This document shows, piece after piece, positions 1 through 64,000 of a stretch of DNA of 64,000 bases; within the stretch, counting starts at the first letter, position 1, and each line of letters opens with the position of its first letter. This DNA is from Alphaproteobacteria bacterium (GTDB taxonomy: Bacteria > Pseudomonadota > Alphaproteobacteria > UBA828), in assembly GCA_965221125.1 (NCBI GenBank), contig CBDCRW010000006.1, positions 480,001 to 544,000 on the forward strand, read 5' to 3'. The notes beneath the pieces are model-generated. The model was not told the origin of the DNA and ran no database searches. It was given only the letters and a program-made list of their open reading frames with translations. The translations under genes were made by a program, and so were the position numbers.

Positions 1-1325
1 AGGCACGGCGAGACGGAGAGGTCGAGCACGGGCTGGGAGACGAAGTTGGCCGGGTTCTTCCGCACCTCCCCGGCGTAGGCGGCGCGCTCGGCCGGCGAGG
101 CGTGGGGGCCCACGAGCATGCCGTAGCCGCCGGATTCGCCCACCATCTTCACGACCAGCGTCTCCAGGTTGTCGAGCGTGTATTCCAGCCCTTGCGGATC
201 GCGGCAGAGATGGGTGTCCACGTTGGCGAGCAGCGGCTCCTCGCCCAGGTAGTAGCGGATCATGTCGGGCACGTAGGCGTAGACGCTTTTGTCGTCGGCG
301 ACGCCGGTGCCGGGCGCGTTGGCGATGGTCACGTTGCCGAGCCGGTAGGCATAGAAGAGGCCGGGGGTGCCGAGCTGGGAATCGGGGCGGAAGGCCAGGG
401 AGTCGATGAAGTCGTCGTCGATGCGGCGGTAGATCACGTCCACCTTCTGCAGACCCGCGGTCGTGCGCATGTAGACGAAGCCGTTGTGGACCACGAGGTC
501 GCTGCCCTGCACCAGCTCCACGCCCATCTCCTGGGCCAGGAACATGTGCTCGTAGAAGGCGGAGTTGTAGACGCCGGGGGTGAGCAGGACGATGCAGGGG
601 TCCGAGACGCCGGGCGGCGCGAGCTCGGCCAGCGTCTGGCGCAGGAGCCGCCCGTAGTGCTCGATGCCGCACACCCGGTGGCGGCGGAAGAGGTTGCGCA
701 GGCTGGTCTTCAGCGCGCGCCGGTTGGCCAGCATGTAGGAGACGCCGGAGGGCACGCGCAGGTTGTCCTCCAGCACCACGAAGCCCGCGTTGGTGCGCAC
801 GATGTCCGTGCCGCAGAGTGCCACGTAGACGCCGTGGGGCACCTCGAGGCCCCGCATCTCGACCCGGTACTGCGGGCAGCCCCGCACCAGGTCCACCGGC
901 ACGACCCCGTCGTCCATGATCCGCCCCGGCCCGTAGACGTCCGCCAGGAAGCGGTTGAGGGCTTCCAGGCGCTGCTTCAGGCCGCGCTCGACCAGGTCCC
1001 AGTCGGCCGCGTCCACGAGCCTCGGCAGGAAGTCGATGGGGATGATCCGCTCCTGCGCGCCATCCTCGCCGTAGACCGCGAACGTGATGCCCTGGTGCAG
1101 GAAGGAGCGCTCGGCGTACTCCTGCATGGCGGCGATCTCGGCCGGGCGCATCCCGTCGAGCGCCTCGCAGAGCGCCCGGCAGTGCGCGCGCGGCACGCCA
1201 GCGGCCTCGAACATCTCGTCGTAGAAGGCCGGGCGGGTCTCGTAGGCGGCGAACAGGCGCTGCCCGGCCCCAACCGGGCCGTCGCCGTCGGCGTCCGCCT
1301 CTCTACCCAGCGATTCGCGGCTCAT
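1..1325 (-). CDS. circularly permuted ATP-grasp type 2 protein (3' end runs off window)
   Basis: Not in the ORF track (no stop inside the window). Manual translation from ATG 1325 gives MSRESLG...FYDEMF...GITFAVY...ERIIPIDFLPR...VLEDNLRVPSGVSYML...LLTPGVYNSAFYEH...VDVIYRRIDDDF...ANAPGTGVADDK...GESGGYG, all typical of CP_ATPgrasp_2. Confidence 0.9.
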   Translation of the reverse strand, partial: MSRESLGREADADGDGPVGAGQRLFAAYETRPAFYDEMFEAAGVPRAHCRALCEALDGMRPAEIAAMQEYAERSFLHQGITFAVYGEDGAQERIIPIDFLPRLVDAADWDLVERGLKQRLEALNRFLADVYGPGRIMDDGVVPVDLVRGCPQYRVEMRGLEVPHGVYVALCGTDIVRTNAGFVVLEDNLRVPSGVSYMLANRRALKTSLRNLFRRHRVCGIEHYGRLLRQTLAELAPPGVSDPCIVLLTPGVYNSAFYEHMFLAQEMGVELVQGSDLVVHNGFVYMRTTAGLQKVDVIYRRIDDDFIDSLAFRPDSQLGTPGLFYAYRLGNVTIANAPGTGVADDKSVYAYVPDMIRYYLGEEPLLANVDTHLCRDPQGLEYTLDNLETLVVKMVGESGGYGMLVGPHASPAERAAYAGEVRKNPANFVSQPVLDLSVSPC

Positions 1326-1460
1326 GCGTCACGCGCGCCATCCATCAGACCCGGCACGATTGTCGTTTGGAACCGGGGCGATTCGCAAGCGCAGTCGCGC
1401 CGGCAGGCGCGCGGAATCACAGATCGCGCCGGAAGGCGCGCGGCGGGCGACTTGGGGGGA

Positions 1461-2060
1461 TTAGTGCACCGTCGGCGGTGCGCTGTGCGCCGTGGTCCCC
1501 GCGTGGGGATGGGCTGCGTCGGCTGCGAGGTGGAGGCGCTGGGGCAGGCAGTAGCCGGCAGCCCGAAGCGCCGCGGCAAAGGCGGCGCCGTCGGCTGCGG
1601 CGATCCGCATCGCCGCCGGCGGCATGAACCAGGAGAGGAGCGCGGCCGTGTGCCGGCAGTCTCCCTCCTGGCAGCCTGCGAGGAAGGACAGGAACAGCCG
1701 CTCGTCATTGCTGACGAAGCGGCAGCACATGGGGTTGAGCCGCAGGCTGCGCGCGCCCGCGCTGGCGAAGACGTCGAGGGTGTGCTCCAGGGCCTCCGCC
1801 GCCTCGAGCCCGGCCGTCGGTCCGCCGCTGGGGCAAAGCGCCACGCTTAGTTCGCCGGCGACCCGCGCCAGAACGTCCCGTCGGCAGGCGGCGGCCTCGC
1901 TCTCGGTCGCGGCCGCGCCGTGATCGGCGGTGGCCAGCCGGCGCGCCGACCAGAGCACGAGCTGTTCGGCGAAGGTAAGGCGGGGGATGGTCCTCCCCGG
2001 CCCGGTCGGGCGGCGCGGCGCGCGTGTCTCGACCTCCTGCTGGATCACGCCGTCGGCCAT
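1461..2060 (-). CDS. hypothetical protein with PMCCxFVSxDE motif, probably iron-regulated
   Basis: 3' part of ORF 1461..2576. ATG at 2060 follows a GGAGGA RBS; 199 aa, Cys-Cys motif, C-terminal ...PPTVH; Fur-like box upstream. Confidence 0.7.
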   Translation of the reverse strand: MADGVIQQEVETRAPRRPTGPGRTIPRLTFAEQLVLWSARRLATADHGAAATESEAAACRRDVLARVAGELSVALCPSGGPTAGLEAAEALEHTLDVFASAGARSLRLNPMCCRFVSNDERLFLSFLAGCQEGDCRHTAALLSWFMPPAAMRIAAADGAAFAAALRAAGYCLPQRLHLAADAAHPHAGTTAHSAPPTVH

Positions 2061-2104
2061 CTCGTCCTCCGTCCCCGTCCGTGCCCGCGTTCGACCGCGT
2101 CGGT

Positions 2105-2123
2105 AATGCGAATGCGTCGCAAT
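2105..2123. promoter_or_regulatory. Fur-like iron box (TGCGA-N5-TCGCA)
   Basis: AATGCGAATGCGTCGCAAT in an AT-rich divergent intergenic region; resembles the alphaproteobacterial Fur box. Weaker second copy AATGCAACTCATTCTTAGT at 2151-2169. Confidence 0.55.
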
Positions 2124-2319
2124 ATTGAAATGTAAACGGGGAAAGACCGAAATGCAACTCATTCTTAGTTCTAACTCGCGGGCGCGATGAAAGGGTCGAA
2201 GCCTCCGCCTGCGTCGCCTGCCGGCACCCCGCGGGCCACAAACGTGATGAAAAACTCCCGCGCGTCCGGTATCCATCCGGGAGCGACATGCCCGCGAGCC
2301 ACGCGCAAGGATCCGCACG

Positions 2320-3357
2320 ATGAAATTCCAATTGGCCATCAACATGGAGCGCTTGGCGCCCGACCTCGACATGCGCGATGTTGAGCGCCACACGCTGGAG
2401 ATGGTGCAGATGGCCGACGAGGGCGGATTCGCCATCGCCTGGGCCGCCGAGCACCACGCGCTGGAGATGACGATTGCGCCCAATCCGTTCCAGATCCTGA
2501 CGTGGTGGGCGGCGCACACGTCCCGCATCCGCCTCGGCTCGGCGGTGGTGGTGGCGGCGTACTGGCATCCCATCAAGGCGGCGGGCGAGGCCGCGCTGCT
2601 CGATCTCTACAGCGGCGGGCGGCTCGAGTTCGGCATCGGCTCCGGCGCCTATCAGCGCGAGTTCGACCGCATGCACCCCGGCCTGCAGCGGAACGACGCC
2701 TTCCACCACATGTTCGAGATGCTGCCGGCGGTGAAGGCGCTCTGGCAGGGCGACTACGCGCACGAGGGCGAATTCTGGTCCTTCCCGGCCGCGACCTCGG
2801 TGCCGAAGCCGTTGCAGAAGCCGCATCCGCCGATCTGGATCGCCGCGCGCTCGCCGGACACGTATGACTTCGCGGTGAAGCACGAGTGCAATATCCTCTC
2901 GTGGCCCCTGACGCGCCCGATGTCCGAGGTCGAGGCCTACAGGGAGCGGATGGAGAGCGCGCTCGCCGCCAACCCCGGCAAGCGGCGGCCGGTCTTCGCC
3001 ACCATGCGCCACACGGTGGTGTACGACCGCAAGGACGAGTGGGAGGTGCCGGTCAAGGCCGCGATACGCCAGTTCGGCCAGTTCGAGAACCTGTTCAAGA
3101 ACCTGGGCGACGTGGCCAACGGTTTTCCGCGGACGATCCCCCTCTCGGAGCTGGAGAACCGGGGCGAGTACGACCCGCAGATGCTCCACACCAACCTGAT
3201 GTTCGGCACGCCGGACGCGGTGGTCGAGAAGCTCCGGGCCTACGCGGCGCTCGGCGTCGACCAGTTCACCTACTACGCGAGCCTCGGCCTGGGCATGAAG
3301 GAGCAGAAGCGCTCGCTCCGGCTGTTCATCGACGAGGTGATGCCGGCCTTCGCGTGA
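2320..3357 (+). CDS. LLM-class (luciferase-like) flavin-dependent monooxygenase
   Basis: WAAEHH, HPIKAAGEAALLDLYSGGRLEFGIGSG, PKPLQKPHPPIWIA motifs. Confidence 0.9.
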   Translation: MKFQLAINMERLAPDLDMRDVERHTLEMVQMADEGGFAIAWAAEHHALEMTIAPNPFQILTWWAAHTSRIRLGSAVVVAAYWHPIKAAGEAALLDLYSGGRLEFGIGSGAYQREFDRMHPGLQRNDAFHHMFEMLPAVKALWQGDYAHEGEFWSFPAATSVPKPLQKPHPPIWIAARSPDTYDFAVKHECNILSWPLTRPMSEVEAYRERMESALAANPGKRRPVFATMRHTVVYDRKDEWEVPVKAAIRQFGQFENLFKNLGDVANGFPRTIPLSELENRGEYDPQMLHTNLMFGTPDAVVEKLRAYAALGVDQFTYYASLGLGMKEQKRSLRLFIDEVMPAFA

Positions 3358-3394
3358 GGGCGCCTGCGAGCCCGGCGTCGGACGGCGGAGGCCA

Positions 3395-4192
3395 ATGAGC
3401 GCGGGTCGCACGGGCGGGACCGCCTGGGAGCAGCACGGCGAGGGGCCGCCGGTCGTGCTCGTGCACGGCTTCGGGCTCAACCGCGCCATGTGGCAGTGGC
3501 AGCTGCCGGCGCTCACGCCGCATTTCCGGGTGCTGACCTACGACCTGCTGGGCCACGGCGAGAGCGCGCCGCCTTCTGGCACGCCCGACCTCGCCATGTT
3601 TTCCGCACAGCTGCTCGGGCTCATGGACCGCTGCGGCATCGCGCGCGCGGCGGTCGTCGGGTTCTCGCTCGGCGGCATGATCGCGCGGCGCTTCGCGCTG
3701 GACCATCCGGATCGGCTCGTCGCGCTCGCGATCCTGAATTCGCCGCACGACCGCAGCCCGGCAGAGCGCGCGGCGGTGCGCGCGCGCGTGCGCCAGACCG
3801 AGGCGGAGGGGCCGTCGGCCAACCTGGAGCCCGCGCTCGAACGCTGGTTCACGCCGGCCTTCCGCGCCGAGGCGCCGGAGACCATCGCCCTCGTCCGCGA
3901 CTGGATCATGCGCAACGATCCGCATCTCTACCCGCGGATCTATCGGGTGCTCGCCGAGGGCGATGCCGAGATCGCGGGCGGTCTGGAGCGGATCGCGTGC
4001 CCTGCGCTGGTCATGACCGGCGCGGACGACCCCGGCAACACGCCCGCCATGGCGCGGGCCATGGCCGGGCTGATCCCCGGCGCCCGTCTCGCGATCCTGC
4101 CGGGGCTGCGGCACATGGCGCTCGCCGAGGCGCCGGAGGCGGTCAACGCGCCGCTCGCGGCCTTCCTGCGCGACGCGCTGGGAGCGACCTAA
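3395..4192 (+). CDS. alpha/beta hydrolase (enol-lactone hydrolase-like)
   Basis: HGFG, DLLGHGES, nucleophile elbow GFSLGG, C-terminal His (LRHM). Confidence 0.85.
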   Translation: MSAGRTGGTAWEQHGEGPPVVLVHGFGLNRAMWQWQLPALTPHFRVLTYDLLGHGESAPPSGTPDLAMFSAQLLGLMDRCGIARAAVVGFSLGGMIARRFALDHPDRLVALAILNSPHDRSPAERAAVRARVRQTEAEGPSANLEPALERWFTPAFRAEAPETIALVRDWIMRNDPHLYPRIYRVLAEGDAEIAGGLERIACPALVMTGADDPGNTPAMARAMAGLIPGARLAILPGLRHMALAEAPEAVNAPLAAFLRDALGAT

Positions 4193-5061
4193 CCGAACGC
4201 GGCGAGGAGGCCGACGCCGCCCACCACCAGGCCGACGCCGCCCCATTGCAGCGGCGAGACCGGCTCGCGCAGGAAGATGCGTGCCAGCACCACCGTCACC
4301 ACGGTGTATCCCACACTAGCCACGATGGCGAACTCGCCGTGGGGGAGGCCGAGGCCGGTGTAGAGCAGCAGATGGCCCGTCGTGTCCAGGACACCGAAGG
4401 CCGCGAGGATCGGCCAGGCCCGCACGGGGAAGCGCACGCGCTCCCGCCGGCCGAGAACGATCGCCGTGAGCGCCACGAAGCCGATGAGCCGGACCACCAG
4501 CACGGTCTGCCAGGGGCCGTAGATGTCGATGGCCCGGTCGGCGGCGGTCAGCGAGGCGGCAAAAGTGGCCGCCGCTACCAGGGAGTAGAGGATCGTGCGC
4601 CGGATCACGGCGGGCGCGTATTCCGGCGCTGCGCCGTCGCCCGCCGGCATGGTGCGCGCCACCAGCCAGACCCCGGCCATGGTGGCGACCATCGCGCCCC
4701 AGTGGAGTGGATCGGGCCGCGCGCCGAGGGCGACGGAGATCGGTACCGCGATCGCCGGGTAGCAGGCCACCACGGGCGACGCGAGCGAGACCGGCCCGTG
4801 GGTCACCGCGTGGTAGAACGCGATCGAGCCGAGCACGGTGCCGGCGCCGATGCCGAAGAGCCAGTGGAGGCCGTCGGGGCGCCAGTCGAAGGGCTCGCCC
4901 GTCGCCGCCATGATCGACGCGATCAGCACGGCGCCGAGCGTCATCATCGTACACGTCGCCACCAGGACGCCCACCGAGCGGCCGGCGAAACGCGCGATGA
5001 TGTCCGAGACGCCCCAGGCCAGCGCGCAGCCCGCGCCCCAGGCGGCCGCGCTCTCTAGCAT
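4189..5061 (-). CDS. DMT/EamA family transporter
   Basis: About 10 hydrophobic segments in two repeats; ending FLREPVSPLQWGG. Confidence 0.85.
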   Translation of the reverse strand: MLESAAAWGAGCALAWGVSDIIARFAGRSVGVLVATCTMMTLGAVLIASIMAATGEPFDWRPDGLHWLFGIGAGTVLGSIAFYHAVTHGPVSLASPVVACYPAIAVPISVALGARPDPLHWGAMVATMAGVWLVARTMPAGDGAAPEYAPAVIRRTILYSLVAAATFAASLTAADRAIDIYGPWQTVLVVRLIGFVALTAIVLGRRERVRFPVRAWPILAAFGVLDTTGHLLLYTGLGLPHGEFAIVASVGYTVVTVVLARIFLREPVSPLQWGGVGLVVGGVGLLAAFG

Positions 5062-5280
5062 CGAGGCGCTGCCGTCACGAGGTCATGCGATCGTGCGGGG
5101 GCGGCCGGGCGCGTGCGGAGTGGCGGCCGGGTGCAGGGAGTGGGGAGGGCCCATGGCGGCGCGGATTATGGGCGGTGCGACCGGCCCCGTCGAGGTGCGG
5201 GAGAGGGCGGCCGGCGGCACCGCGCCATATTTCTGTCGCATTCGTGGGTAGTCTTGGTGTCGACAGCCGGGGTGAACGAC

Positions 5281-5360
5281 ATGCGGCCTCTTCGCGCACA
5301 ACGCTGGCTCGAAGGCCGCACGCCGCGATGGCGGAGGGCGCTCGTTGTGGGCTGCGCCTT
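5281..5360 (+). pseudogene. 5' fragment (signal peptide N-region) of IS-interrupted secreted protein
   Basis: MRPLRAQRWLEGRTPRWRRALVVGCA joins in frame to LVLIGLAMAVTPAAPLRA at 6994-6996 once the IS is removed at the CTT core. Confidence 0.75.
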
Positions 5361-5372
5361 CCGTAATGGGGC

Positions 5373-5799
5373 GGTTGATGTCAAACACCGATCTTCACGA
5401 TCTTCCGGCCTGGCACGGTGGCTCGCACATGAAGCACCGTAGCCTGTTGCAAATCGAATCACAGGCGCGGTCAACATAGCGGATTGCCATGGCGGGAGCG
5501 GCTAACTGACTCGTCTGCGCGGCAAAGAAGGAAGCGGGATTCCCGGATGTGTCCGTCGCCAGGCTCTCGCTTCCGTCCGTGGTCAGCGCAGCGGCTGCCA
5601 ACGTCATGCCTGGTCCAAACGATTCCCGAGTGCCGATCTTGGTCGCGTGCTCGAACGCGATGAAACGGTTCGGCCGACAAGACGCAGCGCGTGCATCAAC
5701 GGGAACCGCGTCCCGGCGAGGGGACACCGGTGGATCGCCACCTTCAGGCGCGGCTCTTTCCTCCTCTCGCTTCCGATTGCCGGTGGGATGCAGCCGCGC
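5373..5799 (-). ncRNA. candidate bridge RNA / seekRNA region (exact ends unknown)
   Basis: About 430 nt non-coding, 3' of the IS1111-type recombinase, with local hairpins. Target-matching segments at 5678-5688 and 5638-5644; donor-junction match at 5400-5407. Confidence 0.65.
5379..5384 (-). promoter_or_regulatory. outward-facing -35 box TTGACA of the IS circle-junction promoter
   Basis: TTGACA then 17 nt then GAAGAT forms only across the circular junction; the linear context reads GAAGGC. Confidence 0.6.
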
Positions 5800-6843
5800 C
5801 TATGCCGTCTGGAGCGCCATCGCCTCCTCGCGCGTGAAGCGGAACTCGGTGCCGTCCCGCCACATCCGGTGAAGTACCACGCCGATGCGCCGGGCCAGGG
5901 CGACGGTCGCACGCTTCTTGCCACGGAGCTTCGCCAGACGAAGCGCCCAGGCCTTCAGCCAGTTCGGCCCGGCGGTGCCGTTCAGCATCACCGTGGCGGC
6001 CTGATAGAGCGCGGTACGCAGACCTGCGTCGCCGCACTTCGTGATGCCGCCGACAATATCTCGCTCGCCGGATTGGTCCCGGCCCGGCGTCAGTCCCACC
6101 CAGGGGCCGACATCCTTCGATCTCCGGAACCGCCCGGGATCGTCAATCGCCGATTTGAAGGTCAGGGCCACGACCGCGCCTACGCCGGGCATGGTCATCA
6201 GCAGCCGGCATACCGGATCCTCCCTGGCCAGATCGCGGACCAGCTTCTCCAGGCCGGCCAGCTCGCGGCGCAGAGCCACCCGCGCGCGCAGGATCGGTTC
6301 GGCGGCGGCCTCCAGCATCGCGTTGCCTGCGATCAACTCCCGGACGCGGGCCTCCCAGCGGCCCTTCGAGACCTGGCCCAGCTTCAGGCCAAAGTTGCGC
6401 AACACGCCGCGCAGCGAGAGTTCCATATCGGTGAGCGCGCCCTTCACGGACCTGCGCGAGGTCAGCAGTGCGCGCATCTCCTGCGACGATACCGACTTGC
6501 AGTGCACCGGCCTGAACCAGCCCATCTGCAAGAGCCGTGCGATGCCCTCGGCATCCCGGCGATCCGTCTTGATCGGCATCGCCTTCAGCGCTGCCTTCAC
6601 CCGCCGGGTCTCCATAAGGACGGCCTCGAAGCCGGCGTCGGTCAGCCCCTTGTGCAACCAGTGGGACAGGGGACCGGCCTCAAGACCGATCACGGCGATC
6701 TCGTGCTCCAGCTTGCCCATGAACGCAACCAACGCGTCAGGCGTGCTGGCGACCTGAGCCTCGGTCACGATCTTGCCCTTGTCGCCGATCACGCAGATTG
6801 TCGTGCTTGCCAGCGATACATCCAGCCCGATATAGACAGCCAT
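5800..6843 (-). CDS. IS110 family transposase/recombinase
   Basis: N-terminal RuvC-like DEDD domain (YIGLDVS, GLEAG, KTDRRD); C-terminal Tnp20-type domain (PGVG, GLTPGRDQSGE with catalytic Ser, GGITKCGD, VALARR). 347 aa from ATG 6843. Confidence 0.95.
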   Translation of the reverse strand: MAVYIGLDVSLASTTICVIGDKGKIVTEAQVASTPDALVAFMGKLEHEIAVIGLEAGPLSHWLHKGLTDAGFEAVLMETRRVKAALKAMPIKTDRRDAEGIARLLQMGWFRPVHCKSVSSQEMRALLTSRRSVKGALTDMELSLRGVLRNFGLKLGQVSKGRWEARVRELIAGNAMLEAAAEPILRARVALRRELAGLEKLVRDLAREDPVCRLLMTMPGVGAVVALTFKSAIDDPGRFRRSKDVGPWVGLTPGRDQSGERDIVGGITKCGDAGLRTALYQAATVMLNGTAGPNWLKAWALRLAKLRGKKRATVALARRIGVVLHRMWRDGTEFRFTREEAMALQTA

Positions 6844-6995
6844 GTCGTTGCCCTTTCCTCTCGAAGGATTGGGGCGCGCCTTCCGGCAAGACCCCGTGAG
6901 CACGCTGAGCGTGCAAGGGCAACGACACCCGATTCGTCGTCATCGGGACAGGCTCCGATGGTGCCGATTGGCGCCGAGCCCCATTACGGCATCTT

Positions 6996-7737
6996 GGTCC
7001 TGATCGGCTTAGCCATGGCGGTGACCCCGGCTGCCCCTCTCCGCGCCGGCGAAGCGGACGCCGCGCACGCGTCGCCCTGGGCCGCGGCCGCCGCCGAGGC
7101 GCGCATCCTGGCCGACCGCATCCTGCAGCGGGAGAGCGACGACCTGATACTGGACGGCAAGCGCCGGCGCGCGCTCGGCCACGAGATCAAGCAGGCGCTG
7201 TTGCTCATCCGCCGCGAATATCCGGCGATGGCGGACGTTTCGGTGCGTCAGGACGACCGCGGGGCGGCGCTCGTTCTGGGGCTGGAGGGCGCGCTGCGCG
7301 ATGCAGTCTTCGCCGCGTGGGACGGCGATGGCGGGGACGCGCCGCCGGCGACCGGGCACGGGGCGTTCGATGCCCTGGGCGCCGGGCTCGGGCTCCGGGC
7401 CGTGCAGGCGTACCCCGCTCTCGACTCGGCCGTTCTGTACCTCGACGAGCGCGCGAACGTCGCTGCGGCGCTGCGGGCGTATCGCGCGATCGACGGCGTC
7501 GGCTACGCCGAGCCCGACGCGATGCTGGGCGACGGCTCCGATATCGAGGCCGCCAAGGCAGACGGGCACTGGCATTTCGTCTTTCGCCGGGCGTGGGGCG
7601 ACTGCCCCGCCGGCTGCATCGACGAGGAACTTTCGTTCTTCACCGTGGCGGACGGAGAGGCCGCGCTGATCGAGCCCGCCCGGGCGCGCGCCATGGACGC
7701 CTTCGCCGCTCTCGTCGCCACCAGAGGCTGGCGCTAG
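6996..7737 (+). pseudogene. 3' fragment of IS-interrupted secreted hypothetical protein (WGDCPAGCI motif)
   Basis: Coding-like tail of ORF 5647..7737; carries the h/c-region of the signal peptide (APLRA) and a C-terminal FRRAWGDCPAGCIDE motif. Confidence 0.75.
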
Positions 7738-7797
7738 AATGCCGCCCGCCGCCGTTCGCGCGCTGCCGGACGGCTTCGGGAAGCAAGGGAGAGCAGG

Positions 7798-9369
7798 ATG
7801 CCGATAGGTCCAGTACCGCCGAGCGCGAAGAAGGTCCAGGAGATGGCCGAGTCGTTCGGCTTCACGATGAGCGACGAGGACGCCGCCCTCTACAGCGAGA
7901 TGATGGCGGGCACGCTGAACAGCTACCGCCGCCTCGATGCGATGCAGGAAACCAAGCCGGCAGTGAAGTATCCGCGCGCCGGCTCCTACCGGCCGGGGCC
8001 GGAGGAGGACCCCTACAACGCCTGGTACGTGAAGGGCGAGATCCAGGGCTCGGGCGAGGGCGTGCTCTCGGGCCTCCGGGTCGGCATCAAGGATGCGATC
8101 TGCGTCGCGGGCTTCCCCATGATCAACGGCGCCAAGGGGATGGAGGGCTACATCCCCGACATCGACGCCACCGTGGTGACCCGCGTGCTCGATGCCGGCG
8201 GGACCATCCTCGGCAAGACCAACAGCGAGGACTGCTCGTTCTCGGGCGGCAGCCACACCTCGGCCTTCGGGCCTGTGCGCAACCCGCACAAGCCGACCCA
8301 TTCCACGGGCGCGTCGTCCAACGGCAACGGCGCCGCGGTCGCGGCCGGCGACATCGATGTCAGCATCGGCGGCGACCAGGGCGGCTCGATCCGCATCCCC
8401 GCGAGCTGGAGCGGCATCGTCGGCCTCAAGCCCACCTACGGCCTCGTGCCCTACACCGGCGCCATGATGATCGAGATGACCATGGACCATCTCGGCCCCA
8501 TGACGGACACGGTCGAGAACACCGCGCGGATGCTGACCGCGATCGCGGGCGAGGACCCGCTGGATCCGCGCCAGCGCGGGCTGATCCCGCCGGGGCTCGA
8601 CATGAACTACGTGGACGGCCTCGATGCGGGCTGCAAGGGCGTCAGGATCGGCGTGCTGAAGGAGGGCTTCGACCAGGGCGCAGGCGCCGACAGCTGGGGC
8701 GACACGGGGCTGCCGCCGGGCGACAAGGTGGTCTCGGACAGCGTGCGCGCGGCGGTCGACCGCCTCGCCGGCGAAGGCGCCGAGGTGACCGAGGTCTCCA
8801 ACCCCCGCCACGAGGACGCCTATCACGTGTGGGTGCCGATCTGCGTCGAAGGCGCGCAGGCGGTCATGCTCAAGGGCAACAACACCGGCACCAACTGGCG
8901 CGGCTTCTACAACACGCAGCTGCTCGACAACGTGGCCAAGGGCGGGCGCTCCAGGCCCAACGACATGGGCGTGATGGTGAAGTACGTGCTGCTCTTCGGC
9001 GAGTACATGCAGTCGGAGTACTACAACCGCTACTACGCCAAGGCGCAGAACATCCGGGGGCAGATCACGCAGAGCTACGACGACCTGCTGCAGTCCTGCG
9101 ACGTGCTGGTGATGCCGACCACGGCGATCCTGCCGACGCCGATCCCCGGCAACGACGCGCCGCTCAGGGAGCGCATCGTGCGCACGCTCGACATGATCCA
9201 CAACACCTGCCAGTTCGACGCGACCGGGCACCCGGCGATCTCGGTGCCGTGCGGCGTGCACGACGACCTGCCCATCGGCTGCATGATCGTCGGCCGCCAC
9301 TTCGAGGACGCGAAGGTGCTGCAGGTGGCGGCGGCGCTGGAGGCGGCGAAGGACTGGAGGAGCTGCTGA
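7798..9369 (+). CDS. amidase (amidase-signature family)
   Basis: IKD Lys, GASSNG, GGDQGGSIRIPASWSGIVGLKPTYG (Ser-cisSer-Lys triad). Confidence 0.95.
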   Translation: MPIGPVPPSAKKVQEMAESFGFTMSDEDAALYSEMMAGTLNSYRRLDAMQETKPAVKYPRAGSYRPGPEEDPYNAWYVKGEIQGSGEGVLSGLRVGIKDAICVAGFPMINGAKGMEGYIPDIDATVVTRVLDAGGTILGKTNSEDCSFSGGSHTSAFGPVRNPHKPTHSTGASSNGNGAAVAAGDIDVSIGGDQGGSIRIPASWSGIVGLKPTYGLVPYTGAMMIEMTMDHLGPMTDTVENTARMLTAIAGEDPLDPRQRGLIPPGLDMNYVDGLDAGCKGVRIGVLKEGFDQGAGADSWGDTGLPPGDKVVSDSVRAAVDRLAGEGAEVTEVSNPRHEDAYHVWVPICVEGAQAVMLKGNNTGTNWRGFYNTQLLDNVAKGGRSRPNDMGVMVKYVLLFGEYMQSEYYNRYYAKAQNIRGQITQSYDDLLQSCDVLVMPTTAILPTPIPGNDAPLRERIVRTLDMIHNTCQFDATGHPAISVPCGVHDDLPIGCMIVGRHFEDAKVLQVAAALEAAKDWRSC

Positions 9370-9404
9370 GGGCGGTTGCTGAGCGGCGTCGTTGCCCTGT
9401 GAGT

Positions 9405-9514
9405 CCCCCACCTCTCCCCGACCCTCTCCTCCCCGAGGGGAGGAGAGGGAGAACGGGCGGCGCCACATTCGTTCCCCCTCCTCCTGGGAGGAGGGGGACA
9501 GGGGGAGGTGGGAA
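9405..9514. repeat. REP-like nested palindrome between convergent genes
   Basis: Imperfect outer IR CCCACCTC.../...GAGGTGGG enclosing the hairpins CCCTCTCCTCCCCGAGGGGAGGAGAGGG and CCCCCTCCTCCTGGGAGGAGGGGG. Confidence 0.75.
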
Positions 9515-9565
9515 CGTTCGGGTTGCCGTGATCGGGTAAAGTTGGAACCGCTTTAGCCGCGCGCA

Positions 9566-10672
9566 CTACAGCACGGGCTTGGCGGAGGGCGTTCGCAGGA
9601 ACGTATCGAGCGTGGAGCTGTAGGTGGTGCCCACGCCGTCGTCGTCGAAGACGACCAGGTGCTCCAGCTTGGGGAGCAGCTCGACGCGGTCCCCGGTCCG
9701 GTGCGTGTGGTGCGATTCCGCGATGCACAGGAGGCGCTCGTCGTTCTCGAGCGCCGTCAGGTACTGGTAGTGGGAGCCCCGAAACGAGATCTCCACGATT
9801 TCTCCCATGAGCTCGCTGGCATGGTCGTGAATGATGTCGTCGGGCCTGACCAGAATTTCGACGGTGCTTCCCGGCGCGATATCGTGGCCCCGGTGCACGC
9901 TGTGGATGCCGAGCACCGAGCGCAGCCTCGTCCCGTCGAGCGCCGTCGCCCGGATCAACTGCCCTTCGCCGACGAACTGCGCCACGAACTTCGAGTTCGG
10001 CAGGTGATAGAGCACGTAGGGCTCGTCCCACTGGTGGATGCGGCCTGCGTCCATGACGCCGACCCGGTCCGCCATGGCGAAGGCCTCGTTGTGATCGTGC
10101 GTGACCAGGATCGCGCTCATCCTCTCGTGCTTCAGGATGCGCCGGACCTCCGGCACGATGGTGAGCCGCAGCTCGGCGTCGAGGCTGGAGAACGCCTCGT
10201 CCATCAGCAGCAATTTCGGTTTGGGCGCCATCGCCCGCGCGAGCGCCACGCGCTGCTGCTCGCCGCCGGAGAGCGAGTGCGGCATGCGCTCGCCGTAGCC
10301 CGCGAGCCCGAAGAGCGCCAGCAGCTCGTCGACCCGGCGGCGCTGCTCCGCCTTCGCAGCGCCCCGCAGCCCGAAGGCGATGTTGCGGCCGACATCGAGA
10401 TGCGGGAAGAGTGCTACGTCCTGGAACACCATGCCGATCTCGCGCAGTTCGGGTTCCACCACGGCCTCCGGCGCGGAGAGGGGCTGGCCGTTCATGGAGA
10501 CGGTGCCGCTCAGCGGCCGCTCGAACCCGGCGATCGCGCGCAGCAGGGTCGACTTGCCGCAGCCGCTCGGCCCCAGCAGGCTGCCGATCTGCCCGGTGGC
10601 GAGCGTGAACGATGCGTCCGTCACCACCGCCTCGCCGCCGTAGCCGAGAGTCAGCGAGTCGATGGTCAGCAC
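9566..10672 (-). CDS. fbpC: Fe3+ ABC transporter ATP-binding subunit
   Basis: GPSGCGKS, LSGGEQQRVALARA, LLMDE, TOBE-like tail; operon context. Confidence 0.85.
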   Translation of the reverse strand: MLTIDSLTLGYGGEAVVTDASFTLATGQIGSLLGPSGCGKSTLLRAIAGFERPLSGTVSMNGQPLSAPEAVVEPELREIGMVFQDVALFPHLDVGRNIAFGLRGAAKAEQRRRVDELLALFGLAGYGERMPHSLSGGEQQRVALARAMAPKPKLLLMDEAFSSLDAELRLTIVPEVRRILKHERMSAILVTHDHNEAFAMADRVGVMDAGRIHQWDEPYVLYHLPNSKFVAQFVGEGQLIRATALDGTRLRSVLGIHSVHRGHDIAPGSTVEILVRPDDIIHDHASELMGEIVEISFRGSHYQYLTALENDERLLCIAESHHTHRTGDRVELLPKLEHLVVFDDDGVGTTYSSTLDTFLRTPSAKPVL

Positions 10673-10676
10673 CGGC

Positions 10677-12341
10677 CTATTCCCGCCCCGCCCGGCCGCG
10701 CGAGATCGTGCGGCTCAGGAGGATCACCGGGACGACGCCGACCAGCACGATCATGATCGACGGCGCGGCGGCGTCCGCCAGCCGCTCGTCGGAGGCCAAT
10801 TCGTAGGCGCGCACCGCGAGCGTGTTGAAGTCGAACGGCCGGAGGATGAGCGTCGCCGGCAGCTCCTTCATCACGTCGACGAACACGATCAGCAACGCCG
10901 TCAACACCGTGCTCCGCATCAGGGGAACGTGGATCTCGGCCAGCACCTGGATCGGCCGCCGCCCGAGCGAACGCGTCGCATAATCAAGGCTCGGCTTGAT
11001 CTTGTCCAAGCCGTTCTGCACGGCGCCGAGCGAAATCGCCAGGAACCGCACCGTGTAGGCGAAGAGGAGCGCGACGATGCTGCCGGAGAGCACAAGGCCG
11101 ATCTGCGCGCCCGTGAGCGACTTCGCGAGGTCGATCAGGCGGTGGTCGAGCCACGCCAGCGGCACGATGACGCCGATGGCGACGATGGCGCCGGGTATGG
11201 CGTAGCCGAGGCCGGAGATGCCGACGGAGGCGCGCACCAGCGTCGTGTTGCGGTTGCGCCGCGCGTAGCCCAGCACCAGCGCGCAGGCCACGGCGATCAC
11301 CGCGGCAAGCGCCGCCAGATAGAATGAGTTCCAGATCAGGATGAGGAACGAGGAGCCGCCCCAGTCCGCGTCGCCGACCGCCCACTTGAGAAGAACCGCG
11401 CCGGGCAGGACGAAGCCCAGCACCACCGGCAGCGCGCAGGAGAGCCAGGCCCAGGCGGCTTGCCCCCCGCTCAGCCGGATGCGGTGCTCGAAACGGGCGG
11501 CGCCGCCCGCGTCGTAGCGGGCCTTGCGGCGCGAGTAGCGCTCCAGGACGATCAGCAGGACGACGAAGAAGAGCAGCGCCGCCGAGAGCTGCGAGGCCGC
11601 GGTGATGTCGTCGAAGCCGTAGAAGGTGCGGAAGATGCCGGTGGTAAACGTGCTCACGCCGAAGTACTGGACAGTGCCGTAGTCGGCGAGCGTCTCCATC
11701 AGCGCCAGCGAGACGCCGGTCGCGATGGCGGGCCGCGCGAGCGGAATGGCGAGGCGGAAGAAGCTCCGGCGCACGCCGTAGCCGAGGGTGCGGCTCACTT
11801 CGAGCGTTGCGGCGGAGCGCTCGAGAAAGGCCGCGCGCGCCAGCAGGAAGACGTAGGGGTAGAGGACAAGGCCCAGCATCACGATGGCGCCGCCGAGGGA
11901 GCGGATCGGCGGGAACCAGTAGTCCCCGCGCCCCCAGCCGGCGACCTCGCGGATGAAGCTCTGGACCGGGCCGGGATAGTCGAGCAGCCCCGTGTAGGTG
12001 TAGGCGATGATGTAGGCGGGGAAGGCGAGCGGCAGCGGCAGGAGCCAGACGAAGAGCCGCCGTCCGGGGAATTCGCAGACCGCCGTGAACCAGGCGGCGG
12101 GCACGCCCAGGATCAGGGTCAGCGTGCCGACGCCCAGCATGAGGATGAGCGAGTTGACGACGTACTTCGCGAGGACGGTGTCCCACAGGTGCGCCCATGT
12201 GTCCCCGCTGCCGCTGCCGAACACCGATGCGACGATGATGAGCACCGGCAGGGCCACGACGAAGGCGAGAAGCGGCGCGGACGCCGCAACGATCCGAGAG
12301 GCCGACAGTGGTGACGCGGCGATCATCGTGGGCCTGGCCAT
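10677..12341 (-). CDS. fbpB: Fe3+ ABC transporter permease
   Basis: Double TM domain; ETLADYGTV and KELPATLILRPFDFNTLAV motifs; start at 12341 or 12326. Confidence 0.88.
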   Translation of the reverse strand: MARPTMIAASPLSASRIVAASAPLLAFVVALPVLIIVASVFGSGSGDTWAHLWDTVLAKYVVNSLILMLGVGTLTLILGVPAAWFTAVCEFPGRRLFVWLLPLPLAFPAYIIAYTYTGLLDYPGPVQSFIREVAGWGRGDYWFPPIRSLGGAIVMLGLVLYPYVFLLARAAFLERSAATLEVSRTLGYGVRRSFFRLAIPLARPAIATGVSLALMETLADYGTVQYFGVSTFTTGIFRTFYGFDDITAASQLSAALLFFVVLLIVLERYSRRKARYDAGGAARFEHRIRLSGGQAAWAWLSCALPVVLGFVLPGAVLLKWAVGDADWGGSSFLILIWNSFYLAALAAVIAVACALVLGYARRNRNTTLVRASVGISGLGYAIPGAIVAIGVIVPLAWLDHRLIDLAKSLTGAQIGLVLSGSIVALLFAYTVRFLAISLGAVQNGLDKIKPSLDYATRSLGRRPIQVLAEIHVPLMRSTVLTALLIVFVDVMKELPATLILRPFDFNTLAVRAYELASDERLADAAAPSIMIVLVGVVPVILLSRTISRGRAGRE

Positions 12342-12375
12342 CGTCAAGGTGTGCTGGCCAGTCTTATCGCCGGAC

Positions 12376-12423
12376 CCGCCCCGCCCCCGCAAGCCGGCGA
12401 GGGTAGGGACGGGGGACGGGGGG
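12376..12423. repeat. degenerate REP-like palindrome
   Basis: Minus strand CCCCCCGTCCCCCGTCCCTACCCTCGCCGGCTTGCGGGGGCGGGGC resembles the element at 9405. Confidence 0.45.
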
Positions 12424-12603
12424 CTGGAGCGTTTCCGATTTGCACGGAAACGCTCCAGCAATTTATCGCTCACGGCAGCCGGGCGGTCTTCGCTTCCGCG
12501 CGCCTGCCGGCGGGACCGGCCGGCGCCTCCGCGAGGGCGCCGCATAAGCGGCGGGCCGCGGTCGCGGCCTGTCGCGCGTCCGCCAGAGTCGGACGCGCTC
12601 TAA
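12424..12603 (+). repeat. dispersed multi-hairpin repeat, copy 1
   Basis: GAGCGTTTCCG-ATTTGCA-CGGAAACGCTC...TCGCTCACGGCAG...GCCGCAT...GCGGCGGGCCGC...GCGGCCTGTCGCGCGTCCG...CGGACGCGCTC, shared with 60134-60277 and 62860-63005. Confidence 0.85.
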
Positions 12604-12607
12604 GCGA

Positions 12608-13666
12608 TCAAGGCCAGCCGGCGCGGTCCATCAGCTCCACGGCCTGGCGGTTGTTCGCGCCGAGCACCGTCAGGTTGAGGGAGTCCTCGTCGAAGGTGCC
12701 GAAGGAGGCCAGCGTGTCCGAGACCGGCACGCCGGGGACGACCGGGTACTCGTGGTTGACCTCCGCGTACCAGGTCTGCGCCTCGGGTGAGACCAGGAAC
12801 TCGATCAGCCGCAGCGCGCTGTCCCGGTTCTGCGCGTGGGCCGTGATGCCGACGCCGCTCACGTTGACGTGGGTGCCGCGCTCGCCCTCGCCCTGGTTGG
12901 GCCAGAACACCGTGAGCGCGGCGGCGACGGCCCGGTCCACTTCCTTCTCGCTCGCGGCAAGGCGGCCGAAATAGTACGTGTTGGCGACGGCGAGGTCGCA
13001 TTCGCCGGCCGCGGCCGCTCTCAACTGGTCGGTGTCGCCGCCAGCCGGGTCCCGCGCAAAGTTGGCGACCATGCCTTCGGCCCAGGCCTGCGTTCGCTCG
13101 GCGCCGTTCGCCTCGATCATCGAGGCGACCAGGGACTGGTTGTAGATGTTGCTGGAGGAGCGGATGCAGATCCGTCCCTTCCATGTCGCATCCGTCAGTC
13201 CCTCGTAGGTCGACAGCGCCGAGGTGTCCACCCGGTCCCGCGCGTACATGATGGTGCGCGCCCGCTTGGACAGCGCGACCCAGTAGCCGTCGGCGTCGCG
13301 CAGGTGGGCCGGCACCGCCGCGTCGATGGTTTCGCTCCCGATCTGCTGCAGCACCCCGGCCTCCTTGGCGCGGTGCAGCCTGCCGGCGTCGACCGTGACG
13401 AAGATGTCCGCCGGAGAGGCCTCGCCTTCCAGCTCGAGGCGCTTGAGCAGGGCGTCGGCCTTGCCGGTGACAAGGTGGAACTCGATCCCGGTCTCGTCCT
13501 GGAAGCGCTCCAGGATGGGCAGGATCAGCGCTTCCTTGCGGGCGGAATAGATGTTGACGCTCTTGCCGTCCTCGGCGGAGAGCGCGCCCGGCGCGAGCAG
13601 CGCGCCGCAGAGCAGCGCGAGCGTCGCGGCGAATGCGCCGGTGCGCATAGTAATCGTTCGCAGCAT
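12608..13666 (-). CDS. fbpA: Fe3+ ABC transporter substrate-binding protein (FbpA/FutA)
   Basis: Signal peptide; NIYSARK, ADIFVTVDAGRL, RSSSNIYNQSL, ANTYY (Tyr-Tyr iron ligands), GTHVNVSG. Confidence 0.92.
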   Translation of the reverse strand: MLRTITMRTGAFAATLALLCGALLAPGALSAEDGKSVNIYSARKEALILPILERFQDETGIEFHLVTGKADALLKRLELEGEASPADIFVTVDAGRLHRAKEAGVLQQIGSETIDAAVPAHLRDADGYWVALSKRARTIMYARDRVDTSALSTYEGLTDATWKGRICIRSSSNIYNQSLVASMIEANGAERTQAWAEGMVANFARDPAGGDTDQLRAAAAGECDLAVANTYYFGRLAASEKEVDRAVAAALTVFWPNQGEGERGTHVNVSGVGITAHAQNRDSALRLIEFLVSPEAQTWYAEVNHEYPVVPGVPVSDTLASFGTFDEDSLNLTVLGANNRQAVELMDRAGWP

Positions 13667-13762
13667 CTAATCGTCCTTTCGTCGGTCTCGACCACGGCTG
13701 GGCGTCTGCCGGGCGGGAGGGTGAGCCTCGGGTCAGGGAGTGGGGGCGCTATGTGAACGCAC

Positions 13763-13779
13763 CTTAGTGTAGTTCCAAA
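13763..13779 (-). promoter_or_regulatory. ICE-like (Irr) box upstream of fbpA
   Basis: Minus strand TTTGGAACTACACTAAG, 14/17 to the TTTRGAAYNRTTCYAAA consensus, about 100 nt upstream of fbpA. Confidence 0.5.
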
Positions 13780-13834
13780 CTGATGTGCTGTCCAGGCCTA
13801 TGACGCGGCGCTTTTTGCTCACATTAGATGGGGG

Positions 13835-14146
13835 CTACTTGATATACGCGAGAGGACGAGCGGCAAGCGCCTCGTTGTAGGGATAGAATTCTATCCAATC
13901 GACCGTAATCATCTGCACACCCTCTCGGAAATAACGGACCAGAAGGCCAGGTGTACGAGCTTCCCGATTCGGCGGGAGGTTCAGCACCCGATAGCCTTCC
14001 GGTGCGCCGACCAAGGGTGTACCGCACTCCGGCTCACGCGCTATTCTCCAAGCTGCTGCCCCGTAAATGTCATCTGCCAGCGGGTGCTCTTCGACGGCTT
14101 GTTCTATAGCGCGGGTCACGCTCAGTTCCTCGCGAATTGTTAACAC
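13835..14146 (-). CDS. small hypothetical protein, putative toxin partner of Panacea antitoxin (RelE/ParE-like?)
   Basis: 103 aa, overlaps the upstream DUF4065 gene; WRIAREPECGTPL...PGLLVRY pattern is only loosely RelE-like. Confidence 0.55.
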   Translation of the reverse strand: MLTIREELSVTRAIEQAVEEHPLADDIYGAAAWRIAREPECGTPLVGAPEGYRVLNLPPNREARTPGLLVRYFREGVQMITVDWIEFYPYNEALAARPLAYIK

Positions 14147-14688
14147 TGAATATTCTCGCGAGCGCGCTCCATATGGTCCTCTGTGACCTCTCCAAGCTTT
14201 TCAGCGAACACGGTATACAGGGGGAGTTCCTCATCTCTCTCGGCCAGTTGCCATATTTCCCCATGCGTGCGCTCACTGATGTCCATAGAGGTGATGCCTC
14301 CATCCACTATGGAGGTATAGACTCGGTCTATCGTCTCACGGTCATCGTCGGATAGAAGTACAATCTCGAAATCGCCCGTCATGTCGAAGTGCGTGTTCCA
14401 GTGCCCGCTTCCGGACGCTGCACGACCGCGACGGAGAACTCCAGCCGTTTCGAGTTGATTCACGGCTATTCTGTTGTGGCGTGCGACCGGCCCGAACGGC
14501 TTCTTGATATAGACCTCGCCAGTGATCGACTCGCCGCGTCTCAGGTACGCCGAGGCGTCAGCGTACCACAAGACCTTGTTTAGCTTGATTTGGTCAAGCT
14601 TCTCAGGATGTGCGGACGCTTTTTCGCACACGAAGTAGACAGCCTCAGTCAGACGCTGAAAGAGAACGGTCATGACTCCTAACTCCAC
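14140..14688 (-). CDS. Panacea/DUF4065 (SocA/GepA-like) antitoxin
   Basis: KLNKVLWYAD...GESITGEVYIKKPFGPV...ISERTHGEIW; alternative start 14673. Confidence 0.85.
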   Translation of the reverse strand: MELGVMTVLFQRLTEAVYFVCEKASAHPEKLDQIKLNKVLWYADASAYLRRGESITGEVYIKKPFGPVARHNRIAVNQLETAGVLRRGRAASGSGHWNTHFDMTGDFEIVLLSDDDRETIDRVYTSIVDGGITSMDISERTHGEIWQLAERDEELPLYTVFAEKLGEVTEDHMERARENIQC

Positions 14689-14897
14689 CTCGCGGCAGCA
14701 GCCTTGCGTGCGATCGCGCTGCGTTCATCTGGCGTCAGAGACGCCTTGCGCGCGCATGCGCCAGCATGGCCGGCCTTCACTTTGTTCGGTTGGTTGTAGT
14801 GGCTGTCTTGGTCCTCGCCAGTGGCGATCCTCGCCACGGCCACGGCACAGCCTATTACATCAGCGGGGCGCTTCTGCCCCTGCGGCCCCTTGGGCAC
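14679..14897 (-). CDS. small basic protein of the MPKGPxGQKRPAD family (mobile-element associated)
   Basis: MPKGPQGQKRPADVIGCAVAVARIATGE...LTPDERSAIARKAAAARW; GTG start. Confidence 0.8.
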   Translation of the reverse strand: MPKGPQGQKRPADVIGCAVAVARIATGEDQDSHYNQPNKVKAGHAGACARKASLTPDERSAIARKAAAARWS

Positions 14898-15293
14898 GGC
14901 TAGCGCCGTACCGTCATGGCCATCCCTTCGCTTCTACACTTCGCGCCCATGGTCGCCTCCCTCCCTGCGAATCCAACCACCCAAGTGGCCTGCCAGTGGT
15001 TGGCTTCGGTTGCGTCGACACGCGCAATATAAGCACGCTTCATATGCTATGCACGTCATTTCCTATGTCGGTTCTATGTCAGAATGCCATCGCTCCTATG
15101 TTGACATCCGGATGAGGGGGCAGCCTCCACGCCATCCCTGTCAAGAGCATCGGAGTTCAAACTGAGTCATTATCGACGCGGCGTTCCATGCGGCGCCTGG
15201 ATCGTCGACCGATATCGGCTAGGAGCAGGTGGCGACGTTGGCTCGATCGGGTTCGGGTGCAAGACCATGTCCCGCGCCCGCGCGACGCGCGCC

Positions 15294-17381
15294 CTAGTTC
15301 GCGGGGCGGGCCCAGATGGCGGTGTCGTGGAAGACCGCGCCGCCGTTGGGATAGCCGGGCTCGGCGGAGGTCAGCGTGTTGATGCCGAGCCCTTCCTCGA
15401 AGGCGGTGTTGGGCCAGATGCTCTCGACGATCACCGTGCCGCGCTGCTGGCCGTGGCCGGTGCCGTTGGCCCGGCCATTGCCGTTCGCGATGCGCGCGTG
15501 GATGAGAACGGAGCCCCGGCGGTTGCCGATGCGGACGCGGTCGCCGTCGGCGAAGCCGAGGTCGCGCGCGTCGCCGGGGTGGAAGAGGGCGGAGGGGCGC
15601 GCTTCCTTGGCGATGCTGGTGCGCGTCTCGGTGAAGCTCGAGTTGAGGTAGTTGTGCGCGGGCGCGGTGACGAGGCGGAGGGGATGCGCGGCGTCCGGCG
15701 CGTCGATCGCCGCCATGTGGTCGGGGAAGGCCGGCATCTCCGCCCCGCGCGGCCCCATGCGCGCCCAGTCCGGCTTGAAGCGGAAGCGCCCGTCCGGCCA
15801 GCCGAAGCCCTTCAGGTGATGAGCGGTCTCGAAGTCCGGCATGCAGTCCTTCCAGCGCTCCGCCTTGAGCGTCGCGGCGTCGGGGTGGCCCGAGCGCTTG
15901 AGCGTCGCGTCGATCAGCTCCCACGCCGTCATGTCGAAGCCCGGATGCTCGGCGCCCAATCGCCTGGCGAGCGCGCAAATGACGTCGTGGTTGGAGCGGG
16001 TCTCGGCGTAGGGCTCGATCGCACGGGCGCCCATGAGCAGGTAGCTGTGGCCGCCGCCCACGTAGATGTCGTCGTGTTCGAGGAAGGTCGTGGCCGGCAG
16101 CACGATGTCGGCGTAGCGCGCCGTGTCGGTCATGAACTGCTCGTGCACCGCGAGGAAGAGGTCGTCCCGCAGGAGGCCCTCGCGCACCTTCGCCGATTCG
16201 GGCGCCACCGCCGCCGGGTTCACGTTCTGCATGACGATGGCGGTGACGGGCGGGCCATCGCCGAGGTCGCCCGGATCGCCGGTCAGCACGGCGCCGATGC
16301 GTGACATGTCGAGCGTCCGCACCGAGCGGTCGCGGGCGTCGAGCCCCTCGATCAGGGTGGCGTCGACGCCGTAGACGCTCTTGTTGGTGTGCATTGCGCC
16401 GCCGCCCTCGTGCTGCCAGGCGCCGGTGACGGCGGCGATGCAGGTGGCGGCGTGCATGTTGGCGGCGCCGTTGCGCGAGCGGGTGAAGCCGTAGCCCAAG
16501 CGGATGTAGGTGCGCTTGACGCGGCCGATCATGCGGGCGAGGGCGGTGATTTCGGCGGCCGGGATTCCGGTGATGGCGGAGGCCCAGGCGGGGTCCCGGC
16601 TCGCGAGGTGGGCCTCGAACTCTTGCGGATGATCGGTGTAGCGGGCGAGGTAGTCGCGGTCCGCAAAATCCTCGGCGAAGAGCACGTGCATGATGCCGCA
16701 GGCGAGCGCGCCGTCGGTGCCCGGCCGCAGCGCCACGTGGTGATCCGCGACCTTGGCGGTGCGGGTCTCGTAGGGGTCGACCACCACGAGCGCCGCGTCC
16801 CGCGTCTTCCGCGCCTTCGCGATGTGGGTCATGACGTTGACCTGGGTGGACGCCGGGTTGCAGCCCCAGACGACGATCAGGTCGGCCTTCGCCATCTCGC
16901 GCGGATCGGAGCCCACGTAGGTGCCGACGCCGGCCCACCAGCCGTCGCTGGAGAGGCGCGAGCAGATGGTCTCGTCCTGCCCCGAGTAGCGCATGACGTG
17001 GCGCAGCCGGTTGATGCCGTCGCGCTGCACCAGGCCCATGGTGCCGGCGTAGTAGTAGGGCCAGACCGCCTCCGCGCCATGGGTCTCGGTCGCGCGGACG
17101 AATTTCTCCGCGATCAGGTCGAGCGCGTCGTCCCAGCCGATGGGGCGGAACTCGCCGGCGCCCTTCTCGCCGGTGCGCTGCAGGGGCTGGGCGAGGCGGC
17201 CGGGATGGTGCACGCGCTCGGCATAGCGCGCGACCTTGGCGCAGATGACGCCCGAGGTGTAGTCGTTCTCCCGCGCGCCCCTGACGGCGCCGATCCGATC
17301 CGGCGCCAGCCGCTCGACCTCGAGCGCGCAGGTGGACGGGCAGTCGTGGGGGCAGGCGGTGGCAACGAACTCGCTCGGCAC
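15294..17381 (-). CDS. molybdopterin-dependent oxidoreductase (MopB superfamily)
   Basis: CPHDCPSTC...CAK Fe-S motif, VVWGCNP, DIVLPATTFLE, LNSSF C-terminal binding domain; no Tat signal visible. Confidence 0.9.
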   Translation of the reverse strand: MPSEFVATACPHDCPSTCALEVERLAPDRIGAVRGARENDYTSGVICAKVARYAERVHHPGRLAQPLQRTGEKGAGEFRPIGWDDALDLIAEKFVRATETHGAEAVWPYYYAGTMGLVQRDGINRLRHVMRYSGQDETICSRLSSDGWWAGVGTYVGSDPREMAKADLIVVWGCNPASTQVNVMTHIAKARKTRDAALVVVDPYETRTAKVADHHVALRPGTDGALACGIMHVLFAEDFADRDYLARYTDHPQEFEAHLASRDPAWASAITGIPAAEITALARMIGRVKRTYIRLGYGFTRSRNGAANMHAATCIAAVTGAWQHEGGGAMHTNKSVYGVDATLIEGLDARDRSVRTLDMSRIGAVLTGDPGDLGDGPPVTAIVMQNVNPAAVAPESAKVREGLLRDDLFLAVHEQFMTDTARYADIVLPATTFLEHDDIYVGGGHSYLLMGARAIEPYAETRSNHDVICALARRLGAEHPGFDMTAWELIDATLKRSGHPDAATLKAERWKDCMPDFETAHHLKGFGWPDGRFRFKPDWARMGPRGAEMPAFPDHMAAIDAPDAAHPLRLVTAPAHNYLNSSFTETRTSIAKEARPSALFHPGDARDLGFADGDRVRIGNRRGSVLIHARIANGNGRANGTGHGQQRGTVIVESIWPNTAFEEGLGINTLTSAEPGYPNGGAVFHDTAIWARPAN

Positions 17382-17512
17382 GGCGCATCCTCCTCAGGAT
17401 CCGGTGCGACATGGTAGCCCATCGCGTACCGCCCGGCACTCACGACATGCTTGCATGACATGCGCCAGTGAAGCGGTGACTCGCGAGACCGTTATGGCAG
17501 GATGAGGCCGCC

Positions 17513-18544
17513 ATGCCCGTGCCCACCACCTGCATCGGCGCCTATCCCAAGCCGCCCTACGTGCCGCGCCTGGCGTGGATGCACGGGGACATCGAGGCCG
17601 GCGAGGCCGAGGCCGGAGCACTCACGGCCGAGGAGCGGCGGGCCGCGTTCGACCGGGCGACGCGGGAGGTCGTGGCCGAGCAGGCCGCCATCGGCATCGA
17701 CATCCCGACCGACGGCGAGGTGCGGCGGGGCAACTACATCCACTACCACTGCAGCCACCTGCAGGGCTTCGAGCCCGATACGCTCACGCTCCGCACCATG
17801 CGGAACGGCGCGTGGACCGCCGAGGTGCCCACCTTCACGGGCAAGGTCGCGGCGGGCGAGCCCTTCCTGGTGCGCGACTGGCAGGTGGCGCAGGCGGCGA
17901 CGGAGAAGCCGGTCAAGATCACCGTGCCGGGGCCGCTCACCATCGCGGACTCGACCGCCAACGCCTGCGCGTCCGAGCGCCGCGCGTGGTGCGCCGACCT
18001 GGCCGACGCGCTCAACGTGGAGATCAGGCGGCTGGCCGAGGCGGGTTGCCGCCACATCCAGGTGGACGAGCCGCTCTTCGCCCGCCTGCCGGACCAGGCG
18101 CTCGACTTGGGCATCGAGAGCCTGGAACGCTGCTTTCACGGGGTGCCGGGTGGCGTGACGCGCACCATGCACATGTGCTGCGGCTATCCCGACAGGCTCG
18201 ACGAGACGGACTACGTGAAGGCCGACCCGGAAGCCTACCGTCGGCTCGCCCGCGCGGTGGAGGCCAGCTGCGTCGACGCGGTCTCCATCGAGGACGCGCA
18301 CCGGCACAACGACCTCACCCTGCTCGACGCCTTCGCCAGCACGACGGTCATCCTCGGCGTCGTCGCGATCGCGTCCAGCCGGGTGGAGACGGTGGAGGAA
18401 ATCGTCGAACGCCTGCGGGCGACGCTCGACCACATCGACGCGGACCGGCTGATGGCCGCGCCCGACTGCGGCCTCATCATGCTGGGGACTGACCTCGCGC
18501 GCGCCAAGCTCGGCCGTCTCGTCGCAGCCGCGCGCGCGGTCTGA
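17513..18544 (+). CDS. cobalamin-independent methionine synthase II family protein (single domain)
   Basis: IGAYPKP, TDGEVRR, IQVDEP; Zn ligands HMC, E (SIED), PDCG. Confidence 0.85.
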   Translation: MPVPTTCIGAYPKPPYVPRLAWMHGDIEAGEAEAGALTAEERRAAFDRATREVVAEQAAIGIDIPTDGEVRRGNYIHYHCSHLQGFEPDTLTLRTMRNGAWTAEVPTFTGKVAAGEPFLVRDWQVAQAATEKPVKITVPGPLTIADSTANACASERRAWCADLADALNVEIRRLAEAGCRHIQVDEPLFARLPDQALDLGIESLERCFHGVPGGVTRTMHMCCGYPDRLDETDYVKADPEAYRRLARAVEASCVDAVSIEDAHRHNDLTLLDAFASTTVILGVVAIASSRVETVEEIVERLRATLDHIDADRLMAAPDCGLIMLGTDLARAKLGRLVAAARAV

Positions 18545-18608
18545 CCCGCCGCGTCGTGGAAGCCCCCGAAGACCTGTACGATAGCGGACCGGCACGGCGA
18601 GGGGAGCG

Positions 18609-19841
18609 ATGGACCGCGACGCGTGCGAGAGGATGGATCGGGAGTGCGCGCTCTCACCCCTGCGGGAACGGTTCGCCCTGCCGGAAGGCGTGCTCTATTT
18701 CGACGGCAACTCCCTCGGCGCGCTGCCGAGGACGACCGCCGCCGACATCGACCGCGCGGTCCGCGAGGAATGGGGCGGGGGCCTGGTCGAGAGCTGGCTC
18801 GACGCCGACTGGTTCTTCCTCGCGAAGAAGGCCGGCGACGCCATCGCGCCGCTGATCGGTGCCTCGGCCGGCGAGGTCGTCGTCGCGGACTCCACCTCGG
18901 TCAACCTGTTCAAGCTGGCGGCCTCCCTGCTGCGCCAGAGCGAGGGGCGGCGCACCGTCGTCACCGAGCGCGGCAACTTCCCCACCGACGTCTATATCCT
19001 GGAAGGGCTCGTCGATCTCTTCGGCGGCAGGTTCGACCTCGTGCTGGCGGAGCCCGAGGCCATCGTCCGGTCGGTCGACGAGGGCACCGCGCTGGTCCTG
19101 CTGACCCACGTCAACTTCCGCACCGGCGCCATGCACGACATGGCGCGGATCGCGGCGGACTGTGCCAGGCGCGGCGTGCCCGTGATCTGGGACCTCAGCC
19201 ATTCCGCCGGCGCCGTGCCGCTCGCGCTCAACCACTGGGGCGTGGCGTACGCCGTCGGCTGCACCTACAAATTCCTGAACGGCGGGCCGGGCGCGCCGGC
19301 CTACATCTACATGGCGGAGAGCGCCATCGCGGCGCACGAGCCGGTGATGACCGGCTGGTTCAGTCACGCAAACCAGTTCGGCTTCGAGGATCGTTACCGG
19401 CCCGCGGAGGGCATCGAGAAGTGCCTGGTCGGCACGCCGCCGATCCTCTCGCTCCGCGCCGTCATGCACGGCGTCGCAACCTTCGACGGCATCGGCATGG
19501 ACGACGTCGTCGGCAAGTCGCGGAGCCTGTCCCAGCTGTTCATCCGGCTGGCGGACGACCGGCTCGCGCGCCACGGATTTTCGCTCGCGAGCCCGAGAGA
19601 GCCCCACGAACGGGGCAGCCAGGTCTCGTTCAGGCACGGGCACGCCTACGCCGTCTCCAGGGCGCTGCGCGCCGAGGGCGTCGTGGCCGACTTCCGCAGC
19701 CCCGACATCCTGCGCTTCGGCGTCGCACCCCTCTACATCCACCACGTCGACGTGTGGGACGCGGTGGACGCGCTCGCGCGTATCATGGCCGGCGAGGGCT
19801 GGAAAGCGCACGGCGCCGACACGCCGGACCCGGTCACGTGA
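18609..19841 (+). CDS. kynU: kynureninase
   Basis: YFDGNSLG, DSTSVNLFK, NFPTDVY, WDLSHSAG, GCTYKFLNGGPG (PLP Lys), RGSQVS. Confidence 0.93.
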   Translation: MDRDACERMDRECALSPLRERFALPEGVLYFDGNSLGALPRTTAADIDRAVREEWGGGLVESWLDADWFFLAKKAGDAIAPLIGASAGEVVVADSTSVNLFKLAASLLRQSEGRRTVVTERGNFPTDVYILEGLVDLFGGRFDLVLAEPEAIVRSVDEGTALVLLTHVNFRTGAMHDMARIAADCARRGVPVIWDLSHSAGAVPLALNHWGVAYAVGCTYKFLNGGPGAPAYIYMAESAIAAHEPVMTGWFSHANQFGFEDRYRPAEGIEKCLVGTPPILSLRAVMHGVATFDGIGMDDVVGKSRSLSQLFIRLADDRLARHGFSLASPREPHERGSQVSFRHGHAYAVSRALRAEGVVADFRSPDILRFGVAPLYIHHVDVWDAVDALARIMAGEGWKAHGADTPDPVT

Positions 19842-19908
19842 GGGCGGCGGCGGCGCAATTCTCGCGGAATTGTGCTATGAGGGGCGGGTTCAGGAAAGCG
19901 GTCTCAAC

Positions 19909-20370
19909 ATGACGACATCGCCCGACAGCGACGCCAGAGCGTGCCTGCGCGAGGCCGGGCTCCGGCCCACGCGCCAGCGCATCGTGCTCGCCAGCCGCCT
20001 CTTCGGCGGGCCGCACCGGCACGTCACGGCGGCGGAGCTTCACGCCGAGGTGCTGCGGGAGGAGGCGGGAGTCTCGCTCGCCACGGTCTACAACACGCTG
20101 CACCAGTTCACGAAGGCGGGCCTCCTGCGCGAGCTGGTGGTGGACTCCGGGCCCTCCTTCTTCGACACGAACACCGCGCATCACCAGCATTTCTTCCTCG
20201 AAGACACCGGGCGGCTAGTCGATGTGCCGGGCGATCGCGTCTCGGTGAATGTCGAGCCGCCGGCGCCGCCGGGGACCACGGTCTCGCGCATCGACGTCGT
20301 CATCCGCGTGACCGGCACAGGCGCGGAAGAGGGCGCGGCCCGGCCGGGGGACCCGCACACCCTGGAATGA
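19909..20370 (+). CDS. irr: iron response regulator Irr (Fur family)
   Basis: LRPTRQR, HRHVTA, VSLATVYNTLHQFT.AGLLRE, FFDTNTAHHQHFF. Confidence 0.8.
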   Translation: MTTSPDSDARACLREAGLRPTRQRIVLASRLFGGPHRHVTAAELHAEVLREEAGVSLATVYNTLHQFTKAGLLRELVVDSGPSFFDTNTAHHQHFFLEDTGRLVDVPGDRVSVNVEPPAPPGTTVSRIDVVIRVTGTGAEEGAARPGDPHTLE

Positions 20371-20409
20371 TTCCAATCCGTTGACGGCGGCGCTGCGCTG
20401 CGTCATATA
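20361..20409 (+). promoter_or_regulatory. ICE-like box plus sigma70-type promoter of rubrerythrin
   Basis: CCTGGAATGATTCCAAT (20361-20377, 14/17 to ICE) directly before TTGACG-17nt-CATATA (20381-20409). Confidence 0.65.
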
Positions 20410-20493
20410 GGGCGGCGAACGCACTGGCCGTGCCCGCGTCCCTGGGCGCGGCGGCCACATATCTCGAACCGTAGAATCAGGGGGATCAAGACC

Positions 20494-20913
20494 ATGCCTG
20501 CACTGGGTGGCAGCAAGACCGAGCAGAACCTCAAGGACGCCTTCGCCGGCGAGTCACAGGCCAACCGGCGCTATCTCTACTTCGCCCGCAAGGCCGACGT
20601 GGAGGGCTACAACGACGTCTCCGCGCTCTTCCGCTCGACCGCCGAGGGCGAGACCGGCCACGCCCACGGCCATCTCGACTTCCTGGTCGAGACCGGCGAT
20701 CCCGCCACCGGCAAGCCGATCGGCCAGACCAGCGACAACCTGGCGGCGGCGGTGGCCGGCGAGACCCACGAGTACACCGACATGTACCCCGGCATGGCGC
20801 GCACCGCGCGCGACGAGGGCTTCGACGAGATCGCCGACTGGTTCGAGACGCTCGCGAAGGCCGAGAAGTCCCACGCCGGCCGTTTCCAGAAGGCGCTGGA
20901 TTCACTCGACTAG
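20494..20913 (+). CDS. rbr: rubrerythrin (short form, no rubredoxin domain)
   Basis: [38 protein letters not shown] diiron motifs; no C-terminal CxxC. Confidence 0.93.
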
Positions 20914-20983
20914 AGCGCTTCTTTCTTGCCTGATCCGGCGCTCACTGGGCGCGCATCCGCGCTCGGGCGGGCGCCGGTTTTGG

Positions 20984-22042
20984 TTAGGCGCCGGCCAGGC
21001 GGAAGATCTCGGCGTAGGCCGGGTGGATGCCCGCCGCGCCAAAAGCCTCCAGATCGCTCGAGCACGAGTTCTGGCAGAGCACGGCGGTGATCCCGCTCGC
21101 CTCTTGGTGGCCCGCCATGGTGACGTGCCCGCGCAACTGGCCGAGGTGGCCCGCGACGGTGAGGTCGCCGAAGCGGGAGACCAGGACCCCGTGGCCGCAG
21201 TGGGTGATGTTCGTGCCGGGGAAGCTGGCAGGAAGGAGCGGGCCGGTCAGGTCGGCGAGGGCGGCACGGTCCAGTATCTCGCCGGTGAAGAGCGCGTGGA
21301 CGCCGCGCGCGAGGTCGCGGGGCGTCGTGACCAGGTCGCCCGCAGCCCCGATGCCCGATAGCGGGAACCAGTCCGACGAATCCTCGGGCGGTGCGTCGGG
21401 CGTCGACGAAGCGAAGACGTACTGGCGGGCCAGGCGCTCGCTCGGAAATGCTTCGTCCCCGCCGCTCCAGGTCTCGGCCATGCCGCACGGCTCGAAGACC
21501 TCGCGCCGGAGCCAGCGGGAAAGCGGCTCGCCCCGCTCGCTGGCTACGATCTCGCCCGCCAGCACGTAGCCGGGGTTGGAGTAGACGAAGGCTTCGCCCG
21601 GCGCGATCTGCGTGCCGTTGGCGAGCGCGAATTCGACGATCCGCTGCGGCGTCCAGTCGTCGGCCGCGCCCCTGGGCATGACGGATTCGTATTCCGGCAG
21701 GCCGCTCCGGTGGCTCAGCAGGTGGCGCACGCGAATCTCGTTCGCCCGCGGCAGGTGCGGGAACCACCCCTCGATGGTCCCGTCGAGGCTGATGCGCCCT
21801 TCACTCACCAGCGCGTGCACGGCGACGGCGGTCCAGGTTTTCTTGGTGCTGGCGGTCTTGAACAGGTGGGCCGGGGCGAGCGGCGCCCCGGTCTCCCGGT
21901 CGGCGCAGCCGGCGGCAAGGGTCAGCACCTCTTCGCCCGGCCGGACGAGGGCGAGGGAGGCGCCGACGATGCCGCGCGCCACGTGCTCGCCAAGCACGCG
22001 GTCGAGCTGCGATACGAGAACGTCGCTTTCCGGCTTCAGCAT
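20984..22042 (-). CDS. serine hydrolase, beta-lactamase/PBP-like family
   Basis: SxxK (ASTKK), LLSHRSG, YSN, GHLG; no signal peptide. Confidence 0.85.
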   Translation of the reverse strand: MLKPESDVLVSQLDRVLGEHVARGIVGASLALVRPGEEVLTLAAGCADRETGAPLAPAHLFKTASTKKTWTAVAVHALVSEGRISLDGTIEGWFPHLPRANEIRVRHLLSHRSGLPEYESVMPRGAADDWTPQRIVEFALANGTQIAPGEAFVYSNPGYVLAGEIVASERGEPLSRWLRREVFEPCGMAETWSGGDEAFPSERLARQYVFASSTPDAPPEDSSDWFPLSGIGAAGDLVTTPRDLARGVHALFTGEILDRAALADLTGPLLPASFPGTNITHCGHGVLVSRFGDLTVAGHLGQLRGHVTMAGHQEASGITAVLCQNSCSSDLEAFGAAGIHPAYAEIFRLAGA

Positions 22043-22110
22043 CTCCGATCTCCGCCTTCCGCTCTGCCGCCGCTCACCATAACACGCCGGACGCGCGCTC
22101 CATTTCCCCT

Positions 22111-23628
22111 TCAGCGCAGGAACAGGCGGTAGGCGGGGTTGGCGGTCTCGTCGCGGTAGTCGTAGCCCACCTGATCGAGGAAGGACTGGAAGTCGCCGCG
22201 CTCGTCCTTGGGCACCTGCAGGCCGATGAGGACGCGGCCGTAGTCCGAGCCGTGGTTGCGGTAGTGGAACATGCTGATGTTCCAGGGCTTGCGGCCCATC
22301 CGGGTGAGGAAGTGCATGAGCGCGCCCGGCCGCTCGGGGAAGTCGAAGCGGTAGAGGACTTCGTCGAGCTCCCCCGGCGCGTGGCCGCCCACCATGTAGC
22401 GGACGTGGAGCTTGGCCATCTCGTTGTCGGTGAGATCGAGCACCGGATAGCCGTCCTGCTCCAGCGCGTCCACGAGGGACCGCTTGTCCGCGCCCGCGCC
22501 GCTGATTTCCACGCCCACGAAGATGTGCGCGGCTGCGTCGTCGGCGTAGCGGTAGTTGAACTCGGTGATCGAGCGCGTGCCGATCAGCTCGCAGAAGCGG
22601 AGCAGGCTGCCGGGGCGCTCGGGGATCGTGACCGCGAGCAGGATCTCGCGCTGCTCGCCGAGCTGGGCCCGCTGAGCGATGTGGCGGAGGCGGTCGAAGT
22701 TGACGTTGGCGCCGCTCACGACGGCGGCGAATCGCCCGTCCCTGGCGCCCTCCCGCTCGACGTGGCGCTTGAGGCCGGCGACCGCGAGCGCCCCTGCAGG
22801 CTCGGCAATGGAGCGCGTGTCCTCAAATATGTCCTTGATCGCCGCGCAGATCTCGTCGGTGGAGACGAGCACCACCTCGTCGATGCATTCCTGAGCGATG
22901 CGGAAGGGCTCGGCGCCGATCTGCTTCACCGCGACGCCGTCGGCAAAGGTGCCGACCTGGTCGAGGACGACCCGCTCGCCCGCCGCGAGCGCCGCGTGCA
23001 GGGTCGGCGTGTCCTCCGGCTCGACGCCGACGATGCGCGTCTCGGGCCACAGCGCCTTGACGTAGGCGGCGATGCCGGCGATGAGGCCGCCGCCGCCCAC
23101 GCTCACGAAGATCGCGTCGAAGGCCTCACCCTGCTGGCGCACGATCTCCATCCCCACCGTGCCCTGGCCCGCGATGACGTGCTCGTCGTCGTAGGGCGGA
23201 ATGAGGATCATCCCGCGCTCGGCGGCGAGGGCCTCCGCCGTCTCCTTCGCGCCGTCGTAGCTGTCGCCCGCGAGCAGCACCTCGGCGCCGAGGCGCTCGA
23301 CCGCGTCCACCTTGATGCGGGGTGCGGTCTCCGGCATGACGATGAGCGCGCGCGCACCGAGCCGGCGCGCGGCCAGCGCCACGCCCTGCGCATGGTTGCC
23401 GGCCGACGACGCGATGACGCCCCGCGCGCGCTCCTCAGGCGTGAGCGATGCGAGCTTGTTGTAAGCGCCCCGCAGCTTGAACGAGAAGACCGGCTGCAGG
23501 TCCTCGCGCTTGAGCCAGACCTCGCTGCCGAGCCGGGCGGAGAGTTTCGGGGCAAGCTCCAGCGGGGTCTCGCGCGCCACGTCGTAGACGCGCGCCTTCA
23601 GGATTTTCGTCACGTAGTCTCGGGGCAT
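22111..23628 (-). CDS. ilvA: threonine ammonia-lyase, biosynthetic
   Basis: KREDLQPVFSFKLRGA, SAGNHAQG, two C-terminal regulatory repeats (PERPG, FHYRNHG). Confidence 0.96.
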   Translation of the reverse strand: MPRDYVTKILKARVYDVARETPLELAPKLSARLGSEVWLKREDLQPVFSFKLRGAYNKLASLTPEERARGVIASSAGNHAQGVALAARRLGARALIVMPETAPRIKVDAVERLGAEVLLAGDSYDGAKETAEALAAERGMILIPPYDDEHVIAGQGTVGMEIVRQQGEAFDAIFVSVGGGGLIAGIAAYVKALWPETRIVGVEPEDTPTLHAALAAGERVVLDQVGTFADGVAVKQIGAEPFRIAQECIDEVVLVSTDEICAAIKDIFEDTRSIAEPAGALAVAGLKRHVEREGARDGRFAAVVSGANVNFDRLRHIAQRAQLGEQREILLAVTIPERPGSLLRFCELIGTRSITEFNYRYADDAAAHIFVGVEISGAGADKRSLVDALEQDGYPVLDLTDNEMAKLHVRYMVGGHAPGELDEVLYRFDFPERPGALMHFLTRMGRKPWNISMFHYRNHGSDYGRVLIGLQVPKDERGDFQSFLDQVGYDYRDETANPAYRLFLR

Positions 23629-23829
23629 GGGGCGGCGCTCGTTGGCTGGCGGCGGTCGCGGGCGCCGATCTGTTCACCGGCGGCAGAAGCGTGCGACAAG
23701 CACATGGGCGCGCCGCGGGATCGAGTCAACGACTCAGTCGTCCGCCTCAGTCGCCCGCCTCAGTCACCCGTTCCTGAATCGCTCCGCCCCGGATACCATC
23801 GCGCCTTCGGCTGAGCGAGGAGACGACCA

Positions 23830-25014
23830 GTGCCAGGACCGCTCGACGGCTACCGCGTGATCGACCTCACATCGATGGTCTCCGGCCCCTTGGCCACCAT
23901 GATGCTGGGGGATCAGGGCGCCGACGTGATCAAGGTGGAAGCGATGGGCCAGGGCGATCACACGCGCACCGGCAGCAACCGCTCCAACGGGCTTTCCTCG
24001 GGCTTTCTCAACGTCAACCGCAACAAGCGCTCGCTTGCGGTGAACCTGAAGGATGCGCGCGGGCGCGACGCCGTGATGCGCCTGGCCGCAGGCGCGGACG
24101 TCTTCATCCAGAATTTCCGGCCCGGCGTGGTCGAGCGGCTGGGCGTGGCCGAGCCCGACATCCGCGCCGCCAACCCCCGCATCGTCTACGTCTCGATCAA
24201 CGGCTTCGGCGAGACCGGGCCTTACGCGACGAAGCGCGTCTACGACCCCATCATCCAGGCGGCGTCGGGCCTTGCCTCGGTCCAGGGCGGCTCGGACGAC
24301 GCGCGCCCGCGCCTCGTGCGCACGATCCTGCCGGACAAGCTCACCGGCGTGACCGCGGCGCAGGCCGTCACCGCCGCGCTGCTCGCCCGCGAGCGGACGG
24401 GCGCGGGCCAGCACGTTCGGCTCTCGATGCTGGATGCCGTCGTCTCCTTCCTCTGGGCGTCGGACATGGGCGGCCAGACCTTCCTTGAGCAGCCGCCGAC
24501 GGAGCAGCGGGCGGCGAGCTTCATCGACCTCATCTACGAGACGAAGGACGGCCACATGAGCGTCGCCGTGATGAGCGACCGCGAGTGGCTCGGCCTCACG
24601 CGCGCGCTGGAGCGGCCGGAGTGGCTGGAGGACGCGCGCTTCAGGACGCCTGCGCTCCGCGACGAGAACATCGACGACCGCCTGGCGCTCACCCAGGAGG
24701 CGCTGCGCGAGCGCACCACCGACGAGTGGATGGAGCGGCTGGAGGCCGAGGGCGTGCCCTGCGCGCCGGTGCTGACGCGGAACGCGCTCGTGGAGCACCC
24801 GCAGGTCGCCGCCAGCGGCACCCTCGTCGAGGTCGACCATCCCGTCGCGGGCCGGATGCGACAGGCGCGGCCGGCGGCGCGCTTCGAGGCGACGCCGAGC
24901 ACGATCCGGCGCGGCGCGCCGCTTCTCGGCGAGCACTCGGAAGAGCTGCTGGCGGAAGCCGGTCTCGCCGCCGACGAGATCGCCGCGTTGCACGACGCCG
25001 GCGTGATCGCCTGA
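23830..25014 (+). CDS. family III CoA-transferase (CaiB/BaiF)
   Basis: LGDQGADVIKVE, NRNKRS, QNFRPGV, catalytic Asp (LPDK), APLLGEH. Confidence 0.92.
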   Translation: MPGPLDGYRVIDLTSMVSGPLATMMLGDQGADVIKVEAMGQGDHTRTGSNRSNGLSSGFLNVNRNKRSLAVNLKDARGRDAVMRLAAGADVFIQNFRPGVVERLGVAEPDIRAANPRIVYVSINGFGETGPYATKRVYDPIIQAASGLASVQGGSDDARPRLVRTILPDKLTGVTAAQAVTAALLARERTGAGQHVRLSMLDAVVSFLWASDMGGQTFLEQPPTEQRAASFIDLIYETKDGHMSVAVMSDREWLGLTRALERPEWLEDARFRTPALRDENIDDRLALTQEALRERTTDEWMERLEAEGVPCAPVLTRNALVEHPQVAASGTLVEVDHPVAGRMRQARPAARFEATPSTIRRGAPLLGEHSEELLAEAGLAADEIAALHDAGVIA

Positions 25015-25021
25015 GCCCCGC

Positions 25022-26566
25022 ATGAGCTGGGAGAAGGAGGTCGACGAGCTCGCGCGCAAGCGGGCGCTGGCGGAGGCGCAGGGCGGCGCCGACGGCATCG
25101 GCCGCCAGCACGCCAGGGGGCTTCTCACGATCCGCGAGCGGATCGACGCCATGCTTGATGCCGGCTCGTTCCGGGAGCTGGGCGGCGCCGCAGGCGTGGC
25201 GAGCCGCGACGCGGACGGGCGCCTCACCGATTTCCAGCCGGCCAACTTCGTTTTGGGTTTCGGCGCGATCGACGGGCGCCGCTGCGTCGTCGGCGGCGAG
25301 GACTTCACGCTGAGCGGCGGCTCGCCCAACGAGGCGGGCCTGCGCAAGAGCGTCTATGCCGAGGAGCTCGCCTGCACCTACCGCGTGCCCCTCGTGCGCC
25401 TCCACCAGGGCGCGGGCGGCAGCGTTGCCGGCACCGGGTCGAAGACCGTGGGCACGCCGGTCAACGCCCCGCCGCGCTTCGCCTCCGTGGCCAAGGCGAT
25501 GGCGAGCGTGCCGGTGGCTTCGGCGGGGCTCGGCGCGGTGGCGGGGCTCCCGGCCGCCCGCCTCGTGGCCTCGCACTTCTCGGTGATGGCGGAGAACTCG
25601 CAGATCCTGATCGCGGGACCCGCCGTGGTCGAGCGCGCGCTCGGCCGCCGGCCCAGCAAGGAGGCGCTGGGCGGCGCGCAAGTGCACGCCCGGAACGGCG
25701 TCATCGACAACCTGGTCGCGGACGAGCCGGCGGCCTTCGCCGAAATCCGCCGCTTCCTCGGCTACCTCCCGCCCAACGTCTGGGAGCTGCCGCCGTGCAC
25801 GCCGGCCGACGACCCGGCGGAGCGCCCGGCCGAGGAGCTGATCGGGATCGTGCCGCGCAACCGGCGCAAGCTCTACGACATGCGGCGCGTGATCGCGCTG
25901 GTGCTGGACGCGGGCTCGTTCTTCGAGATCGGCCGGCTCTACGGGCAGGGCACGATCACCGGCCTCGCCCGGCTCGCGGGCCAGCCCGTGGGCGTGCTCG
26001 CCAACGACTGCTGGCACCTGGCCGGCGCCATGACCGCAGCGGGCTCGCAGAAGACGCGGCGCTTCATCGAGCTTTGCGACACCTTCCACCTGCCGATCGT
26101 GAGCCTGGTGGACGAGCCCGGCTTCATGATCGGGGCGGAGGCGGAGAAGGCCGGCACCATCCGCTTCGGCGCCGCCGCCGTGCTCGCCGCCGCAAGCTCC
26201 GTGGTGCCCTGGGCGTCGGTCATCGTGCGCAAGGCCCACGGCGTGGCGGTCGCCGCGCACTTCGGGCCGGACGGCTTCGTCGTCGCCTGGCCTTCCGCCG
26301 AGATGGGGGCGCTGCCGGTGGAGGGCGGCGTGGCGGTGGCCTTCGGCCGCCAGATCGCCAAGGCCGACGACCCCGCCGCAGAGCGCGAACGGCTGGAGGA
26401 GGAGATGCTGGCGCGGCAATCCCCCGTGCCCCGCGCCGAGAGCTTTTCCATCCACGAGGTGATCGACCCGCGCGAGACCCGGCCCGTGCTCTGCGACTGG
26501 ATCGCCCGCGTCCAGCCCCTGCTGCCGCGCCTCACGGGCCCCACGAACTTTCCGGTGCGGCCGTAG
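25022..26566 (+). CDS. acyl-CoA carboxylase carboxyltransferase (beta) subunit
   Basis: QHARG.LTIRERI, EDFTLSGGS, IAGPAVVE, LVDEPGFMIG, IDPRETR. Confidence 0.9.
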   Translation: MSWEKEVDELARKRALAEAQGGADGIGRQHARGLLTIRERIDAMLDAGSFRELGGAAGVASRDADGRLTDFQPANFVLGFGAIDGRRCVVGGEDFTLSGGSPNEAGLRKSVYAEELACTYRVPLVRLHQGAGGSVAGTGSKTVGTPVNAPPRFASVAKAMASVPVASAGLGAVAGLPAARLVASHFSVMAENSQILIAGPAVVERALGRRPSKEALGGAQVHARNGVIDNLVADEPAAFAEIRRFLGYLPPNVWELPPCTPADDPAERPAEELIGIVPRNRRKLYDMRRVIALVLDAGSFFEIGRLYGQGTITGLARLAGQPVGVLANDCWHLAGAMTAAGSQKTRRFIELCDTFHLPIVSLVDEPGFMIGAEAEKAGTIRFGAAAVLAAASSVVPWASVIVRKAHGVAVAAHFGPDGFVVAWPSAEMGALPVEGGVAVAFGRQIAKADDPAAERERLEEEMLARQSPVPRAESFSIHEVIDPRETRPVLCDWIARVQPLLPRLTGPTNFPVRP

Positions 26567-26568
26567 GG

Positions 26569-28644
26569 CTACGCGATCAGCTCTGCGAGTTCGCGCTTGA
26601 AGGGCACTTCGTCTTCCGCGACGGGCGGGGCGTCGAGGGCTTCGGCGTAGCGGCGCCCGGCGTAGACCGCGTGGGCGATGGTGGCCGGCGCGAGCGCGTC
26701 GCCGATGGTGTCGACGGCTTCGAGACCGGCGTCCGCCCAGCGCTCCCGCTGGCCTAAGAGGTCGGCCGCGATCTCGTTTGCTGGCGTGCGCGCGGTGACG
26801 AGCACCACCGCGTCGGCTTCCGCTTCTTCGATGCGGCCGGTGTGGACGCACGAGGTCGCGACGAGGCCCGGCGCAATGCGGCTCAGGTTGCGGAACGCCT
26901 CGATGCGGACGCCCTTCTCCAGCAGGCGCGCCTGGGCGAAGTGCTGCTCCATGGTGTTGCGACTCCAGGTGGAGGCTTCCGACGCGGGCGTCGCGTAGGT
27001 GGTCTCAAAACCCTTGTCCGCCAGCAGCTCGGCCAGCACGCTCGCCATGTAGTAGTGGTCGTCGTCCCAGACGGTGACGCGCGTGCCTTCGGGCCAGCGG
27101 CCCGCCATGAGGTCGTCGGGCGTGAGCACCTGCGCGCCCTCCTCGACGGGGACGGGTGCGGTCCAGTGGCGGCCCACGCCATCGCCCCGCCATCGCGCGC
27201 CGGTGGCGATGACGACGCGGGGGCAGCCGAACTCGAGCACGGTCTCCGCGTCGAGGTGCGAATCCAGGTAGAGGACGACGTTCGGCAGCTTGTGAAGCTG
27301 TTCTGCGCGGTAGTCGCGCACCCGCCCCCAGGCGGCGAGGCCCGGCAGGCGGCATTCCCGCGCGACGCGGCCGCCCAGCTCCGTCTCCCGCTCGGCGAGG
27401 GTCACCTCGTAGCCGCGCTTGCCGAGCGCCTGCGCGGCTTCCAGCCCGGCGGGGCCGGCGCCGACGATCAGCACGGGCTTCTCGCTCTCCTTGGGCCGGA
27501 TGCGCTCGGGGTGCCAGCCGCGCCGCCATTCCTCCCCCATGGTCGGGTTCTGGGTGCAGCGGATGGGCGACATGGTGAAGTCGCCGGAGACGCAGATGTT
27601 GCAGCCGATGCACTCGCGGATGTCCTCCAGCCGCCCCTCCGCCACCTTGTTCGGCAGGAAGGGATCGGCGATGGAGGGCCGCGCGCAGCCGATCAGGTCG
27701 ACGATGCCCTTCCTCACGATGGAGACCATGCGGTCGGGCGAGGTGTAGCGGCCGACGCCGACCACCGGCTTCGTGGTGAGCGCCTTGACGCCGGCGATGA
27801 AGGGTTCCTGCCAGCCCTCCTCGCCGAAGCGCGACGGCATGCTGTCGTTCTCCCAGCCGGCGAGGCAGACGTCCCAGAGGTCCGGGATCTCGGCCACGAG
27901 GCCGATCATGTCCTCGGTCTCGGCCTTCTCCAGCCCGGCCGCGCCGCGCAGCTCGTCCACGGAGAGCCGGCAGGGCACGGCGCAGGTGTCGCCCACCGCC
28001 TCCTTCGTGTCGGTCAGCAGCTCCTTGAGGAGGCGCGCGCGGTTCTCCAGCGAGCCGCCGTATTCGTCCGTGCGCCGGTTGAACTCGCGGGAGAGGAATT
28101 GGTGCAGGATGTTGAGCGCGTGGCCGCCGTAGACGTAGATCAGATCGAAGCCAGCCTGGCGCGCGCGGAGCGCCGCCGCCCTGTGCCAGCGGCGGAGGTT
28201 GCGGATGTCCTGCTTGTCCATGGTGCGCCCCTGCAGGGGCTCGTAGCTCATGCCCGCGACCGGCAGGCCGGCCGGCCCCATCGGCACCTCGCGGGAATAA
28301 AAATTCGGGCTGTGCAGGCCGTTGTAGCAAAGCTCCAGCCCGGCGAGCGACCCGTGCGCGTGGATGTGCTCAGCCATCTTGGCGAGCATGGGCACGTCGC
28401 GATCGTCCCAGAGGCGAAGCTCGATGAAGGGCGTGATCTCGGCGCTCCAGTGGAACTCGACCTGCTCGGTGCAGACCACCGCCCAGCCGCCTTCGGCCTT
28501 GACGCCCCGCATGTGGGCAAGCGCCGTCGGGTCGCGGTAGCCCATGCCGGTGCAATGCGGCACCTGGTAGAATCGGTTGCGGGCGGTGACGGGCCCGATC
28601 CGGACGGGCTCGAGCAGGATGTCGTAGCGGGATTCCGCGCTCAT
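26569..28644 (-). CDS. histamine dehydrogenase-like Fe-S flavoprotein (TMADH family)
   Basis: NRFYQVPHC (6-S-cysteinyl-FMN Cys), GMGYRDP, CTEQ (Gln where TMADH has Tyr60), PFIELR.WDD, CIGCNICVSGD...CTQNP 4Fe-4S, GEEWRRGWHPE. Confidence 0.85.
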   Translation of the reverse strand: MSAESRYDILLEPVRIGPVTARNRFYQVPHCTGMGYRDPTALAHMRGVKAEGGWAVVCTEQVEFHWSAEITPFIELRLWDDRDVPMLAKMAEHIHAHGSLAGLELCYNGLHSPNFYSREVPMGPAGLPVAGMSYEPLQGRTMDKQDIRNLRRWHRAAALRARQAGFDLIYVYGGHALNILHQFLSREFNRRTDEYGGSLENRARLLKELLTDTKEAVGDTCAVPCRLSVDELRGAAGLEKAETEDMIGLVAEIPDLWDVCLAGWENDSMPSRFGEEGWQEPFIAGVKALTTKPVVGVGRYTSPDRMVSIVRKGIVDLIGCARPSIADPFLPNKVAEGRLEDIRECIGCNICVSGDFTMSPIRCTQNPTMGEEWRRGWHPERIRPKESEKPVLIVGAGPAGLEAAQALGKRGYEVTLAERETELGGRVARECRLPGLAAWGRVRDYRAEQLHKLPNVVLYLDSHLDAETVLEFGCPRVVIATGARWRGDGVGRHWTAPVPVEEGAQVLTPDDLMAGRWPEGTRVTVWDDDHYYMASVLAELLADKGFETTYATPASEASTWSRNTMEQHFAQARLLEKGVRIEAFRNLSRIAPGLVATSCVHTGRIEEAEADAVVLVTARTPANEIAADLLGQRERWADAGLEAVDTIGDALAPATIAHAVYAGRRYAEALDAPPVAEDEVPFKRELAELIA

Positions 28645-28699
28645 GGGATCACCCATTCGGTGAGAGAAGGGCGGGCCGGGCGGTGCTCTCCAGAGGGAG

Positions 28700-28746
28700 C
28701 GCGCCGCCCGGCCTGTCGCGCGTCCGTGCATGACGGACGCGCTCCA
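28700..28746 (+). repeat. partial copy (3' hairpin) of the dispersed multi-hairpin repeat
   Basis: GGCCTGTCGCGCGTCCG-TGCATGA-CGGACGCGCTC. Confidence 0.65.
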
Positions 28747-28760
28747 AGCAAACGTGACGA

Positions 28761-29798
28761 CTACTTCTTCAGGCGGGTCCACATGGTGTCGTAGACCTCC
28801 TGCGTCGCCTGATCGCACACCGCGACGAAGGTGCCGGCTGGTGCGTCGGCGGGCGGCACGGACTCGGGCTGGCTGGCCAACTCCGGATCGAGGTGCGGAG
28901 TCACGCCTTCGACGCCCGCCGCGTAGCGCGCGAAGTTGGTGACCGCGGCGATGTTCTCCGGTTCCAGCAGGAAGTCCATGAACTTGAGCGCGCTGGCCCG
29001 GTTGGGCGCGTCCTTGAGCAGCACGACGTTGTCCATCCAGACGACGTAGCCCTGGCGAGGGTAGGCGTACTGGATGTTGGCGCCCTCATTGCGCGCCTTG
29101 GCGGAGAAGCCGTTCCAGATCATCCCCACCGCGGCGTCGCCGGAGACGAGAACGTCCTTGGCGCCGTCGGAGTTGAACGAGGCCCAGTGCGGCTTGGCCG
29201 CCTGCAGCAGCGCGTCGAGCGCCTTGAGCTGCTCGCGGTCGGTCGAGCACTGGGGAATGCCGAGGTGAAGGGAGGCCAGCAGCATGACCTCGCCCTGGGA
29301 ATCGAGGACGTTGATCTTGCCCTTCAGCTCGTCCGGCGGGTCGTAGACGATGCTGGTGTCGTTGATGTCGCCGGAATAGGCATCCAGGTTGACCGAGAAG
29401 CTGGTCGAGCCCCACTGGTAGGGGATCGAGTGCTTGCGGCCCGGATCGAAGGGCACGTCCACCCATTGCGGCTCGATGTTGCCCTTGTTGGCGAGCTCGC
29501 CCTCCGCGATGGTGTCGAGCATGCCTTCGCCCCGCATGATCTCGACCATGTAGTCGCCCGGCACGGCCACGTCGTAGGAGCCGAGCTTGCCGGCCTTGAG
29601 CGTGGCCAGCATGGCCTCGTTGGAATCGAAGGTGTCCATGGTCACCTCGATCCCGGTCTCGGCCGAGAACTTGTCGAGCAGCTCCTGCGGGATGTACTCG
29701 AACCAGTGGTAGATCGAGAGCTTCTCCTGTGCGTGAGCGGCGCTCACGACAAAAGTGAGTGCCAACGCGGCTGCGCCGGCCTTGAGGATTGTCCGCAT
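28761..29798 (-). CDS. polyamine/amine ABC transporter substrate-binding protein (PotD-like)
   Basis: Signal peptide; WFEYI, FDSNE, PYQWG, WMDN. Confidence 0.9.
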   Translation of the reverse strand: MRTILKAGAAALALTFVVSAAHAQEKLSIYHWFEYIPQELLDKFSAETGIEVTMDTFDSNEAMLATLKAGKLGSYDVAVPGDYMVEIMRGEGMLDTIAEGELANKGNIEPQWVDVPFDPGRKHSIPYQWGSTSFSVNLDAYSGDINDTSIVYDPPDELKGKINVLDSQGEVMLLASLHLGIPQCSTDREQLKALDALLQAAKPHWASFNSDGAKDVLVSGDAAVGMIWNGFSAKARNEGANIQYAYPRQGYVVWMDNVVLLKDAPNRASALKFMDFLLEPENIAAVTNFARYAAGVEGVTPHLDPELASQPESVPPADAPAGTFVAVCDQATQEVYDTMWTRLKK

Positions 29799-29837
29799 GT
29801 CTCCCTCCTTAGGTTGTGCGGGTGTTCACGGTAAGGC

Positions 29838-30659
29838 CTATGCCTCCGCCTTCGTGCCCTGGCGACCGTAGCGGCTGATGAAATAGGACAGCGTGACGAT
29901 CAGGATCGAGACGGTGAGCATGATGGTGCTGAGCGCCATGATGTCGGGTTTGATCCCCTGCTTCACGGCCCCAAAAATCGCCGTGGGCAGGGTCTCGATA
30001 CCGGCGCCCTTGATGAAGTTGGTGATGATGAAATCGTCGAGCGAGATGATGAATGCCAGCAGAAAGCCCGCGAGAATGCCGGGCGCCATCAATGGCATGA
30101 GCACGCGCAGAAACGCCTGGAAGCGGCTCGCGTAGAGGTCCTGCGCGGCCTCTTCGTAACTGCCGTCGATCCCCTGCAGCCGGGCCGCGATCGGCAGGTA
30201 GGCGAAGGGGATGCAGAAGACGATGTGCGCCACCAGGATCGAGAGATAACCGAGCGTAAACCCGATGGCGCTGAAGAAGACCAGCGTCGCCACGGCGGTC
30301 ACGATCTCCGGCACCATGATCGGCATGCTGATGAGCGCGAGGTTGAGCGCCTTCCCTTTGAAGGCGCCGCCGCGCACCATGGCCACCGCCGCGGCCGTCG
30401 CGATGATGGTGCTGGCGACGGCGGCCGAGAGCGCGATGGTGAGCGAATTCCAGGCGGCGTCCTTGAACTTGGCCGATTCCGGCCCGGTGAAGATTTCCAT
30501 GTACCAGCGGAAGCTGAACCCGCCCCAGCGGGTGATCGAGAGCGAATCGTTAAAGCTGTAGACCATCACCACGAGGAGCGGCGCGTAGAGCACCACCAGG
30601 CAGAGGATGGTGATCGGCAGGAAGCCGGGGTAGCGCCGGATGTTGATCCTCTGCCGCAT
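29838..30659 (-). CDS. polyamine/amine ABC transporter permease (PotC-like)
   Basis: LYAPL..YSFN, PEIV, EEAAQDL, ISLDDF, TLP. Confidence 0.9.
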
Positions 30660-30660
30660 C

Positions 30661-31587
30661 TCAGGCGGCCCGCGCGCTGCGCAGCGCCTGGCGGCGCGCG
30701 TAAATGAAGAGCGCGATCAGCACGAGGGAGAGCAGGATCATCGACGCGGCCGCGCCGAAGGGCCAGTTGCCGGCGTTGCCCTTGAACTGCTCCTCGATGA
30801 GCGAGCCGATCAGGAAGTTCTTGGCGCCGCCGAGCAGGTCGGGCGCGAGGAAGGCGCCGAGGCTCGGCACGAACACCAGGATGCAGCCGGCGACGATGCC
30901 GGGCCTGACGATGGGCAGGATGACCTTGTACAGGATGGTCCAGCGGTTGGCGTAGAGGTCGGCCGCGGCTTCCGAGAGCGCGAAGTCGTAGCGCTCCACC
31001 GAGGCATAGATGGGCAGCACCATGAAGGGCAGGTAGGAGTAGAAGAGCCCGAGCTGCACCGCGAAGTCGGTGTTGATGAGCGCAATCGGCTCGCCGATGA
31101 CGCCCAAGCCCAGCAGGGCCTCGTTGAGCGGGCCGTTGTCGCGGATGAGGAACTTCATCGAGACCGTGCGGATCAGCAGGTTCACCCAGTAGGGGACGGT
31201 CACCAGGAAGAGCCACATGGAGCGTGTCGCGGGCGAGCGCGTGGCGATGAAGTAGGCGGTCGGGAAGCCGATGACGAGGCAGAGCACGGTGGCGACGGCG
31301 GCCTGGATGATCGAGCGGACGAAGATGACGATGTAGGTCCACTCGATCTGCGGCGGATCGTCGCCGAAGAGGCCGCGGTCGAAGATGAACTGGTCGTAGG
31401 CCGCGAGCGAGAAGTCCCAGATCACCCCGCCGCGGAACTCCTTCGTGAGGAAGGAGTAGACCAGCATCATCAGCACCGGCGCCACGAGGAAGAAGCCGAT
31501 GATGACCCAGGTCGGGATCAGCAACGGCGTGCGCACCGGCGCAAAGGTGCGGGAGACCGCGCGCGTGCTGGCGAGCTCGCCGGCCAT
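30661..31587 (-). CDS. polyamine/amine ABC transporter permease (PotB-like)
   Basis: [38 protein letters not shown]. Confidence 0.9.
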
Positions 31588-32675
31588 CAGTCCACCAGGA
31601 GCCGGGCGCCGCCGGGGGCGATGGCGAGGCCGGCGCGATCGCCGACGTGGAAGGGCGCCGCGCCGGCCCCGGCATTCTGCAGGCGGACCAGGACGTCCGG
31701 CCCGCCGTCGAGGCTGACGGTGTACTGGATATCGGTGCCGAGATAGACCGCCTGCTCGACGACGCCGACGAGGCCCGTGCGCGCCTCCGCCTCGGGCACG
31801 AGGGACAGGCGCTCCGGCCGGATCAGCACGTGGGCGGCGGCGCCCTCCGCAGGCGGTTGGCCTGCGGCCTGGCAGGGAAAGACCGCACCGTTGCCGAGCC
31901 GGCAGGTCCAGGCAAGGTCCGGCCCGCGGTGTACGGTCGCGTCGAGCACGTTGGTCTCCCCGATGAAGTTGGCGACGAAGCGGTCCACCGGCGCCTCGTA
32001 GATCTCGTGGGGCGTGCCCACCTGCCGGATCTCGCCCGCCGACATCACGGCGATGCGGTCCGACATCGTCAGCGCCTCCTCCTGGTCGTGGGTGACGAAG
32101 ACGAAGGTGATGCCGGTGTCCTTCTGGATCTGCTTGAGCTCGATGCGCATGGCCTGGCGGAGCTTGAGGTCGAGCGCCGACAGCGGCTCGTCGAGCAGGA
32201 GCACCTTGGGCCGGGGCGCCATGGCGCGGGCGAGTGCCACGCGCTGCTGCTGGCCGCCGGAGAGCTGTGCCGGCCTGCGCGCGGCGAGGTCGCCGAGCTT
32301 CACCAGGTCGAGGATGCGCACCGTCTGGTCCTCGATGTCCGCCTTGCTCCAGCCGAGGCGGCGCATGCCGAAGGCCACGTTCTCCGCCACCGTCATGTGC
32401 GGGAAGAGCGCGTAGTGCTGGAAGACCGTGTTGATCGGGCGCCGGTTGGGGGGCAGGTCGCCGAGATCCTCGCCGTAGAGGAGGATCTCGCCTTCGGTGA
32501 TGTCCTCGAAGCCCGCGATGAGGCGGAGCAGCGTGGTCTTGCCGCAGCCGGAGGGGCCAAGCAGCGTGAAGAACTCGTTGTCGCGGATGGTGAGCGATGC
32601 GCCGGCGAGCGCGGTCACCGGGCCGAACCGCTTGACGGCGTTGCGCACGTCGATGGCGATTGTCTGCTCGGTCAA
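31587..32675 (-). CDS. polyamine/amine ABC transporter ATPase (PotA-like)
   Basis: GPSGCGKTT, VFQHYALFPH, LSGGQQQR, LDEPLSALD; TTG start. Confidence 0.9.
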   Translation of the reverse strand: MTEQTIAIDVRNAVKRFGPVTALAGASLTIRDNEFFTLLGPSGCGKTTLLRLIAGFEDITEGEILLYGEDLGDLPPNRRPINTVFQHYALFPHMTVAENVAFGMRRLGWSKADIEDQTVRILDLVKLGDLAARRPAQLSGGQQQRVALARAMAPRPKVLLLDEPLSALDLKLRQAMRIELKQIQKDTGITFVFVTHDQEEALTMSDRIAVMSAGEIRQVGTPHEIYEAPVDRFVANFIGETNVLDATVHRGPDLAWTCRLGNGAVFPCQAAGQPPAEGAAAHVLIRPERLSLVPEAEARTGLVGVVEQAVYLGTDIQYTVSLDGGPDVLVRLQNAGAGAAPFHVGDRAGLAIAPGGARLLVD

Positions 32676-32712
32676 GACGCCTCTCCCGGCCCGCGGCGGA
32701 TCGTGAACCCGG

Positions 32713-33657
32713 CTACGCCTGGACGACCGGAATCTCGGGCCCGGTCAGGGTCCTGATCGCGTAGTCGGGCTCGTCGACCCGCGCGAACCCGACCCTCTCC
32801 AGCCAGTCGTCCGTCGAAAGCGCGAGGATATCCGTATCCTCCGCGATGTTCCTGAACGCGCCGGTGGGCAGCGTCACGTAGGGCGCGCAGGCGAGCGCAC
32901 AGCCCACGTGGTTCTTCGGGATGTGCGACGCCTTCCAGCCGATGTAGATCTTCCGGTAGCGCGCCCCCTGGTTCTCGCCGCAGAGGTAGGCCGCATAGGC
33001 GATCCTGTTGAGCCTCGCGTCGAGCCTGTCCCGCACGGCGTCCTCCTCGTCCGCCGCATGAGACATGATCCCTGTGTCTTCCATGAAGAGGCACGCGTGG
33101 TTGTCTCTGTCCTCGGCGATGGCGAAGCCGAGCGCGCACCAGATCCACATGTTGCCGTCGGAGACCGCGCTCGTGCGGTATTTTTCGGCGCAGACGACCA
33201 TCGCGCCCTCCTGCGGCGGGAAGTGCCGGCTGTCGGCCACGCCGAAGAGTTGCCGCGTCGCGTCCCGCAGGGGAATGAGGGAGTAGATCGGAATGTTCTC
33301 GATCCGCCCGACCGGATAAGTCTTGCCGATGCGGGAATCGATCGCGAGGTCGTAGCCCCAGATGGCGCCGTTGACGCCGCTGAAGGACGACGCCTGCAGC
33401 ATGTTGACCTGGCCGATGTATGAATCGTTACACTCGGCGCGGTCGTAGGACACGATCTCGGCCATGCCCTGGTCCAGGTCTTCCTCGAAGGGAAAGCCGG
33501 GGAACTGCTCCAGGTTCACGCTGCCCGTGGACAGCAGGACGGTCGAGACGTAGGCCCCCGGCTGCCCGGTCGCGGTGGGCTCCAGGTAGCCGCCGCAAGC
33601 GCTTTCCGTCGTGTTCCGGCAATTCCGAACGATCTCTGCCAGGCGTGCGTCAGTCAT
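32713..33657 (-). CDS. hdcA: pyruvoyl-dependent histidine decarboxylase proenzyme
   Basis: GYLEP...IVSYDRAE..DSYIGQVNMLQAS/SFSG (Ser90-Ser91 serinolysis site), GYDLA, FPP.EG, FMEDTG (catalytic Glu), ALACAPYV; matches the Lactobacillus-type HdcA as I recall it. Confidence 0.85.
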   Translation of the reverse strand: MTDARLAEIVRNCRNTTESACGGYLEPTATGQPGAYVSTVLLSTGSVNLEQFPGFPFEEDLDQGMAEIVSYDRAECNDSYIGQVNMLQASSFSGVNGAIWGYDLAIDSRIGKTYPVGRIENIPIYSLIPLRDATRQLFGVADSRHFPPQEGAMVVCAEKYRTSAVSDGNMWIWCALGFAIAEDRDNHACLFMEDTGIMSHAADEEDAVRDRLDARLNRIAYAAYLCGENQGARYRKIYIGWKASHIPKNHVGCALACAPYVTLPTGAFRNIAEDTDILALSTDDWLERVGFARVDEPDYAIRTLTGPEIPVVQA

Positions 33658-33669
33658 CGCGTGCTCCCA

Positions 33670-34440
33670 TCAGCCCGTGAATCCGAGCCGCCTGCCGAGG
33701 TCGGCCGCCGCTGCCGACAGCTTCTCCCTGATCCGCGTGCGCGCCACGGGACGGAAGCGGTCGGCGAGGCCGGTGATGCCGACGGAATAGAGGACGTAGC
33801 CGCCGTTCACGCGGATCGGGTGGCCGTAGCTGAGCACGCCGGCGTCGAGCTCGTTGTCGCAGACCGCCATGCCGTCGGCGCGAATCTGACCGAGCTCGTC
33901 GCGGATCTCCGCGTCGTCCACTCTGGTCTTCTCGGTGTAGCGCTCGCGCGGGCGCGCGAGATAGCGGGCGACGAACTCCTCGTCCTGAAACGCGAGGATC
34001 GCCTTGCCCGAGGCGGCCGCGTGCAGCGGCAGCTGCCGGCCCGGCTGCACGAAGGCGCGATCGGAGCCCGAAGGCTGCTCCATCAGCACGGACTCGGCGA
34101 AGTCGCCGTTGAGCCGGGCCAGATGCGCGGTCTCGCCGAACGCCGCCACCAGCTCGTCGAGAACCGGCTTGGCGAGCCCCGCATAGCCCGCGCGGTCCAT
34201 GCTCGCATGCAGGAGGGACTGCAGCCGGGGCCCGGTCACGTAGCTCTTGGTCCCGGGCGCACTCCGCAGCAGGTCGAGGTCCACGAGGCCCCGGATCAGG
34301 CGATGCACCGTCCCCGGTTGCAGCGCCAGCTCCCGCGCGATGTCCGTGAGCGTGAGCCCGGTGCGCGCGGCGGCCACCGTCTCGAGCACGCGGACGTAGC
34401 GCCCGAGTGGCTTGTCGTTGCTATCGGTGCTATCGGCCAT
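33670..34440 (-). CDS. IclR family transcriptional regulator
   Basis: N-terminal HTH (LTDIARELALQPGTVHR), LPLHAAASGKAILA effector domain. Confidence 0.92.
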   Translation of the reverse strand: MADSTDSNDKPLGRYVRVLETVAAARTGLTLTDIARELALQPGTVHRLIRGLVDLDLLRSAPGTKSYVTGPRLQSLLHASMDRAGYAGLAKPVLDELVAAFGETAHLARLNGDFAESVLMEQPSGSDRAFVQPGRQLPLHAAASGKAILAFQDEEFVARYLARPRERYTEKTRVDDAEIRDELGQIRADGMAVCDNELDAGVLSYGHPIRVNGGYVLYSVGITGLADRFRPVARTRIREKLSAAAADLGRRLGFTG

Positions 34441-34460
34441 CGTTCAGGGCGCTCCCGCCG

Positions 34461-36785
34461 TCATCGCGCGGCGGCGTGCTGCTGCAAGGCGCGGACCACG
34501 CGCTCCGGCGTGATCGGCATCTCGAAGACGCGCACGCCGATGGCGTCGGCGACGGCGTTGGCGATGGCGGGGGCCACGGCGGTCATGGCCGGCTCGCCGA
34601 TGCCCTTGGCGCCGAAGGGCCCGACCCCGCTGCGGGATTCGAGGACGATGCACTCGACGTTCGGCATGTCCATCGCCGTCGGCATCAGGTACTCGCTGAA
34701 CGACGGCGTGACCAGGCGGCCTTCCTCGTAGAGCATCTCCTCGCTGAGCGCGTAGCCTTGCCCGTTCTGCGCGCCGCCCTGGATCTGGCCTTCCACGGCG
34801 GACGGGTTGATGCACTGGCCGACGTCGTGGGCGGCGACGCTCTTCAGCACCTCGACCTCGCCGGTCTCCACGTCGACCGAGACCTCGACCGCGTGGGCGC
34901 CATAGGCGTAGTCGGGGTGGGCCTGGCCCTGGCCGGTCTCGGGATCCAGGAAGTCGCCGAAGGGCGCGCGGAAGATCGCGAGTTCCGAGCGGTGGATGCC
35001 CTCGGCCGCGCAGATGCGCACCAGATCGACCAGCGGCATGGTCTTCTCCGGCCGGTCGATGACGAAGACCTCGTTGAAGGCCATGTCGATCTCGTCCGGG
35101 GAGACGCCGAATTCCTGCGCCGCGCGTTCGGCGAGGCGGGCGCGAAGGCCCTCGGCCGCCTGCTTGGCGGCGTTGCCGGTCATGTAGAGCGCGCGCGTCG
35201 CCGTGGTGGTGCCGGCGAGCGGGGTGACGGCGGAATCGCTGTTGTAGGTGACCACGTTGTCGAGGGTGACGCCGAGCACCTCCACCGCGATCTGGCCCAG
35301 CGCCGAAATCTGGCCGGCGCCGATGTCAGTGACGCCGGAGCGCACCACGACGGTGCCGTCCATCTCGACGCCGACCCAGGCTTCCGAGGTGTCGTGCAGG
35401 AAGGTGAGGCGGCCGTAGCTCTGCTGATAGCAGGCGAGGCCGCGGCCGGTGCGGATCGGCCCCTCGGCTGGGGTGGGCGCGCCGAGGGCGGCCCAGGCCT
35501 GCTCCGCGCACTGCTCGGTCCAGATCGCGCTCGGCGGCACGAAGCCGGTGGACATGGGCTCGCCGGTCTTGAGGAAGTTGCGCCGGCGCACCTCCATCCG
35601 GTCGAGGCCGAGCGCGTTCGCGATCTCGTCCATCTGCTGCTCGTAGGCCGCGCAGGCCTGCAGCGCGCCGAAGCCGCGGAAGGCACTCGTGTACATGTTG
35701 TTGGTGGCGACGGCCTGGGCGAAGACGTTGAGGTTGTCGACACGGTAGGGGCCGGGGGCCGCGACCAGCGCGTAGAGGATGACGTAGGGGCTGAGGAAGA
35801 CGTAGGCGCCGGCGTCGGCGATCATCTTCACTTCGAGGGCTGTGATCTTGCCGTCCTTCGTGACGCCGGTGCGGTAGGTGAGGATGAACGGGTGGCGCTT
35901 GCCGTGGCCGACGAAGGAATCCTCGCGCGAGTATTCCAGCCGCACCGGCCGGCCGGTGTGCTTGGCCAGCAGCGCGAGGTAGACCTCGACGGTCAGGTCC
36001 TCCTTGCCGCCGAAGCCGCCGCCCACCAGCGCGCCCCGCACGCGGACCTTGTTGTGGGGCACGCCGATGGCGTCGGCGATGGGCCGAAAATGCTCGATCA
36101 CCTGGGTCGAGACGCGGATGTTCACCACGTCGTTCTCGTCCACCCAGGCGAGGCCCACCTCCGGCTCGAGGAAGGCGTGCTCCTGGAACGGGGTCTTGTA
36201 GGTGTGCTCGACGATCAGGTCGGCCACGCCGAAGCCGGCCTCGGCGTCGCCCTTCCTGATCCTGCGCTCGGCGACGATATTGTCCGAGCCGTAGACCAGA
36301 GGCGCGCCGGGCTTCAGCGCCTCCAGCGGGTCGTAGACGCCGGGGATCGGCTCCAGCTCGAACTCGATCAGCTCGGCCGCGTGGTCGGCGATGTCGCGGG
36401 TCTCGGCGGCGATCAGGGCCAGCGGCTCGCCGAAGTAGCGGACCCGGTCCTTCACCAGGATCGGCTGGTCGGTATCCAGCCTCTTGCGTCCGGTCTGGCC
36501 GGGGATGTCGGTGGCCGATGTGCGATCGGTGATGTCGGCGGCGGTCAGCACGCAGGCCACGCCCTTGAGCGCGCGCGCCCTGGAGACATCAAGGCGCACC
36601 AGACGGGCGCTCGCGATGTCGGCGCGGAGCACGCGCATGTGCAGCATGTTCGGCATCACGTAGTCGCCGGCATAGGGCGTGCGCCCCGTGACCTTGCCCG
36701 GCGCGTCGGTGCGGGTGAGCGGCTTGCCGATTTGCCGGTACTGGACGTTGGCCAGCGCGCCCGGATCGGTGTCGGTGTAGGTCAT
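34461..36785 (-). CDS. xanthine dehydrogenase-family molybdopterin-binding large subunit
   Basis: KVTG, QEHAFLEPE, VGGGFGGKED, SAFRGFG, GQIQGG, AKGIGE. Confidence 0.92.
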   Translation of the reverse strand: MTYTDTDPGALANVQYRQIGKPLTRTDAPGKVTGRTPYAGDYVMPNMLHMRVLRADIASARLVRLDVSRARALKGVACVLTAADITDRTSATDIPGQTGRKRLDTDQPILVKDRVRYFGEPLALIAAETRDIADHAAELIEFELEPIPGVYDPLEALKPGAPLVYGSDNIVAERRIRKGDAEAGFGVADLIVEHTYKTPFQEHAFLEPEVGLAWVDENDVVNIRVSTQVIEHFRPIADAIGVPHNKVRVRGALVGGGFGGKEDLTVEVYLALLAKHTGRPVRLEYSREDSFVGHGKRHPFILTYRTGVTKDGKITALEVKMIADAGAYVFLSPYVILYALVAAPGPYRVDNLNVFAQAVATNNMYTSAFRGFGALQACAAYEQQMDEIANALGLDRMEVRRRNFLKTGEPMSTGFVPPSAIWTEQCAEQAWAALGAPTPAEGPIRTGRGLACYQQSYGRLTFLHDTSEAWVGVEMDGTVVVRSGVTDIGAGQISALGQIAVEVLGVTLDNVVTYNSDSAVTPLAGTTTATRALYMTGNAAKQAAEGLRARLAERAAQEFGVSPDEIDMAFNEVFVIDRPEKTMPLVDLVRICAAEGIHRSELAIFRAPFGDFLDPETGQGQAHPDYAYGAHAVEVSVDVETGEVEVLKSVAAHDVGQCINPSAVEGQIQGGAQNGQGYALSEEMLYEEGRLVTPSFSEYLMPTAMDMPNVECIVLESRSGVGPFGAKGIGEPAMTAVAPAIANAVADAIGVRVFEMPITPERVVRALQQHAAAR

Positions 36786-37279
36786 GGTGCGCCTCCTCCG
36801 GCGCGCATGTCGCCGGCGGCGTCGGCGATTGCCTCGAAGATCTTGGTGTAGCCGGTGCAGCGGCAGAGATTGCCGCTCAGCCCCAAGCGAATGTCGTCCT
36901 CGCTTGGCTGCGGATGCTCGTCGATGATCGCCTTGGCCGCGATGATGATGCCGGGAATGCAGTAGCCGCACTGCGCGGCGCCGCCGTCGGCAAACGCTTT
37001 CTGCAGGGGATGCGGCGAATCCAGGTCGCCGAGGCCGGAGACGGTGGTGACCTCCTTGCCCGCCGCCATCCAGGCAAGGGTCAGGCAGCTGTCCACGGCC
37101 ATGCCGTCCAGCAGCACGGCGCAGGCGCCGCAGTCGCCCTTCTCGCAGCCGCACTTCACCTCCATGTGGCCGAGCTGGCGCAGCGCCTCCAGCAGCGTGC
37201 GGTGGGCGGGGAAGCGGCCTTCCTCCTCGCGGCCGTTGATGCGGAGCGTGATGGTTCTCGTCTCAGGCATGGGCGTCAC
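36782..37279 (-). CDS. XDH-family 2x[2Fe-2S] small subunit
   Basis: GCEKGDCGAC...SC; QCGYC...NLCRCTGY. Confidence 0.93.
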   Translation of the reverse strand: MTPMPETRTITLRINGREEEGRFPAHRTLLEALRQLGHMEVKCGCEKGDCGACAVLLDGMAVDSCLTLAWMAAGKEVTTVSGLGDLDSPHPLQKAFADGGAAQCGYCIPGIIIAAKAIIDEHPQPSEDDIRLGLSGNLCRCTGYTKIFEAIADAAGDMRAGGGAP

Positions 37280-38150
37280 TCCCTCGGGCCAGGCGGTTCC
37301 ACGCTTGCGTGACCAGGCGCCGGGTCAGGGCTTCCACCGTGTGGCGGCGGTAGCCGGCGGAGGCGCGGATGTCGTCGATGGGGCTGCATGTCTCCGCCGC
37401 CGCCGCCGCCGCCTCGTCGATGAGCGCGGGCGTGAGCGTCCGGCCCTCCAGCATCGCTTCCGCCTCCTTCACGCGGCGGACGTAGGGCGCGACGGAGGCA
37501 AGCGCGATCCGCGCCCTGGTGCAGGTGCCGTCCGCCACCGAGAGCGCCACCGCCACGCCGGTGACGGTGATCGCGTCGCCCTTGCGGCGCGCGAGCTTGT
37601 AGAAGGTGTCGGTGGAGTTCTCCGGCTGCTGCGGCCATGAGATGCGGGTGATCAGCTCGTCCGGCCGGCGCGCGTCCTCCTTGTAGCCGAGGTAGTAGTC
37701 GTCGAGCGCCAGCGTGCGCGTGCCGGACGCGCTGGCCAGCTCCAGCTCGGCGTCGAGCACGAGCAGCGGCGGCACGAGGTCGGCCGCCGGCGAGCCGCTG
37801 GCGATGTTGCCGGCGACCGTGCCCGTATTGCGCACCATCAGGCCGCCGAAGAGGCGCGCGGCGTCGATCAGCGACGGCGCCTCGCGCGCGATCTCGGGCG
37901 AGCGCAGCAGGTCGCTCACCGTGGTGCGGCTGCCGATGGCGATGCGCTCAGGACCGAAGGCCATGCCGAGCAGCGCGTCGACCTCGCCGAGGCCCACCAT
38001 CCGGTCGGGCCGCTCGCGCTTCGCGCGGATGTCGACGATGAGGTTCGTGCCGCCCGCGATGGGGAGCACGGTCTCGCCGGCCCCGTTCGCGAGCGCCGCC
38101 AGGGCGCCATCCAGGTCCGTCGGGATATCCAGTTCGAAGGGCGCGTACAT
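37263..38150 (-). CDS. XDH-family FAD-binding medium subunit
   Basis: IAGGTNL, RNTGTVAGN, SPAAD, PIDDIRASA.YR. Confidence 0.92.
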   Translation of the reverse strand: MYAPFELDIPTDLDGALAALANGAGETVLPIAGGTNLIVDIRAKRERPDRMVGLGEVDALLGMAFGPERIAIGSRTTVSDLLRSPEIAREAPSLIDAARLFGGLMVRNTGTVAGNIASGSPAADLVPPLLVLDAELELASASGTRTLALDDYYLGYKEDARRPDELITRISWPQQPENSTDTFYKLARRKGDAITVTGVAVALSVADGTCTRARIALASVAPYVRRVKEAEAMLEGRTLTPALIDEAAAAAAETCSPIDDIRASAGYRRHTVEALTRRLVTQAWNRLARGSDAHA

Positions 38151-38178
38151 ATCGCGATGTCTCCCGTCTCTGCCCGCG

Positions 38179-38961
38179 CTACACGTCCCAGCCGCCGTCG
38201 ACGGTGATGGCCTGGCCGGTGATCTGGCGGCTCTCCTCGCTCGCCATGAACAGCACGGCGTCGGCCACGTCCTGGCAGGTGGTGACGCGCTTCAAGCACA
38301 TCTCCTGAACGTACTCGTCGTACACCTCGTCGATGGTCCAGCCGCGCACGCGGGCCTTCTCCTCGCAGAGCTTCTGCATGCGGGGCGTCTCGACGATGCC
38401 GGGGCAGACCGCGTTGACGTTGACGTTGTACTTGCCGACCTCGAGCGCCACCGTGCGCGTGATCCCGCGCACCGCCCACTTGGACGCGCTGTAGGCGGTG
38501 CGCATGGCGTAGCCGCGCAGGCCCGACGTGCCGCCGATGTTGACGATCTTGCCGCTCCGCTGCGCGATCATGGTCGGCACCACGTACTTGATGGGCAGGA
38601 AGGTGCCGATCTCGTTGTTTCGGATGACGTAGTCGAAGTCGGCCACGTCGATGTCCTGCACAGGCGTCTCGATGGGGCCGGTGACGCCCGCGATGTTGAC
38701 CAGGATGTCGATGCGCCCGTCGAAGACCGCGCGCGCCTGCTCGACCATCGCCTTGACCTGCCCATCGTCGGTGACGTCGCAGCCCACGACATGGGCCGCC
38801 CGCCCCAGCGCACGCACGTCCGCCGCGACCGGGGCGAGCGCGTCCGTATCCCGCGCGGTCAGCACGACGTCCGCGCCCTCGCGCGCGAGCGTGGTCGTGA
38901 TCGCCGCGCCCATGCCCTTCGCCGCGCCGGTGACGATCGCCTTCTTGCCATCCACTCTCAC
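38179..38961 (-). CDS. short-chain dehydrogenase/reductase
   Basis: GTG start overlapping the upstream TGA; TGAAKGMG, YSASK, NAVCPG, ITVDGG. Confidence 0.9.
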   Translation of the reverse strand: MRVDGKKAIVTGAAKGMGAAITTTLAREGADVVLTARDTDALAPVAADVRALGRAAHVVGCDVTDDGQVKAMVEQARAVFDGRIDILVNIAGVTGPIETPVQDIDVADFDYVIRNNEIGTFLPIKYVVPTMIAQRSGKIVNIGGTSGLRGYAMRTAYSASKWAVRGITRTVALEVGKYNVNVNAVCPGIVETPRMQKLCEEKARVRGWTIDEVYDEYVQEMCLKRVTTCQDVADAVLFMASEESRQITGQAITVDGGWDV

Positions 38962-40574
38962 TGCATCGTTCCCTTGCTTGTTTGGCTCGTTGTCGCGGGC
39001 TCTCCGTAGCCGCCGCCGCCGCAGCTCTCGACGATCACCACGTCGTCCCTGCCGAGCCGCAGGTTGGCCTTGCCCGGCATGTCCTCGCGGCGGCCGTCGG
39101 CATGCGCGACGGTGACCCGGAAGGGCGCGCCGTCCTCGCCGCCCTGCAGGCCGTAGGGCGGCACCACGCGGCGCTCGAACATCGAGGTGACCGACATCTC
39201 GTCGGCGAGCACGCGGTATTCGCGGTGCAGGCCCTCGCCGCCCCGCCGGCGGCCGGCGCCGCCGGAGTCCGCGCGCAGGCGCTGGCACTCGATGCGGATG
39301 GGGAACTCGGCCTCCACCACCTCGGCCGGCGTGTTCATCACGTTGGACATGTGAACGCGCACCACCGGCGCGCCGTCGCGGTCGTGGCGTGCACCTTCGC
39401 CGCCGCCGTGGACCTCGTAGAGCGTGGTCCAGGCGCCGTCCGCGCGCCTTCCGCCGAAGAGCACGAGGCCGGACGTGGTCGGCCCGCCGGCGGAAATGCG
39501 CTCCGGCCCCACGGCCTCGAAGGCGCGGAACACGGCGTCGGCAATCCGCTGCGAGGTCTCGTGGTTGCCGCCCACCACGGGGCTTTCTGCAGACGGATCG
39601 AGCAGGGAGCCGGGGCGCGTCACGATCTCCAGCGGGCGGTAGCAGCCGCCGCTCGGCTGGATGTCGGGCCCGAACAGGGTCTTGACCACGTAGAAGACCG
39701 AGGCCGCGGCGATGAAGGGGGTGGTGTTCACGGGGCCCCGCGCGGCGTCCTCGGTCGCGGAGAAGTCGAAGCGCGCGCCGTCGCCGGCGATGGTGACGCG
39801 CACGCGCACGGCGACCGGCCCGCCGCCGCCGGCATCGTCGTCGAGCCAGTCCTCGCCCTCGTAGGTGCCGTCCGGAACGGCGGCGAGCGCCGCCCGCATT
39901 TGCGCCTCGGCCCGGTCGTGGATCGCGGCGACGGCGGCCAGCACCGTTTCCCGCCCGTGCTCGGCGCAGATGTGGTGGATGCGCTCCTCGGCGGCGCGGC
40001 TGGCCGCGACCTGCGCCAGGATGTCGCCCTCGCGCTCGTCCGCGCCCCGCACGTTGGCGCAGACCATGTCCAGCTTCTCGCGGTCGGGGCCGGAGGCGGT
40101 GAAGAGGCGGAAGGGCGGGATGCGCAGGCCCTCCTGCCAGGCGTCGGTGGCGCCGGCCACATAGCTGCCGGGCACCGCGCCGCCGATATCCGCCCAGTGG
40201 GCGAGGCTCGCGGCGAAGGCCACGATCCGGTCGTCCACGAAGATCGGGCGGATCGCTTTCACGTCCGGCAGGTGGTTGCCGCCCACCTCCGGCAGGTTCA
40301 GGAACCAGACGTCGCCGGGCTCCAGGCGGTCCCTGGGCACGCGCTTCAGGAACTCGCGGACGGTGAAGCTCATGACCCCCATGTGCATGGGGATGTCGCG
40401 GCCCTGGGCGATGAGGTGGCCGTCGGCATCGGTGAGCGCCGAGGAAAGATCGCCGGCCTCGCGCAGGAGCGGCGAGCGGGCCGAGCGCATGACCACGAGC
40501 GACATTTCCTCCGCCGTCGCCGTCAGCGCGTGGCGGATGACCTCCAGGGTGATCGGGTCGACGGTGCGGCTCAT
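38958..40574 (-). CDS. hydantoinase B/oxoprolinase family protein
   Basis: VDPITLE, ARSPLLREAGD, GGNHLPD, HWADIGG.VPGS, NTPAEVVE. Confidence 0.93.
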   Translation of the reverse strand: MSRTVDPITLEVIRHALTATAEEMSLVVMRSARSPLLREAGDLSSALTDADGHLIAQGRDIPMHMGVMSFTVREFLKRVPRDRLEPGDVWFLNLPEVGGNHLPDVKAIRPIFVDDRIVAFAASLAHWADIGGAVPGSYVAGATDAWQEGLRIPPFRLFTASGPDREKLDMVCANVRGADEREGDILAQVAASRAAEERIHHICAEHGRETVLAAVAAIHDRAEAQMRAALAAVPDGTYEGEDWLDDDAGGGGPVAVRVRVTIAGDGARFDFSATEDAARGPVNTTPFIAAASVFYVVKTLFGPDIQPSGGCYRPLEIVTRPGSLLDPSAESPVVGGNHETSQRIADAVFRAFEAVGPERISAGGPTTSGLVLFGGRRADGAWTTLYEVHGGGEGARHDRDGAPVVRVHMSNVMNTPAEVVEAEFPIRIECQRLRADSGGAGRRRGGEGLHREYRVLADEMSVTSMFERRVVPPYGLQGGEDGAPFRVTVAHADGRREDMPGKANLRLGRDDVVIVESCGGGGYGEPATTSQTSKGTMQ

Positions 40575-42586
40575 GGCGCGGCCCCGGTGGCGATGTGGAG
40601 GTGGCCGGCGTCGTCGGCCGTGAGCGTGGCACCCGGCGGCACGACCACGGTCGACCATTCATCGTCGACGATGACCGGCCCTTCCAGCGGCCAGTCGGCG
40701 CCCAGGGCGGCGCGGTCGTAGCGCGGCGTCGGCAGCGGCGCGCCGGTATCGAACGTGGCCGGCAGCGTGCGCGCAGGCGACGGCGGCTCGTTGGCCTTGG
40801 GCGCCGGAGCACGTGCCTCGCCGTTGCGGGGCGCGGAGACGCGCACGCGGATCGAGACCAGCTCCCACGGCTCCTCCGTGGCGAAGCCGTAGAGAGTCCG
40901 GTGGCGCTCCATGAAATCCCGGCCGAGCCGCGCGGGATCGTCGAAGGCGGGGGTCGCGATCTCGATGGCGTAGCTCTGGCCCCGGTAGCGGATCGAGGCG
41001 ACCTCCTCGACCGCCAGATTGCCGTTGCCGTGACCGGCCGCCCTGAGCGGCGCGGCGAGGGTCGCATGCAGCGCCCGCCGTGCCTGGTCCACGCGCGCAC
41101 CGTCCCACGCGTCCGACGCCACGCGGAGCGTGCGCTGCTGCGCGTAGCTCATCTCCGCGCCGACGCAACCCAGAGCCGAGAACATGCTGGAATGGGCGGG
41201 CACGACCACGTGCGCGATGGAGAAGGCGCGGGCCAGCGCCACCGCGTGCATGGGGCCGGCGCCGCCGAAGGCGAGCAGGGTGCACGCCCGCCCGTCGACG
41301 CCGCGCTCCACGGTGACGCGCCGCAGCGCGCGCAGCATGGCCGCGTTCGCCACCCTGACGACGCCCAAAGCCGCAGCCTCCGGCGTCATGTCCATGGCTG
41401 TGGCGAGCGGCGCGATCGCGTCACGGGCCGCGCCGGTATCGAGGTGCACGTTGCCGCCGAGGACGCGCCCCGCCTCCATGTAGCCCAGCACCAGGTTGGC
41501 GTCGGTCACGGTCGGCCGCGCGCCGCCCTTGCCGTAGCAGGCGGGGCCCGGCACCGCGCCGGCGCTCTCCGGCCCCACCGCAAGCGAGCCGTGATCGAGC
41601 CGGGCGATGGAGCCGCCGCCGGCGCCGATGGATTCCACCGCGACCATGGGCTGGCGTAGCGGCCGGCCGCCCAAGGAGCGGTCGGCGGAAATCTGCGCCT
41701 CGCCGTCCGCGATCAGGCAGACATCGGTGGTGGTGCCGCCCATGTCGAAGCTGATGGCGCGCTCGAGCCTAAGCGCGCGGGCCATGCTGCCAGCGGCGGC
41801 GACGCCGGCGGCAGGACCGGAGGCGGCGAGGCCCAAGGGAAGGTCGCGCAAGGCCTCGGGCGAAGCCATGCCGCCGGCGGAATGGAAGAGGTGCAGGCGG
41901 GAGTCTTCGGGCTTCGCGCTCTCCAGGTCGTCCATGTACGCGGCCGCGAGCGGCATGACGCCTGCGCTCAGCGCCGTGGTTGCCGTCCGCTCGTACTCGC
42001 GGGCCTCGGGATTGACCCGGTGCGAGAGGGCGACGAAGGGGAAGCGCTCGCCGAGCCGGGCGCCCAGCGCCTCCTCGTGCGCGGGATTGGCGTAGGAATG
42101 GAGCAGCGAGACGGCCACCGCCTCCGCGCCGCTCGCCTCGATGCGGGCGATGGCGTCCTCCACCGAGGCCGGGTCCAGCGCGGCCATGACCCTGCCGTCG
42201 TGGTCGAGCCGCTCGCTCACCTCGAAGCGGCGCTCGGGCGGCACCTGGGGTGCCAGCTTGGGCGCGAGATCGAGCCGGTAGAGGTGGCGGCGGTTCTGGC
42301 GCCCGATGGCGAGCGTGTCTGCGAAGCCGCGCGTCGCGATCAGGGCGACCTTCGCGTGGTCGTCCTGGACGATGGCATTGGTGACGATGGTGGTGCCGTG
42401 GATCAGGTCGTCCACGTCGGCCCACGCGAGATCCACCGCGCCGAGCGCAGACAGCAGGCCGGTGATGCGGTCGTCGGTGCGGGAGGGAACCTTCGCGGCC
42501 CGCACCTCGCCGCGCGCCCGGTGCACGGCGATCACGTCGGTGAACGTGCCACCCACATCGATACCGACTTGCCATCCATGCGGCAT
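40571..42586 (-). CDS. hydantoinase A/oxoprolinase family protein (ATP-binding)
   Basis: IDVGGTFTD, HGTT, SGPAAG, DMGGTTTD, GAGGGSIA, AFGGAG. Confidence 0.94.
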   Translation of the reverse strand: MPHGWQVGIDVGGTFTDVIAVHRARGEVRAAKVPSRTDDRITGLLSALGAVDLAWADVDDLIHGTTIVTNAIVQDDHAKVALIATRGFADTLAIGRQNRRHLYRLDLAPKLAPQVPPERRFEVSERLDHDGRVMAALDPASVEDAIARIEASGAEAVAVSLLHSYANPAHEEALGARLGERFPFVALSHRVNPEAREYERTATTALSAGVMPLAAAYMDDLESAKPEDSRLHLFHSAGGMASPEALRDLPLGLAASGPAAGVAAAGSMARALRLERAISFDMGGTTTDVCLIADGEAQISADRSLGGRPLRQPMVAVESIGAGGGSIARLDHGSLAVGPESAGAVPGPACYGKGGARPTVTDANLVLGYMEAGRVLGGNVHLDTGAARDAIAPLATAMDMTPEAAALGVVRVANAAMLRALRRVTVERGVDGRACTLLAFGGAGPMHAVALARAFSIAHVVVPAHSSMFSALGCVGAEMSYAQQRTLRVASDAWDGARVDQARRALHATLAAPLRAAGHGNGNLAVEEVASIRYRGQSYAIEIATPAFDDPARLGRDFMERHRTLYGFATEEPWELVSIRVRVSAPRNGEARAPAPKANEPPSPARTLPATFDTGAPLPTPRYDRAALGADWPLEGPVIVDDEWSTVVVPPGATLTADDAGHLHIATGAAP

Positions 42587-42605
42587 GGCACGGCCTCAAT
42601 TCTCG

Positions 42606-42629
42606 GTTATCGAAAATAGTTTCGATAAC
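42606..42629. promoter_or_regulatory. perfect operator-like palindrome upstream of the operon
   Basis: GTTATCGAAA-ATAG-TTTCGATAAC, about 20 nt upstream of the hydantoinase A start; minus-strand TTGACA at 42660-42665. Confidence 0.7.
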
Positions 42630-42816
42630 TCGATAACGATGCGCCCGCGCGGCGGCGCCTGTCAACATTAAATCGGGCTGTTCCTGGCGGATCGAACGCT
42701 TGGGTGCGACACAGGCCGTGACCCTGGTGAGAATTGCGGGCTGACGACGGCAAAAATACACTGTGCGGCGGCGGTCGCGCGTCAGGCGGCCGGCTCCCGC
42801 ATGGCGAGGGATGGGG

Positions 42817-43833
42817 ATGACCTGGCTCGACGACAGCGCGTGGCGCTACTTCTGGCACCCGGTCTGCACGCTCGTGGAACTCGACGCGGCCGCCGCCGAG
42901 AGCCGGCCGCTCGCGGTCACGCTGCTCGGCGAGCCGCTCGCCGTCGCCCGGATCGCCGGCACCGTCGCCGCCTTCCCGGACCGCTGCATCCATCGCTCGA
43001 CCCGTCTCACGGTGGGCTGCGTGGAGACGGGCGGGCTGCGCTGCGCCTACCACGGCTGGCTCTACGATGCGGACGGCGCGTGCGTCGAAATCCCCGCCAT
43101 GCCGGACTTCACGATCCCGCCGAGCTTCCGGCTGCGCAGGATCGAGGCGGAGATGGCCTACGACCTCGTCTGGCTGCGCCTCGAGGCGGGCGCCGGGACG
43201 CGCATTCCCGGATGCCCGGCCTGGAGCGACGACGCCTTCCGCTGCGTCCAGGGCGAGCCCTACATCTGGCCGACATCGGCCGGGCGCCGGCTGGAGAATT
43301 TCGTCGACCTCGCGCACTTCCCGTTTGTCCACGACGGCTCGCTCGGCGACCGCCGGCACGCGACCGTGCCGATCGCGGACGTCGCCCGCGTCGGCGGCGA
43401 GCTGCGCTTCCGCTTCGAGCCGGAGCCGGACATGGCGCTGCCCGACGTCGCCCTGATGGCGCCGACGGACTACCGCCTCTGGATGCCGTTCACGGTCAAC
43501 CTGGAATTCGCCTTCGCGGACGGCGAGCGCGGCCAGCTCTGGATGGCGGCGTCGCCGGTCGAGTCCGGGACCTGCCGCAGCTTCTGGTTCACGAGCCGCA
43601 CCGCCGACAGGGACGGCGACGACCGCCCGCACCTCGATTTCCAGGATCTCGTGCTGGGCGAGGACCTCCCGGTGATCGAGGCGCAGGAGCCGCCGGAGAT
43701 TCCGGGTCCGGGCGGCGAGAAGTCCGTGCCGACCGACGCGGTCTCGCTGGCCTATCGCCGCTGGCTGCGCGAGCTCTCCGCCGCCGCCGGGAAGGGGGCT
43801 GCGGCGGTGGCACGGAGTCTGTCCTCCGAATAG
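42817..43833 (+). CDS. Rieske non-heme iron oxygenase alpha subunit (O/N-demethylase-like)
   Basis: CIHR...CAYHGW Rieske motif; ENFVDLAHFPFVH and ED mononuclear iron ligands. Confidence 0.9.
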   Translation: MTWLDDSAWRYFWHPVCTLVELDAAAAESRPLAVTLLGEPLAVARIAGTVAAFPDRCIHRSTRLTVGCVETGGLRCAYHGWLYDADGACVEIPAMPDFTIPPSFRLRRIEAEMAYDLVWLRLEAGAGTRIPGCPAWSDDAFRCVQGEPYIWPTSAGRRLENFVDLAHFPFVHDGSLGDRRHATVPIADVARVGGELRFRFEPEPDMALPDVALMAPTDYRLWMPFTVNLEFAFADGERGQLWMAASPVESGTCRSFWFTSRTADRDGDDRPHLDFQDLVLGEDLPVIEAQEPPEIPGPGGEKSVPTDAVSLAYRRWLRELSAAAGKGAAAVARSLSSE

Positions 43834-44220
43834 CGGCCTCGGGAGCGACTTTTTCTTATCCCTCAATCGGCGGGCGCTCGCTCCGCTCGCTTGCCTACGC
43901 GCCTTCGGCGCGCGGCGCGGTCGCGCCGTCCGGGCCTGCGGCCCGGGCGAAACCGGGCGGCTCTTCATGTCACGCCCGCGAGCTTTCAGGCGCGGGCGAC
44001 GCACCATGGTGCGGTGGAAGGCGGGGGCGGAGCGGGGCAGTCTCGGTGGATGCGGTGTGTGGACCATGAGCTCGGCGACGTGCGAAGACGCCGTCAGCGC
44101 GGCCTGTCGGCGCATGAAAGCGCGGGATGCGGAGGACGAATCAGGCCGGCGGGACCCTCGGCGCGAGGGGGACGCGCGGCCGGGTGGCGGCCCTGGACGG
44201 GCCAGCTTGGGCCATCATGC

Positions 44221-44334
44221 GCCACCTTGTGCCACCTTGTGCCACCTTGTGCCACCTTGTGCCACTTTGTGCCACTTTGTGCCACTTTGTGCCGCTCGTT
44301 TTGTGCCACCTTGTCCCACTTTGTGCCACTTTGT
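44221..44334 (+). repeat. 10-bp tandem repeat array GCCAC(C/T)TTGT
   Basis: 4x GCCACCTTGT, 3x GCCACTTTGT, one 14-nt degenerate unit, then 3 more units. Confidence 0.95.
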
Positions 44335-44376
44335 GCCGGCGTATGCCGGAATATGCCGGGTTAAGGCCTTTGTCGC

Positions 44377-45096
44377 TCACGGCAGCCGGTCGTCCTGCGA
44401 TTCCGCCGCCCTGTTCGTGCGCTCCAGGTGCTTGAGCGCCTCGCGCCGGCTGAGCGCGGAGAGCCCGGCGTGGCGTCGGACGAACGCCGTCACCCACTCC
44501 GGGTCGGTCTTGGAATACTCGCGGAGCGCCCAGCCGATGCCCTTGCGCAGGAAGAATTCCGGCTCGCCGATGGAGGGGCGGATTACATCGGCCAGAAGCT
44601 CGGTGTCCGTCGCCTCCCTGGCCCGGAGCTGGGCGAGGATCGCGGTCCGCCGCTTCCAGATGTCGCCGTCATGCGCCCAGTCGCGCAACACCGCCTTCAT
44701 CGGGCGTGGATGGGCGGCGAGCATGGCGCCGACGCCGCGCCCGGCAATCGCGTCCACGTAGTCCCACCAGGCGCCGGTCACCACCAGCTCCTCGACCAGC
44801 GGAAGCCTCGCGGGCTCGAGCCAGCGCGCGTAAGCGCCGAAGAGCAGAAGCTCGACCGCCGCGTAGCGTTCCTCCCGGTGGGCGGCGTTGCGCCAGAGGT
44901 CGAGAATTGCCGCCTCCCAGGTACCGGCGTCCGGCAGCGGGTGCGCCCTGAACACGGAACCCGCGATGCGCCGGCACTGCGGCACGCCCACGCCGAAGAA
45001 GGGTATGGCGGACTTCATGTACGCCTGCTGCTGCGGCGCCCTGGCCGGATCGGCGGCCTTGCGCAGGGCGGCTATGACGGCCCCTCGAACGGTCAT
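44377..45096 (-). CDS. DNA alkylation repair protein (AlkD-like HEAT-repeat glycosylase family)
   Basis: AYMK...FFGV, REERY, WWDYVD, WKRR, EFFLRKGIGWALREYSK, LSRREA. Confidence 0.9.
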   Translation of the reverse strand: MTVRGAVIAALRKAADPARAPQQQAYMKSAIPFFGVGVPQCRRIAGSVFRAHPLPDAGTWEAAILDLWRNAAHREERYAAVELLLFGAYARWLEPARLPLVEELVVTGAWWDYVDAIAGRGVGAMLAAHPRPMKAVLRDWAHDGDIWKRRTAILAQLRAREATDTELLADVIRPSIGEPEFFLRKGIGWALREYSKTDPEWVTAFVRRHAGLSALSRREALKHLERTNRAAESQDDRLP

Positions 45097-45269
45097 CGCA
45101 AATCCTGGCCGACCCGGCGACGGCGGGCAACCCGAGCCGGCGGCAGCGCGCAACGTTGCCTGGGCGGGCGAGGCGCACTAGCGTCTGCGCGCCGACCCGG
45201 GCTCGTGGGCGAATGCGGCTTCGGGCGTCGGCGCGAGCGAATCGAGGGAAAGAGGACGGAGCGAGGTCA

Positions 45270-46271
45270 ATGGAGAAGCTACGCGTCGGCGTGATCGGGG
45301 TCGGCTGGTTCGGGACGGTGCATTGCCGGGTCATCGCCGGCCATCCCGAGCTTGAGCTTTCTGCGCTTTGCGACGCGTCGGAAGAGCGCCTCGCGGAGAT
45401 GGCGCGCGAGCACGGCGTGGCCCGCACGTGTGCGGACTATCGCGAGCTCGCGGAAGACCCGGCGATCGACATTCTCGCCGTCATCACGCCCTGGGACCAC
45501 CACGCCGCGCCCACGCTCGCGGGGCTCGCGGCCGGCAAGCACGTCCTGGTCGAGAAGCCGATGGCATCGACGGTGGAGGAATGCCGGCGCATGTGCGATG
45601 CCGCGCGCGAGGCGGACGCCTTCCTGATGGTGGGTCACGTCTGCCGCTTCAACCCGCGCTACGTCTCGGCCAAGCGCGAGATCGACGCGGGCCGGATCGG
45701 CAAGGTGGTGGCGATCAACGCCCGGCGCAACGTGCCGGCGCGGTGGGTCATCGAGCAACTCGAGAGCATCGGCCCCATCCTGCACACGTGCTCGCACGAC
45801 ACGGACCTGATGCGCTGGCTCACCGGCTCGCACGTCGTGAGCACCTACGCGCAGACGGTCAACACGCTGGGACAGGCGTACGACGACCTGTCTCATGTGA
45901 TGTATCGCTTCGAGAGCGGCGCGACCGCGATGTACGAAGGCGCCTGGTGCATGCCGGACACCTCGCCCTTCGAGCTCGACGAGCGCATGTCGGTGATCGG
46001 CACCGAGGGCTTCATCCAGATTCAGGACACCTTCCCCAACATCGGCGTGGCCTCGAAAGAGGGTTTTTTGAGCCCCGACACGAGCTACTGGCCGGAGCTG
46101 CACGGCGTCACCGGCGGCGCGCTCAGGGACGAATGGTCGTACTTCGCCCGCTGCATCGCAGACGGCACGGCGCCTTCGGTCATCAGGCCGGAGGAGGCGA
46201 TGGAGGTCGTGCGGACCGTGCTGGCTGCGCATGAATCGGCGACTACCGGCAGAGTGGTGACGGTTGCCTGA
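45270..46271 (+). CDS. Gfo/Idh/MocA family oxidoreductase
   Basis: GVIGVGWFG, HVLVEKPMA, RFNP, HDTD. Confidence 0.9.
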   Translation: MEKLRVGVIGVGWFGTVHCRVIAGHPELELSALCDASEERLAEMAREHGVARTCADYRELAEDPAIDILAVITPWDHHAAPTLAGLAAGKHVLVEKPMASTVEECRRMCDAAREADAFLMVGHVCRFNPRYVSAKREIDAGRIGKVVAINARRNVPARWVIEQLESIGPILHTCSHDTDLMRWLTGSHVVSTYAQTVNTLGQAYDDLSHVMYRFESGATAMYEGAWCMPDTSPFELDERMSVIGTEGFIQIQDTFPNIGVASKEGFLSPDTSYWPELHGVTGGALRDEWSYFARCIADGTAPSVIRPEEAMEVVRTVLAAHESATTGRVVTVA

Positions 46272-46277
46272 TGCGGG

Positions 46278-47195
46278 CTAAGTCTCCGCTTGCGCCGCCG
46301 GCTGGCGGCGGGCCGCGTGGATCAGGAGCGCAACGCCCGCCAGCATCAGCACGGCGGCGGCCCAGACGTAGGCGCTGTGGCGCTCGCTGAAGAAGAGGAT
46401 GCCCCAGCCGAGGCCCGCCACGACGACGACGTAGTTGAACTGCGAGAAGAACACCGGGCCGGCCGCGCGCACGATGATCAGGAACGTGATGTACATGGTG
46501 ATGGTGACGCCGGCGGCGCCGAGGATCGCGAGGTCGGCGACGGTGTCCGGCCCCGGCACCACGTAGGTCTCGCCCAGCCCGAGCATCACCGGGGCCAGCA
46601 TGATGGCCGCTGCCGTCACGATGCCGCTCGCAAACGTCAGCACCGGCGTTTCCGGCGGGTCGATCAGGGCGGCGAGGTTGTTGGTGAGCGCAAAGCAGGC
46701 CGGTGCAAGCAGGGCGAGCAGGAACCAGCCCACCATGCCGGGCTCCGGCAGGGAGAACGTGGGGATCGTCATCAGCAGGATGCCGCCCACCCCGCACAGC
46801 ACGCCGATCAGGCTGAGCGCGCGTATCCGCTCCAGCCGGAGCGTGAGCGCGATCAGGTAGGTGATCGGGGGCGACAGGATCACCACCATGGAGAGGATGC
46901 CGGTCGGCAGCTTCGGCGCGAGCCAGGTCATGAGCGCGACAGGTGCTGCGATGCCAAACAGCCCGATCACGAAATAGGCCGTGAGGTGCCGGGCTTCCAG
47001 CCGCGGGAGCGCGCGCCGCCAGGCTGCGAGGATCAGCAGCAGGACCGCGGCGCCGAGGGTCTGCCAGAAGGTGAAGGCGAGCGGCGGCGTTCCGGCCTCC
47101 ACCGCGATCTTGTTCATGGTGAAGATGAGCGGATAGACCGCCCCGATCGTGAACAGCAGGAAGATCGGGAGGGAAAGCGGCCCGCGGCGCCCCAT
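46278..47195 (-). CDS. DMT/EamA family transporter
   Basis: About 10 TM segments; AGPVFFSQFNY, FFSE. Confidence 0.85.
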   Translation of the reverse strand: MGRRGPLSLPIFLLFTIGAVYPLIFTMNKIAVEAGTPPLAFTFWQTLGAAVLLLILAAWRRALPRLEARHLTAYFVIGLFGIAAPVALMTWLAPKLPTGILSMVVILSPPITYLIALTLRLERIRALSLIGVLCGVGGILLMTIPTFSLPEPGMVGWFLLALLAPACFALTNNLAALIDPPETPVLTFASGIVTAAAIMLAPVMLGLGETYVVPGPDTVADLAILGAAGVTITMYITFLIIVRAAGPVFFSQFNYVVVVAGLGWGILFFSERHSAYVWAAAVLMLAGVALLIHAARRQPAAQAET

Positions 47196-47223
47196 CGGGC
47201 TTGAAGGCTAGGGGGTTACAGGA

Positions 47224-48027
47224 CTATTGGGCCGCTGCGCCCGCGGTGTGCTCGGTTCCCACCAGGAGGCAGTCGTCGCCGAGCGGCTCGACCGGCATGA
47301 AGTCCCGGTGCGCGATGTACTCCGGCCGCTGGAAGCGCTGGATCGCGTTGTCCACCCGGTTGGCCGAGAAATAGACCGCGCGCCGCCCCCAGGGCGACAT
47401 GTTGGGCGCAGAGCCGTGCACCAAGTTGCAGTGGAAGAACAGCGCAGCGCCGGGCTCGCCCTTGGGCGCGACGATCCCGCCCTCCGCCACCAGCGTCTCG
47501 ATGGTCTCGTTGTCGATCGTCCAGAGCGGATAGCTCGTGGTCTCGAGGTCGTGGCCGGCCTCGATCCGCCCGCGCCGGTGCGAGCGGGGAATGAACATCA
47601 GCGGGCCGTTGAACTCGTTCACCGGGTCGAGGTAGACGGCGAGGTTCATGGCATGGGGCTCGGGCATCAGGTCGTCGCGTGACCAGGTGCCGTAGTCCTG
47701 GTGCCACTGCCAGACGTCGCCGTCGAAGGCGGCCTTGGCGTTCACCTTGAACTGGTGGATGTAGACGGGCCCGCCGAGGACCTGCATCGCGGGCTCCACC
47801 AGGCGCGGGTGGCGCGAGAGACGCCAGTAGATGTCGCTGTAGGTGTGGACGCCGAAGGCGGTGCGCACGGCGCCGTTGTGCTCGCGCACGATCTCCGGCC
47901 CCGTGCGCGCGAAGATCGCCGGCAGCGCCGCGCGGAGCACCGCGGTCTCCTCGGCCGAGAAAAGATCCGGCAGGAAGAGATAACCCTCGCGGTCCAGGGT
48001 CTCGTACTGTTCGGCCGTGAGCTTCAT
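47224..48027 (-). CDS. PhyH-family 2OG-Fe(II) dioxygenase, EctD/proline-hydroxylase-like
   Basis: YIHQFKVNAK, WQWHQDYGTW (HxD), NGPLMFIPRSH, HGS..N...RR. Confidence 0.85.
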   Translation of the reverse strand: MKLTAEQYETLDREGYLFLPDLFSAEETAVLRAALPAIFARTGPEIVREHNGAVRTAFGVHTYSDIYWRLSRHPRLVEPAMQVLGGPVYIHQFKVNAKAAFDGDVWQWHQDYGTWSRDDLMPEPHAMNLAVYLDPVNEFNGPLMFIPRSHRRGRIEAGHDLETTSYPLWTIDNETIETLVAEGGIVAPKGEPGAALFFHCNLVHGSAPNMSPWGRRAVYFSANRVDNAIQRFQRPEYIAHRDFMPVEPLGDDCLLVGTEHTAGAAAQ

Positions 48028-48081
48028 GGGCCGCTCCCCTCTATGCCTTGCACGCAAATTGCGCCGACAGCGGCGGGTGCG

Positions 48082-49020
48082 TCAAGACGCCGGATCGGAT
48101 GCGTCGTCCCTCGGGGCGGACGGTCGGTTGACGAGAAAGAGGCCGGCGAGCATGAGAACCAGCGCCAGCCAGATCCAATGGCTGTGACTCTCGCCGAAGA
48201 AGAGCACGCCCCAGCCGATGCCGGTCAGCGGGATCATGAAGTTGACGGTGGTGAAGAAGACGGGGCCCGCGAGGCGGATGATCTCGATCATCAGGTAGAA
48301 GACCAGCGCCATGGTTCCCGCCGCAGCGGCCAGCGCCCAGTCGCCGGCCGTCATCGGCCCCTCGAACCACCACCATTGATCGCTCGCCGCCATCACGACG
48401 AACATGAAGAGGGCGCCGGTCGTGAGAACGCCGCCGGCCAGCGGCAGCGCGCCGGCGGGCGGCGGCCTGAGCCAGGCGATGATCAGCGCGTTCGCGACAT
48501 AGAGCACGGGGCCGACGAAGCTCAGCAGCACCCAGGGGGCCATGTCGGGGCTGGGAAGGCTTGTCTCCGGCACCACCACCAGCGCGACGCCGCCGACGCC
48601 GAGGACCAGGCCTACGGTGCGGATCGCGCGGAAGCGGTCCATGCGAAACAGCGCGGCCGCCGGGTACGTAAGGATGGGTGTGAGCGTCGCGCCGAGCCCA
48701 AGCACGCCGGCCGGCACCTTGGGCGCGACGAAGGCCAGTATCGTGTAGGTCATGCCGAAGGAGATCGTGCCGAGCGCGAGGTAGCCCCGCACATGCTCCC
48801 ACGAGAGCCCGGGCAGCGTGCGGAACGCCGCCCCGAGCCCCAGCAGGATGAGCGCGGCGCCGGTGCCCATCCAGAACACGTAGGGGATGAAGGGGATGCC
48901 GTCAGTGGTCGCGAGCCGGTTGAGCGAATAGAGGGTGCCCCAGCCGAGAGCCGAGACCACCAGCAGGGCCGCCGGCCAGAGGAGCGCGTTGGCGCCGGCG
49001 CGCCGTGCGGGCTCCGTCAC
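48082..49020 (-). CDS. DMT/EamA family transporter
   Basis: About 10 TM segments; similar to 46278-47195 (APK.P.G, AGPVFF, GWG.LFF.E). Confidence 0.85.
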   Translation of the reverse strand: MTEPARRAGANALLWPAALLVVSALGWGTLYSLNRLATTDGIPFIPYVFWMGTGAALILLGLGAAFRTLPGLSWEHVRGYLALGTISFGMTYTILAFVAPKVPAGVLGLGATLTPILTYPAAALFRMDRFRAIRTVGLVLGVGGVALVVVPETSLPSPDMAPWVLLSFVGPVLYVANALIIAWLRPPPAGALPLAGGVLTTGALFMFVVMAASDQWWWFEGPMTAGDWALAAAAGTMALVFYLMIEIIRLAGPVFFTTVNFMIPLTGIGWGVLFFGESHSHWIWLALVLMLAGLFLVNRPSAPRDDASDPAS

Positions 49021-49036
49021 GCGCGATCCTCCGGCG

Positions 49037-51031
49037 CTACAGCGTCATGCCGAGGGTGCGTCCCTCGTAGAAGGCCATGCCGGCGGTCCGTGCCGCCACC
49101 ACGTCGCCGACGGTGTGGACCTCGATGTCGTCGTCCGCGAGTTCGCGGGCGAGAGCGTCGTCGACCGTGTTGGTGGTCGCCAGCACTAGGCTGTCGAACG
49201 TGTGTTCCTGCGTCTCGCCCGTGTAGAGGTTCTGGATCGTGGCCGTGCTCCCGGCCCAGCGCGTGAGCGCGTGGCTGCAGATCACCGTGACGCCCAGCTT
49301 CGCGAATCGCTCGCGCGTGCTCGGGCCGAGATGAGAGCCGTCAAGCGTTTCGGCAGCCTTGTCGGACGGGGTGACCACGGTCACCCCGTGGCCCTGCTCG
49401 GCGAGATGCAGCGCGGTGCCTGAGGCGGGCCACCAGCCGTTGAGGTCGTCGAGCAGGAGGACCCGCTTGCCGGGCCGGGCGGTGCCCTCGAGCACGTCGT
49501 TGGCGGCGTGCACGTTCTCCTGTTCAGCGCCGGGCAGCGCATCGACGTGGGGGAGCGCGCGCTGGAACCCGGTGCGTGTCGGCTGCGACCCGGTCGAGAG
49601 CACGACCGCGTCGGCGCCGAACTCGCGAATGTCGGCGGCGGTCATCTCCTGCCCAAGCTCGACGCGGACCTGCAGCTTCTCGAGCTGCGCGCGGTACCAG
49701 CCCAGCAGCTCGCCGATCTCGTCACGCTCCGGCTGTGCGGCGGCAAGGCGGAACTGCCCGCCGAGGTCCGCCGCCTTCTCCACAAGCGTTACCCTGTGGC
49801 CGCGCGCCGCCGCAATGCGCGCGGTCTCCAGCCCGGCCGGGCCGCCGCCTACCACCAGCACGTGGCGCGGCTTGTCCGCCGGCGACGCAGCGTCGCCGTC
49901 CCACGCGTGCTCGCGGCCGACGGAGGGATTGACGAGGCAGGAGATATGGTAGTCCCGCATGCGCCGCCCGATACAAAGCTGGTTGCAGGAGATGCACGGC
50001 CGGATGTCGTCGGCGCGGCCCGCGCGCGCCTTGTTGGCGAGGTGCGGATCGGCGATCTGTCCGCGCACGATGGAGACGAGATCGCAGAGCCCGCCCGCGA
50101 TGGCGGCCTCGGCCCGCGCGGGCGTCTTGACCCGCGCTTCGGCCGTGACCAGCGCGTGCTTGACCACCTGCTTGATGGCGGCGGCATCGCCCGTGCCCAA
50201 GGGGGTCGCGTGGTGGAAGCCCGGCACGATCGCGGTGAACCTGTTGATGTAGCTGCCGGTGCCGCAAGAGAAGTAGTCCGCGAGGCCGCGCTCGTCGAGC
50301 CAGGCGAAGATCTCCTGCTTGTCGGCCATGGTGAGGCCGCCGGGATAGGGCTCCGCGCCGGAGACCGTCATGCCGACGATGAAGTCCGGCCCGCAGGCCT
50401 TGCGGATGCCATTCGCGATCTCGGTCACGAAGCGAAGCCGGTTCTCCAGCGAACCGCCCCAGGCATCGTCGCGCCGGTTGGTGAGCGGCGACCAGAACTG
50501 GTCGATCAGGCAGGAGTAGCCGGCGAAGAGGTCGACGCCGTCGAAGCCGCCCTGCTTGTCGCGCACCGCCTGGTCGATGAACGCCTGAATCAGCTCGCGA
50601 ATCTCCGCGTCGCTCATGGCGTGGCTGCCCCAGGGGTCGTGGTGACTCACCTGGCCCGAGGGCGACCAGTAGGGCGCCCAGGAGTTGTCCTGATCGCCGT
50701 GGGCGCCCACGTGGTAGATCTGGTGGCACATGACGGTGCCATGGCTGTGGCACTCGTCGGTGATCCTGCGGAAGTGGGGGATCACGGCGTCGTCGGCGAT
50801 GAAGTTGCCGCGCGTGAGCACCGCCGTCGGATGCGGCGGCGTCGGCTCGACGACGATCATCGCGGCGCCGCCCCGCGCTCGCTCGCGGTAGTAGCCGAAG
50901 TGCCGGTCGGCCGGCAGCCCGCCTTCGGCCATGTTCGCCGTGTGCGCGCCGAAGACGATGCGGCACTTGAGCGTGTGCCCCCCGAGGCGCGCCGGTGTAA
51001 ACAGGTTGGGGAAGCGTTCGGGCTGCGTCAT
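49037..51031 (-). CDS. NADH:flavin oxidoreductase (OYE + Fe-S + FAD), N-methylamine demethylase-like
   Basis: AHTAN, ERARGG, LIDQFWSP..NRRDD.WGGSLENR, CISCNQLC...C, VVGGGPAG. Confidence 0.85.
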   Translation of the reverse strand: MTQPERFPNLFTPARLGGHTLKCRIVFGAHTANMAEGGLPADRHFGYYRERARGGAAMIVVEPTPPHPTAVLTRGNFIADDAVIPHFRRITDECHSHGTVMCHQIYHVGAHGDQDNSWAPYWSPSGQVSHHDPWGSHAMSDAEIRELIQAFIDQAVRDKQGGFDGVDLFAGYSCLIDQFWSPLTNRRDDAWGGSLENRLRFVTEIANGIRKACGPDFIVGMTVSGAEPYPGGLTMADKQEIFAWLDERGLADYFSCGTGSYINRFTAIVPGFHHATPLGTGDAAAIKQVVKHALVTAEARVKTPARAEAAIAGGLCDLVSIVRGQIADPHLANKARAGRADDIRPCISCNQLCIGRRMRDYHISCLVNPSVGREHAWDGDAASPADKPRHVLVVGGGPAGLETARIAAARGHRVTLVEKAADLGGQFRLAAAQPERDEIGELLGWYRAQLEKLQVRVELGQEMTAADIREFGADAVVLSTGSQPTRTGFQRALPHVDALPGAEQENVHAANDVLEGTARPGKRVLLLDDLNGWWPASGTALHLAEQGHGVTVVTPSDKAAETLDGSHLGPSTRERFAKLGVTVICSHALTRWAGSTATIQNLYTGETQEHTFDSLVLATTNTVDDALARELADDDIEVHTVGDVVAARTAGMAFYEGRTLGMTL

Positions 51032-51165
51032 CGCGCTCACCATTGGGGTTTCGGCCGCAAGCCGGCGGCGCGCGCCGCTCAAGGCTTGGCCGGCAACGAT
51101 AGCACCAACTGCCCCCACAGGTTTTCGTGGACATCGCCGCGCCGGCATGACATCAGGCACGCACC

Positions 51166-52077
51166 ATGCAGTGCGAGAGCGTGAGCTTCTACAGCGAGGG
51201 CGTCCGGCTCGATGGCGACCTCTACCGGCCCGACGGCGCGGGCCCGGACGACGCGCGCGCCGGCATCGTGCTCTGCCACGGCTACACGGGCGTGAAGAGC
51301 CTCTACCTGCCCGACAACGCGCGGGTGCTGACGGAGGCGGGCTACGTGGTGCTGGCCTTCGACTACAAGGGTTGGGGAGCGAGCGAGGGGCCGCGCACCC
51401 GGCTCGCGCCCTTCAGTCGCGTCGCCGATGTGCAGGCGGCGCTCACCTTCCTGGGGACCCGGCCGGGAGTCGACCCAGCGCACCTCGGCCTCTACGGCAC
51501 CAGCTACGGCGGCGCCACGGTGATCTGGGCGGCGGCGCTCGACGAGCGGGTCCGCTGCGTGGTGAGCGTGGTGGGCATCGGCGACGGCCGCCGCTGGATG
51601 CGGAGCGTGCGCCGCCCGGACGAGTGGCACGACCTGCTCGCTCGCGCGCAGGCAGACCGGGAGCAGGCCGTCGTGAGCGGCGAGTCCGCGCTCGCCGAGC
51701 GCGACGAGATTTTGATGCAGGATCGCGCATCCGCCGCGCTCTCGGCTGCGCAGCGGGCAAACAATCCCGATGCGGTCTCCACCGTGCCGGCCTCGTTCAT
51801 CGACGAGACGCTCTCCTTCCATGCCGACTGGGTGGTGGCAAAGATCGCCCCGCGTCCGCTGCTCCTCGTCACCACCGAGGACGACCGCCTGGTGCCGCCC
51901 GAGGAGTCGCAATCTCTCTACGACCTCGCCGGCGAGCCGAAACGGCTGGTGGTCCTCAAGGGTTACGGGCACTTCGATGTCTATGCCGAACCCGCCTTCG
52001 GCGAGGTGATGGCGGCGACGCTCGCCTGGTACCGGGCGCACCTGCCGGCGCAGTCGCTCGAGGCCCCGTCGGCTTGA
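51166..52077 (+). CDS. alpha/beta hydrolase (CocE/NonD-like)
   Basis: CHGY, FDYKGWGAS, GTSYGG, D..VP, GHFDVY. Confidence 0.85.
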   Translation: MQCESVSFYSEGVRLDGDLYRPDGAGPDDARAGIVLCHGYTGVKSLYLPDNARVLTEAGYVVLAFDYKGWGASEGPRTRLAPFSRVADVQAALTFLGTRPGVDPAHLGLYGTSYGGATVIWAAALDERVRCVVSVVGIGDGRRWMRSVRRPDEWHDLLARAQADREQAVVSGESALAERDEILMQDRASAALSAAQRANNPDAVSTVPASFIDETLSFHADWVVAKIAPRPLLLVTTEDDRLVPPEESQSLYDLAGEPKRLVVLKGYGHFDVYAEPAFGEVMAATLAWYRAHLPAQSLEAPSA

Positions 52078-52081
52078 GACC

Positions 52082-53080
52082 ATGGCAGGGCCCATAACGA
52101 TCACGCTCGCGCCAGGCGGCGAGAGCTTCACCTGTGGCCCCGGCGAGACCATCCTGCGCGCGGGCCTCGCGGCGGGCTTCGCCATGCCCTACGAGTGCGC
52201 GAGCGGAAGCTGCGGCTCGTGCAAGGGGCGGCTCCTGGAAGGCGCGGTGGACTCGCTCTGGGCGGACGCGACCGGCTTGAGCGAGCGCGACCGGCGCAAG
52301 GGCGACCGCATCCTCTGCTGCCAGGCGCTGCCCCAAGGCGACTGCACGGTCCAGGTGCGCTTAGGTGAGGTGGAAGGCGCACGCGACGAGCCTGCGCCTG
52401 CACCGTTCGCGGCCACCGTCGAGACGCTGGAGCGGCTCGTGCCGGGCGTCATCGCCTTCAGCTGCCGGCCTGCGCAGCCCGTGCCGTTTCTGCCGGGCCA
52501 GTTCGTGCTGCTGCAGGTGCCGGGCGGCCAACGCCGCGCCTTCTCGATGGCGAACACCGAGGCCGAGACGCTCGCCTTCATCGTGAAGGAGAAGCCGGGC
52601 GGCCACGCCTCGCACTACCTCTTCGAGGAGCTCGCCACGGGCGACACGGTGAACCTGGAGGGGCCCTACGGCCGGGCTTATCTGCGCACGCCGCCGGAGC
52701 GCGAGATCGTCTGCGTCGCCGGCGGCTCCGGGCTCGCGCCGATGCTCTCGGTCGCACGCGCCGCCATCGCGGATCCCGATACACCGGCGGTGCGCCTCTT
52801 CTTCGGTGTGAACAATGCCGATGAGCTCTTCATGGTGGACGAAATGGAGGCGCTCGCCGCCGAGCACGACCGGCTCTCGCTCACGCTCGCGGTCCGCGAC
52901 GGCGCGCCGGGGGCCGTTACAGGCCTCGTCGGCGACGTCGCGCTGGCGGCGATGGAGGAGCTGGCCGCGTGCGACTTCTACATGGCCGGGCCGCCTGGGC
53001 TGATCGACGCGATCCTCCGGCCCGTCATGCGGAGCGGCAAGGTCCGGCCCGAGCGCATCTTCTTCGATCGTTTCTATTAG
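52082..53080 (+). CDS. [2Fe-2S]-FAD-NAD(P)H oxygenase reductase
   Basis: CASGSCGSC...CC, RAFSMAN, EGPYG, AGGSGLAP, YMAGPP, FDRF. Confidence 0.9.
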   Translation: MAGPITITLAPGGESFTCGPGETILRAGLAAGFAMPYECASGSCGSCKGRLLEGAVDSLWADATGLSERDRRKGDRILCCQALPQGDCTVQVRLGEVEGARDEPAPAPFAATVETLERLVPGVIAFSCRPAQPVPFLPGQFVLLQVPGGQRRAFSMANTEAETLAFIVKEKPGGHASHYLFEELATGDTVNLEGPYGRAYLRTPPEREIVCVAGGSGLAPMLSVARAAIADPDTPAVRLFFGVNNADELFMVDEMEALAAEHDRLSLTLAVRDGAPGAVTGLVGDVALAAMEELAACDFYMAGPPGLIDAILRPVMRSGKVRPERIFFDRFY

Positions 53081-53097
53081 GTCGCGGCCCAGCGTCG

Positions 53098-53994
53098 CTA
53101 GTATTGCGGCGTGCGGATCCAGGGTTCGGGCTCGGCCGGGCCGGGGTCGGTGACGACGAAGGGCAGCGCCTGGCTGCGATGAGGCTCGGGCCACGTGTGG
53201 GGACGGAGCGTGCGGTCGGCGTCGGAATCGGTATCGATCCCCGCGCGCTCGTAGACCTGCCAAATGCGGGCCTTGATGGTCGCCGGCAGGCCCTCGTAGT
53301 CCGGGTGCCACCACAGCGTGATGTTGGTGCGCTCGGCGCCCGAGCGGTTGGGATGGGCGCCGTGGATCAGCCGCGCGTCCACCACGACGACATCGCCCGC
53401 CGTCACCGGCACGTCGACCTCGTCCGCGTGCGAGGCGAACGCGGCGTCCTCGGGGTTCTTCACCTCAGCCAGCGTGGGGTCGTGGGCATCGACGAGGTCG
53501 TGCAGCGGATGGGGCCTGCGGTGGGTGCCGGGGATCAGCCTGAGGCAGCCGTTCTCGCGCGTCGTGTCGGTCATGTAGAGGAAGAGCGCGACCTGGGCGA
53601 TGCGGTCATCGCGCGAGATCGGGTGCTGCCAGCCCCACCAATCCTGATGCCAGAAGAGCGCCGGCCCGTCCGGCGGCTTGCTGATGACGTAGCCCGACGA
53701 GAAGAGCGTGCCGTGCAGGCCGAGCCGGGCGAACATCGCCTGGAAGCCGGCATGAGCGATCAGCGGCGCGAAGGAGGGGTGGTCGGCCAAGGGGACGAGG
53801 CTTCCCTGCGAGCGCCACTGCGCCCTGTGGTCCGCGCCGATGGTCCCCAGCGCGGCCTCCGCCGCCTCTCTGGTGGCGTGCAGCGCAGTGGGGTCGAGCA
53901 CGCCTGGTGCGCGGCAGAAGCCCTCCGTGACGAGCTGCCGCCGGGCGGCCTCGCCGTCCCACACCGGCTCGCGCGGGCGGGCGGTGTCGTTCAT
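53098..53994 (-). CDS. PhyH-family 2OG-Fe(II) dioxygenase
   Basis: ISKPP, WHQD, NGCLRLIPGTH, HGAHPN..R. Confidence 0.85.
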   Translation of the reverse strand: MNDTARPREPVWDGEAARRQLVTEGFCRAPGVLDPTALHATREAAEAALGTIGADHRAQWRSQGSLVPLADHPSFAPLIAHAGFQAMFARLGLHGTLFSSGYVISKPPDGPALFWHQDWWGWQHPISRDDRIAQVALFLYMTDTTRENGCLRLIPGTHRRPHPLHDLVDAHDPTLAEVKNPEDAAFASHADEVDVPVTAGDVVVVDARLIHGAHPNRSGAERTNITLWWHPDYEGLPATIKARIWQVYERAGIDTDSDADRTLRPHTWPEPHRSQALPFVVTDPGPAEPEPWIRTPQY

Positions 53995-55154
53995 CCCAGC
54001 TCGCGCTCGACCAGGGTGGCCCAGTAGCTCGCGCCGATGGGCAGGATCTCGTCGTTGAAGTCGTAACCGGGGTTGTGCAGGAAGCACCCGCCGGGGCCTG
54101 AGCCGTTGCCGATCCAGATGTAGCTGCCGGGCCGGGCCTGGAGCATGTAGGCGAAGTCCTCGGAGCCCATGCAGGGGGCGAGGTCGCGGTGCACGCGGTC
54201 CGCCCCCACCACGGCGGCGGCGGCGGCCTCGGCGCGCGATGTCTCTTCCGCGGTGTTGACCGTGGCGGGGAAGCGCCCCTCCACCTTGACCGCGGCCTTG
54301 ATGCCGTAGGAGGCGGCCGTGCTCTCCGCGATCCGCTGGATGTTGGCGGCGATCAGGTCCCGCACCTCGGGTTTGAAGGTTCGCACGGTGCCGGCGAGGT
54401 CCACGGACTGCGGGATGACGTTGAAGGCATCGCCGCCGTGGATCATGGTCACGCTGACGACGCCCGCCTCCAGCGGGTCCACGTTGCGGGCCACGATCGA
54501 CTGCAGGCCGGTGACGATCTGCGCCGCCGCCACCACGGGATCGAGGCCGAGATGCGGCATGGCGCCGTGGGCGCCGGTGCCTTCCACCGAGATGGTGAAC
54601 TCGTCGCAGGCGGCCATCATGGGCCCGGTACGGACGGCGATCTCGCCCGGCGGCATGCCCGGCCAGTTGTGCATGCCGTAGACGGCGGTTGCGGGAAAGC
54701 GCTCGAACAGACCTTCCTTCACCATGGCCTCGCCGCCGCCGAGCCCCTCCTCGGCAGGCTGGAAGACGAAATAGACCGTGCCGGCGAAGTTCCGGGTCTC
54801 GGCAAGGTACTGCGCGGCCCCCAGCAGCATCGTCGTGTGCCCGTCATGGCCGCAGGCGTGCATGGTGCCGTCGTTGGTCGAGCGGTAGTCGACGTCGTTC
54901 CCCTCGAGGATCGGCAGCGCGTCCATGTCCGCGCGGAGCGCGATGGCGCCTTCGCCCGGAGCGCCTTCGAGGACGCCGACCACGCCGGTCTTCGCGAGCC
55001 CGCGATGCACCTGGATGCCGAAGGACTCGAGCTTCTCCGCCACCACGGAAGCGGTGCGCTCCTCTTCGAAGCCCAGTTCCGGGTGGGCGTGAATGTCGCG
55101 CCGCCACGCGGTCATCTCGTCGTGGATCGCGGCGATACGGTTGATGACGGGCAT
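53991..55154 (-). CDS. M20D amidohydrolase (hippurate hydrolase-like)
   Basis: RRDIHAHPELGFEE, RADMDALP, MHACGHDGH, QPAEE, SEDF, LHNP.YDFND. Confidence 0.93.
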   Translation of the reverse strand: MPVINRIAAIHDEMTAWRRDIHAHPELGFEEERTASVVAEKLESFGIQVHRGLAKTGVVGVLEGAPGEGAIALRADMDALPILEGNDVDYRSTNDGTMHACGHDGHTTMLLGAAQYLAETRNFAGTVYFVFQPAEEGLGGGEAMVKEGLFERFPATAVYGMHNWPGMPPGEIAVRTGPMMAACDEFTISVEGTGAHGAMPHLGLDPVVAAAQIVTGLQSIVARNVDPLEAGVVSVTMIHGGDAFNVIPQSVDLAGTVRTFKPEVRDLIAANIQRIAESTAASYGIKAAVKVEGRFPATVNTAEETSRAEAAAAAVVGADRVHRDLAPCMGSEDFAYMLQARPGSYIWIGNGSGPGGCFLHNPGYDFNDEILPIGASYWATLVERELG

Positions 55155-55259
55155 GGCGGCTGGCTCCCCGTTCGGGCTCGTGGATCAAGGGCAGGACGGC
55201 CCGCCGGCGCGCCTCGGCGCACGGACCAGCCGCCCCGATGGCGCGGCGCCCTTCGGGCG

Positions 55260-56627
55260 CTACTCGGCGGCCTCGGCCGGGACCGGGCGGTTCATGCCGA
55301 TCTCGGCGATCCGCTCCTGCGTGTAGACCTGGTGCCACATCTCGTAGGAGAACTCGGAGCGCAGGCGCTGCGCCTTCGGGTTGATGGCGAGGTTCACCGT
55401 CTCGCCGCCGAGGACGATCTCGCGGATGCGGGTGCGGTCCTGCAGCTGGGTGACGTCGGCCAGCGGATCGCCGTCGAAGACCAGGATGTCGGCGAGCCGG
55501 CCCTCTTCCAGCGCGCCCACCTGGCCGGCTTCGCGCACGAAGGTGCCGTTGTTGACCGTGGCGCAGCGCAGCGCTTCCGCCGCCGAGATGCCGAGATAGG
55601 TCACCATGTGCTCCAGCTCGCGGGCGTGCCATTCGCCGTAGGGCGTCACCGCGAAGCCAGAATCGGTGCCGGAGAGGAAGGTCACGCCCGCGTCGCGGGC
55701 CTTCGCGAGCGAGCGCTGGGCCGCCTCGATCTCGCGCTTGTGCGCGTCGGGGAAGCCCGGATAGCAGCCGTCGCCCGGCCGGGTGAAGTCGATGTCGTTC
55801 ACCACGAGGCTGAAGGTCGGGCAGATCATGCAGCCGTTCTCGACCACCGCCTCCAGGCCCTCGTCGTCCATCCAGGCGGCGTGCAGGATGACGTCGACGC
55901 CGGCGCGTGCGGAATAGAGCACGGCCTCGGCGCCCCGCGCGTGCACCACCACCTTCTTGCCGAGCCGGTGGGCCTCGGCCACCATCGCCGTGGTCTCTCC
56001 CTGGTTGTAGCCGGCGACGAGCACGCTGGTCATCGGGTTCATCGAATCGCCGTCCATGGCGATCTTGATGAAGTCCACACCGTCCTTGACCATGGTGCGG
56101 ATCTCCGCGATCCCCTCGTTCGCATCGCGGGCGAGCACGCCGATGGAGGTCTCGGGCACGCCGACCCAGCTCGGATACCAGTCGGAGAGACCCTGACGGT
56201 TGGTGATCTGGCGGCCTGAGCAGGTGATGCGGGGGCCGGTGAAGAGGCCCGCGTCGATCGCATCGCGGATCGACGGCGTGACGCGGCCGCTCGTGGTGGG
56301 ATCCGCCATCGAGGTGAAGCCCGCGGCCAGCACGCGCTGGGCCGCCTCCAGCCCACGCAGCGCGCGGAACTCGACCGGCGCGTAGAGGTCGATGTCCTCT
56401 TCGGTCTTGGCGTTGCCGTAGGAAAGATGGACGTGAACGTCGATCAGGCCGGGCATCACGAAGTGGCCGGAGTGATCCACCACCTCGTCTTCCGGCGCCG
56501 CGACGGGCGCGCCAGCGCTCGGCCCCACATAGGCGATCCGCTCGCCCTCGGTCACCACCGTCTGGTCCCGCTCTGCGCCGTCGCCGAGTCCGGTGAACAG
56601 CTGACCGCATAGAATGTGTCTGCGCAT
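55260..56627 (-). CDS. metal-dependent amidohydrolase (Xaa-Pro dipeptidase-like)
   Basis: PGLIDVHVH, FIKI, VVHA, ILHA, GTDSG, GRLAD. Confidence 0.88.
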   Translation of the reverse strand: MRRHILCGQLFTGLGDGAERDQTVVTEGERIAYVGPSAGAPVAAPEDEVVDHSGHFVMPGLIDVHVHLSYGNAKTEEDIDLYAPVEFRALRGLEAAQRVLAAGFTSMADPTTSGRVTPSIRDAIDAGLFTGPRITCSGRQITNRQGLSDWYPSWVGVPETSIGVLARDANEGIAEIRTMVKDGVDFIKIAMDGDSMNPMTSVLVAGYNQGETTAMVAEAHRLGKKVVVHARGAEAVLYSARAGVDVILHAAWMDDEGLEAVVENGCMICPTFSLVVNDIDFTRPGDGCYPGFPDAHKREIEAAQRSLAKARDAGVTFLSGTDSGFAVTPYGEWHARELEHMVTYLGISAAEALRCATVNNGTFVREAGQVGALEEGRLADILVFDGDPLADVTQLQDRTRIREIVLGGETVNLAINPKAQRLRSEFSYEMWHQVYTQERIAEIGMNRPVPAEAAE

Positions 56628-56714
56628 CGCCCGCTCCGTCGTTCTTTCGGCACACCCGGACTGCCGCCGCTCGGGTCCCGAGACCCGCAACGCCCCGGTT
56701 GCTCTCGCCCGGCA

Positions 56715-57527
56715 TCAGCCGAACAGCATCTGCGCCGCAGTCAGCAGTTTATCAGGATGTTCGAGCGCCGGCGAATGCCCGCACGCGGCGATCACGAAGG
56801 TGTCCGCCTTCGGGATGTGGCGGGCCAGCGCCTGCGTGTTCTCCTCGCAGGGGAAGGGCCGGTCGTCGCGGCCGTGCAGCATCATCACGTCGCACGTGAG
56901 CGCGGCCAGCTTCTCAGGCGCGAGCACGGCCTCGTCGATGAAGCGCTGCTTGTCGCCCGCGAACATGCTGCGGAAGTAGGGGCCGTACTCGCCATCGTGC
57001 AGGATCGCCATCCGCGCGTCGAGAAAGGCATCGGTGATGACGCCCGGGTCGTGGACCAGGATCTCCGCCGCCTCGCGCAGTTCCTCGCGGGTCTCGGGAA
57101 AGCGCCAGCAGATCTCTGTCTCGCGGTTGACGTTGCCGCGGGCGCCCATGGCGCCGGTGGTCATCACCTTGGTGACGCGCGGATTGTCGATGGCGAGGCC
57201 CAACGCGAGGCTCGCCGAGAGCGAATGGCCGATCACGCCGACCTCGCCTGCAGACAGGAGATCGAGCGCCGCCTGGGCCTGGCGCCGCCAGAGCGGGAGG
57301 TCGAAGTAGGGCTCCTCGGCCTTGCGGCCGGAGGCGCCGAAGCCAATCAGATCGGTGGCCAGAATGCGGTAGCGGGCGGCCAGCGGCTCCAGCACCAGCC
57401 GCCAGTTGCCGATGGTGCCGGCGCCGGGGCCTGAGCCGTGCAGCATCAGGATGGGAAAGCCCTCGCCCCCTTCCCAGATGTGAACGCGGTATCCCTCGAC
57501 CGTGATGTCGCGCTCGGCCAGTGCCAT
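56715..57527 (-). CDS. alpha/beta hydrolase, meta-cleavage-product hydrolase-like
   Basis: LHGSGPG...NW, GHSLS, HGRDD, CGH. Confidence 0.8.
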   Translation of the reverse strand: MALAERDITVEGYRVHIWEGGEGFPILMLHGSGPGAGTIGNWRLVLEPLAARYRILATDLIGFGASGRKAEEPYFDLPLWRRQAQAALDLLSAGEVGVIGHSLSASLALGLAIDNPRVTKVMTTGAMGARGNVNRETEICWRFPETREELREAAEILVHDPGVITDAFLDARMAILHDGEYGPYFRSMFAGDKQRFIDEAVLAPEKLAALTCDVMMLHGRDDRPFPCEENTQALARHIPKADTFVIAACGHSPALEHPDKLLTAAQMLFG

Positions 57528-57566
57528 GTCGTCCTCTCGATGTCGATTGCTGGGCGCGTGCGGGAC

Positions 57567-59996
57567 TTACGCGCGCAGCCGCTCGTTGGAAGGGTCGACC
57601 GGCGAGTTGGGGACGATCCGCGCCGGCCTCCGTTCTCCCAGAATCTCGACGGCGAGCCTGCGGCCCCGCACCGCGTGATTGCGGGCGACGTATCCGAGCG
57701 CGAGGCTGCGCCCCACCGTGTGGCCGTATGCGCCCGAGGTCGCGCGCCCAACCATGGTCTCCCCGTCGTAGATCGGCTCGTTGCCCCAGGGATCGGCGTC
57801 GTCCGCCTCCACCTCGAGGGTCACGAAGTCCTGCGGAACCCTTGCCTCGCGCTGGGCCACGAGCGCGTCCCGGCCCACGAACTCGCCCTTGTCCAGCGCA
57901 ACGAAACGATCCAGCCCGGCCTCGAAGGCCGAGTACTCGATGGTGAGATCCTGTCCCCACATGCGGTAGGATTTTTCGATCCTGAGTGAGTCCATCGCCC
58001 GCATGCCGCACATGGCGAGCCCGTGCGCGTCGCCGGCCTCCACCAGCGCATCGAAGATGCGGTTCTGGTACTCGATCGGGTGGTGCAGCTCCCAGCCCAG
58101 CTCGCCCACGAAGTTGACCCGCATGGCGACGGTGGGCGCCACGCCGATGGAGATGGTCTGCGCCGTGAGCCAGGGAAAGGCGGCGTTGGAGAGATCGGCG
58201 TCGGTCACCCGTGCCAGGATGTCGCGGGAGCGCGGGCCTGCCAGCACCAGCACCCCGTGGGCCGTCGTGATGTTCTCGATCGCAACCCCGTCGCCTGCCA
58301 CGGTGCGGCGCAGGAAGTCGTGGTCATAGCGCTCGGCCGCGCCCGAACTCACCAGGTAGAAGGATTCTGAGCCCTCGCGCATCACCGTGAACTCGGAGCG
58401 CACGCCGCCGGTCTCCGTCAGCGCATGGGCAAGCTTGAGCCGGCCTGCGGCCTTGGGCAGCCGGTTGGCGAGCACGCGGTCGAGCGCCGCCTCCGCCCGC
58501 GGTCCCGCAACTCGGAACTTGGAGAAGCTGGTGATGTCGATGAGCCCGGCGCGCTCGCGCACGGCCCGGCATTCCTCGCCCACGGGTCCGAAGTAGTTGG
58601 TGCGGCGGAAGCTCCAGTCGTCGCGCCCCTCCACACCCTCCGGCGCGAACCAGTTGGGCCGCTCCCAGCCGTAGCGCTGGCCCCAGACCGCGCCACGCGC
58701 CGCGAGCCTGTCGTGGCAGGGGCTGGTCTTGGCGGGCCGCGCCGCAGGCCGCTCCTCGTCCGGGTAGTGGACGATGAAGACGTGGGCGTAGGCCTCCTCG
58801 TTCTTGGCCTTGGTGTAGTTCTTGTTGGCGTAGGCGCCGAAGCGGCGGGGGTCGACCGCCAGCATGTCGATGGAGGGCTCGCCGTCGGCGATCCAGCCCG
58901 CAAGCTGCCAGCCTGCGCCGCCCGCAGCCGTGATGCCAAAGCTGAAGCCCTCGGCCAGCCAGAAGTTGGGGAGGCCGTAGGCCGGGCCGATGAGGGGGTT
59001 GCCGTCCGGCGTGTAGGGAATCGGGCCGTTGACGCAGTCCTTGATTCCCGCGCGGCCGAACATGGGCACGCGGTTGATCGCGGCCTCGATGTGGGGCTCC
59101 AACCGCTCGATATCCGGCGGCAGAAGCTCCTGGCCGAACGCCTCGGGCACCCCGTCCACGGCCCAGGCCGGCGCGTCCTTCTCATAAGGCCCGAGGATGA
59201 GGCCCTGGCGTTCCTCCCGCATGTAGTAAGAGGCGTCGCTCTCCCGCAGCACCGGCATCTCGGGCAGGCCCTGCGCCTTGCGCTCCTCCAGCTCCGGGAT
59301 GGTGTCGGTCACGATGTACTGGTGCTCCACCGGGATCGCCGGCAGGTCGAGGCCCACCATGGCGCCCACCTGCCGGGCCCAGGAGCCGGTGGCCGTCACC
59401 ACCGTCTCGCACCTGATGTCGCCCTGCGTGGTCTTCACCAGCCACTCGCCGGCGCGGGTGCGCTCGATGGCGGCGACCTCGGTGTTGCGGTTGATCTCCG
59501 CCCCCCGGTCGCGGGCGCCCTTCGCCAGCGCTTGCGTTACGTCCACCGGCGCCACGTGCCCGTCGTGGGGGTGGAAGAGGGCGCCCACCAGCCCGTCCAG
59601 GTTGCAGAGCGGCCAGAGGTCGCCGATCTCGTTGGGGCCGATCAGCTCGAAGGGGACGCCGATGGTGTTCGCGGTGCCGCAGTAGTTGCGGTACTCGTCC
59701 ATGCGTTCCTGGTTGGTGGCGAGCCTGAGATTGCCGGTGCGATGGAAGCTCACCGCCTGGCCGGTCTCTTCCTCGAGCTGCTGGTAGAGGTCGATCGAGT
59801 ACTTGTGCAGCTGGCCGACGCTGTAGCTCATGTTGAAGAGCGGCAAGAGCCCTGCCGCGTGCCAGGTGGAGCCGGCGGTAAGCTCGGTCTTCTCGACCAG
59901 CACCACGTCGGACCAGCCGAGCTTCGCCAAGTGGTAGAGCACGCTGCAGCCGACGATGCCGCCGCCGATCACCACCACCCGCGCCTGATCTCTCAT
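57567..59996 (-). CDS. GcvT-family dimethylglycine/sarcosine dehydrogenase-like flavoprotein
   Basis: GGGIVG, GSTWHAAG (covalent FAD His), YTPDG, GWERPNWF, FVGELGWE, LRIEK (folate-binding domain). Confidence 0.92.
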   Translation of the reverse strand: MRDQARVVVIGGGIVGCSVLYHLAKLGWSDVVLVEKTELTAGSTWHAAGLLPLFNMSYSVGQLHKYSIDLYQQLEEETGQAVSFHRTGNLRLATNQERMDEYRNYCGTANTIGVPFELIGPNEIGDLWPLCNLDGLVGALFHPHDGHVAPVDVTQALAKGARDRGAEINRNTEVAAIERTRAGEWLVKTTQGDIRCETVVTATGSWARQVGAMVGLDLPAIPVEHQYIVTDTIPELEERKAQGLPEMPVLRESDASYYMREERQGLILGPYEKDAPAWAVDGVPEAFGQELLPPDIERLEPHIEAAINRVPMFGRAGIKDCVNGPIPYTPDGNPLIGPAYGLPNFWLAEGFSFGITAAGGAGWQLAGWIADGEPSIDMLAVDPRRFGAYANKNYTKAKNEEAYAHVFIVHYPDEERPAARPAKTSPCHDRLAARGAVWGQRYGWERPNWFAPEGVEGRDDWSFRRTNYFGPVGEECRAVRERAGLIDITSFSKFRVAGPRAEAALDRVLANRLPKAAGRLKLAHALTETGGVRSEFTVMREGSESFYLVSSGAAERYDHDFLRRTVAGDGVAIENITTAHGVLVLAGPRSRDILARVTDADLSNAAFPWLTAQTISIGVAPTVAMRVNFVGELGWELHHPIEYQNRIFDALVEAGDAHGLAMCGMRAMDSLRIEKSYRMWGQDLTIEYSAFEAGLDRFVALDKGEFVGRDALVAQREARVPQDFVTLEVEADDADPWGNEPIYDGETMVGRATSGAYGHTVGRSLALGYVARNHAVRGRRLAVEILGERRPARIVPNSPVDPSNERLRA

Positions 59997-60133
59997 GCCA
60001 GGGCCTCTTCCCGCACCGCGCGCCCATGCCTTGGGCGGGCGCACCCTATCACGCGCGGGCGCCCGACAGCATGTGCATCCAGGCCGTTACATGGTTTCTG
60101 CACCGTTGACCGGAGGGCCGTTTCGCTCACCAT

Positions 60134-60277
60134 GAGCGTTTCCGTTTTGCACGGAAACGCTCTATGCATTTTTCGCTCACGGCAGTTGGCCTGCGGCCAA
60201 CGCCTGCGCGGGCGCGCCGCATACGCGGCGGGCCGCTGTCGCGGCCTGTCGCGCGTCCGTCGAAGCCGGACGCGCTC
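60134..60277 (+). repeat. dispersed multi-hairpin repeat, copy 2
   Basis: GAGCGTTTCCGTTTTGCACGGAAACGCTC...TTTTCGCTCACGGCAG...GCGGCCTGTCGCGCGTCCGTCGAAGCCGGACGCGCTC. Confidence 0.85.
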
Positions 60278-60308
60278 ATGAATTCGTACCCTCGTGTGGA
60301 GACGCCGC

Positions 60309-61259
60309 GTGCCTGACCTGATCGCGATCGGAGAGCCCCTCGTCGAATTCGCCGCGGAATCGGCCGGCCGGCTGGGCGACGTCGATCGCTTCCGCGCCGG
60401 CTGGGGCGGGGACACGGCCAACTTCGCGCTCGCGGCCGCGCGCCTGGGCGGCGCCTGCGGCTACATTACGCGGGTGGGGCAGGATGCCTTCGGCGCGGCC
60501 TTCGTCGCGATGCTGGAGACGCACGGCGTCGACGCGAGCCGGGTGAAGGCCGACGCGGACCACCACACCGGCCTCTATTTCGTCACCTACTCGGAGGAAC
60601 GGGAACACCGCTTCGACTACGTGCGCCGGGGCTCGGCGTCGAGCCATCTCTCGGGCGCCGATATCGACCCGGACTACGTGGCCGGCGCCAAGGTCCTGCA
60701 CGCGAGCGGCATCTCGCAAGCGATCTCCCGCTCGTGCGCGGACGCGATCCGCCTGGCGATGGAAATCGCGCGAAAGGCGGGCACCACCGTCAGCTACGAC
60801 GCCAACGTGCGCCCGGTGCTCGGGGAGCGCGACACCTTGCGCCAGAACTTCGAGGCCGCCGTGGCGCTCGCCGACATCGTGTTCGTGAGCGAGGACGATG
60901 CCACCCACCTGTATGGCGACACCCCGCTCGAGACCGTTCTCGACCGCATCGTGGGGGAGCGGCCCCGGCTCGCGGTGGCGAAGCTCGGGGCCGACGGCTG
61001 TCTCATCAGAAGCGAGGCCGGAGAGCGTTGTCACGTTCCGGCCTGGAGGGTCGATGCGGTCGACGCCACCGGGGCGGGCGATGCGTTCAGCGCCGGCTTT
61101 GTCCTGTCGCTGCTCCGCGGCGCGGAACTCGCCGAGGCGGGGCGCTACGCGAATGCCGTGGGCGCGCTCACCGCATCGGGCGTCGGCGCCATCGCGCCCC
61201 AGCCGAGCCATGCCGAGGTGACGGCCCTCATGGCGGAACAGTCACCCGGCCTGCGCTGA
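60309..61259 (+). CDS. PfkB family sugar kinase (KdgK-like)
   Basis: IGE, GGDTAN, YDANVRP, VDATGAGDAF; GTG start after GGAG. Confidence 0.88.
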   Translation: MPDLIAIGEPLVEFAAESAGRLGDVDRFRAGWGGDTANFALAAARLGGACGYITRVGQDAFGAAFVAMLETHGVDASRVKADADHHTGLYFVTYSEEREHRFDYVRRGSASSHLSGADIDPDYVAGAKVLHASGISQAISRSCADAIRLAMEIARKAGTTVSYDANVRPVLGERDTLRQNFEAAVALADIVFVSEDDATHLYGDTPLETVLDRIVGERPRLAVAKLGADGCLIRSEAGERCHVPAWRVDAVDATGAGDAFSAGFVLSLLRGAELAEAGRYANAVGALTASGVGAIAPQPSHAEVTALMAEQSPGLR

Positions 61260-61286
61260 GATACGGCGAATGATAGAGTGGTAGCC

Positions 61287-62087
61287 ATGTCAGGACGTCT
61301 CGACGGCAAGGTCGCGTTGGTCACGGGTGCGGGCTCGGTCGGCCCCGGCTGGGGCAACGGCCGCGCCACCGCCGTGTTGTTCGCCCGCGAGGGCGCGCGG
61401 GTCGTCGCGCTCGACCGTGACACGGCCGCCGCCGAGGCGACGCGGCAGATCATCGAGAGCGAGGGCTACGCCTGCGCCGTCGAGACCGCCGACGTCACCG
61501 ACAGGGGCCAGATCGAGCAAGTGATCGCCACGGTCTGCGAGCACTGGGGCGCGCTGCACGTGCTCGTCAACAACGTCGGCGGCTCGGTGCCGGGCGGGCC
61601 GGTCGAGCTGAGCGAGGAGGACTGGGCCGCGCAGCTCGACTTCAACCTCACCAGCGCCTTCCTCACCACCAAGTGCGTGCTCCCGGTGATGGAAGCGCAG
61701 GGTGCGGGCGCCATCGTGAACATCTCCTCGGTGGCGGGGCTCCGCTTCATCGGCAACCACCACGCGGCCTATGCGGCGGCGAAGGCGGGGCTGGTGCAGT
61801 TCACCAAGGCGGTCGCCGTGCAGTACGCTGGGCGCGGCGTGCGCTGCAACTCGATCTCCGTCGGCCTCATGCACACGCCGCTGGTGGAGGCGCGGCTCGC
61901 GAGCCAGTACGGTGCGGGCGACCTCCAGGCCCTGGTCGCGAAGCGCCACGCCCAGGTGCCCATGGGCCGCATGGGTTCCGGCTGGGACGTGGCCCACGCG
62001 GCGCTCTACCTGGCTTCCGACGATGCCGGCTACGTCACCGCGGCCGATCTGGTCGTGGACGGCGGGCTCACCGCGAAGTGCGACTGA
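61287..62087 (+). CDS. short-chain dehydrogenase/reductase
   Basis: TGAGSVGPGWGNG, NNVG, YAAAK, VDGG. Confidence 0.92.
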   Translation: MSGRLDGKVALVTGAGSVGPGWGNGRATAVLFAREGARVVALDRDTAAAEATRQIIESEGYACAVETADVTDRGQIEQVIATVCEHWGALHVLVNNVGGSVPGGPVELSEEDWAAQLDFNLTSAFLTTKCVLPVMEAQGAGAIVNISSVAGLRFIGNHHAAYAAAKAGLVQFTKAVAVQYAGRGVRCNSISVGLMHTPLVEARLASQYGAGDLQALVAKRHAQVPMGRMGSGWDVAHAALYLASDDAGYVTAADLVVDGGLTAKCD

Positions 62088-62097
62088 CCAGGCGCCC

Positions 62098-62862
62098 GTG
62101 ATCGAGGGGATCGCGCGCCGCGACCGGCTGGTGGTGCTGGCCGGCCTCGTCGCAGCCGCGGCGCTCGCCTGGTTCTACCTCATCGACATGGCCCTCGACA
62201 TGGGGGGCGACATGGCCGTCGGCAGCGGCGCCATGATGCGGATGCAGGCGTGGAGCCTCGCCCACGGCCTCCTCATGTGGGCCATGTGGGCGGTGATGAT
62301 GGTGGCGATGATGGTGCCGAGCGCGGCGCCCATGATCCTCATCTTCGCCCGTGTGGACCGCTCGAAGGGCGCCGGACGCCCGTTTGCCGCCACCACGCTC
62401 TTCGCGCTCGGCTACGTGGCGGTCTGGGCGGGGTTCAGCGTGGCTGCGACGGCGATGCAGTGGGGGCTGCAGAGCGCGGCGCTGCTCTCACCGATGATGG
62501 TCGCCACCAGCACGATCCTCGGCGGCGTCCTGTTCATCGCCGCGGGCGTCTATCAATGGACGCCGCTCAAGTACGCCTGCCTCAGGCACTGCCGCTCGCC
62601 CATGGCCTTCATCATGGGGCACTGGCGGCCGGGCAGGTGGGGCGCCTTGCGCATGGGGCTCGGCCACGGCGCCTTCTGCCTCGGCTGCTGCGGCTTCGTG
62701 ATGGGGCTTCTCTTCGTCGGCGGGGTGATGAACCTCGCCTGGGTGGCGGCGATCACGGTCTTCGTCGTCGCCGAGAAGCTCGCGCCGAGGGGTGAGTGGG
62801 TGGCGCGCGCCGGCGGCGTCGCCATGGTCGCCGCCGGCATCTACCTCCTGGCGGCGAGTTAG
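62098..62862 (+). CDS. DUF2182 family metal-binding membrane protein
   Basis: MWAVMMVAMM.PS, YQWTPLK.ACL.HCRSP, CLGCC, GGVMN..W...EK. Confidence 0.88.
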   Translation: MIEGIARRDRLVVLAGLVAAAALAWFYLIDMALDMGGDMAVGSGAMMRMQAWSLAHGLLMWAMWAVMMVAMMVPSAAPMILIFARVDRSKGAGRPFAATTLFALGYVAVWAGFSVAATAMQWGLQSAALLSPMMVATSTILGGVLFIAAGVYQWTPLKYACLRHCRSPMAFIMGHWRPGRWGALRMGLGHGAFCLGCCGFVMGLLFVGGVMNLAWVAAITVFVVAEKLAPRGEWVARAGGVAMVAAGIYLLAAS

Positions 62863-63005
62863 CCCGAGGCCGACTTTGTCGGACTCGGGACAGGCCGCGA
62901 CCGCGGCCCGCCGCGAATGCGGCGCCCTCGCGGAGGCGCCGGCCGCAGGCCGGCTGCCGTGAGCGAAAAATTCCTGGAGCGCTTCCGCCTAACGCGAAAC
63001 GTTCA
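62860..63005 (-). repeat. dispersed multi-hairpin repeat, copy 3 (inverted)
   Basis: Reverse complement reads GAACGTTTCGCG...GGAAGCGCTCC...TTTTCGCTCACGGCAGCC...GGCGCCTCCGCGAGGGCGCCGCAT...GCGGCGGGCCGCGGTCGCGGCCTGTC. Confidence 0.8.
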
Positions 63006-63013
63006 AGACGCGC

Positions 63014-63802
63014 CTACCGCGCGGTCGTGCCGCCGTCGACGGGGAGCAGAGTGCCGGTGACGAAGGCGGCGGCATCCGAGGCGAGGTACATCACCGCGTG
63101 GGCGATATCCACGGGCTGGCCCACCTTGCCGAGCGGAATGTGCTCCTTGAGCTTCTCGCGGATTTCGGCCGAGGAGAGGTCGAGGTGCGCCCAGCCGAGG
63201 TCGGTCATCGGCGTGTCGATATCGCCGGGGCAGACCGCGTTGACGCGGATGCCGTCGCGCGCGTGATCCATCGCCATGCACTTGGTCAGCATGGCGATGG
63301 CGCCCTTGGTCGCGCTGTAGGCGGGCAGGCGCTCGTAGGCGATCAACCCGCATTCCGACGACATGTTGATGATCGCCCCGCCCTCGCCCTGCGCCTTCAT
63401 GCGGCGCACGGCGGCGCGCGCCATGAAGAAGCTGCCGCTCACGTTGATGCCGATCAGGTGGTCCCAATCGCCGTCCGACATCTCGTCGATCGGCCCGTGC
63501 AGGCAGATGCCGGCGTTGTTGAAGAGGACGTCGAGCCGGCCGAAACGGTCTGCCGTCTCCTCCACCAGCCGGTCGCAGTAGGCGGAGTCCGCCACGTCGC
63601 CGAGGCTGAGCGCCGCGCTGCCACCTTTGCTAGTGATCGCATCCAGCACCGCGCCGCCCCGCGCCGCATCGCGCCCGTTGAGCATGACGTTGGCGCCGTG
63701 GGCGGCGAAGGCCTTGGCGGTGCCCTCGCCGATCCCGGAAGTGGCGCCGGTGACGAGGACCGTCCGGCCGGCGAACGCATCGTTGGCGAAGACTGAGGTC
63801 AT
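63014..63802 (-). CDS. short-chain dehydrogenase/reductase
   Basis: TGATSGIG, NNAG, YSATK, NAVCPG, VDGG. Confidence 0.93.
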   Translation of the reverse strand: MTSVFANDAFAGRTVLVTGATSGIGEGTAKAFAAHGANVMLNGRDAARGGAVLDAITSKGGSAALSLGDVADSAYCDRLVEETADRFGRLDVLFNNAGICLHGPIDEMSDGDWDHLIGINVSGSFFMARAAVRRMKAQGEGGAIINMSSECGLIAYERLPAYSATKGAIAMLTKCMAMDHARDGIRVNAVCPGDIDTPMTDLGWAHLDLSSAEIREKLKEHIPLGKVGQPVDIAHAVMYLASDAAAFVTGTLLPVDGGTTAR

Positions 63803-63908
63803 GGGAGCCTCCCTGTTGGCGGGCCGCGGTTTCGGCCTCTAACGCGTCCGTCATCGGCGGACGCTCTCAGAACGGACTATCCGCCGCGGCGTCCGATCTC
63901 GGCGTCGT

Positions 63909-64000
63909 TCAGGCGTCGGTGCCGCCCACGGTGATGGGGTCGACGAGCAGCGTCGGCAGGCCGACGCCCACCGGCACGCCCTGCCCGTTCTTGCCGCAGG
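63909..64000 (-). CDS. tldD: TldD metalloprotease, C-terminal end only
   Basis: Manual translation CGKNGQGVPVGVGLPTLLVDPITVGGTDA*, the conserved TldD C-terminus. Confidence 0.85.
   Translation of the reverse strand, partial: CGKNGQGVPVGVGLPTLLVDPITVGGTDA

Follow-up and report, generated by a model that had tools for sequence, protein, structure and literature searches.

A Complete IS1111-Group Insertion Sequence and the Predicted Two-Module RNA That Would Guide Its Recombinase

RNA-guided recombinases of the IS110/IS1111 type are under development as genome-editing tools, with the IS1111 branch being the less well understood. The window analysed here, a stretch of 64,000 nucleotides from an alphaproteobacterial genome, contains an element of this branch with a long non-coding region (NCR) 3′ of its transposase gene. 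This raises the question of whether the NCR supplies an RNA guide and, if so, which of its bases read which DNA.

Element Anatomy and Class

The element is a complete and intact, recently active member of the IS1111 group of the IS110 family, located on the minus strand. It is a clear new member of the known IS1111 RNA-guided system, and not a new system. Its main features are the following:

5361..6995, minus strand: whole insertion sequence, 1635 bp with one copy of the shared core counted; span identical in six genome copies
5800..6843, minus strand: transposase/recombinase gene, 347 aa; PF01548 (2.6e-16), PF02371 (6.7e-22), NF033542, IS621 chain 8wt6_A (E 3.8e-13)
5361..5372, minus strand: right subterminal inverted repeat (IR), plus strand CCGTAATGGGGC; conserved in relatives
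6978..6989, minus strand: left subterminal IR, reverse complement of CCGTAATGGGGC
6988..6994, minus strand: left-end extension AGATGCC (core AG and ATGCC), 7 nt, as in IS1111 members
5358..5360, minus strand: CTT (element strand AAG), right-end copy; AG core and one further base

The N-terminal DEDD (RuvC-like) domain is matched by PF01548 and the C-terminal Tnp domain, with its GL-P----S/TG motif, by PF02371, while NF033542 reaches 251 bits, its cut-off being 140. IS621 chain 8wt6_A aligns at the D/E/D..D and SG motifs: YIGLD, GLEAG and KTDRRDA correspond to D11, E60, D102 and D105, the N-terminal stretch being weak when taken alone, and GLTPGRDQSG corresponds to GLTPRRYESG.

An earlier note, made from the letters alone, had described a complete IS1111-type element with 12-bp subterminal IRs, a CTT at both ends and a 439-nt 3′ non-coding region. 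All of these are present as described. The IRs fall within the 7–17 bp typical of the group and lie inside terminal extensions. The right end has 3 nt and the core outside the IR and the left extension measures 7 nt, both of which are kept in relatives. AGAT(G/A)(C/T)(C/T) precedes the IR in 58 of the 59 loci with a left end (the remaining one has an N), and a 7-bp left extension is given as a rule for IS1111 members in PMC11187229. The second CTT lies at 6993–6995 on the plus strand. The non-coding stretch between the stop codon, which ends at 5800, and position 5361 compares with only 152 nt 5′ of the gene; a longer 3′ non-coding region is a further mark of the group.

The two CTT copies had been taken as a 3-nt shared core. 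Since the base preceding the left-end AG varies among relatives (c/t/g/a), the core conserved across the family is 2 nt, AG (CT on the plus strand). The third base is part of the target of this particular element and is read by both guides; A precedes the left AG in all six genome copies.

Genome Copies and Target Site

The host genome carries six copies of the element, five of them with an intact gene (347-aa ORF) and all with an identical NCR. Similarity among the copies ends 4–10 nt beyond 5361..6995. All six are inserted in the same orientation into variants of one 14-nt site, with the consensus GACCA-AG-ACGCAGC. Insertion in a fixed orientation at one particular sequence, duplicating nothing but the core, is again characteristic of the IS1111 group. 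The two halves of the target were defined by comparing the flanks of the six copies:

5351..5357, minus strand: right half of the target, GCGCAGC here and ACGCAGC in the consensus of the copies
6995..6999, minus strand: target, left half, GACCA on the element strand

The left half reads GACCA in five copies and TACCA in one. Contigs from RNA libraries that differ in their flanks have 5351–5360 in common. A genome-wide search for empty targets returned no perfect 14-mer and five one-mismatch sites, the same number as the reversed control, so the counts are uninformative on site depletion. An 11-mer search in the window gave two matches against 2.2 expected, which is uninformative.

The nearest relatives (69–95%) are unnamed elements of marine alphaproteobacteria and metagenome-assembled genomes (MAGs). 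Altogether 479 relatives were confirmed and 80 kept as related loci. The family test used 74 modules from these loci and the window, following removal of two of 76 (L036 and L057) in which the module was interrupted; alignment A1 was built without the near-duplicates L050 and L061. In 22 of the 80 loci both ends were not found by pattern, and these served as half sites only. Three plasmid elements (L088–L090, 38–55% identity), whose ends are not definable, were excluded from all counts; the covariance model of the RNA scores 25 bits on L089 and finds nothing on L088 or L090.

Target Guides

Two segments of the NCR correspond to the two sides of the target:

5678..5688, minus strand: target guide T, RNA GCUGCGU-CU-UG (GCUGCGUCUUG as read), complementary to (C)A-AG-ACGCAGC of the element strand
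5636..5644, minus strand: target guide B, RNA GACCA-AG followed by AU, identical to the left flank and core

Both had been proposed in the earlier note, as GCUGCGUCUUG (5688->5678) and GACCAAG (5644->5638), and both hold up. The plus-strand word is confirmed at 5678–5688. The note had suggested comparing the flanks of other genomic copies, and the six sites indeed prove to be variants of the guide-matching 14-nt target. The T guide fits one of them at 11/11 positions, three (including the window copy) at 10/11 and the others at 9/11 and 8/11. Both guides fit the six-copy consensus better than the window copy’s own site; the lone mismatch (G:U) reported for the T guide is thus accounted for by the consensus target of the other copies, which the guide fits. 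GACCAAG is identical to the left target and core, and would therefore pair with the other strand. The arrangement, with the top-strand match 5′ of the bottom-strand match, is the IS1111 order described in PMC11187229.

To assess chance, the 427-nt NCR was shuffled 5000 times with its dinucleotides preserved. A match of at least 10/11 to the window copy’s own site arose in 58 shuffles and the exact B 7-mer in 164, while both guides in the correct order and 20–80 nt apart arose in 0/5000. The guide pair is therefore beyond chance.

Among relatives, the guides change together with the flanks. Over the 74 modules, a T match of 8/10 or more is reached by 25 of the 58 distinct own guide/flank pairs and by 15 of the 2088 cross pairs; for B, 4/5 or more is reached by 31 of 53 own pairs and by 43 of 1749 cross pairs. 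At the 16 loci outside the alignment-building set, the same thresholds are reached by T in 5 of 10 scorable cases and by B in 5 of 9. Poor fits (T at most 5/10 in 18 of 58 pairs; B at most 2/5 in 6 of 53) come mostly from one Kordiimonas MAG with rearranged copies. When the 15 closest relatives are compared, the RNA around the guides is 0.88–0.94 identical, but the guide columns themselves are hypervariable, with mean pairwise identities of 0.48 and ~0.2–0.4. This natural reprogramming is a hallmark of seekRNAs and bridge RNAs. The AU that follows the B guide matches the first two left-end bases in a handshake-like manner, and AU follows the core in 72 of the 74 modules.

Structure of the Predicted RNA

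A consensus structure was derived from the alignment, with the following elements:

5710..5725, minus strand: hairpin P1 (GUCCC/GGGAC), nearly invariant
5693..5709, minus strand: stem P2, 5′ strand; the stem closes off the target-binding loop
5619..5633, minus strand: stem P2, 3′ strand; the stem has 12 pairs (98.5% of cells paired), 5 of them changed on both sides
5649..5674, minus strand: hairpin P3 between the target guides; base (5674–5670 with 5654–5649) conserved, tip variable
5579..5602, minus strand: hairpin P4 between the donor guides; 8 pairs, 99.3% of cells paired
5748..5799, minus strand: predicted stem-loop directly after the stop codon, from a single-sequence fold only (z −0.88)

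Over the whole structure, 95.2% of cells are paired, and changes on both sides occur in 12 pairs against 5.4 in shuffles (0/500 as high); as the structure was counted on the same alignment from which it was derived, the count is biased in its favour. Slid controls are 23–40% paired. P3 has 5 pairs, with 98.8% of cells paired and compensatory changes in three (A-U 19/G-C 9; G-C 23/A-U 6), and in P4, 19 sequences have A-U and 14 have G-C at pair 191/214. P1 hardly varies; it is therefore conserved, yet gives no covariation test.

The earlier note had located the hairpin between the guides at 5643–5660. The inverted repeat is present in the window sequence, but in the 34-sequence alignment 60.8% of its cells are paired against 60.2% in shuffles, with 201 of 500 shuffles as high. 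The note had also held that guides buried in stems would speak against the RNA reading. In the consensus columns the guides are unpaired; in the minimum-energy fold, however, their core parts pair with each other. Single-sequence folds of the whole NCR and of the modules are no better than shuffles (z −0.60, −1.51 and −0.37) and were therefore left unused as evidence of structure.

Several helices were tried and rejected. RNAalifold proposals of a long-range pairing between alignment columns 5–12 and 171–179 and of a CGG/CCG helix within the donor guide were dropped for little covariation, and a closing helix CCAGGC/GCCUGG (helix 4) for module 2 is only 77% paired. Columns 5–12 are also part of the stem-loop after the stop codon. 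In a search of 5200–7200, no Rfam family matched near its gathering score.

Donor Guides and Recognition of the Element Ends

The second conserved module of the RNA probably reads the ends of the element. Three segments are of concern:

5570..5576, minus strand: candidate donor guide DB, RNA ACGGAAG, the same sequence as the right end (the IR’s last 4 nt and AAG)
5606..5610, minus strand: candidate donor guide DT, RNA GGCAU, the complement of ATGCC (6992->6988) in the left-end extension
5400..5407, minus strand: CGGAAGAU, donor guide proposed in the earlier note, at chance level

Being identical to the right end, DB would be able to pair with the bottom strand. In 42 distinct modules DB is fully Watson–Crick with the right end in 38, has one G:T wobble in three and a mismatch in one. 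DT is fully Watson–Crick in 35 of 41 distinct modules, with wobbles in four and one mismatch in two. Few independent changes are available in the donor module because the element ends are almost invariant. Those that do occur are followed by the RNA: DB becomes ACAGAAG in five modules from two separate groups of relatives, and ATGGAAG, ACCGAAG and ACGAAAG (the last in L025) are also seen, while DT reads GGUAU with ATACC, GACAU with ATGTC and AGCAU with ATGCT. From these alignments, ACGGAAG and GGCAU are probably better donor guides than CGGAAGAU.

It could be argued that the RNA reads the target only, with the protein recognizing the ends through the 12-bp subterminal repeats. Module 2 would then be a scaffold or processing signal, resembling the ends through shared ancestry or by chance. 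For transposition of ISEc11 its short 82-nt seekRNA, which has no such module, was enough and even outperformed the long one; PMC11187229 states that neither the role of the longer RNA nor the recognition of the ends is known. GGCAU is also short (5 nt) and leaves the core unpaired, and helix 4 could take up part of it by pairing its two Gs inside the RNA. Against this stand the 7/7 identity of ACGGAAG to the right end and the changes in both guides in step with the ends, along with a report of possible donor-binding nucleotides in IS1111 bridge RNAs by Durrant et al. (PMC11208160). A target-only RNA is thus considered unlikely. The guide/end covariation rather favours the view that the long seekRNA of this IS1111 subfamily is a bispecific bridge RNA, whose module 2 would read the left extension and the right terminus. 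If so, the element ends would, in the same way as the target, be specified by RNA and open to reprogramming, and the invariant AU behind the B guide would serve as a handshake base pair. This would also answer the question raised in PMC11187229 as to the long seekRNA’s purpose and the recognition of IS1111 ends.

The full version of the earlier note, which combined a programmable 3-nt core, the hairpin at 5643–5660 and CGGAAGAU (5407->5400) as the donor guide, is very improbable. All three features are present in the window sequence, and the A before the left AG in all six copies is in keeping with it. The base before AG nevertheless varies among relatives and the hairpin is no better than shuffles. 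An 8-mer matching any of 12 junction-spanning words on either strand occurred in 337 of 5000 shuffles, so that CGGAAGAU is not beyond chance, and it is found in only 4 of 37 distinct NCRs despite the near-invariant ends and conserved junction.

Proposed Mechanism

The DEDD recombinase is very probably guided by a two-module RNA of the NCR that reads the target and probably the circle junction, with recombination at the AG core. Observed here, and the basis of this reading, are the element anatomy, the copies, the target consensus, the conserved helices and the covariation of the guides with flanks and ends. The conserved RNA would span ~190 nt (~5725->5545). Module 1 would form the target-binding loop, closed by P2. 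Its 5′ guide (T) would pair with the core AG and 7–9 nt of the right flank on the element strand, and its 3′ guide (B), past P3, is identical to 5 nt of the left flank and AG; jointly they would read GACCA-AG-ACGCAGC. Module 2 would be the probable donor-binding loop, in which GGCAU, P4 and ACGGAAG follow each other, and would so read the circle junction. Recombination would take place at the shared AG (CT). By analogy with the family, the RNA would be produced, probably as a processed read-through transcript of a junction promoter, and would bind the protein, with a circular intermediate presumed.

A mechanism like that of IS200/IS605, in which the guide segments would work as DNA, a single strand of the element pairing with the target, is scarcely credible: covariation of NCR and flank cannot by itself separate RNA from DNA, but the protein belongs to a family with experimentally shown RNA guidance, and the many G-U pairs in conserved helices (in 20 and 14 sequences at two P2 pairs) mean that the structure fits a transcript of the gene strand only.

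Expression and Promoter

Contigs of four RNA libraries from three studies cover the NCR at low depth, although such libraries can contain DNA. Their start, end and strand are not readable and a gap in cover proves nothing. One contig lacks 5736–5796. No circle junction was seen among these contigs. The approximate lengths of module 1 (~100 nt) and of both modules (~190 nt) agree with the short (82–96 nt) and long (148–172 nt) seekRNAs described in PMC11187229. One promoter element can be proposed:

5379..5384, minus strand: TTGACA, candidate −35 box, with a 17-nt spacer and then GAAGAT across the circle junction

Of 37 distinct NCRs, 35 have TTGAC equally far from the end, and GAAGAT arises only across the circle junction; no complete promoter was found in the linear element. 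By analogy with ISEc11 and IS621, TTGACA is a candidate −35 box of a junction promoter.

Comparison with Known Systems

ISEc11, ISPa11, ISKpn4 and ISPst6 (Siddiquee et al. 2024, PMC11187229) were compared by their published description, without aligning sequences. As described there, these seekRNA elements share with the window element a DEDD transposase of ~340 aa, subterminal IRs, a 7-nt left extension, no target duplication and a long NCR 3′ of the gene. In these elements, as in the window element, the top-strand match lies 5′ of the bottom-strand match, the two overlap at the insertion point, and close relatives are naturally retargeted. The sizes of their short and long RNA forms fit modules 1 and 1+2. 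Unlike theirs, the target of the window element is linear, 14 nt long and inside genes (not REP or attC). Donor-matching segments are not named in the main account of PMC11187229, whose supplementary seekRNA folds may show them, whereas module 2 here matches both ends. The supplementary table of predicted bridge RNAs of Durrant et al. may likewise already show such segments for IS1111.

The IS621 bridge RNA, as described by Durrant et al. 2024 (PMC11208160) and Hiraizumi et al. 2024 (PMC11208158), resembles the predicted RNA in having a target loop followed by a donor loop, one guide per DNA strand around a stem-loop in each loop, a shared CT dinucleotide core, and extra invariant bases beside the guide that match the partner DNA (the handshake-like AU here). 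The catalytic D/E/D/D and S are aligned, but the proteins match in the C-terminal half only. The window RNA lies 3′ of its gene and that of IS621 5′, the two guides of a loop come in the opposite order, the window IRs are long and subterminal, and one donor guide lacks core pairing.

IS4321 and IS5075, IS1111 members of enterobacterial plasmids, belong to the same family by domain content and differ in having ~26% identity over ~82% of the protein. To the host genome, the window element is an ordinary gene-disrupting insertion sequence. Its six copies and dozens of relatives with different guides nonetheless provide a base-by-base map of one IS1111-type RNA, with guides of 9–11 nt and 7 nt for a 14-nt target and a probable donor module, and RNA reading of the ends is therefore directly testable by compensatory mutation.

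ISPpu9 and its Ssr9 RNA, as described in PMC12288879, are similar in that an IS110-family element has an RNA gene downstream of the transposase gene. ISPpu9 has extra RNA-only copies, whereas the covariance model matches exactly the six IS copies in the genome of the window element and no RNA-only copy there. A Kordiimonas MAG was the only place where RNA-only repeats were observed.

The Element and Its Recombinase

The view that window positions 5361-6995 hold an IS1111-type bridge-recombinase element is largely confirmed, with three details corrected: the length of the core, the hairpin between the target guides and the donor guide. The core of that interpretation is right. The 347-amino acid ORF carries both Pfam domains of IS110-family transposases (PF01548, 2.6e-16; PF02371, 6.7e-22) and reaches 251 bits, over a cut-off of 140, with NCBIfam NF033542, “IS110 family RNA-guided transposase”. 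The solved structures of the IS621 and ISCro4 recombinases align with the protein (E 3.8e-13 and 6.4e-13); YIGLD, GLEAG, KTDRRDA and GLTPGRDQSG align with the catalytic D, E, D, D and S of IS621, the N-terminal alignment being weak taken alone. The named IS1111 members IS4321/IS5075 share only about 26% identity with it, and no Rfam family matches the element's region. The ends and the 439-nt 3′ non-coding region (NCR) are present as first described:

6843 to 5800, minus strand: transposase ORF, 347 amino acids (PF01548 and PF02371)
5361-5372 and 6978-6989: 12-bp inverted repeats (IR), element on the minus strand
5358-5360 and 6993-6995: CTT at both ends, plus-strand letters

Published work (PMC11187229, PMC11208160) already covers RNA-guided IS1111 and IS110 elements, the RNA's 3′ position in IS1111, the match order, and natural as well as engineered retargeting; bridge RNAs have also been predicted computationally in 93% of ISfinder IS1111 entries (PMC11208160). 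The element therefore belongs to a known system. It is a clean, well-documented example, offering a testable handle on end recognition and no surprise. One point, the evidence for a donor-reading module in an IS1111 subfamily, goes beyond the main texts of these papers, whose supplements may hold more.

Core and Insertion Sites

Scanning a single genome for each species gave 80 related loci (proteins 69-100% identical), mostly from marine alphaproteobacteria and metagenome-assembled genomes (MAGs). Their left end reads flank-AGAT(G/A)(C/T)(C/T) and then the IR, with a 7-nt extension as described for IS1111 members (PMC11187229); the right end reads IR and then (G/A/C)(G/A)AAG-flank. Since the base preceding the left AG differs among relatives, the family-wide part common to both ends and the target is AG (CT on the window plus strand) and not the 3-nt core proposed earlier. 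The core of IS621 is the same dinucleotide, CT.

The source genome (7 contigs, 4.58 Mb) holds six full copies with identical NCRs and one left-end fragment. Five copies retain the ORF, four of them identical and the other differing by a single substitution; in the sixth copy the gene is broken. The element-strand flanks (left/right) are GACCA/GCGCAGC for the window copy, followed by GACCA/ACGCCGC, GACCA/ACGCAGT, GACCA/ACGCGCT, TACCA/ATGCGGC and GACCA/ACGCAGC, from which the consensus target is GACCA-AG-ACGCAGC. The T guide (RNA 5688 to 5678) is the exact complement of this consensus over 11 nt. It matches one site at 11/11, three at 10/11 (the window copy included), one at 9/11 and one at 8/11. 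The comparison of flanks suggested in the earlier note finds variants of one target at all six copies. The match of 10/11 plus one G:U reported there is real; because the guide complements the copy consensus exactly, the G:U belongs to the window site rather than to the guide. This genome retains no perfect empty target, and its five one-mismatch sites equal the number for a reversed-pattern control.

Each of the six insertion sites falls within an open reading frame. At the window copy, a plus-strand ORF (about 5281-5360 joined with 6996-7737) is split, and a host gene is therefore disrupted; the break lies in what looks like a signal peptide, where a basic stretch is followed by a hydrophobic run that spans the empty site. 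On contig 5, the copy L006 lies behind the third codon of a gene for an HU-like DNA-binding protein (MTK/TQLVASL...), and its transposase gene is the broken one (57 aa, 21 extra bases). For the 100% identical element on another MAG's contig (L029), the right flank is of the same kind. L003 sits in a truncated look-alike of the HU-like gene start. Two other copies of the source genome, L004 and L002, interrupt ORFs that resemble group II intron reverse transcriptases and ring-opening amidohydrolases, names taken only from their translations. The lone 258-bp left-end fragment (L007, contig 6, about 220871-221126) is 96% identical, and its flank misfits the second target guide, the B guide (RNA 5644 to 5638).

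Covariation of the Target Guides

Ordered and spaced as in the element, the pair of target matches arose in 0 of 5000 dinucleotide shuffles of the NCR (singly in 58 and 164). At the homologous positions, relatives carry words fitting their own flanks, which bears out the two guides first proposed. Scoring covered every RNA module immediately 3′ of a transposase gene, 74 in all after 2 of 76 were set aside as interrupted; the T guide was compared with the reverse complement of the core plus 8 nt of right flank, and cross pairs combined a guide with another element's flank. At least 8/10 was reached by 25 of 58 distinct own pairs versus 15 of 2088 cross pairs. For the B guide (5 nt) against the left flank, at least 4/5 was reached by 31/53 versus 43/1749. 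Leaving out the many copies of one Kordiimonas MAG gave 24/44 for T and 29/45 for B. Among 16 loci outside the alignment, five of 10 scorable T guides and five of nine scorable B guides reached these thresholds. Poor T fits (5/10 or less) occur in 18 of the 58 pairs and are assumed to be off-target insertions or later rearranged copies.

Comparison of the 15 closest relatives (at least 83% protein identity) shows no hypervariable islands other than the guide columns: mean pairwise identity is 0.48 in T and about 0.2-0.4 per column in B, versus 0.88-0.94 in the surrounding RNA. The same pattern, natural reprogramming, has been described for ISEc11/ISXne4 (PMC11187229).

Structure of the Predicted Guide RNA

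RNAalifold, applied to 34 distinct modules (alignment A1; window 5551-5758, minus strand), gave four helices:

P1: small invariant hairpin
P2, 5709-5693 with 5633-5619: long interrupted stem around both target guides
P3, base 5674-5670 with 5654-5649: hairpin between the target guides
P4, 5602-5594 with 5587-5579: further hairpin

In these helices 95.2% of cells are paired and twelve pairs have changes on both sides, versus 5.4 in shuffles (0/500 as high), the counts being made on the alignment that gave the structure and the controls favouring such a structure. Sliding the partner by 1-3 columns lowers pairing to 23-40%. In the consensus, both guides fall in unpaired columns. Relatives do not conserve the hairpin placed earlier at 5643-5660 (60.8% paired versus 60.2% in shuffles). 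Single-sequence fold energies of the whole NCR and of the module are unremarkable; in the minimum-energy fold the core parts of the T and B guides pair with each other because both guides cover the core.

The covariance model with homologues, suggested as a check, was built from A1. It matches exactly the six copies in the source genome, with no RNA-only copy there, and detects the module behind a transposase gene in 18 loci outside A1.

Recognition of the Element Ends

The donor guide first suggested, CGGAAGAU (5407 to 5400), lies in the poorly conserved tail of the NCR and is not supported: it occurs in 4 of 37 distinct NCRs, the circle junction it would read is almost invariant in the family, and a junction-spanning 8-mer appears in 337 of 5000 shuffles. 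GAAGAUC occurs twice in this tail (5388-5410, …CGGAAGAUCGUGAAGAUCGG…), each resembling the junction word GAAGAU; the doubling is retained in the closest relatives only.

The conserved stretch after the B guide contains two end-like words flanking P4. ACGGAAG (5576 to 5570) is identical to the final 7 nt of the right end; against the bottom strand, 38 of 42 distinct modules would pair fully, three with one G:T wobble and one with a mismatch. The RNA follows the end variants ACAGAAG, ATGGAAG and ACCGAAG letter for letter (5, 1 and 1 modules), and L025, a related locus, has ACGAAAG in both RNA and end. The second word, GGCAU (5610 to 5606), complements ATGCC, the left-end extension, with 35 of 41 modules fully Watson-Crick, four with a wobble and two with one mismatch; matched changes (extension/RNA) are ATACC/GGUAU, ATGTC/GACAU and ATGCT/AGCAU.

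It is fairly probable that the element's ends are read by the RNA. Against this reading, independent changes are few, and GGCAU is short and followed by GA, where core pairing would require CU. Its Gs might also pair inside the RNA (helix 4), and ISEc11 works with a short RNA alone (PMC11187229). The B-guide core is followed in 72 of 74 modules by AU, which matches the opening two bases of the left end and resembles the handshake guides of IS621 purely by analogy.

Expression and Natural Variants

The linear element contains no complete sigma-70-type promoter and no intrinsic terminator. TTGACA at 5384 to 5379 is conserved (TTGAC in 35/37 NCRs) and would stand 17 nt before GAAGAT, a hexamer created only by the joining of right and left ends. 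The two would form a junction promoter of the kind known for ISEc11 (PMC11187229) and IS621 (PMC11208160).

Public runs whose labels name a sponge, marine or coral metagenome contain the element. In four RNA libraries, drawn from three studies, contigs span 5351-5749 as well as other parts at depth 2-13, with one library higher and carrying variant letters; this is presence of the element in the libraries, not evidence of transcription. At their loose ends these contigs run into different flanks, which have 5351-5360 and 6996-6999 in common and so agree with the 14-nt target. One contig joins 5735 to 5797, omitting a predicted stem-loop (5736-5796) just after the stop codon, and an NCR deletion variant therefore exists in nature.

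In a Kordiimonas MAG (L047 2571-3958; also L037, L042, L051 and L083), further copies of the RNA module lie downstream of the element and lack a full transposase gene. L047 has three copies with a 581-nt period, the units (gene 3′ end, NCR and right end) being 581/581 identical. Several right flanks in this MAG equal internal NCR stretches, which suggests that elements inserted into guide-like or end-like words of other copies or recombined with them.

Follow-up and report, generated by a model that had tools for sequence, protein, structure and literature searches.

What is a pyruvoyl-type histidine decarboxylase gene doing among genes for an amine importer and a trimethylamine dehydrogenase (TMADH)-family enzyme in an uncultured, sponge-associated alphaproteobacterium? 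An earlier note on this DNA had read the locus as an operon for a make-and-burn route, in which histidine is decarboxylated and the resulting histamine is oxidized. We analyzed the locus within a 64,000-nucleotide stretch (the window) and compared it with related loci and with known systems for making or degrading histamine.

Layout of the array and its decarboxylase

The genes for the HdcA-like protein, the four Pot-like importer subunits and the TMADH-family enzyme lie on the minus strand where the earlier note had placed them (Table 1). The array is longer than that note reported and continues upstream, on the same strand, through genes for an IclR-family regulator, a xanthine dehydrogenase (XDH)-type molybdenum enzyme, a short-chain dehydrogenase/reductase and HyuA- and HyuB-like proteins. 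The molybdopterin subunit reached no NCBIfam equivalog (pucD, 529 bits against 784), and the HyuB- and HyuA-like proteins scored 269 and 433 bits against the caprolactamase beta and alpha models, each with a cut-off of 1000. No NAD-type aldehyde dehydrogenase turned up in the cluster.

Table 1. Features of the array, in window coordinates
Feature	Coordinates	Strand	Remarks
Putative histamine dehydrogenase orthologue, TMADH family	26569-28644	-	691 aa from conserved ATG; Oxidored_FMN and ADP-binding domains (Pfam)
Intergenic spacer, potD-dehydrogenase	28645-28760	-	116 nt, two GC-rich hairpins
PotD/PotF-type periplasmic amine-binding protein, signal peptide	28761-29798	-	Pfam SBP_bac_8
PotC-like ABC permease	29838-30659	-	Pfam, NCBIfam
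PotB-like ABC permease	30661-31587	-	Pfam, NCBIfam
PotA-like ABC ATPase, TOBE domain	31587-32675	-	TTG start after GGGAGAGG
HdcA-like pyruvoyl-type histidine decarboxylase proenzyme	32713-33657	-	314 aa; PF02329, Ser90-Ser91 site
IclR-family regulator	33670-34440	-	Pfam HTH_IclR, IclR_C; stop 12 nt before hdcA start
Molybdopterin subunit, XDH/aldehyde-oxidase-family enzyme	34461-36788	-	Pfam; PDB matches
2Fe-2S subunit of XDH-family enzyme	36782-37279	-	Translation, NCBIfam
FAD-binding subunit of XDH-family enzyme	37263-38150	-	Pfam FAD_binding_5, CO_deh_flav_C
Short-chain dehydrogenase/reductase	38179-38949	-	Inside long spurious ORF; start codon approximate
HyuB/oxoprolinase-B-like subunit	38958-40577	-	Pfam Hydantoinase_B, 599 bits; start is an internal Met
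HyuA/oxoprolinase-A-like subunit	40571-42586	-	Pfam Hydantoinase_A, Hydant_A_N

Spacing is short from iclR through potD, ranging from a 1-nt overlap (potA-potB) to 38 nt (potC-potD). The iclR-hdcA junction, with a gap of 12 nt, has a GGGAG ribosome-binding site, the hdcA-potA junction, with a gap of 37 nt, also has an RBS-like sequence, and potB and potC are 1 nt apart. The short gaps that had been claimed for the whole set do not extend to the dehydrogenase gene, which lies 116 nt beyond potD. This spacer has a predicted fold of -69.1 kcal/mol (z = -5.4) with two strong hairpins, the second of which was kept after potD in 10 of 10 genus loci examined, including loci without the dehydrogenase; a conserved GGGTGA precedes the dehydrogenase ATG. 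Given these conserved hairpins, the dehydrogenase may be transcribed separately. The tight gaps and RBS-like sequences speak for a linkage of iclR, hdcA and potA, but co-transcription of the dehydrogenase is doubtful.

The HdcA-like protein scored 157.3 bits against PF02329 (cut-off, 25), covering positions 16-292 of the 294 in the profile, and matched the solved Lactobacillus 30a chains 1PYA/1HQ6. All of the motifs previously read from it were seen (S70-Y-D-R-A-E75, S90-S91 and F191-M-E-D194). The A-S90-S91-F segment, invariant in 22 homologues, falls in the alignment where the beta chain of 1HQ6/1PYA ends and its alpha chain begins. In the alignment, Ser90-Ser91 corresponds to Ser81-Ser82 of the Lactobacillus 30a enzyme, and I68, Y71, D72, K159, F191 and E193 correspond to its Ile59, Tyr62, Asp63, Lys155, Phe195 and Glu197, all of which we take, from the crystallographic literature on that enzyme, to have catalytic or histidine-pocket roles. 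These residues are identical in the hdcA products of Staphylococcus capitis and Limosilactobacillus reuteri, and that of Tetragenococcus muriaticus differs by a Tyr at the F191 (Phe195) position; two of these three comparison genes lie in an hdcC-hdcA-hdcB-hisS locus. Across 15 pairs from six genus orthologues, taken from clusters with and without the dehydrogenase, dN/dS was 0.03-0.23, and hdcA is under purifying selection. The protein belongs to the histidine decarboxylase family by Pfam, but its TIGR00541 equivalog score was 154.9 bits (cut-off, 346.65), and in a quick tree long branches separated it from all experimentally known enzymes. By its residues, the protein looks like a working histidine decarboxylase, with putative self-processing and L-histidine decarboxylation.

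The surroundings of this gene differ from those of the classical hdc locus of lactic acid bacteria (hdcC/hdcP-hdcA-hdcB-hisS; T. muriaticus pHDC-I-1 and L. reuteri pLRI01). The cleavage site and, save for the Tetragenococcus Tyr, the catalytic and pocket residues are the same, but HdcA here is only 28-33% identical to the classical proteins, and an ABC importer and a dehydrogenase stand in place of the antiporter, HdcB and hisS. As the earlier note had observed, neither hdcP nor hdcB is in the cluster, and no hisS lies there beside hdcA. HdcC and HdcB were likewise not found in the 92%-complete genome using Tetragenococcus queries, a search with no positive control.

The dehydrogenase, the importer and their likely amine

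In phmmer comparisons with PDB chains, the dehydrogenase scored 887 bits against the Nocardioides simplex histamine dehydrogenase (3K30), 877 against that of Rhizobium sp. 4-9 (6DE6), 702 against 6L6J and 543 against TMADH. On these bit scores, which are the basis of the placement, it is far nearer the solved histamine dehydrogenases than TMADH, in line with the earlier reading. The match to 3K30 and 6DE6 is full length and takes in the Tyr-His-Asp triad; Cys31 (6-S-cysteinyl-FMN) and the iron-sulfur motif C345-x2-C348-x2-C351...C364 align with 3K30. TMADH (2TMD/1DJN) has the same fold and cofactor set, but its Tyr60, Arg-Leu-Ser and inserted Trp355 are replaced here by Gln61, Phe-Ile-Glu and Ser-Gly-Asp. 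The alignments confirmed that T59-E-Q61, P72-F-I-E75 and S353-G-D355 match both solved histamine dehydrogenases and not TMADH. Elsewhere in the same genome (L091) there is a TMADH-like paralogue with TMADH-type residues.

PMC10180351 proposes eight histamine-binding residues in the N. simplex enzyme (Gln65, Ile74, Phe77, Glu79, Asn115, Tyr181, Trp267 and Asp358). Six of these are kept here (Gln, Ile, Phe, Glu, Trp and Asp), and the other two, His111 for Asn115 and Leu177 for Tyr181 (Phe in Rhizobium), differ from both solved enzymes. According to the same source, no substitution of the equivalent Rhizobium Phe176 was tolerated in saturation mutagenesis; Leu occurs naturally at this position in other homologues resembling histamine dehydrogenase. 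Histamine is a putative substrate of the dehydrogenase. Its gene also differs from those of the solved enzymes in adjoining a histidine decarboxylase gene, an arrangement of which a full-text literature search returned no description.

We considered whether the importer and dehydrogenase could instead handle another amine (agmatine, putrescine, spermidine or a sponge-derived compound), with HdcA acting separately and its histamine being a side substrate or left unoxidized. His111 and Leu177 point in this direction, as does the oxidation of agmatine, putrescine or 1,3-diaminopropane by the solved histamine dehydrogenases (PMC10180351). The importer is a full Pot-type set of ATPase, two permeases and periplasmic binding protein, in the same order as E. 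coli PotABCD and with Pot proteins as its top family and PDB matches. Its PotA-like ATPase exceeds the TIGR01187 polyamine subfamily cut-off (373.3 against 355.6 bits), a further point for this alternative, but all four subunits fall below their NCBIfam equivalog cut-offs (PotA, 402.6 against 482 bits; PotB, 238.6 against 348; PotC, 222.4 against 326; PotD, 215.7 against 582). The best PDB match of the binding protein is E. coli PotD (210 bits), and 9 of the 12 alignable positions that form spermidine contacts in that protein are kept (W34, E36, Y37, Y85, E171, W229, W255, D257 and Y293), the others being changed from T35 to F, S83 to G and D168 to S. The binding protein still looks polyamine-like, which also favors another amine; what weighs on the other side is the six retained pocket residues and whole-length score of the dehydrogenase, together with the distribution of the genes.

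Distribution of the gene pairing

HdcA was found in 16 of the 21 species genomes of the genus, which are close kin, so that these counts are not independent. Seven, probably eight, of these 16 genomes have the dehydrogenase inside the cluster, and the other eight have none there and a 74%-identical copy elsewhere; each of the 16 carries a single dehydrogenase (at least 74% identity), which lies either inside the cluster or outside it. Of the five genus genomes without HdcA, just two have a dehydrogenase. Two pocket positions of the 74% copy are Glu and Val; this copy adjoins putA and also occurs in a genome without the cluster (G042). The same gene order was found in G000, G040, G048, G034 (twice), G053 and G052, and across a contig break in G041. 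In G036 (L009), HdcA has been relocated, giving the order PotABCD-HDH-HdcA with a 23-nt gap behind the dehydrogenase. Of the 17 genomes with both CoxL and PotD, 16 have HdcA; one genome (L099) has the cluster without it.

Co-location of hdcA and the dehydrogenase, which the earlier note had suggested looking for, recurs in the genus and survives rearrangement but did not appear in the other lineages searched, where 71 genome loci and 77 metagenome loci with HdcA all lacked the dehydrogenase. A sample of 400 other genomes from the class yielded no PF02329 gene, and in the order such genes turned up only in this genus. More broadly, PF02329 genes are spread over many phyla (PMC8465708), and the remark that a PLP enzyme is the usual one in Gram-negative producers is out of date. 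In a distant alphaproteobacterium (G154, L108), the order DUF1028-ALDH-PotABCD-HDH shares the PotA-B-C-D-HDH order at 53-62% identity and likewise has an aldehyde-oxidizing enzyme upstream, but this is an NAD-type aldehyde dehydrogenase and not a molybdenum enzyme, and the locus has no HdcA and, on its 11-kb contig, no IclR. This arrangement without HdcA marks the importer-dehydrogenase pair as a module in its own right, accompanied by an aldehyde-oxidizing enzyme. In L011, a related HdcA has as its neighbors a class-III aminotransferase, an aldehyde dehydrogenase and PotABCD, a setting that resembles polyamine-utilization loci; the dehydrogenase was not found in that genome. Both L011 and the L099 cluster would suit the handling of another amine; L011, like L108, also lends support from other lineages to the catabolic module favored below. 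Weighed against that alternative are the presence of HdcA in nearly all genomes with CoxL and PotD, an adjacency that outlasts rearrangement and the fact that HdcA never occurs in the genus without such a dehydrogenase, and we consider it unlikely.

Possible roles of the cluster

A signaling role for the cluster, with HdcA making histamine for the host or neighbors and the importer and dehydrogenase recapturing and destroying it to set its level, is in our view quite improbable. In its favor, 25-48% of the sampled words of the stretch occurred in public sponge-metagenome runs that came from more than one study, and PMC10570526 proposes that hdc-bearing sponge symbionts may supply histamine to the host. 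HdcA also adjoins a PotD-type binding protein in three other loci, and in L036 sensor-kinase genes lie on both sides of the pair. However, the search of the 92%-complete genome with Tetragenococcus queries turned up neither an exporter nor an antiporter, and the maker and the importer form one packed unit whose co-expression would be largely futile for signaling. Nothing in the present data bears on a host, and the host-signal modulation raised by the earlier note is pure speculation.

It is very unlikely that the HdcA-like protein decarboxylates another substrate (such as a different basic amino acid or a histidine that is methylated or otherwise altered) to an amine that the dehydrogenase then oxidizes, since its histidine-binding and catalytic positions match those of proven histamine producers, the Tetragenococcus Tyr excepted. 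What speaks for such a substrate is the score below the equivalog cut-off, a distinct clade in the quick tree with no characterized member, a clade-specific C-terminal extension and the very varied contexts of PF02329 in other lineages (among 80 loci, a TGL-like gene in 9, an S10 peptidase in 6 and an antiporter in 10). That a mobile hdcA merely landed between iclR and potA, with no functional tie, is hardly credible despite the finding of PF02329 in this genus alone among the genomes sampled from the class and order, the IS elements flanking plasmid copies elsewhere and a GC content of 0.66-0.675 in the 28-34 kb segment, below its flanks, because hdcA is under purifying selection, is retained in all but one of the cluster-bearing genomes, again lies in the cluster, beside the dehydrogenase, at its second position in G036, and is tightly spaced with RBS-like sequences.

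We lean toward a catabolic amine module, comprising the IclR regulator, the PotABCD-type importer and an FMN/4Fe-4S histamine dehydrogenase, to which a horizontally acquired pyruvoyl HdcA has probably been added. An hdcA gene beside an importer and a putative product-consuming dehydrogenase suggests a catabolic logic and not the proton-consuming exchange of the lactic acid bacterial hdc systems. Self-cleavage at Ser90-Ser91 would give HdcA its pyruvoyl cofactor, and the enzyme would then decarboxylate cytoplasmic L-histidine to histamine. The dehydrogenase would oxidize this histamine, along with imported amine, to imidazole-4-acetaldehyde and ammonia, passing electrons to the respiratory chain, and the aldehyde would be oxidized further to imidazole-4-acetate, with the neighboring XDH-family molybdenum enzyme as a possible catalyst; we infer both co-expression and this fate of the aldehyde. 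Such a catabolic route from histidine through histamine to imidazole-acetaldehyde is plausible. The make-and-burn proposal holds in the family-level assignment of both enzymes and their linkage in the genus, while their substrates remain presumed. Pseudomonas degrades histamine through the Hin system of HinA transporter, HinC aminotransferase, HinD aldehyde dehydrogenase and HinFLHG (PMC8231116 and PMC6467879). The array here has an ABC importer in place of the APC permease and a dehydrogenase in place of the aminotransferase, and it has a histidine decarboxylase, which Hin does not. No HinA-type APC permease, HinC aminotransferase or HinD aldehyde dehydrogenase family was seen among the cluster genes scanned.

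The route had also been proposed to be independent of Hut. In keeping with this, the genome search returned no hutU, and hutH reached only 80 bits (cut-off, 539). Among 49 genomes from the order, however, 45 lack Hut regardless of whether they carry HdcA, which marks its absence as a lineage trait and not a complementary pattern.

In summary, the locus is a new combination of known parts, identified in silico, that unites HdcA, an amine importer and a putative histamine dehydrogenase. The lack of a histidine/histamine antiporter and of HdcB suggests that HdcA serves degradation and not acid resistance or secretion, and this degradation would yield nitrogen, carbon and energy in a lineage that mostly does without Hut.

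The 13-gene array in the window

The window has a G+C content of ~70%, and its coding frames were chosen via third-position GC. Thirteen head-to-tail genes run along the minus strand from 42586 to 26569. A carboxyltransferase gene converges on them and ends 2 nt from the flavoprotein stop, so the array ends there. The SDR gene escapes simple ORF lists: a 973-codon open frame (38179-41100), which continues through the HyuB gene in another frame, covers it. An Rfam scan of the whole window returned no matches. Consensus scans of 26000-43500 gave no promoter-like sites and two terminator-like sites versus 5.0 expected, and both were uninformative.

Genes of the minus-strand array, in transcriptional order
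Feature	Position in window	Strand	Remark
HyuA-like	40571-42586	-	first of 13-gene array
HyuB-like	38958-40577	-	
SDR	38179-38949	-	within long spurious ORF
FAD subunit, XDH/aldehyde-oxidase-family enzyme	37263-38150	-	
2Fe-2S subunit, XDH/aldehyde-oxidase-family enzyme	36782-37279	-	
Molybdopterin subunit, XDH/aldehyde-oxidase-family enzyme	34461-36788	-	
IclR regulator	33670-34440	-	
HdcA-like	32713-33657	-	
PotA	31587-32675	-	
PotB	30661-31587	-	
PotC	29838-30659	-	
PotD	28761-29798	-	
TMADH-family flavoprotein	26569-28644	-	

Elsewhere, the window encodes another Pot-like ABC system, made up of an ATPase, a fused permease and a binding protein (9566-13666, minus strand). An amidase gene on the plus strand (7798-9369) lies ~200 nt from it and converges on its ATPase gene. 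An IS110-family transposase gene lies at 5800-6903 on the minus strand. Further amine-related genes at 49037-51160 and 57567-60044 include an OYE/TMADH-superfamily flavoprotein, 30% identical to the dehydrogenase of the array, and a dimethylglycine/sarcosine-dehydrogenase-type protein with DAO and GCV_T domains.

The decarboxylase, the dehydrogenase and the importer

HdcA matched the Pfam HDC family at 157 bits and the NCBIfam equivalog TIGR00541 at 154.9 bits, below the cut-off of 346.65. It aligns with the solved Lactobacillus 30a enzyme over both chains, the beta chain ending at Ser90 and the alpha chain starting after. HdcA keeps the residues aligned to Ile59, Tyr62, Asp63, Ser81-Ser82, Lys155, Phe195 and Glu197, whose roles come from Lactobacillus 30a crystallography. 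These positions are invariant or nearly so across 22 diverse homologues, and are identical in the hdcA products of Staphylococcus capitis and Limosilactobacillus reuteri and, save for Tyr at the Phe195 position, in that of Tetragenococcus muriaticus (28 to 33% overall identity to the three). Two of these three comparison genes, from S. capitis and T. muriaticus, belong to annotated hdcC-hdcA-hdcB-hisS loci. The earlier note had seen neither hdcP nor hdcB here, and Tetragenococcus queries, run without a positive control, recovered neither HdcB nor an HdcC-type antiporter from the window's own genome. A quick tree of 62 rows, rooted at the midpoint, puts HdcA in an 8-row clade (support 100). Metagenomic and archaeal-MAG sequences and the locus L011 join this clade in an enclosing 14-row one (support 99), and the Firmicutes hdcA genes form a long branch. 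The dN/dS values of 0.03 to 0.23, from 15 pairs among six genus orthologues, indicate purifying selection on hdcA.

The dehydrogenase scored highest among all PDB sequences against 3K30, the histamine dehydrogenase of Nocardioides simplex (887 bits), followed by 6DE6 of Rhizobium sp. (877), 6L6J (702) and TMADH (543); in the alignment, 6L6J has no FMN-linking cysteine. The TEQ, PFIE and SGD motifs, which the earlier note had taken as marks of histamine dehydrogenase, do carry the histamine-dehydrogenase states at the sites of Tyr60, Arg-Leu-Ser and the inserted Trp355 in TMADH, and this alignment led us to reject TMADH or DMADH as the identity of the flavoprotein. For the N. simplex enzyme, PMC10180351 lists eight residues as proposed contacts of histamine. 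The window's dehydrogenase retains six of them (Gln61, Ile70, Phe73, Glu75, Trp264 and Asp355), together with Cys31 and the Tyr-His-Asp triad, and differs at two (Asn115 to His111 and Tyr181 to Leu177). According to that paper, the Rhizobium equivalent of the Tyr181/Leu177 position tolerates no substitution, and both solved histamine dehydrogenases also oxidize agmatine and some diamines (PMC10180351). Leu occurs naturally at the 177-equivalent position in other HDH-like genes (loci L105 and L108). The window's own genome has a second TMADH-family gene (locus L091, contig C4; 43 to 48% identity) with TMADH-type pocket residues (Tyr, Asp, Arg, Ser ... Glu), and its product is probably a tri- or dimethylamine dehydrogenase.

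All four importer parts are Pot-like, each below its equivalog cut-off, and the polyamine subfamily cut-off was passed by PotA only. The closest solved relative of the binding protein is E. coli PotD. At 12 alignable spermidine-contact positions of that protein, nine residues are kept and three are changed, including Asp168 to Ser; with the Pot-like scores, this means that histamine and polyamine both stand as candidate ligands. That the importer and dehydrogenase serve an amine other than histamine is the main alternative for this module and fits the agmatine and diamine oxidation reported for the solved enzymes; we regard it as unlikely, with most of the proposed histamine-binding residues of the dehydrogenase in place.

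The iclR stop and the hdcA start are 12 nt apart with GGGAG in between, and 37 nt separate hdcA from potA, which starts with TTG and is preceded by GGGAGAGG. The potD-dehydrogenase spacer (28645-28760, 116 nt) contains two hairpins and folds at -69.1 kcal/mol versus -48.2 for shuffles (z = -5.4). The second, a GC-rich stem-loop (GCCGGGCGGCGCGC ... GCGCGCCGCCCGGC), occurs 3' of potD in all 10 genus loci compared with the window (L002-L005, L008-L010, L082, L099 and L119). Given that four of these have no downstream dehydrogenase, it marks the end of the importer module. It starts ~15 nt past the potD stop in most of the loci and further downstream in the window and L119, where an extra perfect 10-bp hairpin precedes it. 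The stem-loop may act as a terminator that lacks a U-tract, or it may stabilize the mRNA, and the dehydrogenase may be expressed by read-through from potD or from a start of its own. Contigs from RNA libraries (two runs) of ~90 to 97% likeness cover relatives' potD, potC and potB, and one covers the molybdenum gene; such contigs can show neither transcript, strand, level nor co-transcription, the libraries may contain DNA, and uncovered stretches prove nothing.

Occurrence within and outside the genus

PF02329 was detected in 16 of the 49 species genomes of the order. These are the window's own genome and 15 of the 20 others in its genus. A sample of 400 further genomes from across the class gave no PF02329 match. 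Among the 21 genus genomes, 18 have a PotD orthologue and 17 the molybdenum subunit. An in-cluster dehydrogenase of 81 to 94% identity is found in the window's own genome (G000), G040, G048, G034 (two copies), G053 and G052. The order in G036 is IclR-PotABCD-HDH-HdcA, with a 23-nt gap, and in G041 the HdcA contig stops just past the gene while another carries PotC-PotD-HDH. The remaining eight HdcA genomes (G035, G037, G039, G044, G045, G047, G050 and G051) have a 74%-identical dehydrogenase elsewhere, and the two forms never occur in one genome. Genomes without HdcA are G046 (molybdenum enzyme-IclR-PotABCD-HDH), G042 (the 74% form alone, no cluster), G043 and G049 (none of the cluster genes or either dehydrogenase found) and G038 (62% complete, with just a partial potD at a contig start). 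A dehydrogenase thus accompanies HdcA in all 16 genomes and is present in two of the five without it, counts that are not independent because the genomes are close kin. G034 carries two copies of the whole cluster on contigs C2 and C7 (92 to 98% and 85 to 93% identity to the window); 7% contamination is reported for it, and the two copies may reflect two strains binned together.

No cluster genes lie beside the 74% form in the four contexts fetched (three of the eight genomes, plus G042). In the annotated context from G045 (L098) it adjoins putA and has Glu and Val at two pocket positions; this putA is interrupted by a gene with DruA and DDE_Tnp_1-associated domains. Within 2 to 7 kb in L098 and L100-L102 are an L-PSP/RidA-like gene, a Gfo/Idh/MocA oxidoreductase, two amidases and a GST. 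The L-PSP/RidA-like gene and the amidases are enzyme types also of the Pseudomonas imidazole-acetate branch (enamine deaminase and amidases).

Co-location of hdcA with a histamine dehydrogenase, proposed in the earlier note as worth searching for, recurs inside the genus and was not seen beyond it among genomes: no HDH-like gene was found within the fetched flanks of 71 more distant HdcA genome loci, among the matches listed (80 of 149 relatives). The listed genome loci have an APC antiporter in 10, a TGL-like gene in nine and an S10 peptidase in six. Among 79 metagenome loci (80 of 309 relatives listed), 10 have an antiporter and two are further copies of the genus cluster, of which L119 is complete with a 94% dehydrogenase and L120 stops in potD. 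HdcA is followed by a PotD-type binding protein in two short metagenome contigs (L121 and L130) and in L036 from an Anaerolinea MAG, where the pair is preceded by a hybrid kinase and followed by a large HAMP-GAF histidine kinase and a response-regulator/cyclase. The pairing of HdcA with a PotD/PotF-type protein and these kinases suggests amine sensing, not transport.

In Rhodobacterales-type loci a TGL domain gene (protein-glutamine gamma-glutamyltransferase) recurs immediately 5' of the HdcA homologue (L016, L017, L027, L034, L035, L043, L048, L060 and L062, also L113). Sister-clade HdcA genes on metagenome contigs lie beside a PLP tyrosine-decarboxylase-like gene (L117) or a pyruvoyl arginine decarboxylase (L118). 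Annotated pyruvoyl histidine decarboxylases on plasmids of Rhizobium leguminosarum (L111; Tyr to Gly, and Ser to Thr at the cleavage site) and Methylocystis (L112; several key changes) lie amid IS elements and form very long tree branches; they may serve a different function or be undergoing decay.

Of the 400 class genomes sampled, 35 carry HDH-like genes at 52% identity or more, all of them without a PF02329 match. One of these 35 contains L108, with DUF1028-ALDH-PotA-B-C-D-HDH in the same gene order as in the window, at 53 to 62% identity. In L011, the HdcA gene is convergent with DUF1028-M20-ALDH-class-III aminotransferase genes, followed by PotABCD; a dehydrogenase query, run without a positive control, gave no matches in that genome.

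The earlier note had also envisaged a route independent of Hut. In the window's own genome, which is 92% complete, hutU was not found and the best hutH score was 80 bits, below the cut-off of 539. We considered the absence of Hut as a complement of HdcA and rejected it, given that hutU is absent in 45 of the 49 genomes of the order and that two of the three genus genomes with hutU also have HdcA.

The upstream block and the proposed route

The same six genes, HyuA-HyuB-SDR-FAD-FeS-Mo, occur in the same order at 54 to 82% identity in all five distant class genomes examined (L196-L200, from G181, G156, G216, G149 and G318), and three have an IclR-like gene (46 to 47%) next to them. No Pot genes, HdcA or HDH were found within the fetched stretches, bar weak PotA ATPase matches (26 to 31%). 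This block is a unit of its own. None of the three molybdenum-enzyme subunits reached an NCBIfam equivalog, and candidate roles of the enzyme are oxidation of imidazole acetaldehyde and a reaction at the imidazole ring, though it may also have no tie to histamine.

Could the whole array (42586-26569) encode a single pathway that turns histidine or histamine into an aspartate derivative without an oxygenase? After imidazole-4-acetate, the XDH-type molybdenum enzyme would hydroxylate the imidazole ring with water, much as xanthine dehydrogenase hydroxylates purine C8 using water; the SDR would then adjust the oxidation state, and the ATP-dependent HyuA/B-type lactamase would open the cyclic amide or ureide. 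Such a pathway would stand in for the flavin monooxygenase route (HinF) of Pseudomonas. The conservation of the six-gene block speaks for it, as does an HDH-like gene somewhere in five of the six sampled genomes with the molybdenum subunit (two of the five congeneric) versus 35 of 400 overall. However, block and dehydrogenase are not adjacent in those other genomes, and the importer-dehydrogenase module of L108 has an ordinary aldehyde dehydrogenase. We consider this single pathway improbable. Nothing relevant was found in the literature searched for a tie between imidazole acetate and molybdopterin or hydantoinase.

The most economical account would be that an importer-dehydrogenase amine module, whose separate standing is supported by its occurrence outside the genus, was placed downstream of an IclR-linked heterocycle/lactam module, and that the genus ancestor would then have gained a foreign pyruvoyl histidine decarboxylase at the junction. 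Given that no exporter was found and hdcA is close-packed with the importer genes, the likeliest role of the decarboxylase, which we favor by a modest measure with substrates and co-expression both predicted, would be to feed histidine into histamine oxidation. Interest in pyruvoyl histidine decarboxylases comes from the histamine that they produce in food spoilage, acid resistance and gut signalling, and histamine dehydrogenases are investigated as biosensor enzymes. The component families are known; neither their combination nor a degradative role of such a decarboxylase seems to have been described, and the full-text literature searched, which covers few subscription journals, describes no hdcA-dehydrogenase cluster. 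On the genomes compared, the finding is limited to one uncultured genus. Between a quarter and a half of sampled words of the stretch were present in runs labelled sponge metagenome, from several studies.

If this account is true, an operon coupling decarboxylase and dehydrogenase with an importer, not an exporter, would make the decarboxylase a degradative enzyme and define a Hut-independent entry to histidine catabolism. It would also show a mobile decarboxylase gene plugging into a pre-existing amine-utilization module and make divergent natural variants of both enzymes available for specificity studies. Should the molybdenum/HyuAB block act on the imidazole ring, this would be new chemistry of imidazole degradation. 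The locus would also be relevant to the use or removal, by sponge-associated bacteria, of biogenic amines from the host and the community.

Follow-up and report, generated by a model that had tools for sequence, protein, structure and literature searches.

A thirteen-gene operon joining a HyuAB, SDR and molybdenum hydroxylase cassette to amine uptake, histidine decarboxylase-family and histamine dehydrogenase genes in a sponge-associated alphaproteobacterium

The operon and its products

The window that we analysed, a 64,000-nucleotide stretch from a sponge-associated alphaproteobacterium, carries on its minus strand a chain of 13 genes running from 42586 to 26569 (16,018 bp). They encode, in order, HyuA, HyuB, a short-chain dehydrogenase (SDR), the FAD, FeS and Mo subunits of a hydroxylase, an IclR-family regulator, a pyruvoyl-type HdcA, PotABCD and an orthologue of histamine dehydrogenase (HDH), and are linked throughout by overlaps or by gaps of at most 39 nt (Table 1). 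All of the genes from hyuA to the regulator that a first-pass annotation had named between 33670 and 42586 are recovered on this strand by Pfam, and its view that they form a single unit of about 16 kb with the histamine genes is borne out; its figure of gaps under 30 nt holds for the eight genes that it named but not for two junctions further downstream, of 37 and 39 nt.

Table 1. Genes, junctions and candidate operator of the operon, in order of transcription (window coordinates).
Feature	Position	Strand	Length	Basis	Junction with next gene
AT-rich perfect palindrome GTTATCGAAA-N4-TTTCGATAAC, candidate operator	42606..42629	.		20 nt upstream of hyuA	
hyuA, ATP-dependent hydantoinase/oxoprolinase/lactamase alpha-type subunit	40571..42586	-	671 aa	Pfam Hydantoinase_A 267.7, Hydant_A_N 175.1 bits	ATGA overlap; hyuB start overlaps hyuA stop
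hyuB, beta-type subunit	38958..40574	-	538 aa	Pfam Hydantoinase_B 599.5 bits	GTGA overlap
SDR	38179..38961	-	260 aa	Pfam adh_short_C2, adh_short	28-nt gap
FAD-binding subunit, xanthine-dehydrogenase-family Mo hydroxylase	37263..38150	-	295 aa	Pfam FAD_binding_5, CO_deh_flav_C	8-nt overlap (17 nt if GTG start used)
[2Fe-2S] subunit	36782..37279	-	162-165 aa	Pfam Fer2_2, Fer2; alternative starts 37279 (GTG), 37270 (ATG)	ATGA overlap
Molybdopterin-binding large subunit	34461..36785	-	774 aa	Pfam Ald_Xan_dh_C, MoCoBD_1/2	20-nt gap
IclR-family regulator, mid-operon	33670..34440	-	256 aa	Pfam HTH_IclR, IclR_C	12-nt gap
hdcA, pyruvoyl-type histidine-decarboxylase-family proenzyme	32713..33657	-	314 aa	PF02329 157.3 bits	37 nt
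potA-potB-potC-potD-type ABC importer	28761..32675 (32675-31587, 31587-30661, 30659-29838, 29798-28761)	-		Pfam	potA/potB 1-nt overlap; potB/potC 1 nt; potC/potD 39 nt; potD/HDH 29 nt
HDH orthologue, trimethylamine-dehydrogenase family	26569..28731	-	720 aa	PDB comparisons	

The chain is bounded upstream by a divergent Rieske/VanA_C gene (42763-43833, plus strand) and downstream by a convergent gene (25007-26566). In a consensus scan of the operon region no terminator turned up between genes of the minus strand; there were two terminator-like sites, where shuffled sequence gives an expectation of 4.9, and each strand has one of them, within coding sequence. RNA-library contigs of relatives (runs X19 and X20) span parts of the operon, contigs by themselves showing neither transcription, strand nor co-transcription. 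We read the 13 genes as one transcription unit put together from three pieces: a cassette, conserved and mobile, that encodes HyuA/HyuB, the SDR and the three-subunit Mo hydroxylase and comes with its IclR regulator; an amine-uptake and oxidation module (the PotABCD-type importer and the HDH orthologue); and the pyruvoyl histidine-decarboxylase gene. Demethylation-type genes abound around the operon in the window, among them a Rieske oxygenase, a second TMADH-like gene, PhyH and a reductase.

Assignment of HyuA and HyuB to their superfamily is given by the Hydant_A_N and Hydantoinase_A domains of one subunit and the Hydantoinase_B domain of the other, encoded by adjacent genes. Among solved structures HyuA matches N-methylhydantoinase 7hk5 (365 bits) and 6yra_A (345 bits), and HyuB matches 6yra_B (225.6 bits) and 7hk5 (223 bits). 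The best NCBIfam match of HyuA is the caprolactamase CapA, a hydrolase of simple lactams, which counts against an imidazole-derived substrate, with scores against the CapA and CapB equivalogs (NF050156, NF050157) of 432.7 and 268.7 bits, far below the cut-off of 1000. The nearest named relatives of the SDR in the PDB and NCBIfam are generic 3-hydroxybutyrate dehydrogenases, which it matches below their cut-offs.

The Mo hydroxylase possesses all three subunit domain sets of the xanthine dehydrogenase family together with the glutamate E731, which we take to be the catalytic base, within a K727-G-I-G-E731-P motif that is invariant across eight orthologues of the large subunit. It is not a xanthine dehydrogenase proper (pucD, 528.8 against 783.65; XdhA, 494.3 against 780), and the large subunit reaches no NCBIfam equivalog cut-off. 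Among solved enzymes this subunit comes nearest to 4-hydroxybenzoyl-CoA reductase (354 bits) and to nicotinate dehydrogenase 3hrd, a split protein matched with 298.6 + 212.1 bits. It resembles hydroxylases of N-heterocycles (nicotinate dehydrogenase, PucD) more than it does aldehyde oxidoreductases, of which PaoC scores 194 bits, and this supports a role in imidazole chemistry. Matches to the Mo subunit at E <=1e-150 number 2,598 proteins among 8,000 candidates scored.

HdcA combines the PF02329 domain with the Ser-Ser self-cleavage site and pocket residues of pyruvoyl-dependent histidine decarboxylases. The alignment places S90-S91-F92 at the cleavage site of 1hq6/1pya, with S90-S91 opposite S81-S82. 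The IVSYDRAE stretch is the same as in the solved Lactobacillus enzyme, to whose pocket Lys, Phe and Glu the residues K159, F191 and E193 correspond; these residues presumably have the roles that they have in the solved enzyme. The score against the equivalog TIGR00541 is 154.9 bits, below the cut-off of 346.65, and HdcA belongs to a divergent subfamily; its retention of the substrate pocket favours histamine in this genus. The importer has all four components of a PotABCD polyamine transporter, PotA scoring 373.3 against a subfamily cut-off of 355.6 (TIGR01187) and PotB, PotC and PotD finding their best NCBIfam matches in their namesakes but under the equivalog cut-offs; its polyamine type counts against the histamine reading. 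The last gene of the operon is, by sequence, a genuine orthologue of the solved histamine dehydrogenases, its product scoring over its full length 888 bits with 3k30 and 877 bits with 6de6 against 542 with trimethylamine dehydrogenase. All five signature residues are kept (C60, Q90, E104, W293 and D384, aligned with C35, Q65, E79, W267 and D358 of 3k30), and we take their roles to be those in the solved enzyme, including that of the cysteine in the FMN link.

Conservation within the genus and beyond

Gene order from hyuA to hdcA is the same in all seven related loci that extend far enough upstream, with protein identities of 83-97%. Orthologues of the Mo subunit occur in 15 of 18 other genomes of the genus, and pot genes adjoin them wherever the sequence could be read. 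In the window, and likewise in L001-L007 and L009, the hdcA gene stands between those for the regulator and PotA; L008 has hdcA behind the HDH gene. Its retention in the operon at two different positions supports a link to histamine. Nevertheless, in four of the seven related loci read past potD (L002, L003, L004, L009) the operon ends there and HDH is absent, and in L082, from genome G003, HDH is present and hdcA absent. Both genes are therefore variable accessories within the genus, which counts against that link. A search for urocanase (PF01175) drew a blank in 16 of the 19 genomes of the genus, namely this one and 15 of the 18 others, which favours histamine; G003, the genome that lacks hdcA, has the enzyme.

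The palindrome core occupies the same place in six related loci (L001-L004, L006, L007), has no match in the other 180 loci compared, and is present in degenerate versions in L009 and L082. The tight chaining of all 13 genes behind a single upstream intergenic region with this conserved palindrome counts for the involvement of the whole operon in histamine metabolism. We considered and rejected the palindrome as an operator shared across lineages, the exact core being confined to the genus and other lineages having different AT-rich repeats upstream of hyuA. Other lineages have homologues of the IclR regulator (42-49% identity) adjoining the cassette at 10 loci.

Beyond the genus, hyuAB-SDR-FAD-FeS-Mo, usually with an IclR gene nearby, forms a self-contained cassette that is conserved in several alphaproteobacterial families and is found as one block in five of 400 sampled genomes of the class and in about 20 of 80 metagenome loci. 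Identities to the proteins encoded in the window are 62-84% for the Mo subunit, 64-82% for HyuB and 60-82% for the SDR, which is retained within the cassette of other lineages. No description of the cassette was found in a full-text literature search, and a tblastn search of 72,556 plasmids for named, cultured carriers gave a best identity of 37% for the Mo subunit. Histamine genes are absent in cis from all five complete cassettes of the class sample and from all but two of about 21 cassette-bearing metagenome loci; none of the 80 metagenome loci has hdcA, and the cassette and HDH are absent from all 71 distant hdcA loci. The first-pass annotation had stated that its proposal of imidazole ring opening would be refuted if homologues of the block usually occurred without histamine genes, and this is what we find, the hyuAB-SDR-Mo block nearly always lacking such genes beside it.

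In one further lineage (L113/L114) HDH does lie in cis with the cassette, which there appears to have acquired it independently: an orthologue of 65% identity stands in the cassette operon, the Mo subunit being 72% identical, in the order cassette-agmatinase-HDH (agmatinase, 465 bits against a cut-off of 302). The HDH signature is kept in these orthologues and in one adjoining AguB, N-carbamoylputrescine amidase (L105), and in G125 an orthologous potABCD-HDH module has as its neighbours AguB (419.8 against a cut-off of 410.25) and a PuuC-like aldehyde dehydrogenase. Since orthologues with the full signature lie beside agmatinase or AguB elsewhere, the 'histamine' half of the operon may be, or derive from, a polyamine module. 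It should be noted that an aldehyde dehydrogenase but not the cassette accompanies the G125 module, whereas the reverse is true of the window and L113/L114, which supports a role for the cassette after HDH. Some cassettes (L116, L171) have an aldehyde dehydrogenase of their own, and the Mo enzyme is thus not simply the aldehyde oxidiser. In L130 the gene that directly follows the cassette encodes an M20 amidohydrolase, the kind of enzyme to be expected downstream of a hydantoinase, and counts for the histamine proposal.

Three other apparent associations were rejected. Co-occurrence of the cassette with HDH-like proteins in genomes (4/5 against 28/395, Fisher 1.6e-4) is weak evidence because three of the four proteins (from G127, G290 and G187) lack the HDH signature; G127 and G290 are moreover of the same genus. 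A histamine funnel shared by L011, where an hdcA homologue lies alongside class-III aminotransferase and aldehyde dehydrogenase genes, and L171 was discarded, the two enzymes being only 37% and 36% identical. A carbamoyltransferase near HDH in L104, considered as a putrescine carbamoyltransferase, is an aspartate carbamoyltransferase (409.7 against 263 bits) encoded on the other strand.

Possible roles of the cassette

Genes for an aldehyde dehydrogenase, an aminotransferase or a monooxygenase are lacking from the operon, so that the cassette is the only candidate within it for the steps after HDH. We tentatively favour a reading, which we hold to be possible while short of probable, in which the cassette takes over from HDH: the Mo enzyme would oxidise the aldehyde or an imidazole C-H, and HyuAB would open the resulting cyclic amide. 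Histamine would be imported, or formed from histidine by HdcA, and converted by HDH to imidazole-4-acetaldehyde. The Mo enzyme, using water and not O2, would then oxidise the aldehyde carbon, the ring C-H next to nitrogen, or both, to give an imidazolone- or hydantoin-type cyclic amide. The SDR would set the oxidation state of the hydroxylated intermediate, and HyuAB would open the ring at the cost of ATP to yield an N-carbamoyl- or N-formimino-aspartate-type compound. Observed directly are which genes are present and how the operon is built, the families of the proteins, and the conservation both of the cassette and of the active-site residues in HdcA and HDH; we infer every substrate in this scheme, as well as the order of its steps and the role of the SDR. 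The generic logic, in which a Mo enzyme converts a C=N or aldehyde carbon to a carbonyl and an ATP-dependent amidohydrolase opens the ring, is more secure than the assignment to imidazole. The proposal of the first-pass annotation stands in part: the operon itself, the orthology of HDH, the residues of HdcA and the failure to find urocanase in this genome and most of the genus speak for it, but most cassettes occur without histamine genes. Imidazolone rings are normally opened without ATP, as by HutI, and the SDR has no assigned step, both of which count against the histamine route.

The neighbours of HDH orthologues elsewhere suggest a different route, which we consider rather unlikely. PotABCD would import putrescine or a related di- or polyamine, HDH would produce an amino-aldehyde, present mainly as the cyclic imine (delta-1-pyrroline or piperideine), the Mo hydroxylase would convert this to a lactam, and a caprolactamase-like HyuAB would open the lactam with ATP to GABA or 5-aminovalerate. 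The PotABCD-type importer, with PotA above the polyamine subfamily cut-off, agrees with this, as does the agmatinase gene between cassette and HDH in L113/L114, agmatinase and AguB both making putrescine; the AguB and PuuC-like genes adjoining the G125 module point the same way, although there an ordinary aldehyde dehydrogenase does the same job free of ATP. Mammalian enzymes of the Mo hydroxylase's family oxidise cyclic iminium ions to lactams, but the Mo subunit itself resembles aldehyde or iminium oxidases less than it does heteroaromatic hydroxylases. The caprolactamase that heads the NCBIfam matches of HyuA is also consistent with lactam opening, and class-III aminotransferase and aldehyde dehydrogenase, the steps that follow such opening in caprolactam catabolism, are encoded with the cassette (L171, L116) or with hyuAB alone (L095). 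N-methyl lactams would fit the DMGDH/MABO-like genes that adjoin the cassette or some of its genes in L081 (FAD-FeS-Mo), L093 (hyuAB-SDR), L096 and L129. However, most cassettes have no amine-oxidising gene in cis, the SDR again goes without explanation, and HdcA keeps the histidine-binding pocket of the solved decarboxylase.

The cassette may alternatively work independently of the amine genes and degrade a different N-heterocycle, cyclic amide or cyclic urea that the cell imports, for instance a ring, N-methylated or of guanidino origin, that is common in the host; the fusion would then reflect only shared regulation or nitrogen scavenging. We judge this unlikely. With its own IclR regulator the cassette is self-contained, and it is found mostly alone or beside Liv-type ABC importers (L087, L088, L110, L116, L127); its other neighbours include DMGDH-like enzymes and creatinase/DoeA-like M24 hydrolases (L093, L127), G021 has FAD-FeS-Mo homologues (63%, 63% and 75% identity) without hyuAB amid methylamine-type genes, and demethylation-type genes crowd the window itself. 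Independence from the amine genes is nevertheless difficult to square with two halves that are joined by overlaps and gaps of 12-37 nt behind one promoter region, with the retention of this fusion across the genus, with the separate joining of HDH to the cassette in L113/L114, or with an amine half that does not itself encode an enzyme to process the aldehyde.

Returning to the histamine route, a broader version that extends it to the genus and to the cassette at large seems to us somewhat unlikely as a whole. According to this version, a sponge-associated genus mostly without the urocanase (Hut) route would catabolise histidine and histamine without O2-dependent steps, through HdcA, HDH, the Mo hydroxylase with the SDR, and ATP-dependent HyuAB, and hyuAB-SDR-Mo-IclR would be a widespread unit leading from C=N to cyclic amide to ring opening that is plugged into different amine or heterocycle funnels. 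If true, a route driven by water and ATP would explain the use of histidine and histamine by microaerobic, host-associated bacteria and would represent a new type of imidazole reaction. Whatever its substrate, the cassette is abundant and its assignment would annotate many genomes at once, and the conserved IclR regulator and the palindrome make the question of substrate directly testable.

Comparison with known systems

To our knowledge, bacterial histamine breakdown has been described only with an O2-dependent ring monooxygenase. The hin pathway of Pseudomonas putida employs an aminotransferase, an aldehyde dehydrogenase, an imidazoleacetate monooxygenase and hydrolases. The proposed route would share with it the start at histamine, the passage through imidazole-acetaldehyde and, presumably, aspartate as the end product; it differs in that deamination falls to an Fe-S flavoprotein dehydrogenase and in that the candidate ring chemistry is O2-independent. 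The claim that the system is unlike hin finds support in Pfam, by which none of the 13 genes encodes a class-III aminotransferase, an aldehyde dehydrogenase or a flavin monooxygenase. The HDH orthologue shares full-length likeness and the five signature residues with 3k30 and 6de6, but is embedded in a 13-gene operon and has close orthologues beside agmatinase or AguB.

The Mo enzyme has the FAD, 2Fe-2S and Mo three-subunit architecture of nicotinate dehydrogenase 3hrd and of PucD-type xanthine dehydrogenase. In N-heterocycle pathways that depend on Mo hydroxylases, hydroxylation next to nitrogen is followed by hydrolysis of the cyclic amide, a logic common to the route proposed here, but those pathways open the ring with a metal amidohydrolase and here the candidate is the ATP-dependent HyuAB. 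The two-subunit architecture of HyuAB is that of caprolactamase (6yra), N-methylhydantoinase (7hk5) and OplBA of P. putida; for none of these systems is a link with a Mo hydroxylase and an SDR described, such as HyuAB has in this operon. OplBA-type enzymes are described, in passages of one report, as hydrolysing valero- and caprolactam (10.1101/2021.12.09.472016).

Organisation of the operon and identity of its products

Because the G+C content of the window is about 70%, genes were called from third-position G+C together with Pfam, and a chain of 13 genes was found on the minus strand (see table). The first-pass annotation had joined the stretch from hyuA to hdcA with the histamine genes in one transcription unit, and start-codon analysis, the flanking genes and a terminator scan confirm this arrangement. 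ATGA or GTGA overlaps link hyuA to hyuB, hyuB to the SDR gene and the FeS to the Mo subunit gene, the FAD and FeS genes overlap by 8 nt, and three gaps in the upstream half, down to hdcA, measure 28, 20 and 12 nt; the downstream half has gaps of 37, 1, 39 and 29 nt and one 1-nt overlap. The operon lies between a divergent gene upstream and a convergent gene downstream, and a consensus scan of the operon region gave no minus-strand intergenic terminator.

Features of the operon region and of comparison loci (window positions unless a locus or contig is named; TMADH, trimethylamine dehydrogenase; HDH, histamine dehydrogenase orthologue)
Feature	Location	Strand	Remarks
13-gene chain	42586 to 26569	-	hyuA, hyuB, SDR, FAD, 2Fe-2S, Mo, IclR, hdcA, potA, potB, potC, potD, TMADH-family gene
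Palindrome	42606-42629		perfect, AT-rich, GTTATCGAAA-N4-TTTCGATAAC, 20 nt upstream of hyuA
Third palindrome half-site	42630-42637
Demethylation-type gene run	42763-53080
Rieske/VanA_C oxygenase	42763-43833
PhyH	47224-48057
Two EamA transporters	within 42763-53080
Second TMADH-family gene	49037-51160		lacks HDH signature; T, P, G, Y, R at the five positions
Fer2/FAD/NAD reductase	52082-53080
hdcA homologue locus	L011, 8510-19423		low-G+C alphaproteobacterial MAG
FAD-FeS-Mo locus	L081 (G021:C19), 3660-17001		no hyuAB or SDR
potABCD-HDH locus	L105 (G125:C56), 1572-10981		compact cluster, genome of about 2 Mb
TMADH/HDH tandem arrays, examples	G021:C14:81815-90473; G022:C12:1318812-1387050

None of the proteins of the hyuA-hyuB-SDR-FAD-FeS-Mo cassette reaches an NCBIfam equivalog cut-off. 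HyuA (432.7 bits) and HyuB (268.7 bits) both come nearest to the caprolactamase models, whose cut-off is 1000, and their nearest PDB entries are an N-methylhydantoinase and 6yra. The Mo subunit matches the PucD and XdhA models best; its nearest PDB entries are 3hrd, a split nicotinate dehydrogenase (298.6 + 212.1 bits), and 4-hydroxybenzoyl-CoA reductase (354 bits), with PaoC, an aldehyde oxidoreductase, more distant at 194 bits. HDH, the last product of the operon, scores 888 and 877 bits against two solved histamine dehydrogenases compared with 542 against trimethylamine dehydrogenase, and keeps all of the 3k30 residues C35, Q65, E79, W267 and D358, whose roles we take to be those given in the structure paper. 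HdcA, at 154.9 bits, falls far under its equivalog cut-off of 346.65; present in it are a Ser-Ser-Phe cleavage site, an IVSYDRAE motif identical to that of the Lactobacillus 30a beta chain, and K, F and E residues aligned with those of the solved enzyme's alpha chain, all of which presumably fulfil the same cleavage and pocket roles.

Distribution of the cassette and of hdcA

An alignment of 22 HdcA homologues (A1), searched with one genome per species and 10-kb flanks, gave 80 hdcA loci that were compared with the window by tblastn of 13 window proteins. The block is present in only nine of these, all close relatives (HdcA identity 83-96%), and hyuA, hyuB, FAD, FeS, Mo, IclR and HDH occur in none of the other 71 (HdcA identity 34-45%; 38 of them at least 20 kb long). 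Among the nine, L001 and L007 match the window's arrangement, L002, L003, L004 and L009 stop after potD without HDH, L008 has hdcA after HDH and not before potA, and L005 and L006 are cut at contig ends. Searched as whole genomes, 18 members of the genus yielded the Mo orthologue in 15 cases, hdcA in 13 and an HDH of at least 73% identity in 16; in one member, G003 (L082), the operon includes HDH but no hdcA, and genomes without HDH in the operon carry a copy of 73% identity elsewhere, adjoining putA and amidase genes. What stays constant across the genus is thus hyuAB-SDR-FAD-FeS-Mo-IclR-potABCD, to which hdcA and HDH are variable additions.

More distant hdcA homologues have other neighbours. 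In L011, a homologue of 43% identity lies with DUF1028, an M20 deacylase, a PuuC-like aldehyde dehydrogenase, a class-III aminotransferase and a pot-like importer, possibly another catabolic setting for a pyruvoyl decarboxylase. In L014, L017 and L020 (Rhodobacterales and Roseibium) a large BTAD/AAA_16 regulator flanks the homologue, preceded in the latter two by a transglutaminase-like (TGL) gene, a setting that has nothing to do with amine catabolism.

The block had also been expected to be tied to histamine genes, an expectation that does not survive the wider survey. Of 400 other genomes sampled from the class, 12 encode a HyuB of 66-78% identity, and loci were read in all but one of these 12: G127, G290, G152, G187 and G120 have the full six-gene cassette (G187 also a variant with a distant Mo enzyme), two loci are cut by contig ends after SDR and four have hyuAB only. 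In none of the loci read is hdcA, HDH or a close pot system present in cis. When metagenomes were scanned with eight aligned Mo orthologues (A2), a further 80 loci were obtained, with hdcA in none, HDH in two (L113 and L114, of one arrangement), and hyuB, SDR or hyuA adjoining FAD-FeS-Mo in about 21. IclR homologues (42-49% identity) adjoin the cassette in ten metagenome loci of other lineages. A separate group lacks hyuAB and SDR; Mo identity there is 56-63%, and FAD identity is 37-45% in most loci and reaches 52% in a few. Locus L081 has FAD-FeS-Mo (63%, 63% and 75% identity) but neither hyuAB nor SDR; DUF3237 and a DMGDH-like gene come next, and a Rieske oxygenase with an OYE/TMADH-like reductase faces them.

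The accessory genes near the cassette differ between lineages, and include Liv-type ABC importers, DMGDH-like enzymes and creatinase/DoeA-like M24 hydrolases. L130 has an M20 hydrolase together with a PLP enzyme, L171 a class-III aminotransferase together with an aldehyde dehydrogenase, and in both L116 and L171 an aldehyde dehydrogenase gene separates SDR from FAD.

Histamine, diamines or an unrelated heterocycle

The potABCD-HDH segment is a module of its own. In the comparison genome G125 the order is aldehyde dehydrogenase, potABCD (53-59% identity), HDH (62% identity) and N-carbamoylputrescine amidase (419.8 bits, cut-off 410.25), which suggests that enzymes with the HDH signature there serve putrescine or agmatine catabolism. 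In L113/L114 the cassette is followed by agmatinase (465 bits, cut-off 302) and HDH, with gaps below 20 nt. Putrescine is the product of both HDH-adjoining enzymes, and because both orthologues keep the full signature, this signature cannot tell a histamine-oxidising enzyme from one acting on diamines. The Nocardioides histamine dehydrogenase, which also acts on agmatine and putrescine, is in line with this. In a neighbouring family of the same order, genomes G019-G023 show a striking expansion of amine dehydrogenases, with 12 to 28 TMADH/HDH-family matches each, some in tandem arrays.

HDH joined the cassette twice, independently, and in both the window and L113/L114 the cassette occupies the place of the aldehyde dehydrogenase of G125. 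This placement and the two joinings suggest that the cassette acts after HDH; the double joining also argues against a heterocycle cassette merely co-transcribed with the amine genes and unrelated to them, which we regard as unlikely. What accompanies the cassette in other lineages is consistent with a general scheme: the Mo hydroxylase would form a cyclic amide, which HyuAB would open. With a diamine as substrate, the product of HDH would pass from a cyclic imine through a lactam to an omega-amino acid. Three features suit simple or N-methyl lactams better than imidazoles: the aminotransferase paired with an aldehyde dehydrogenase, the DMGDH enzymes of MABO-like type, and the resemblance to caprolactamase. 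The HdcA pocket, the retention of hdcA, at two operon positions, and the failure to find urocanase in most genus genomes point to histamine in this genus. We consider the lactam route somewhat unlikely. Urocanase was not found in the window's own genome or in 15 of the 18 genus genomes; it is present in G003, which is without hdcA, and alongside hdcA in G006 and G007. An imidazole route, in which the cassette would work downstream of HDH in this genus and open the ring, is a possible reading that we hold tentatively; it ranks first among the three, and part of the probability is given to none of them.

Literature, habitat and upstream region

Searches of the accessible full-text literature gave no account of the cassette or of HDH together with a hydantoinase. 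HyuAB-type lactamases of P. putida are treated in 10.1101/2021.12.09.472016, and PMC10570526 infers that other sponge symbionts make histamine via PLP-type decarboxylases. Between 27 and 39% of the window's sampled words were found in sequencing runs labelled sponge metagenome, from several studies, and one run (X5) has pieces with few differences from the window.

The palindrome upstream of hyuA is AT-rich and lies in a genome of 70% G+C. With its core kept in six related loci, it may be an operator, perhaps one that serves the in-operon IclR. Comparison of window positions 42570-42660 with L001, L002, L009 and L082 showed that these relatives have a leader some 50 nt longer than the window's from palindrome to hyuA start, and that they keep a CCCGGCATCCGGAGGCAG stretch ahead of the hyuA start codon. 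A run of demethylation-type genes adjoins the operon.
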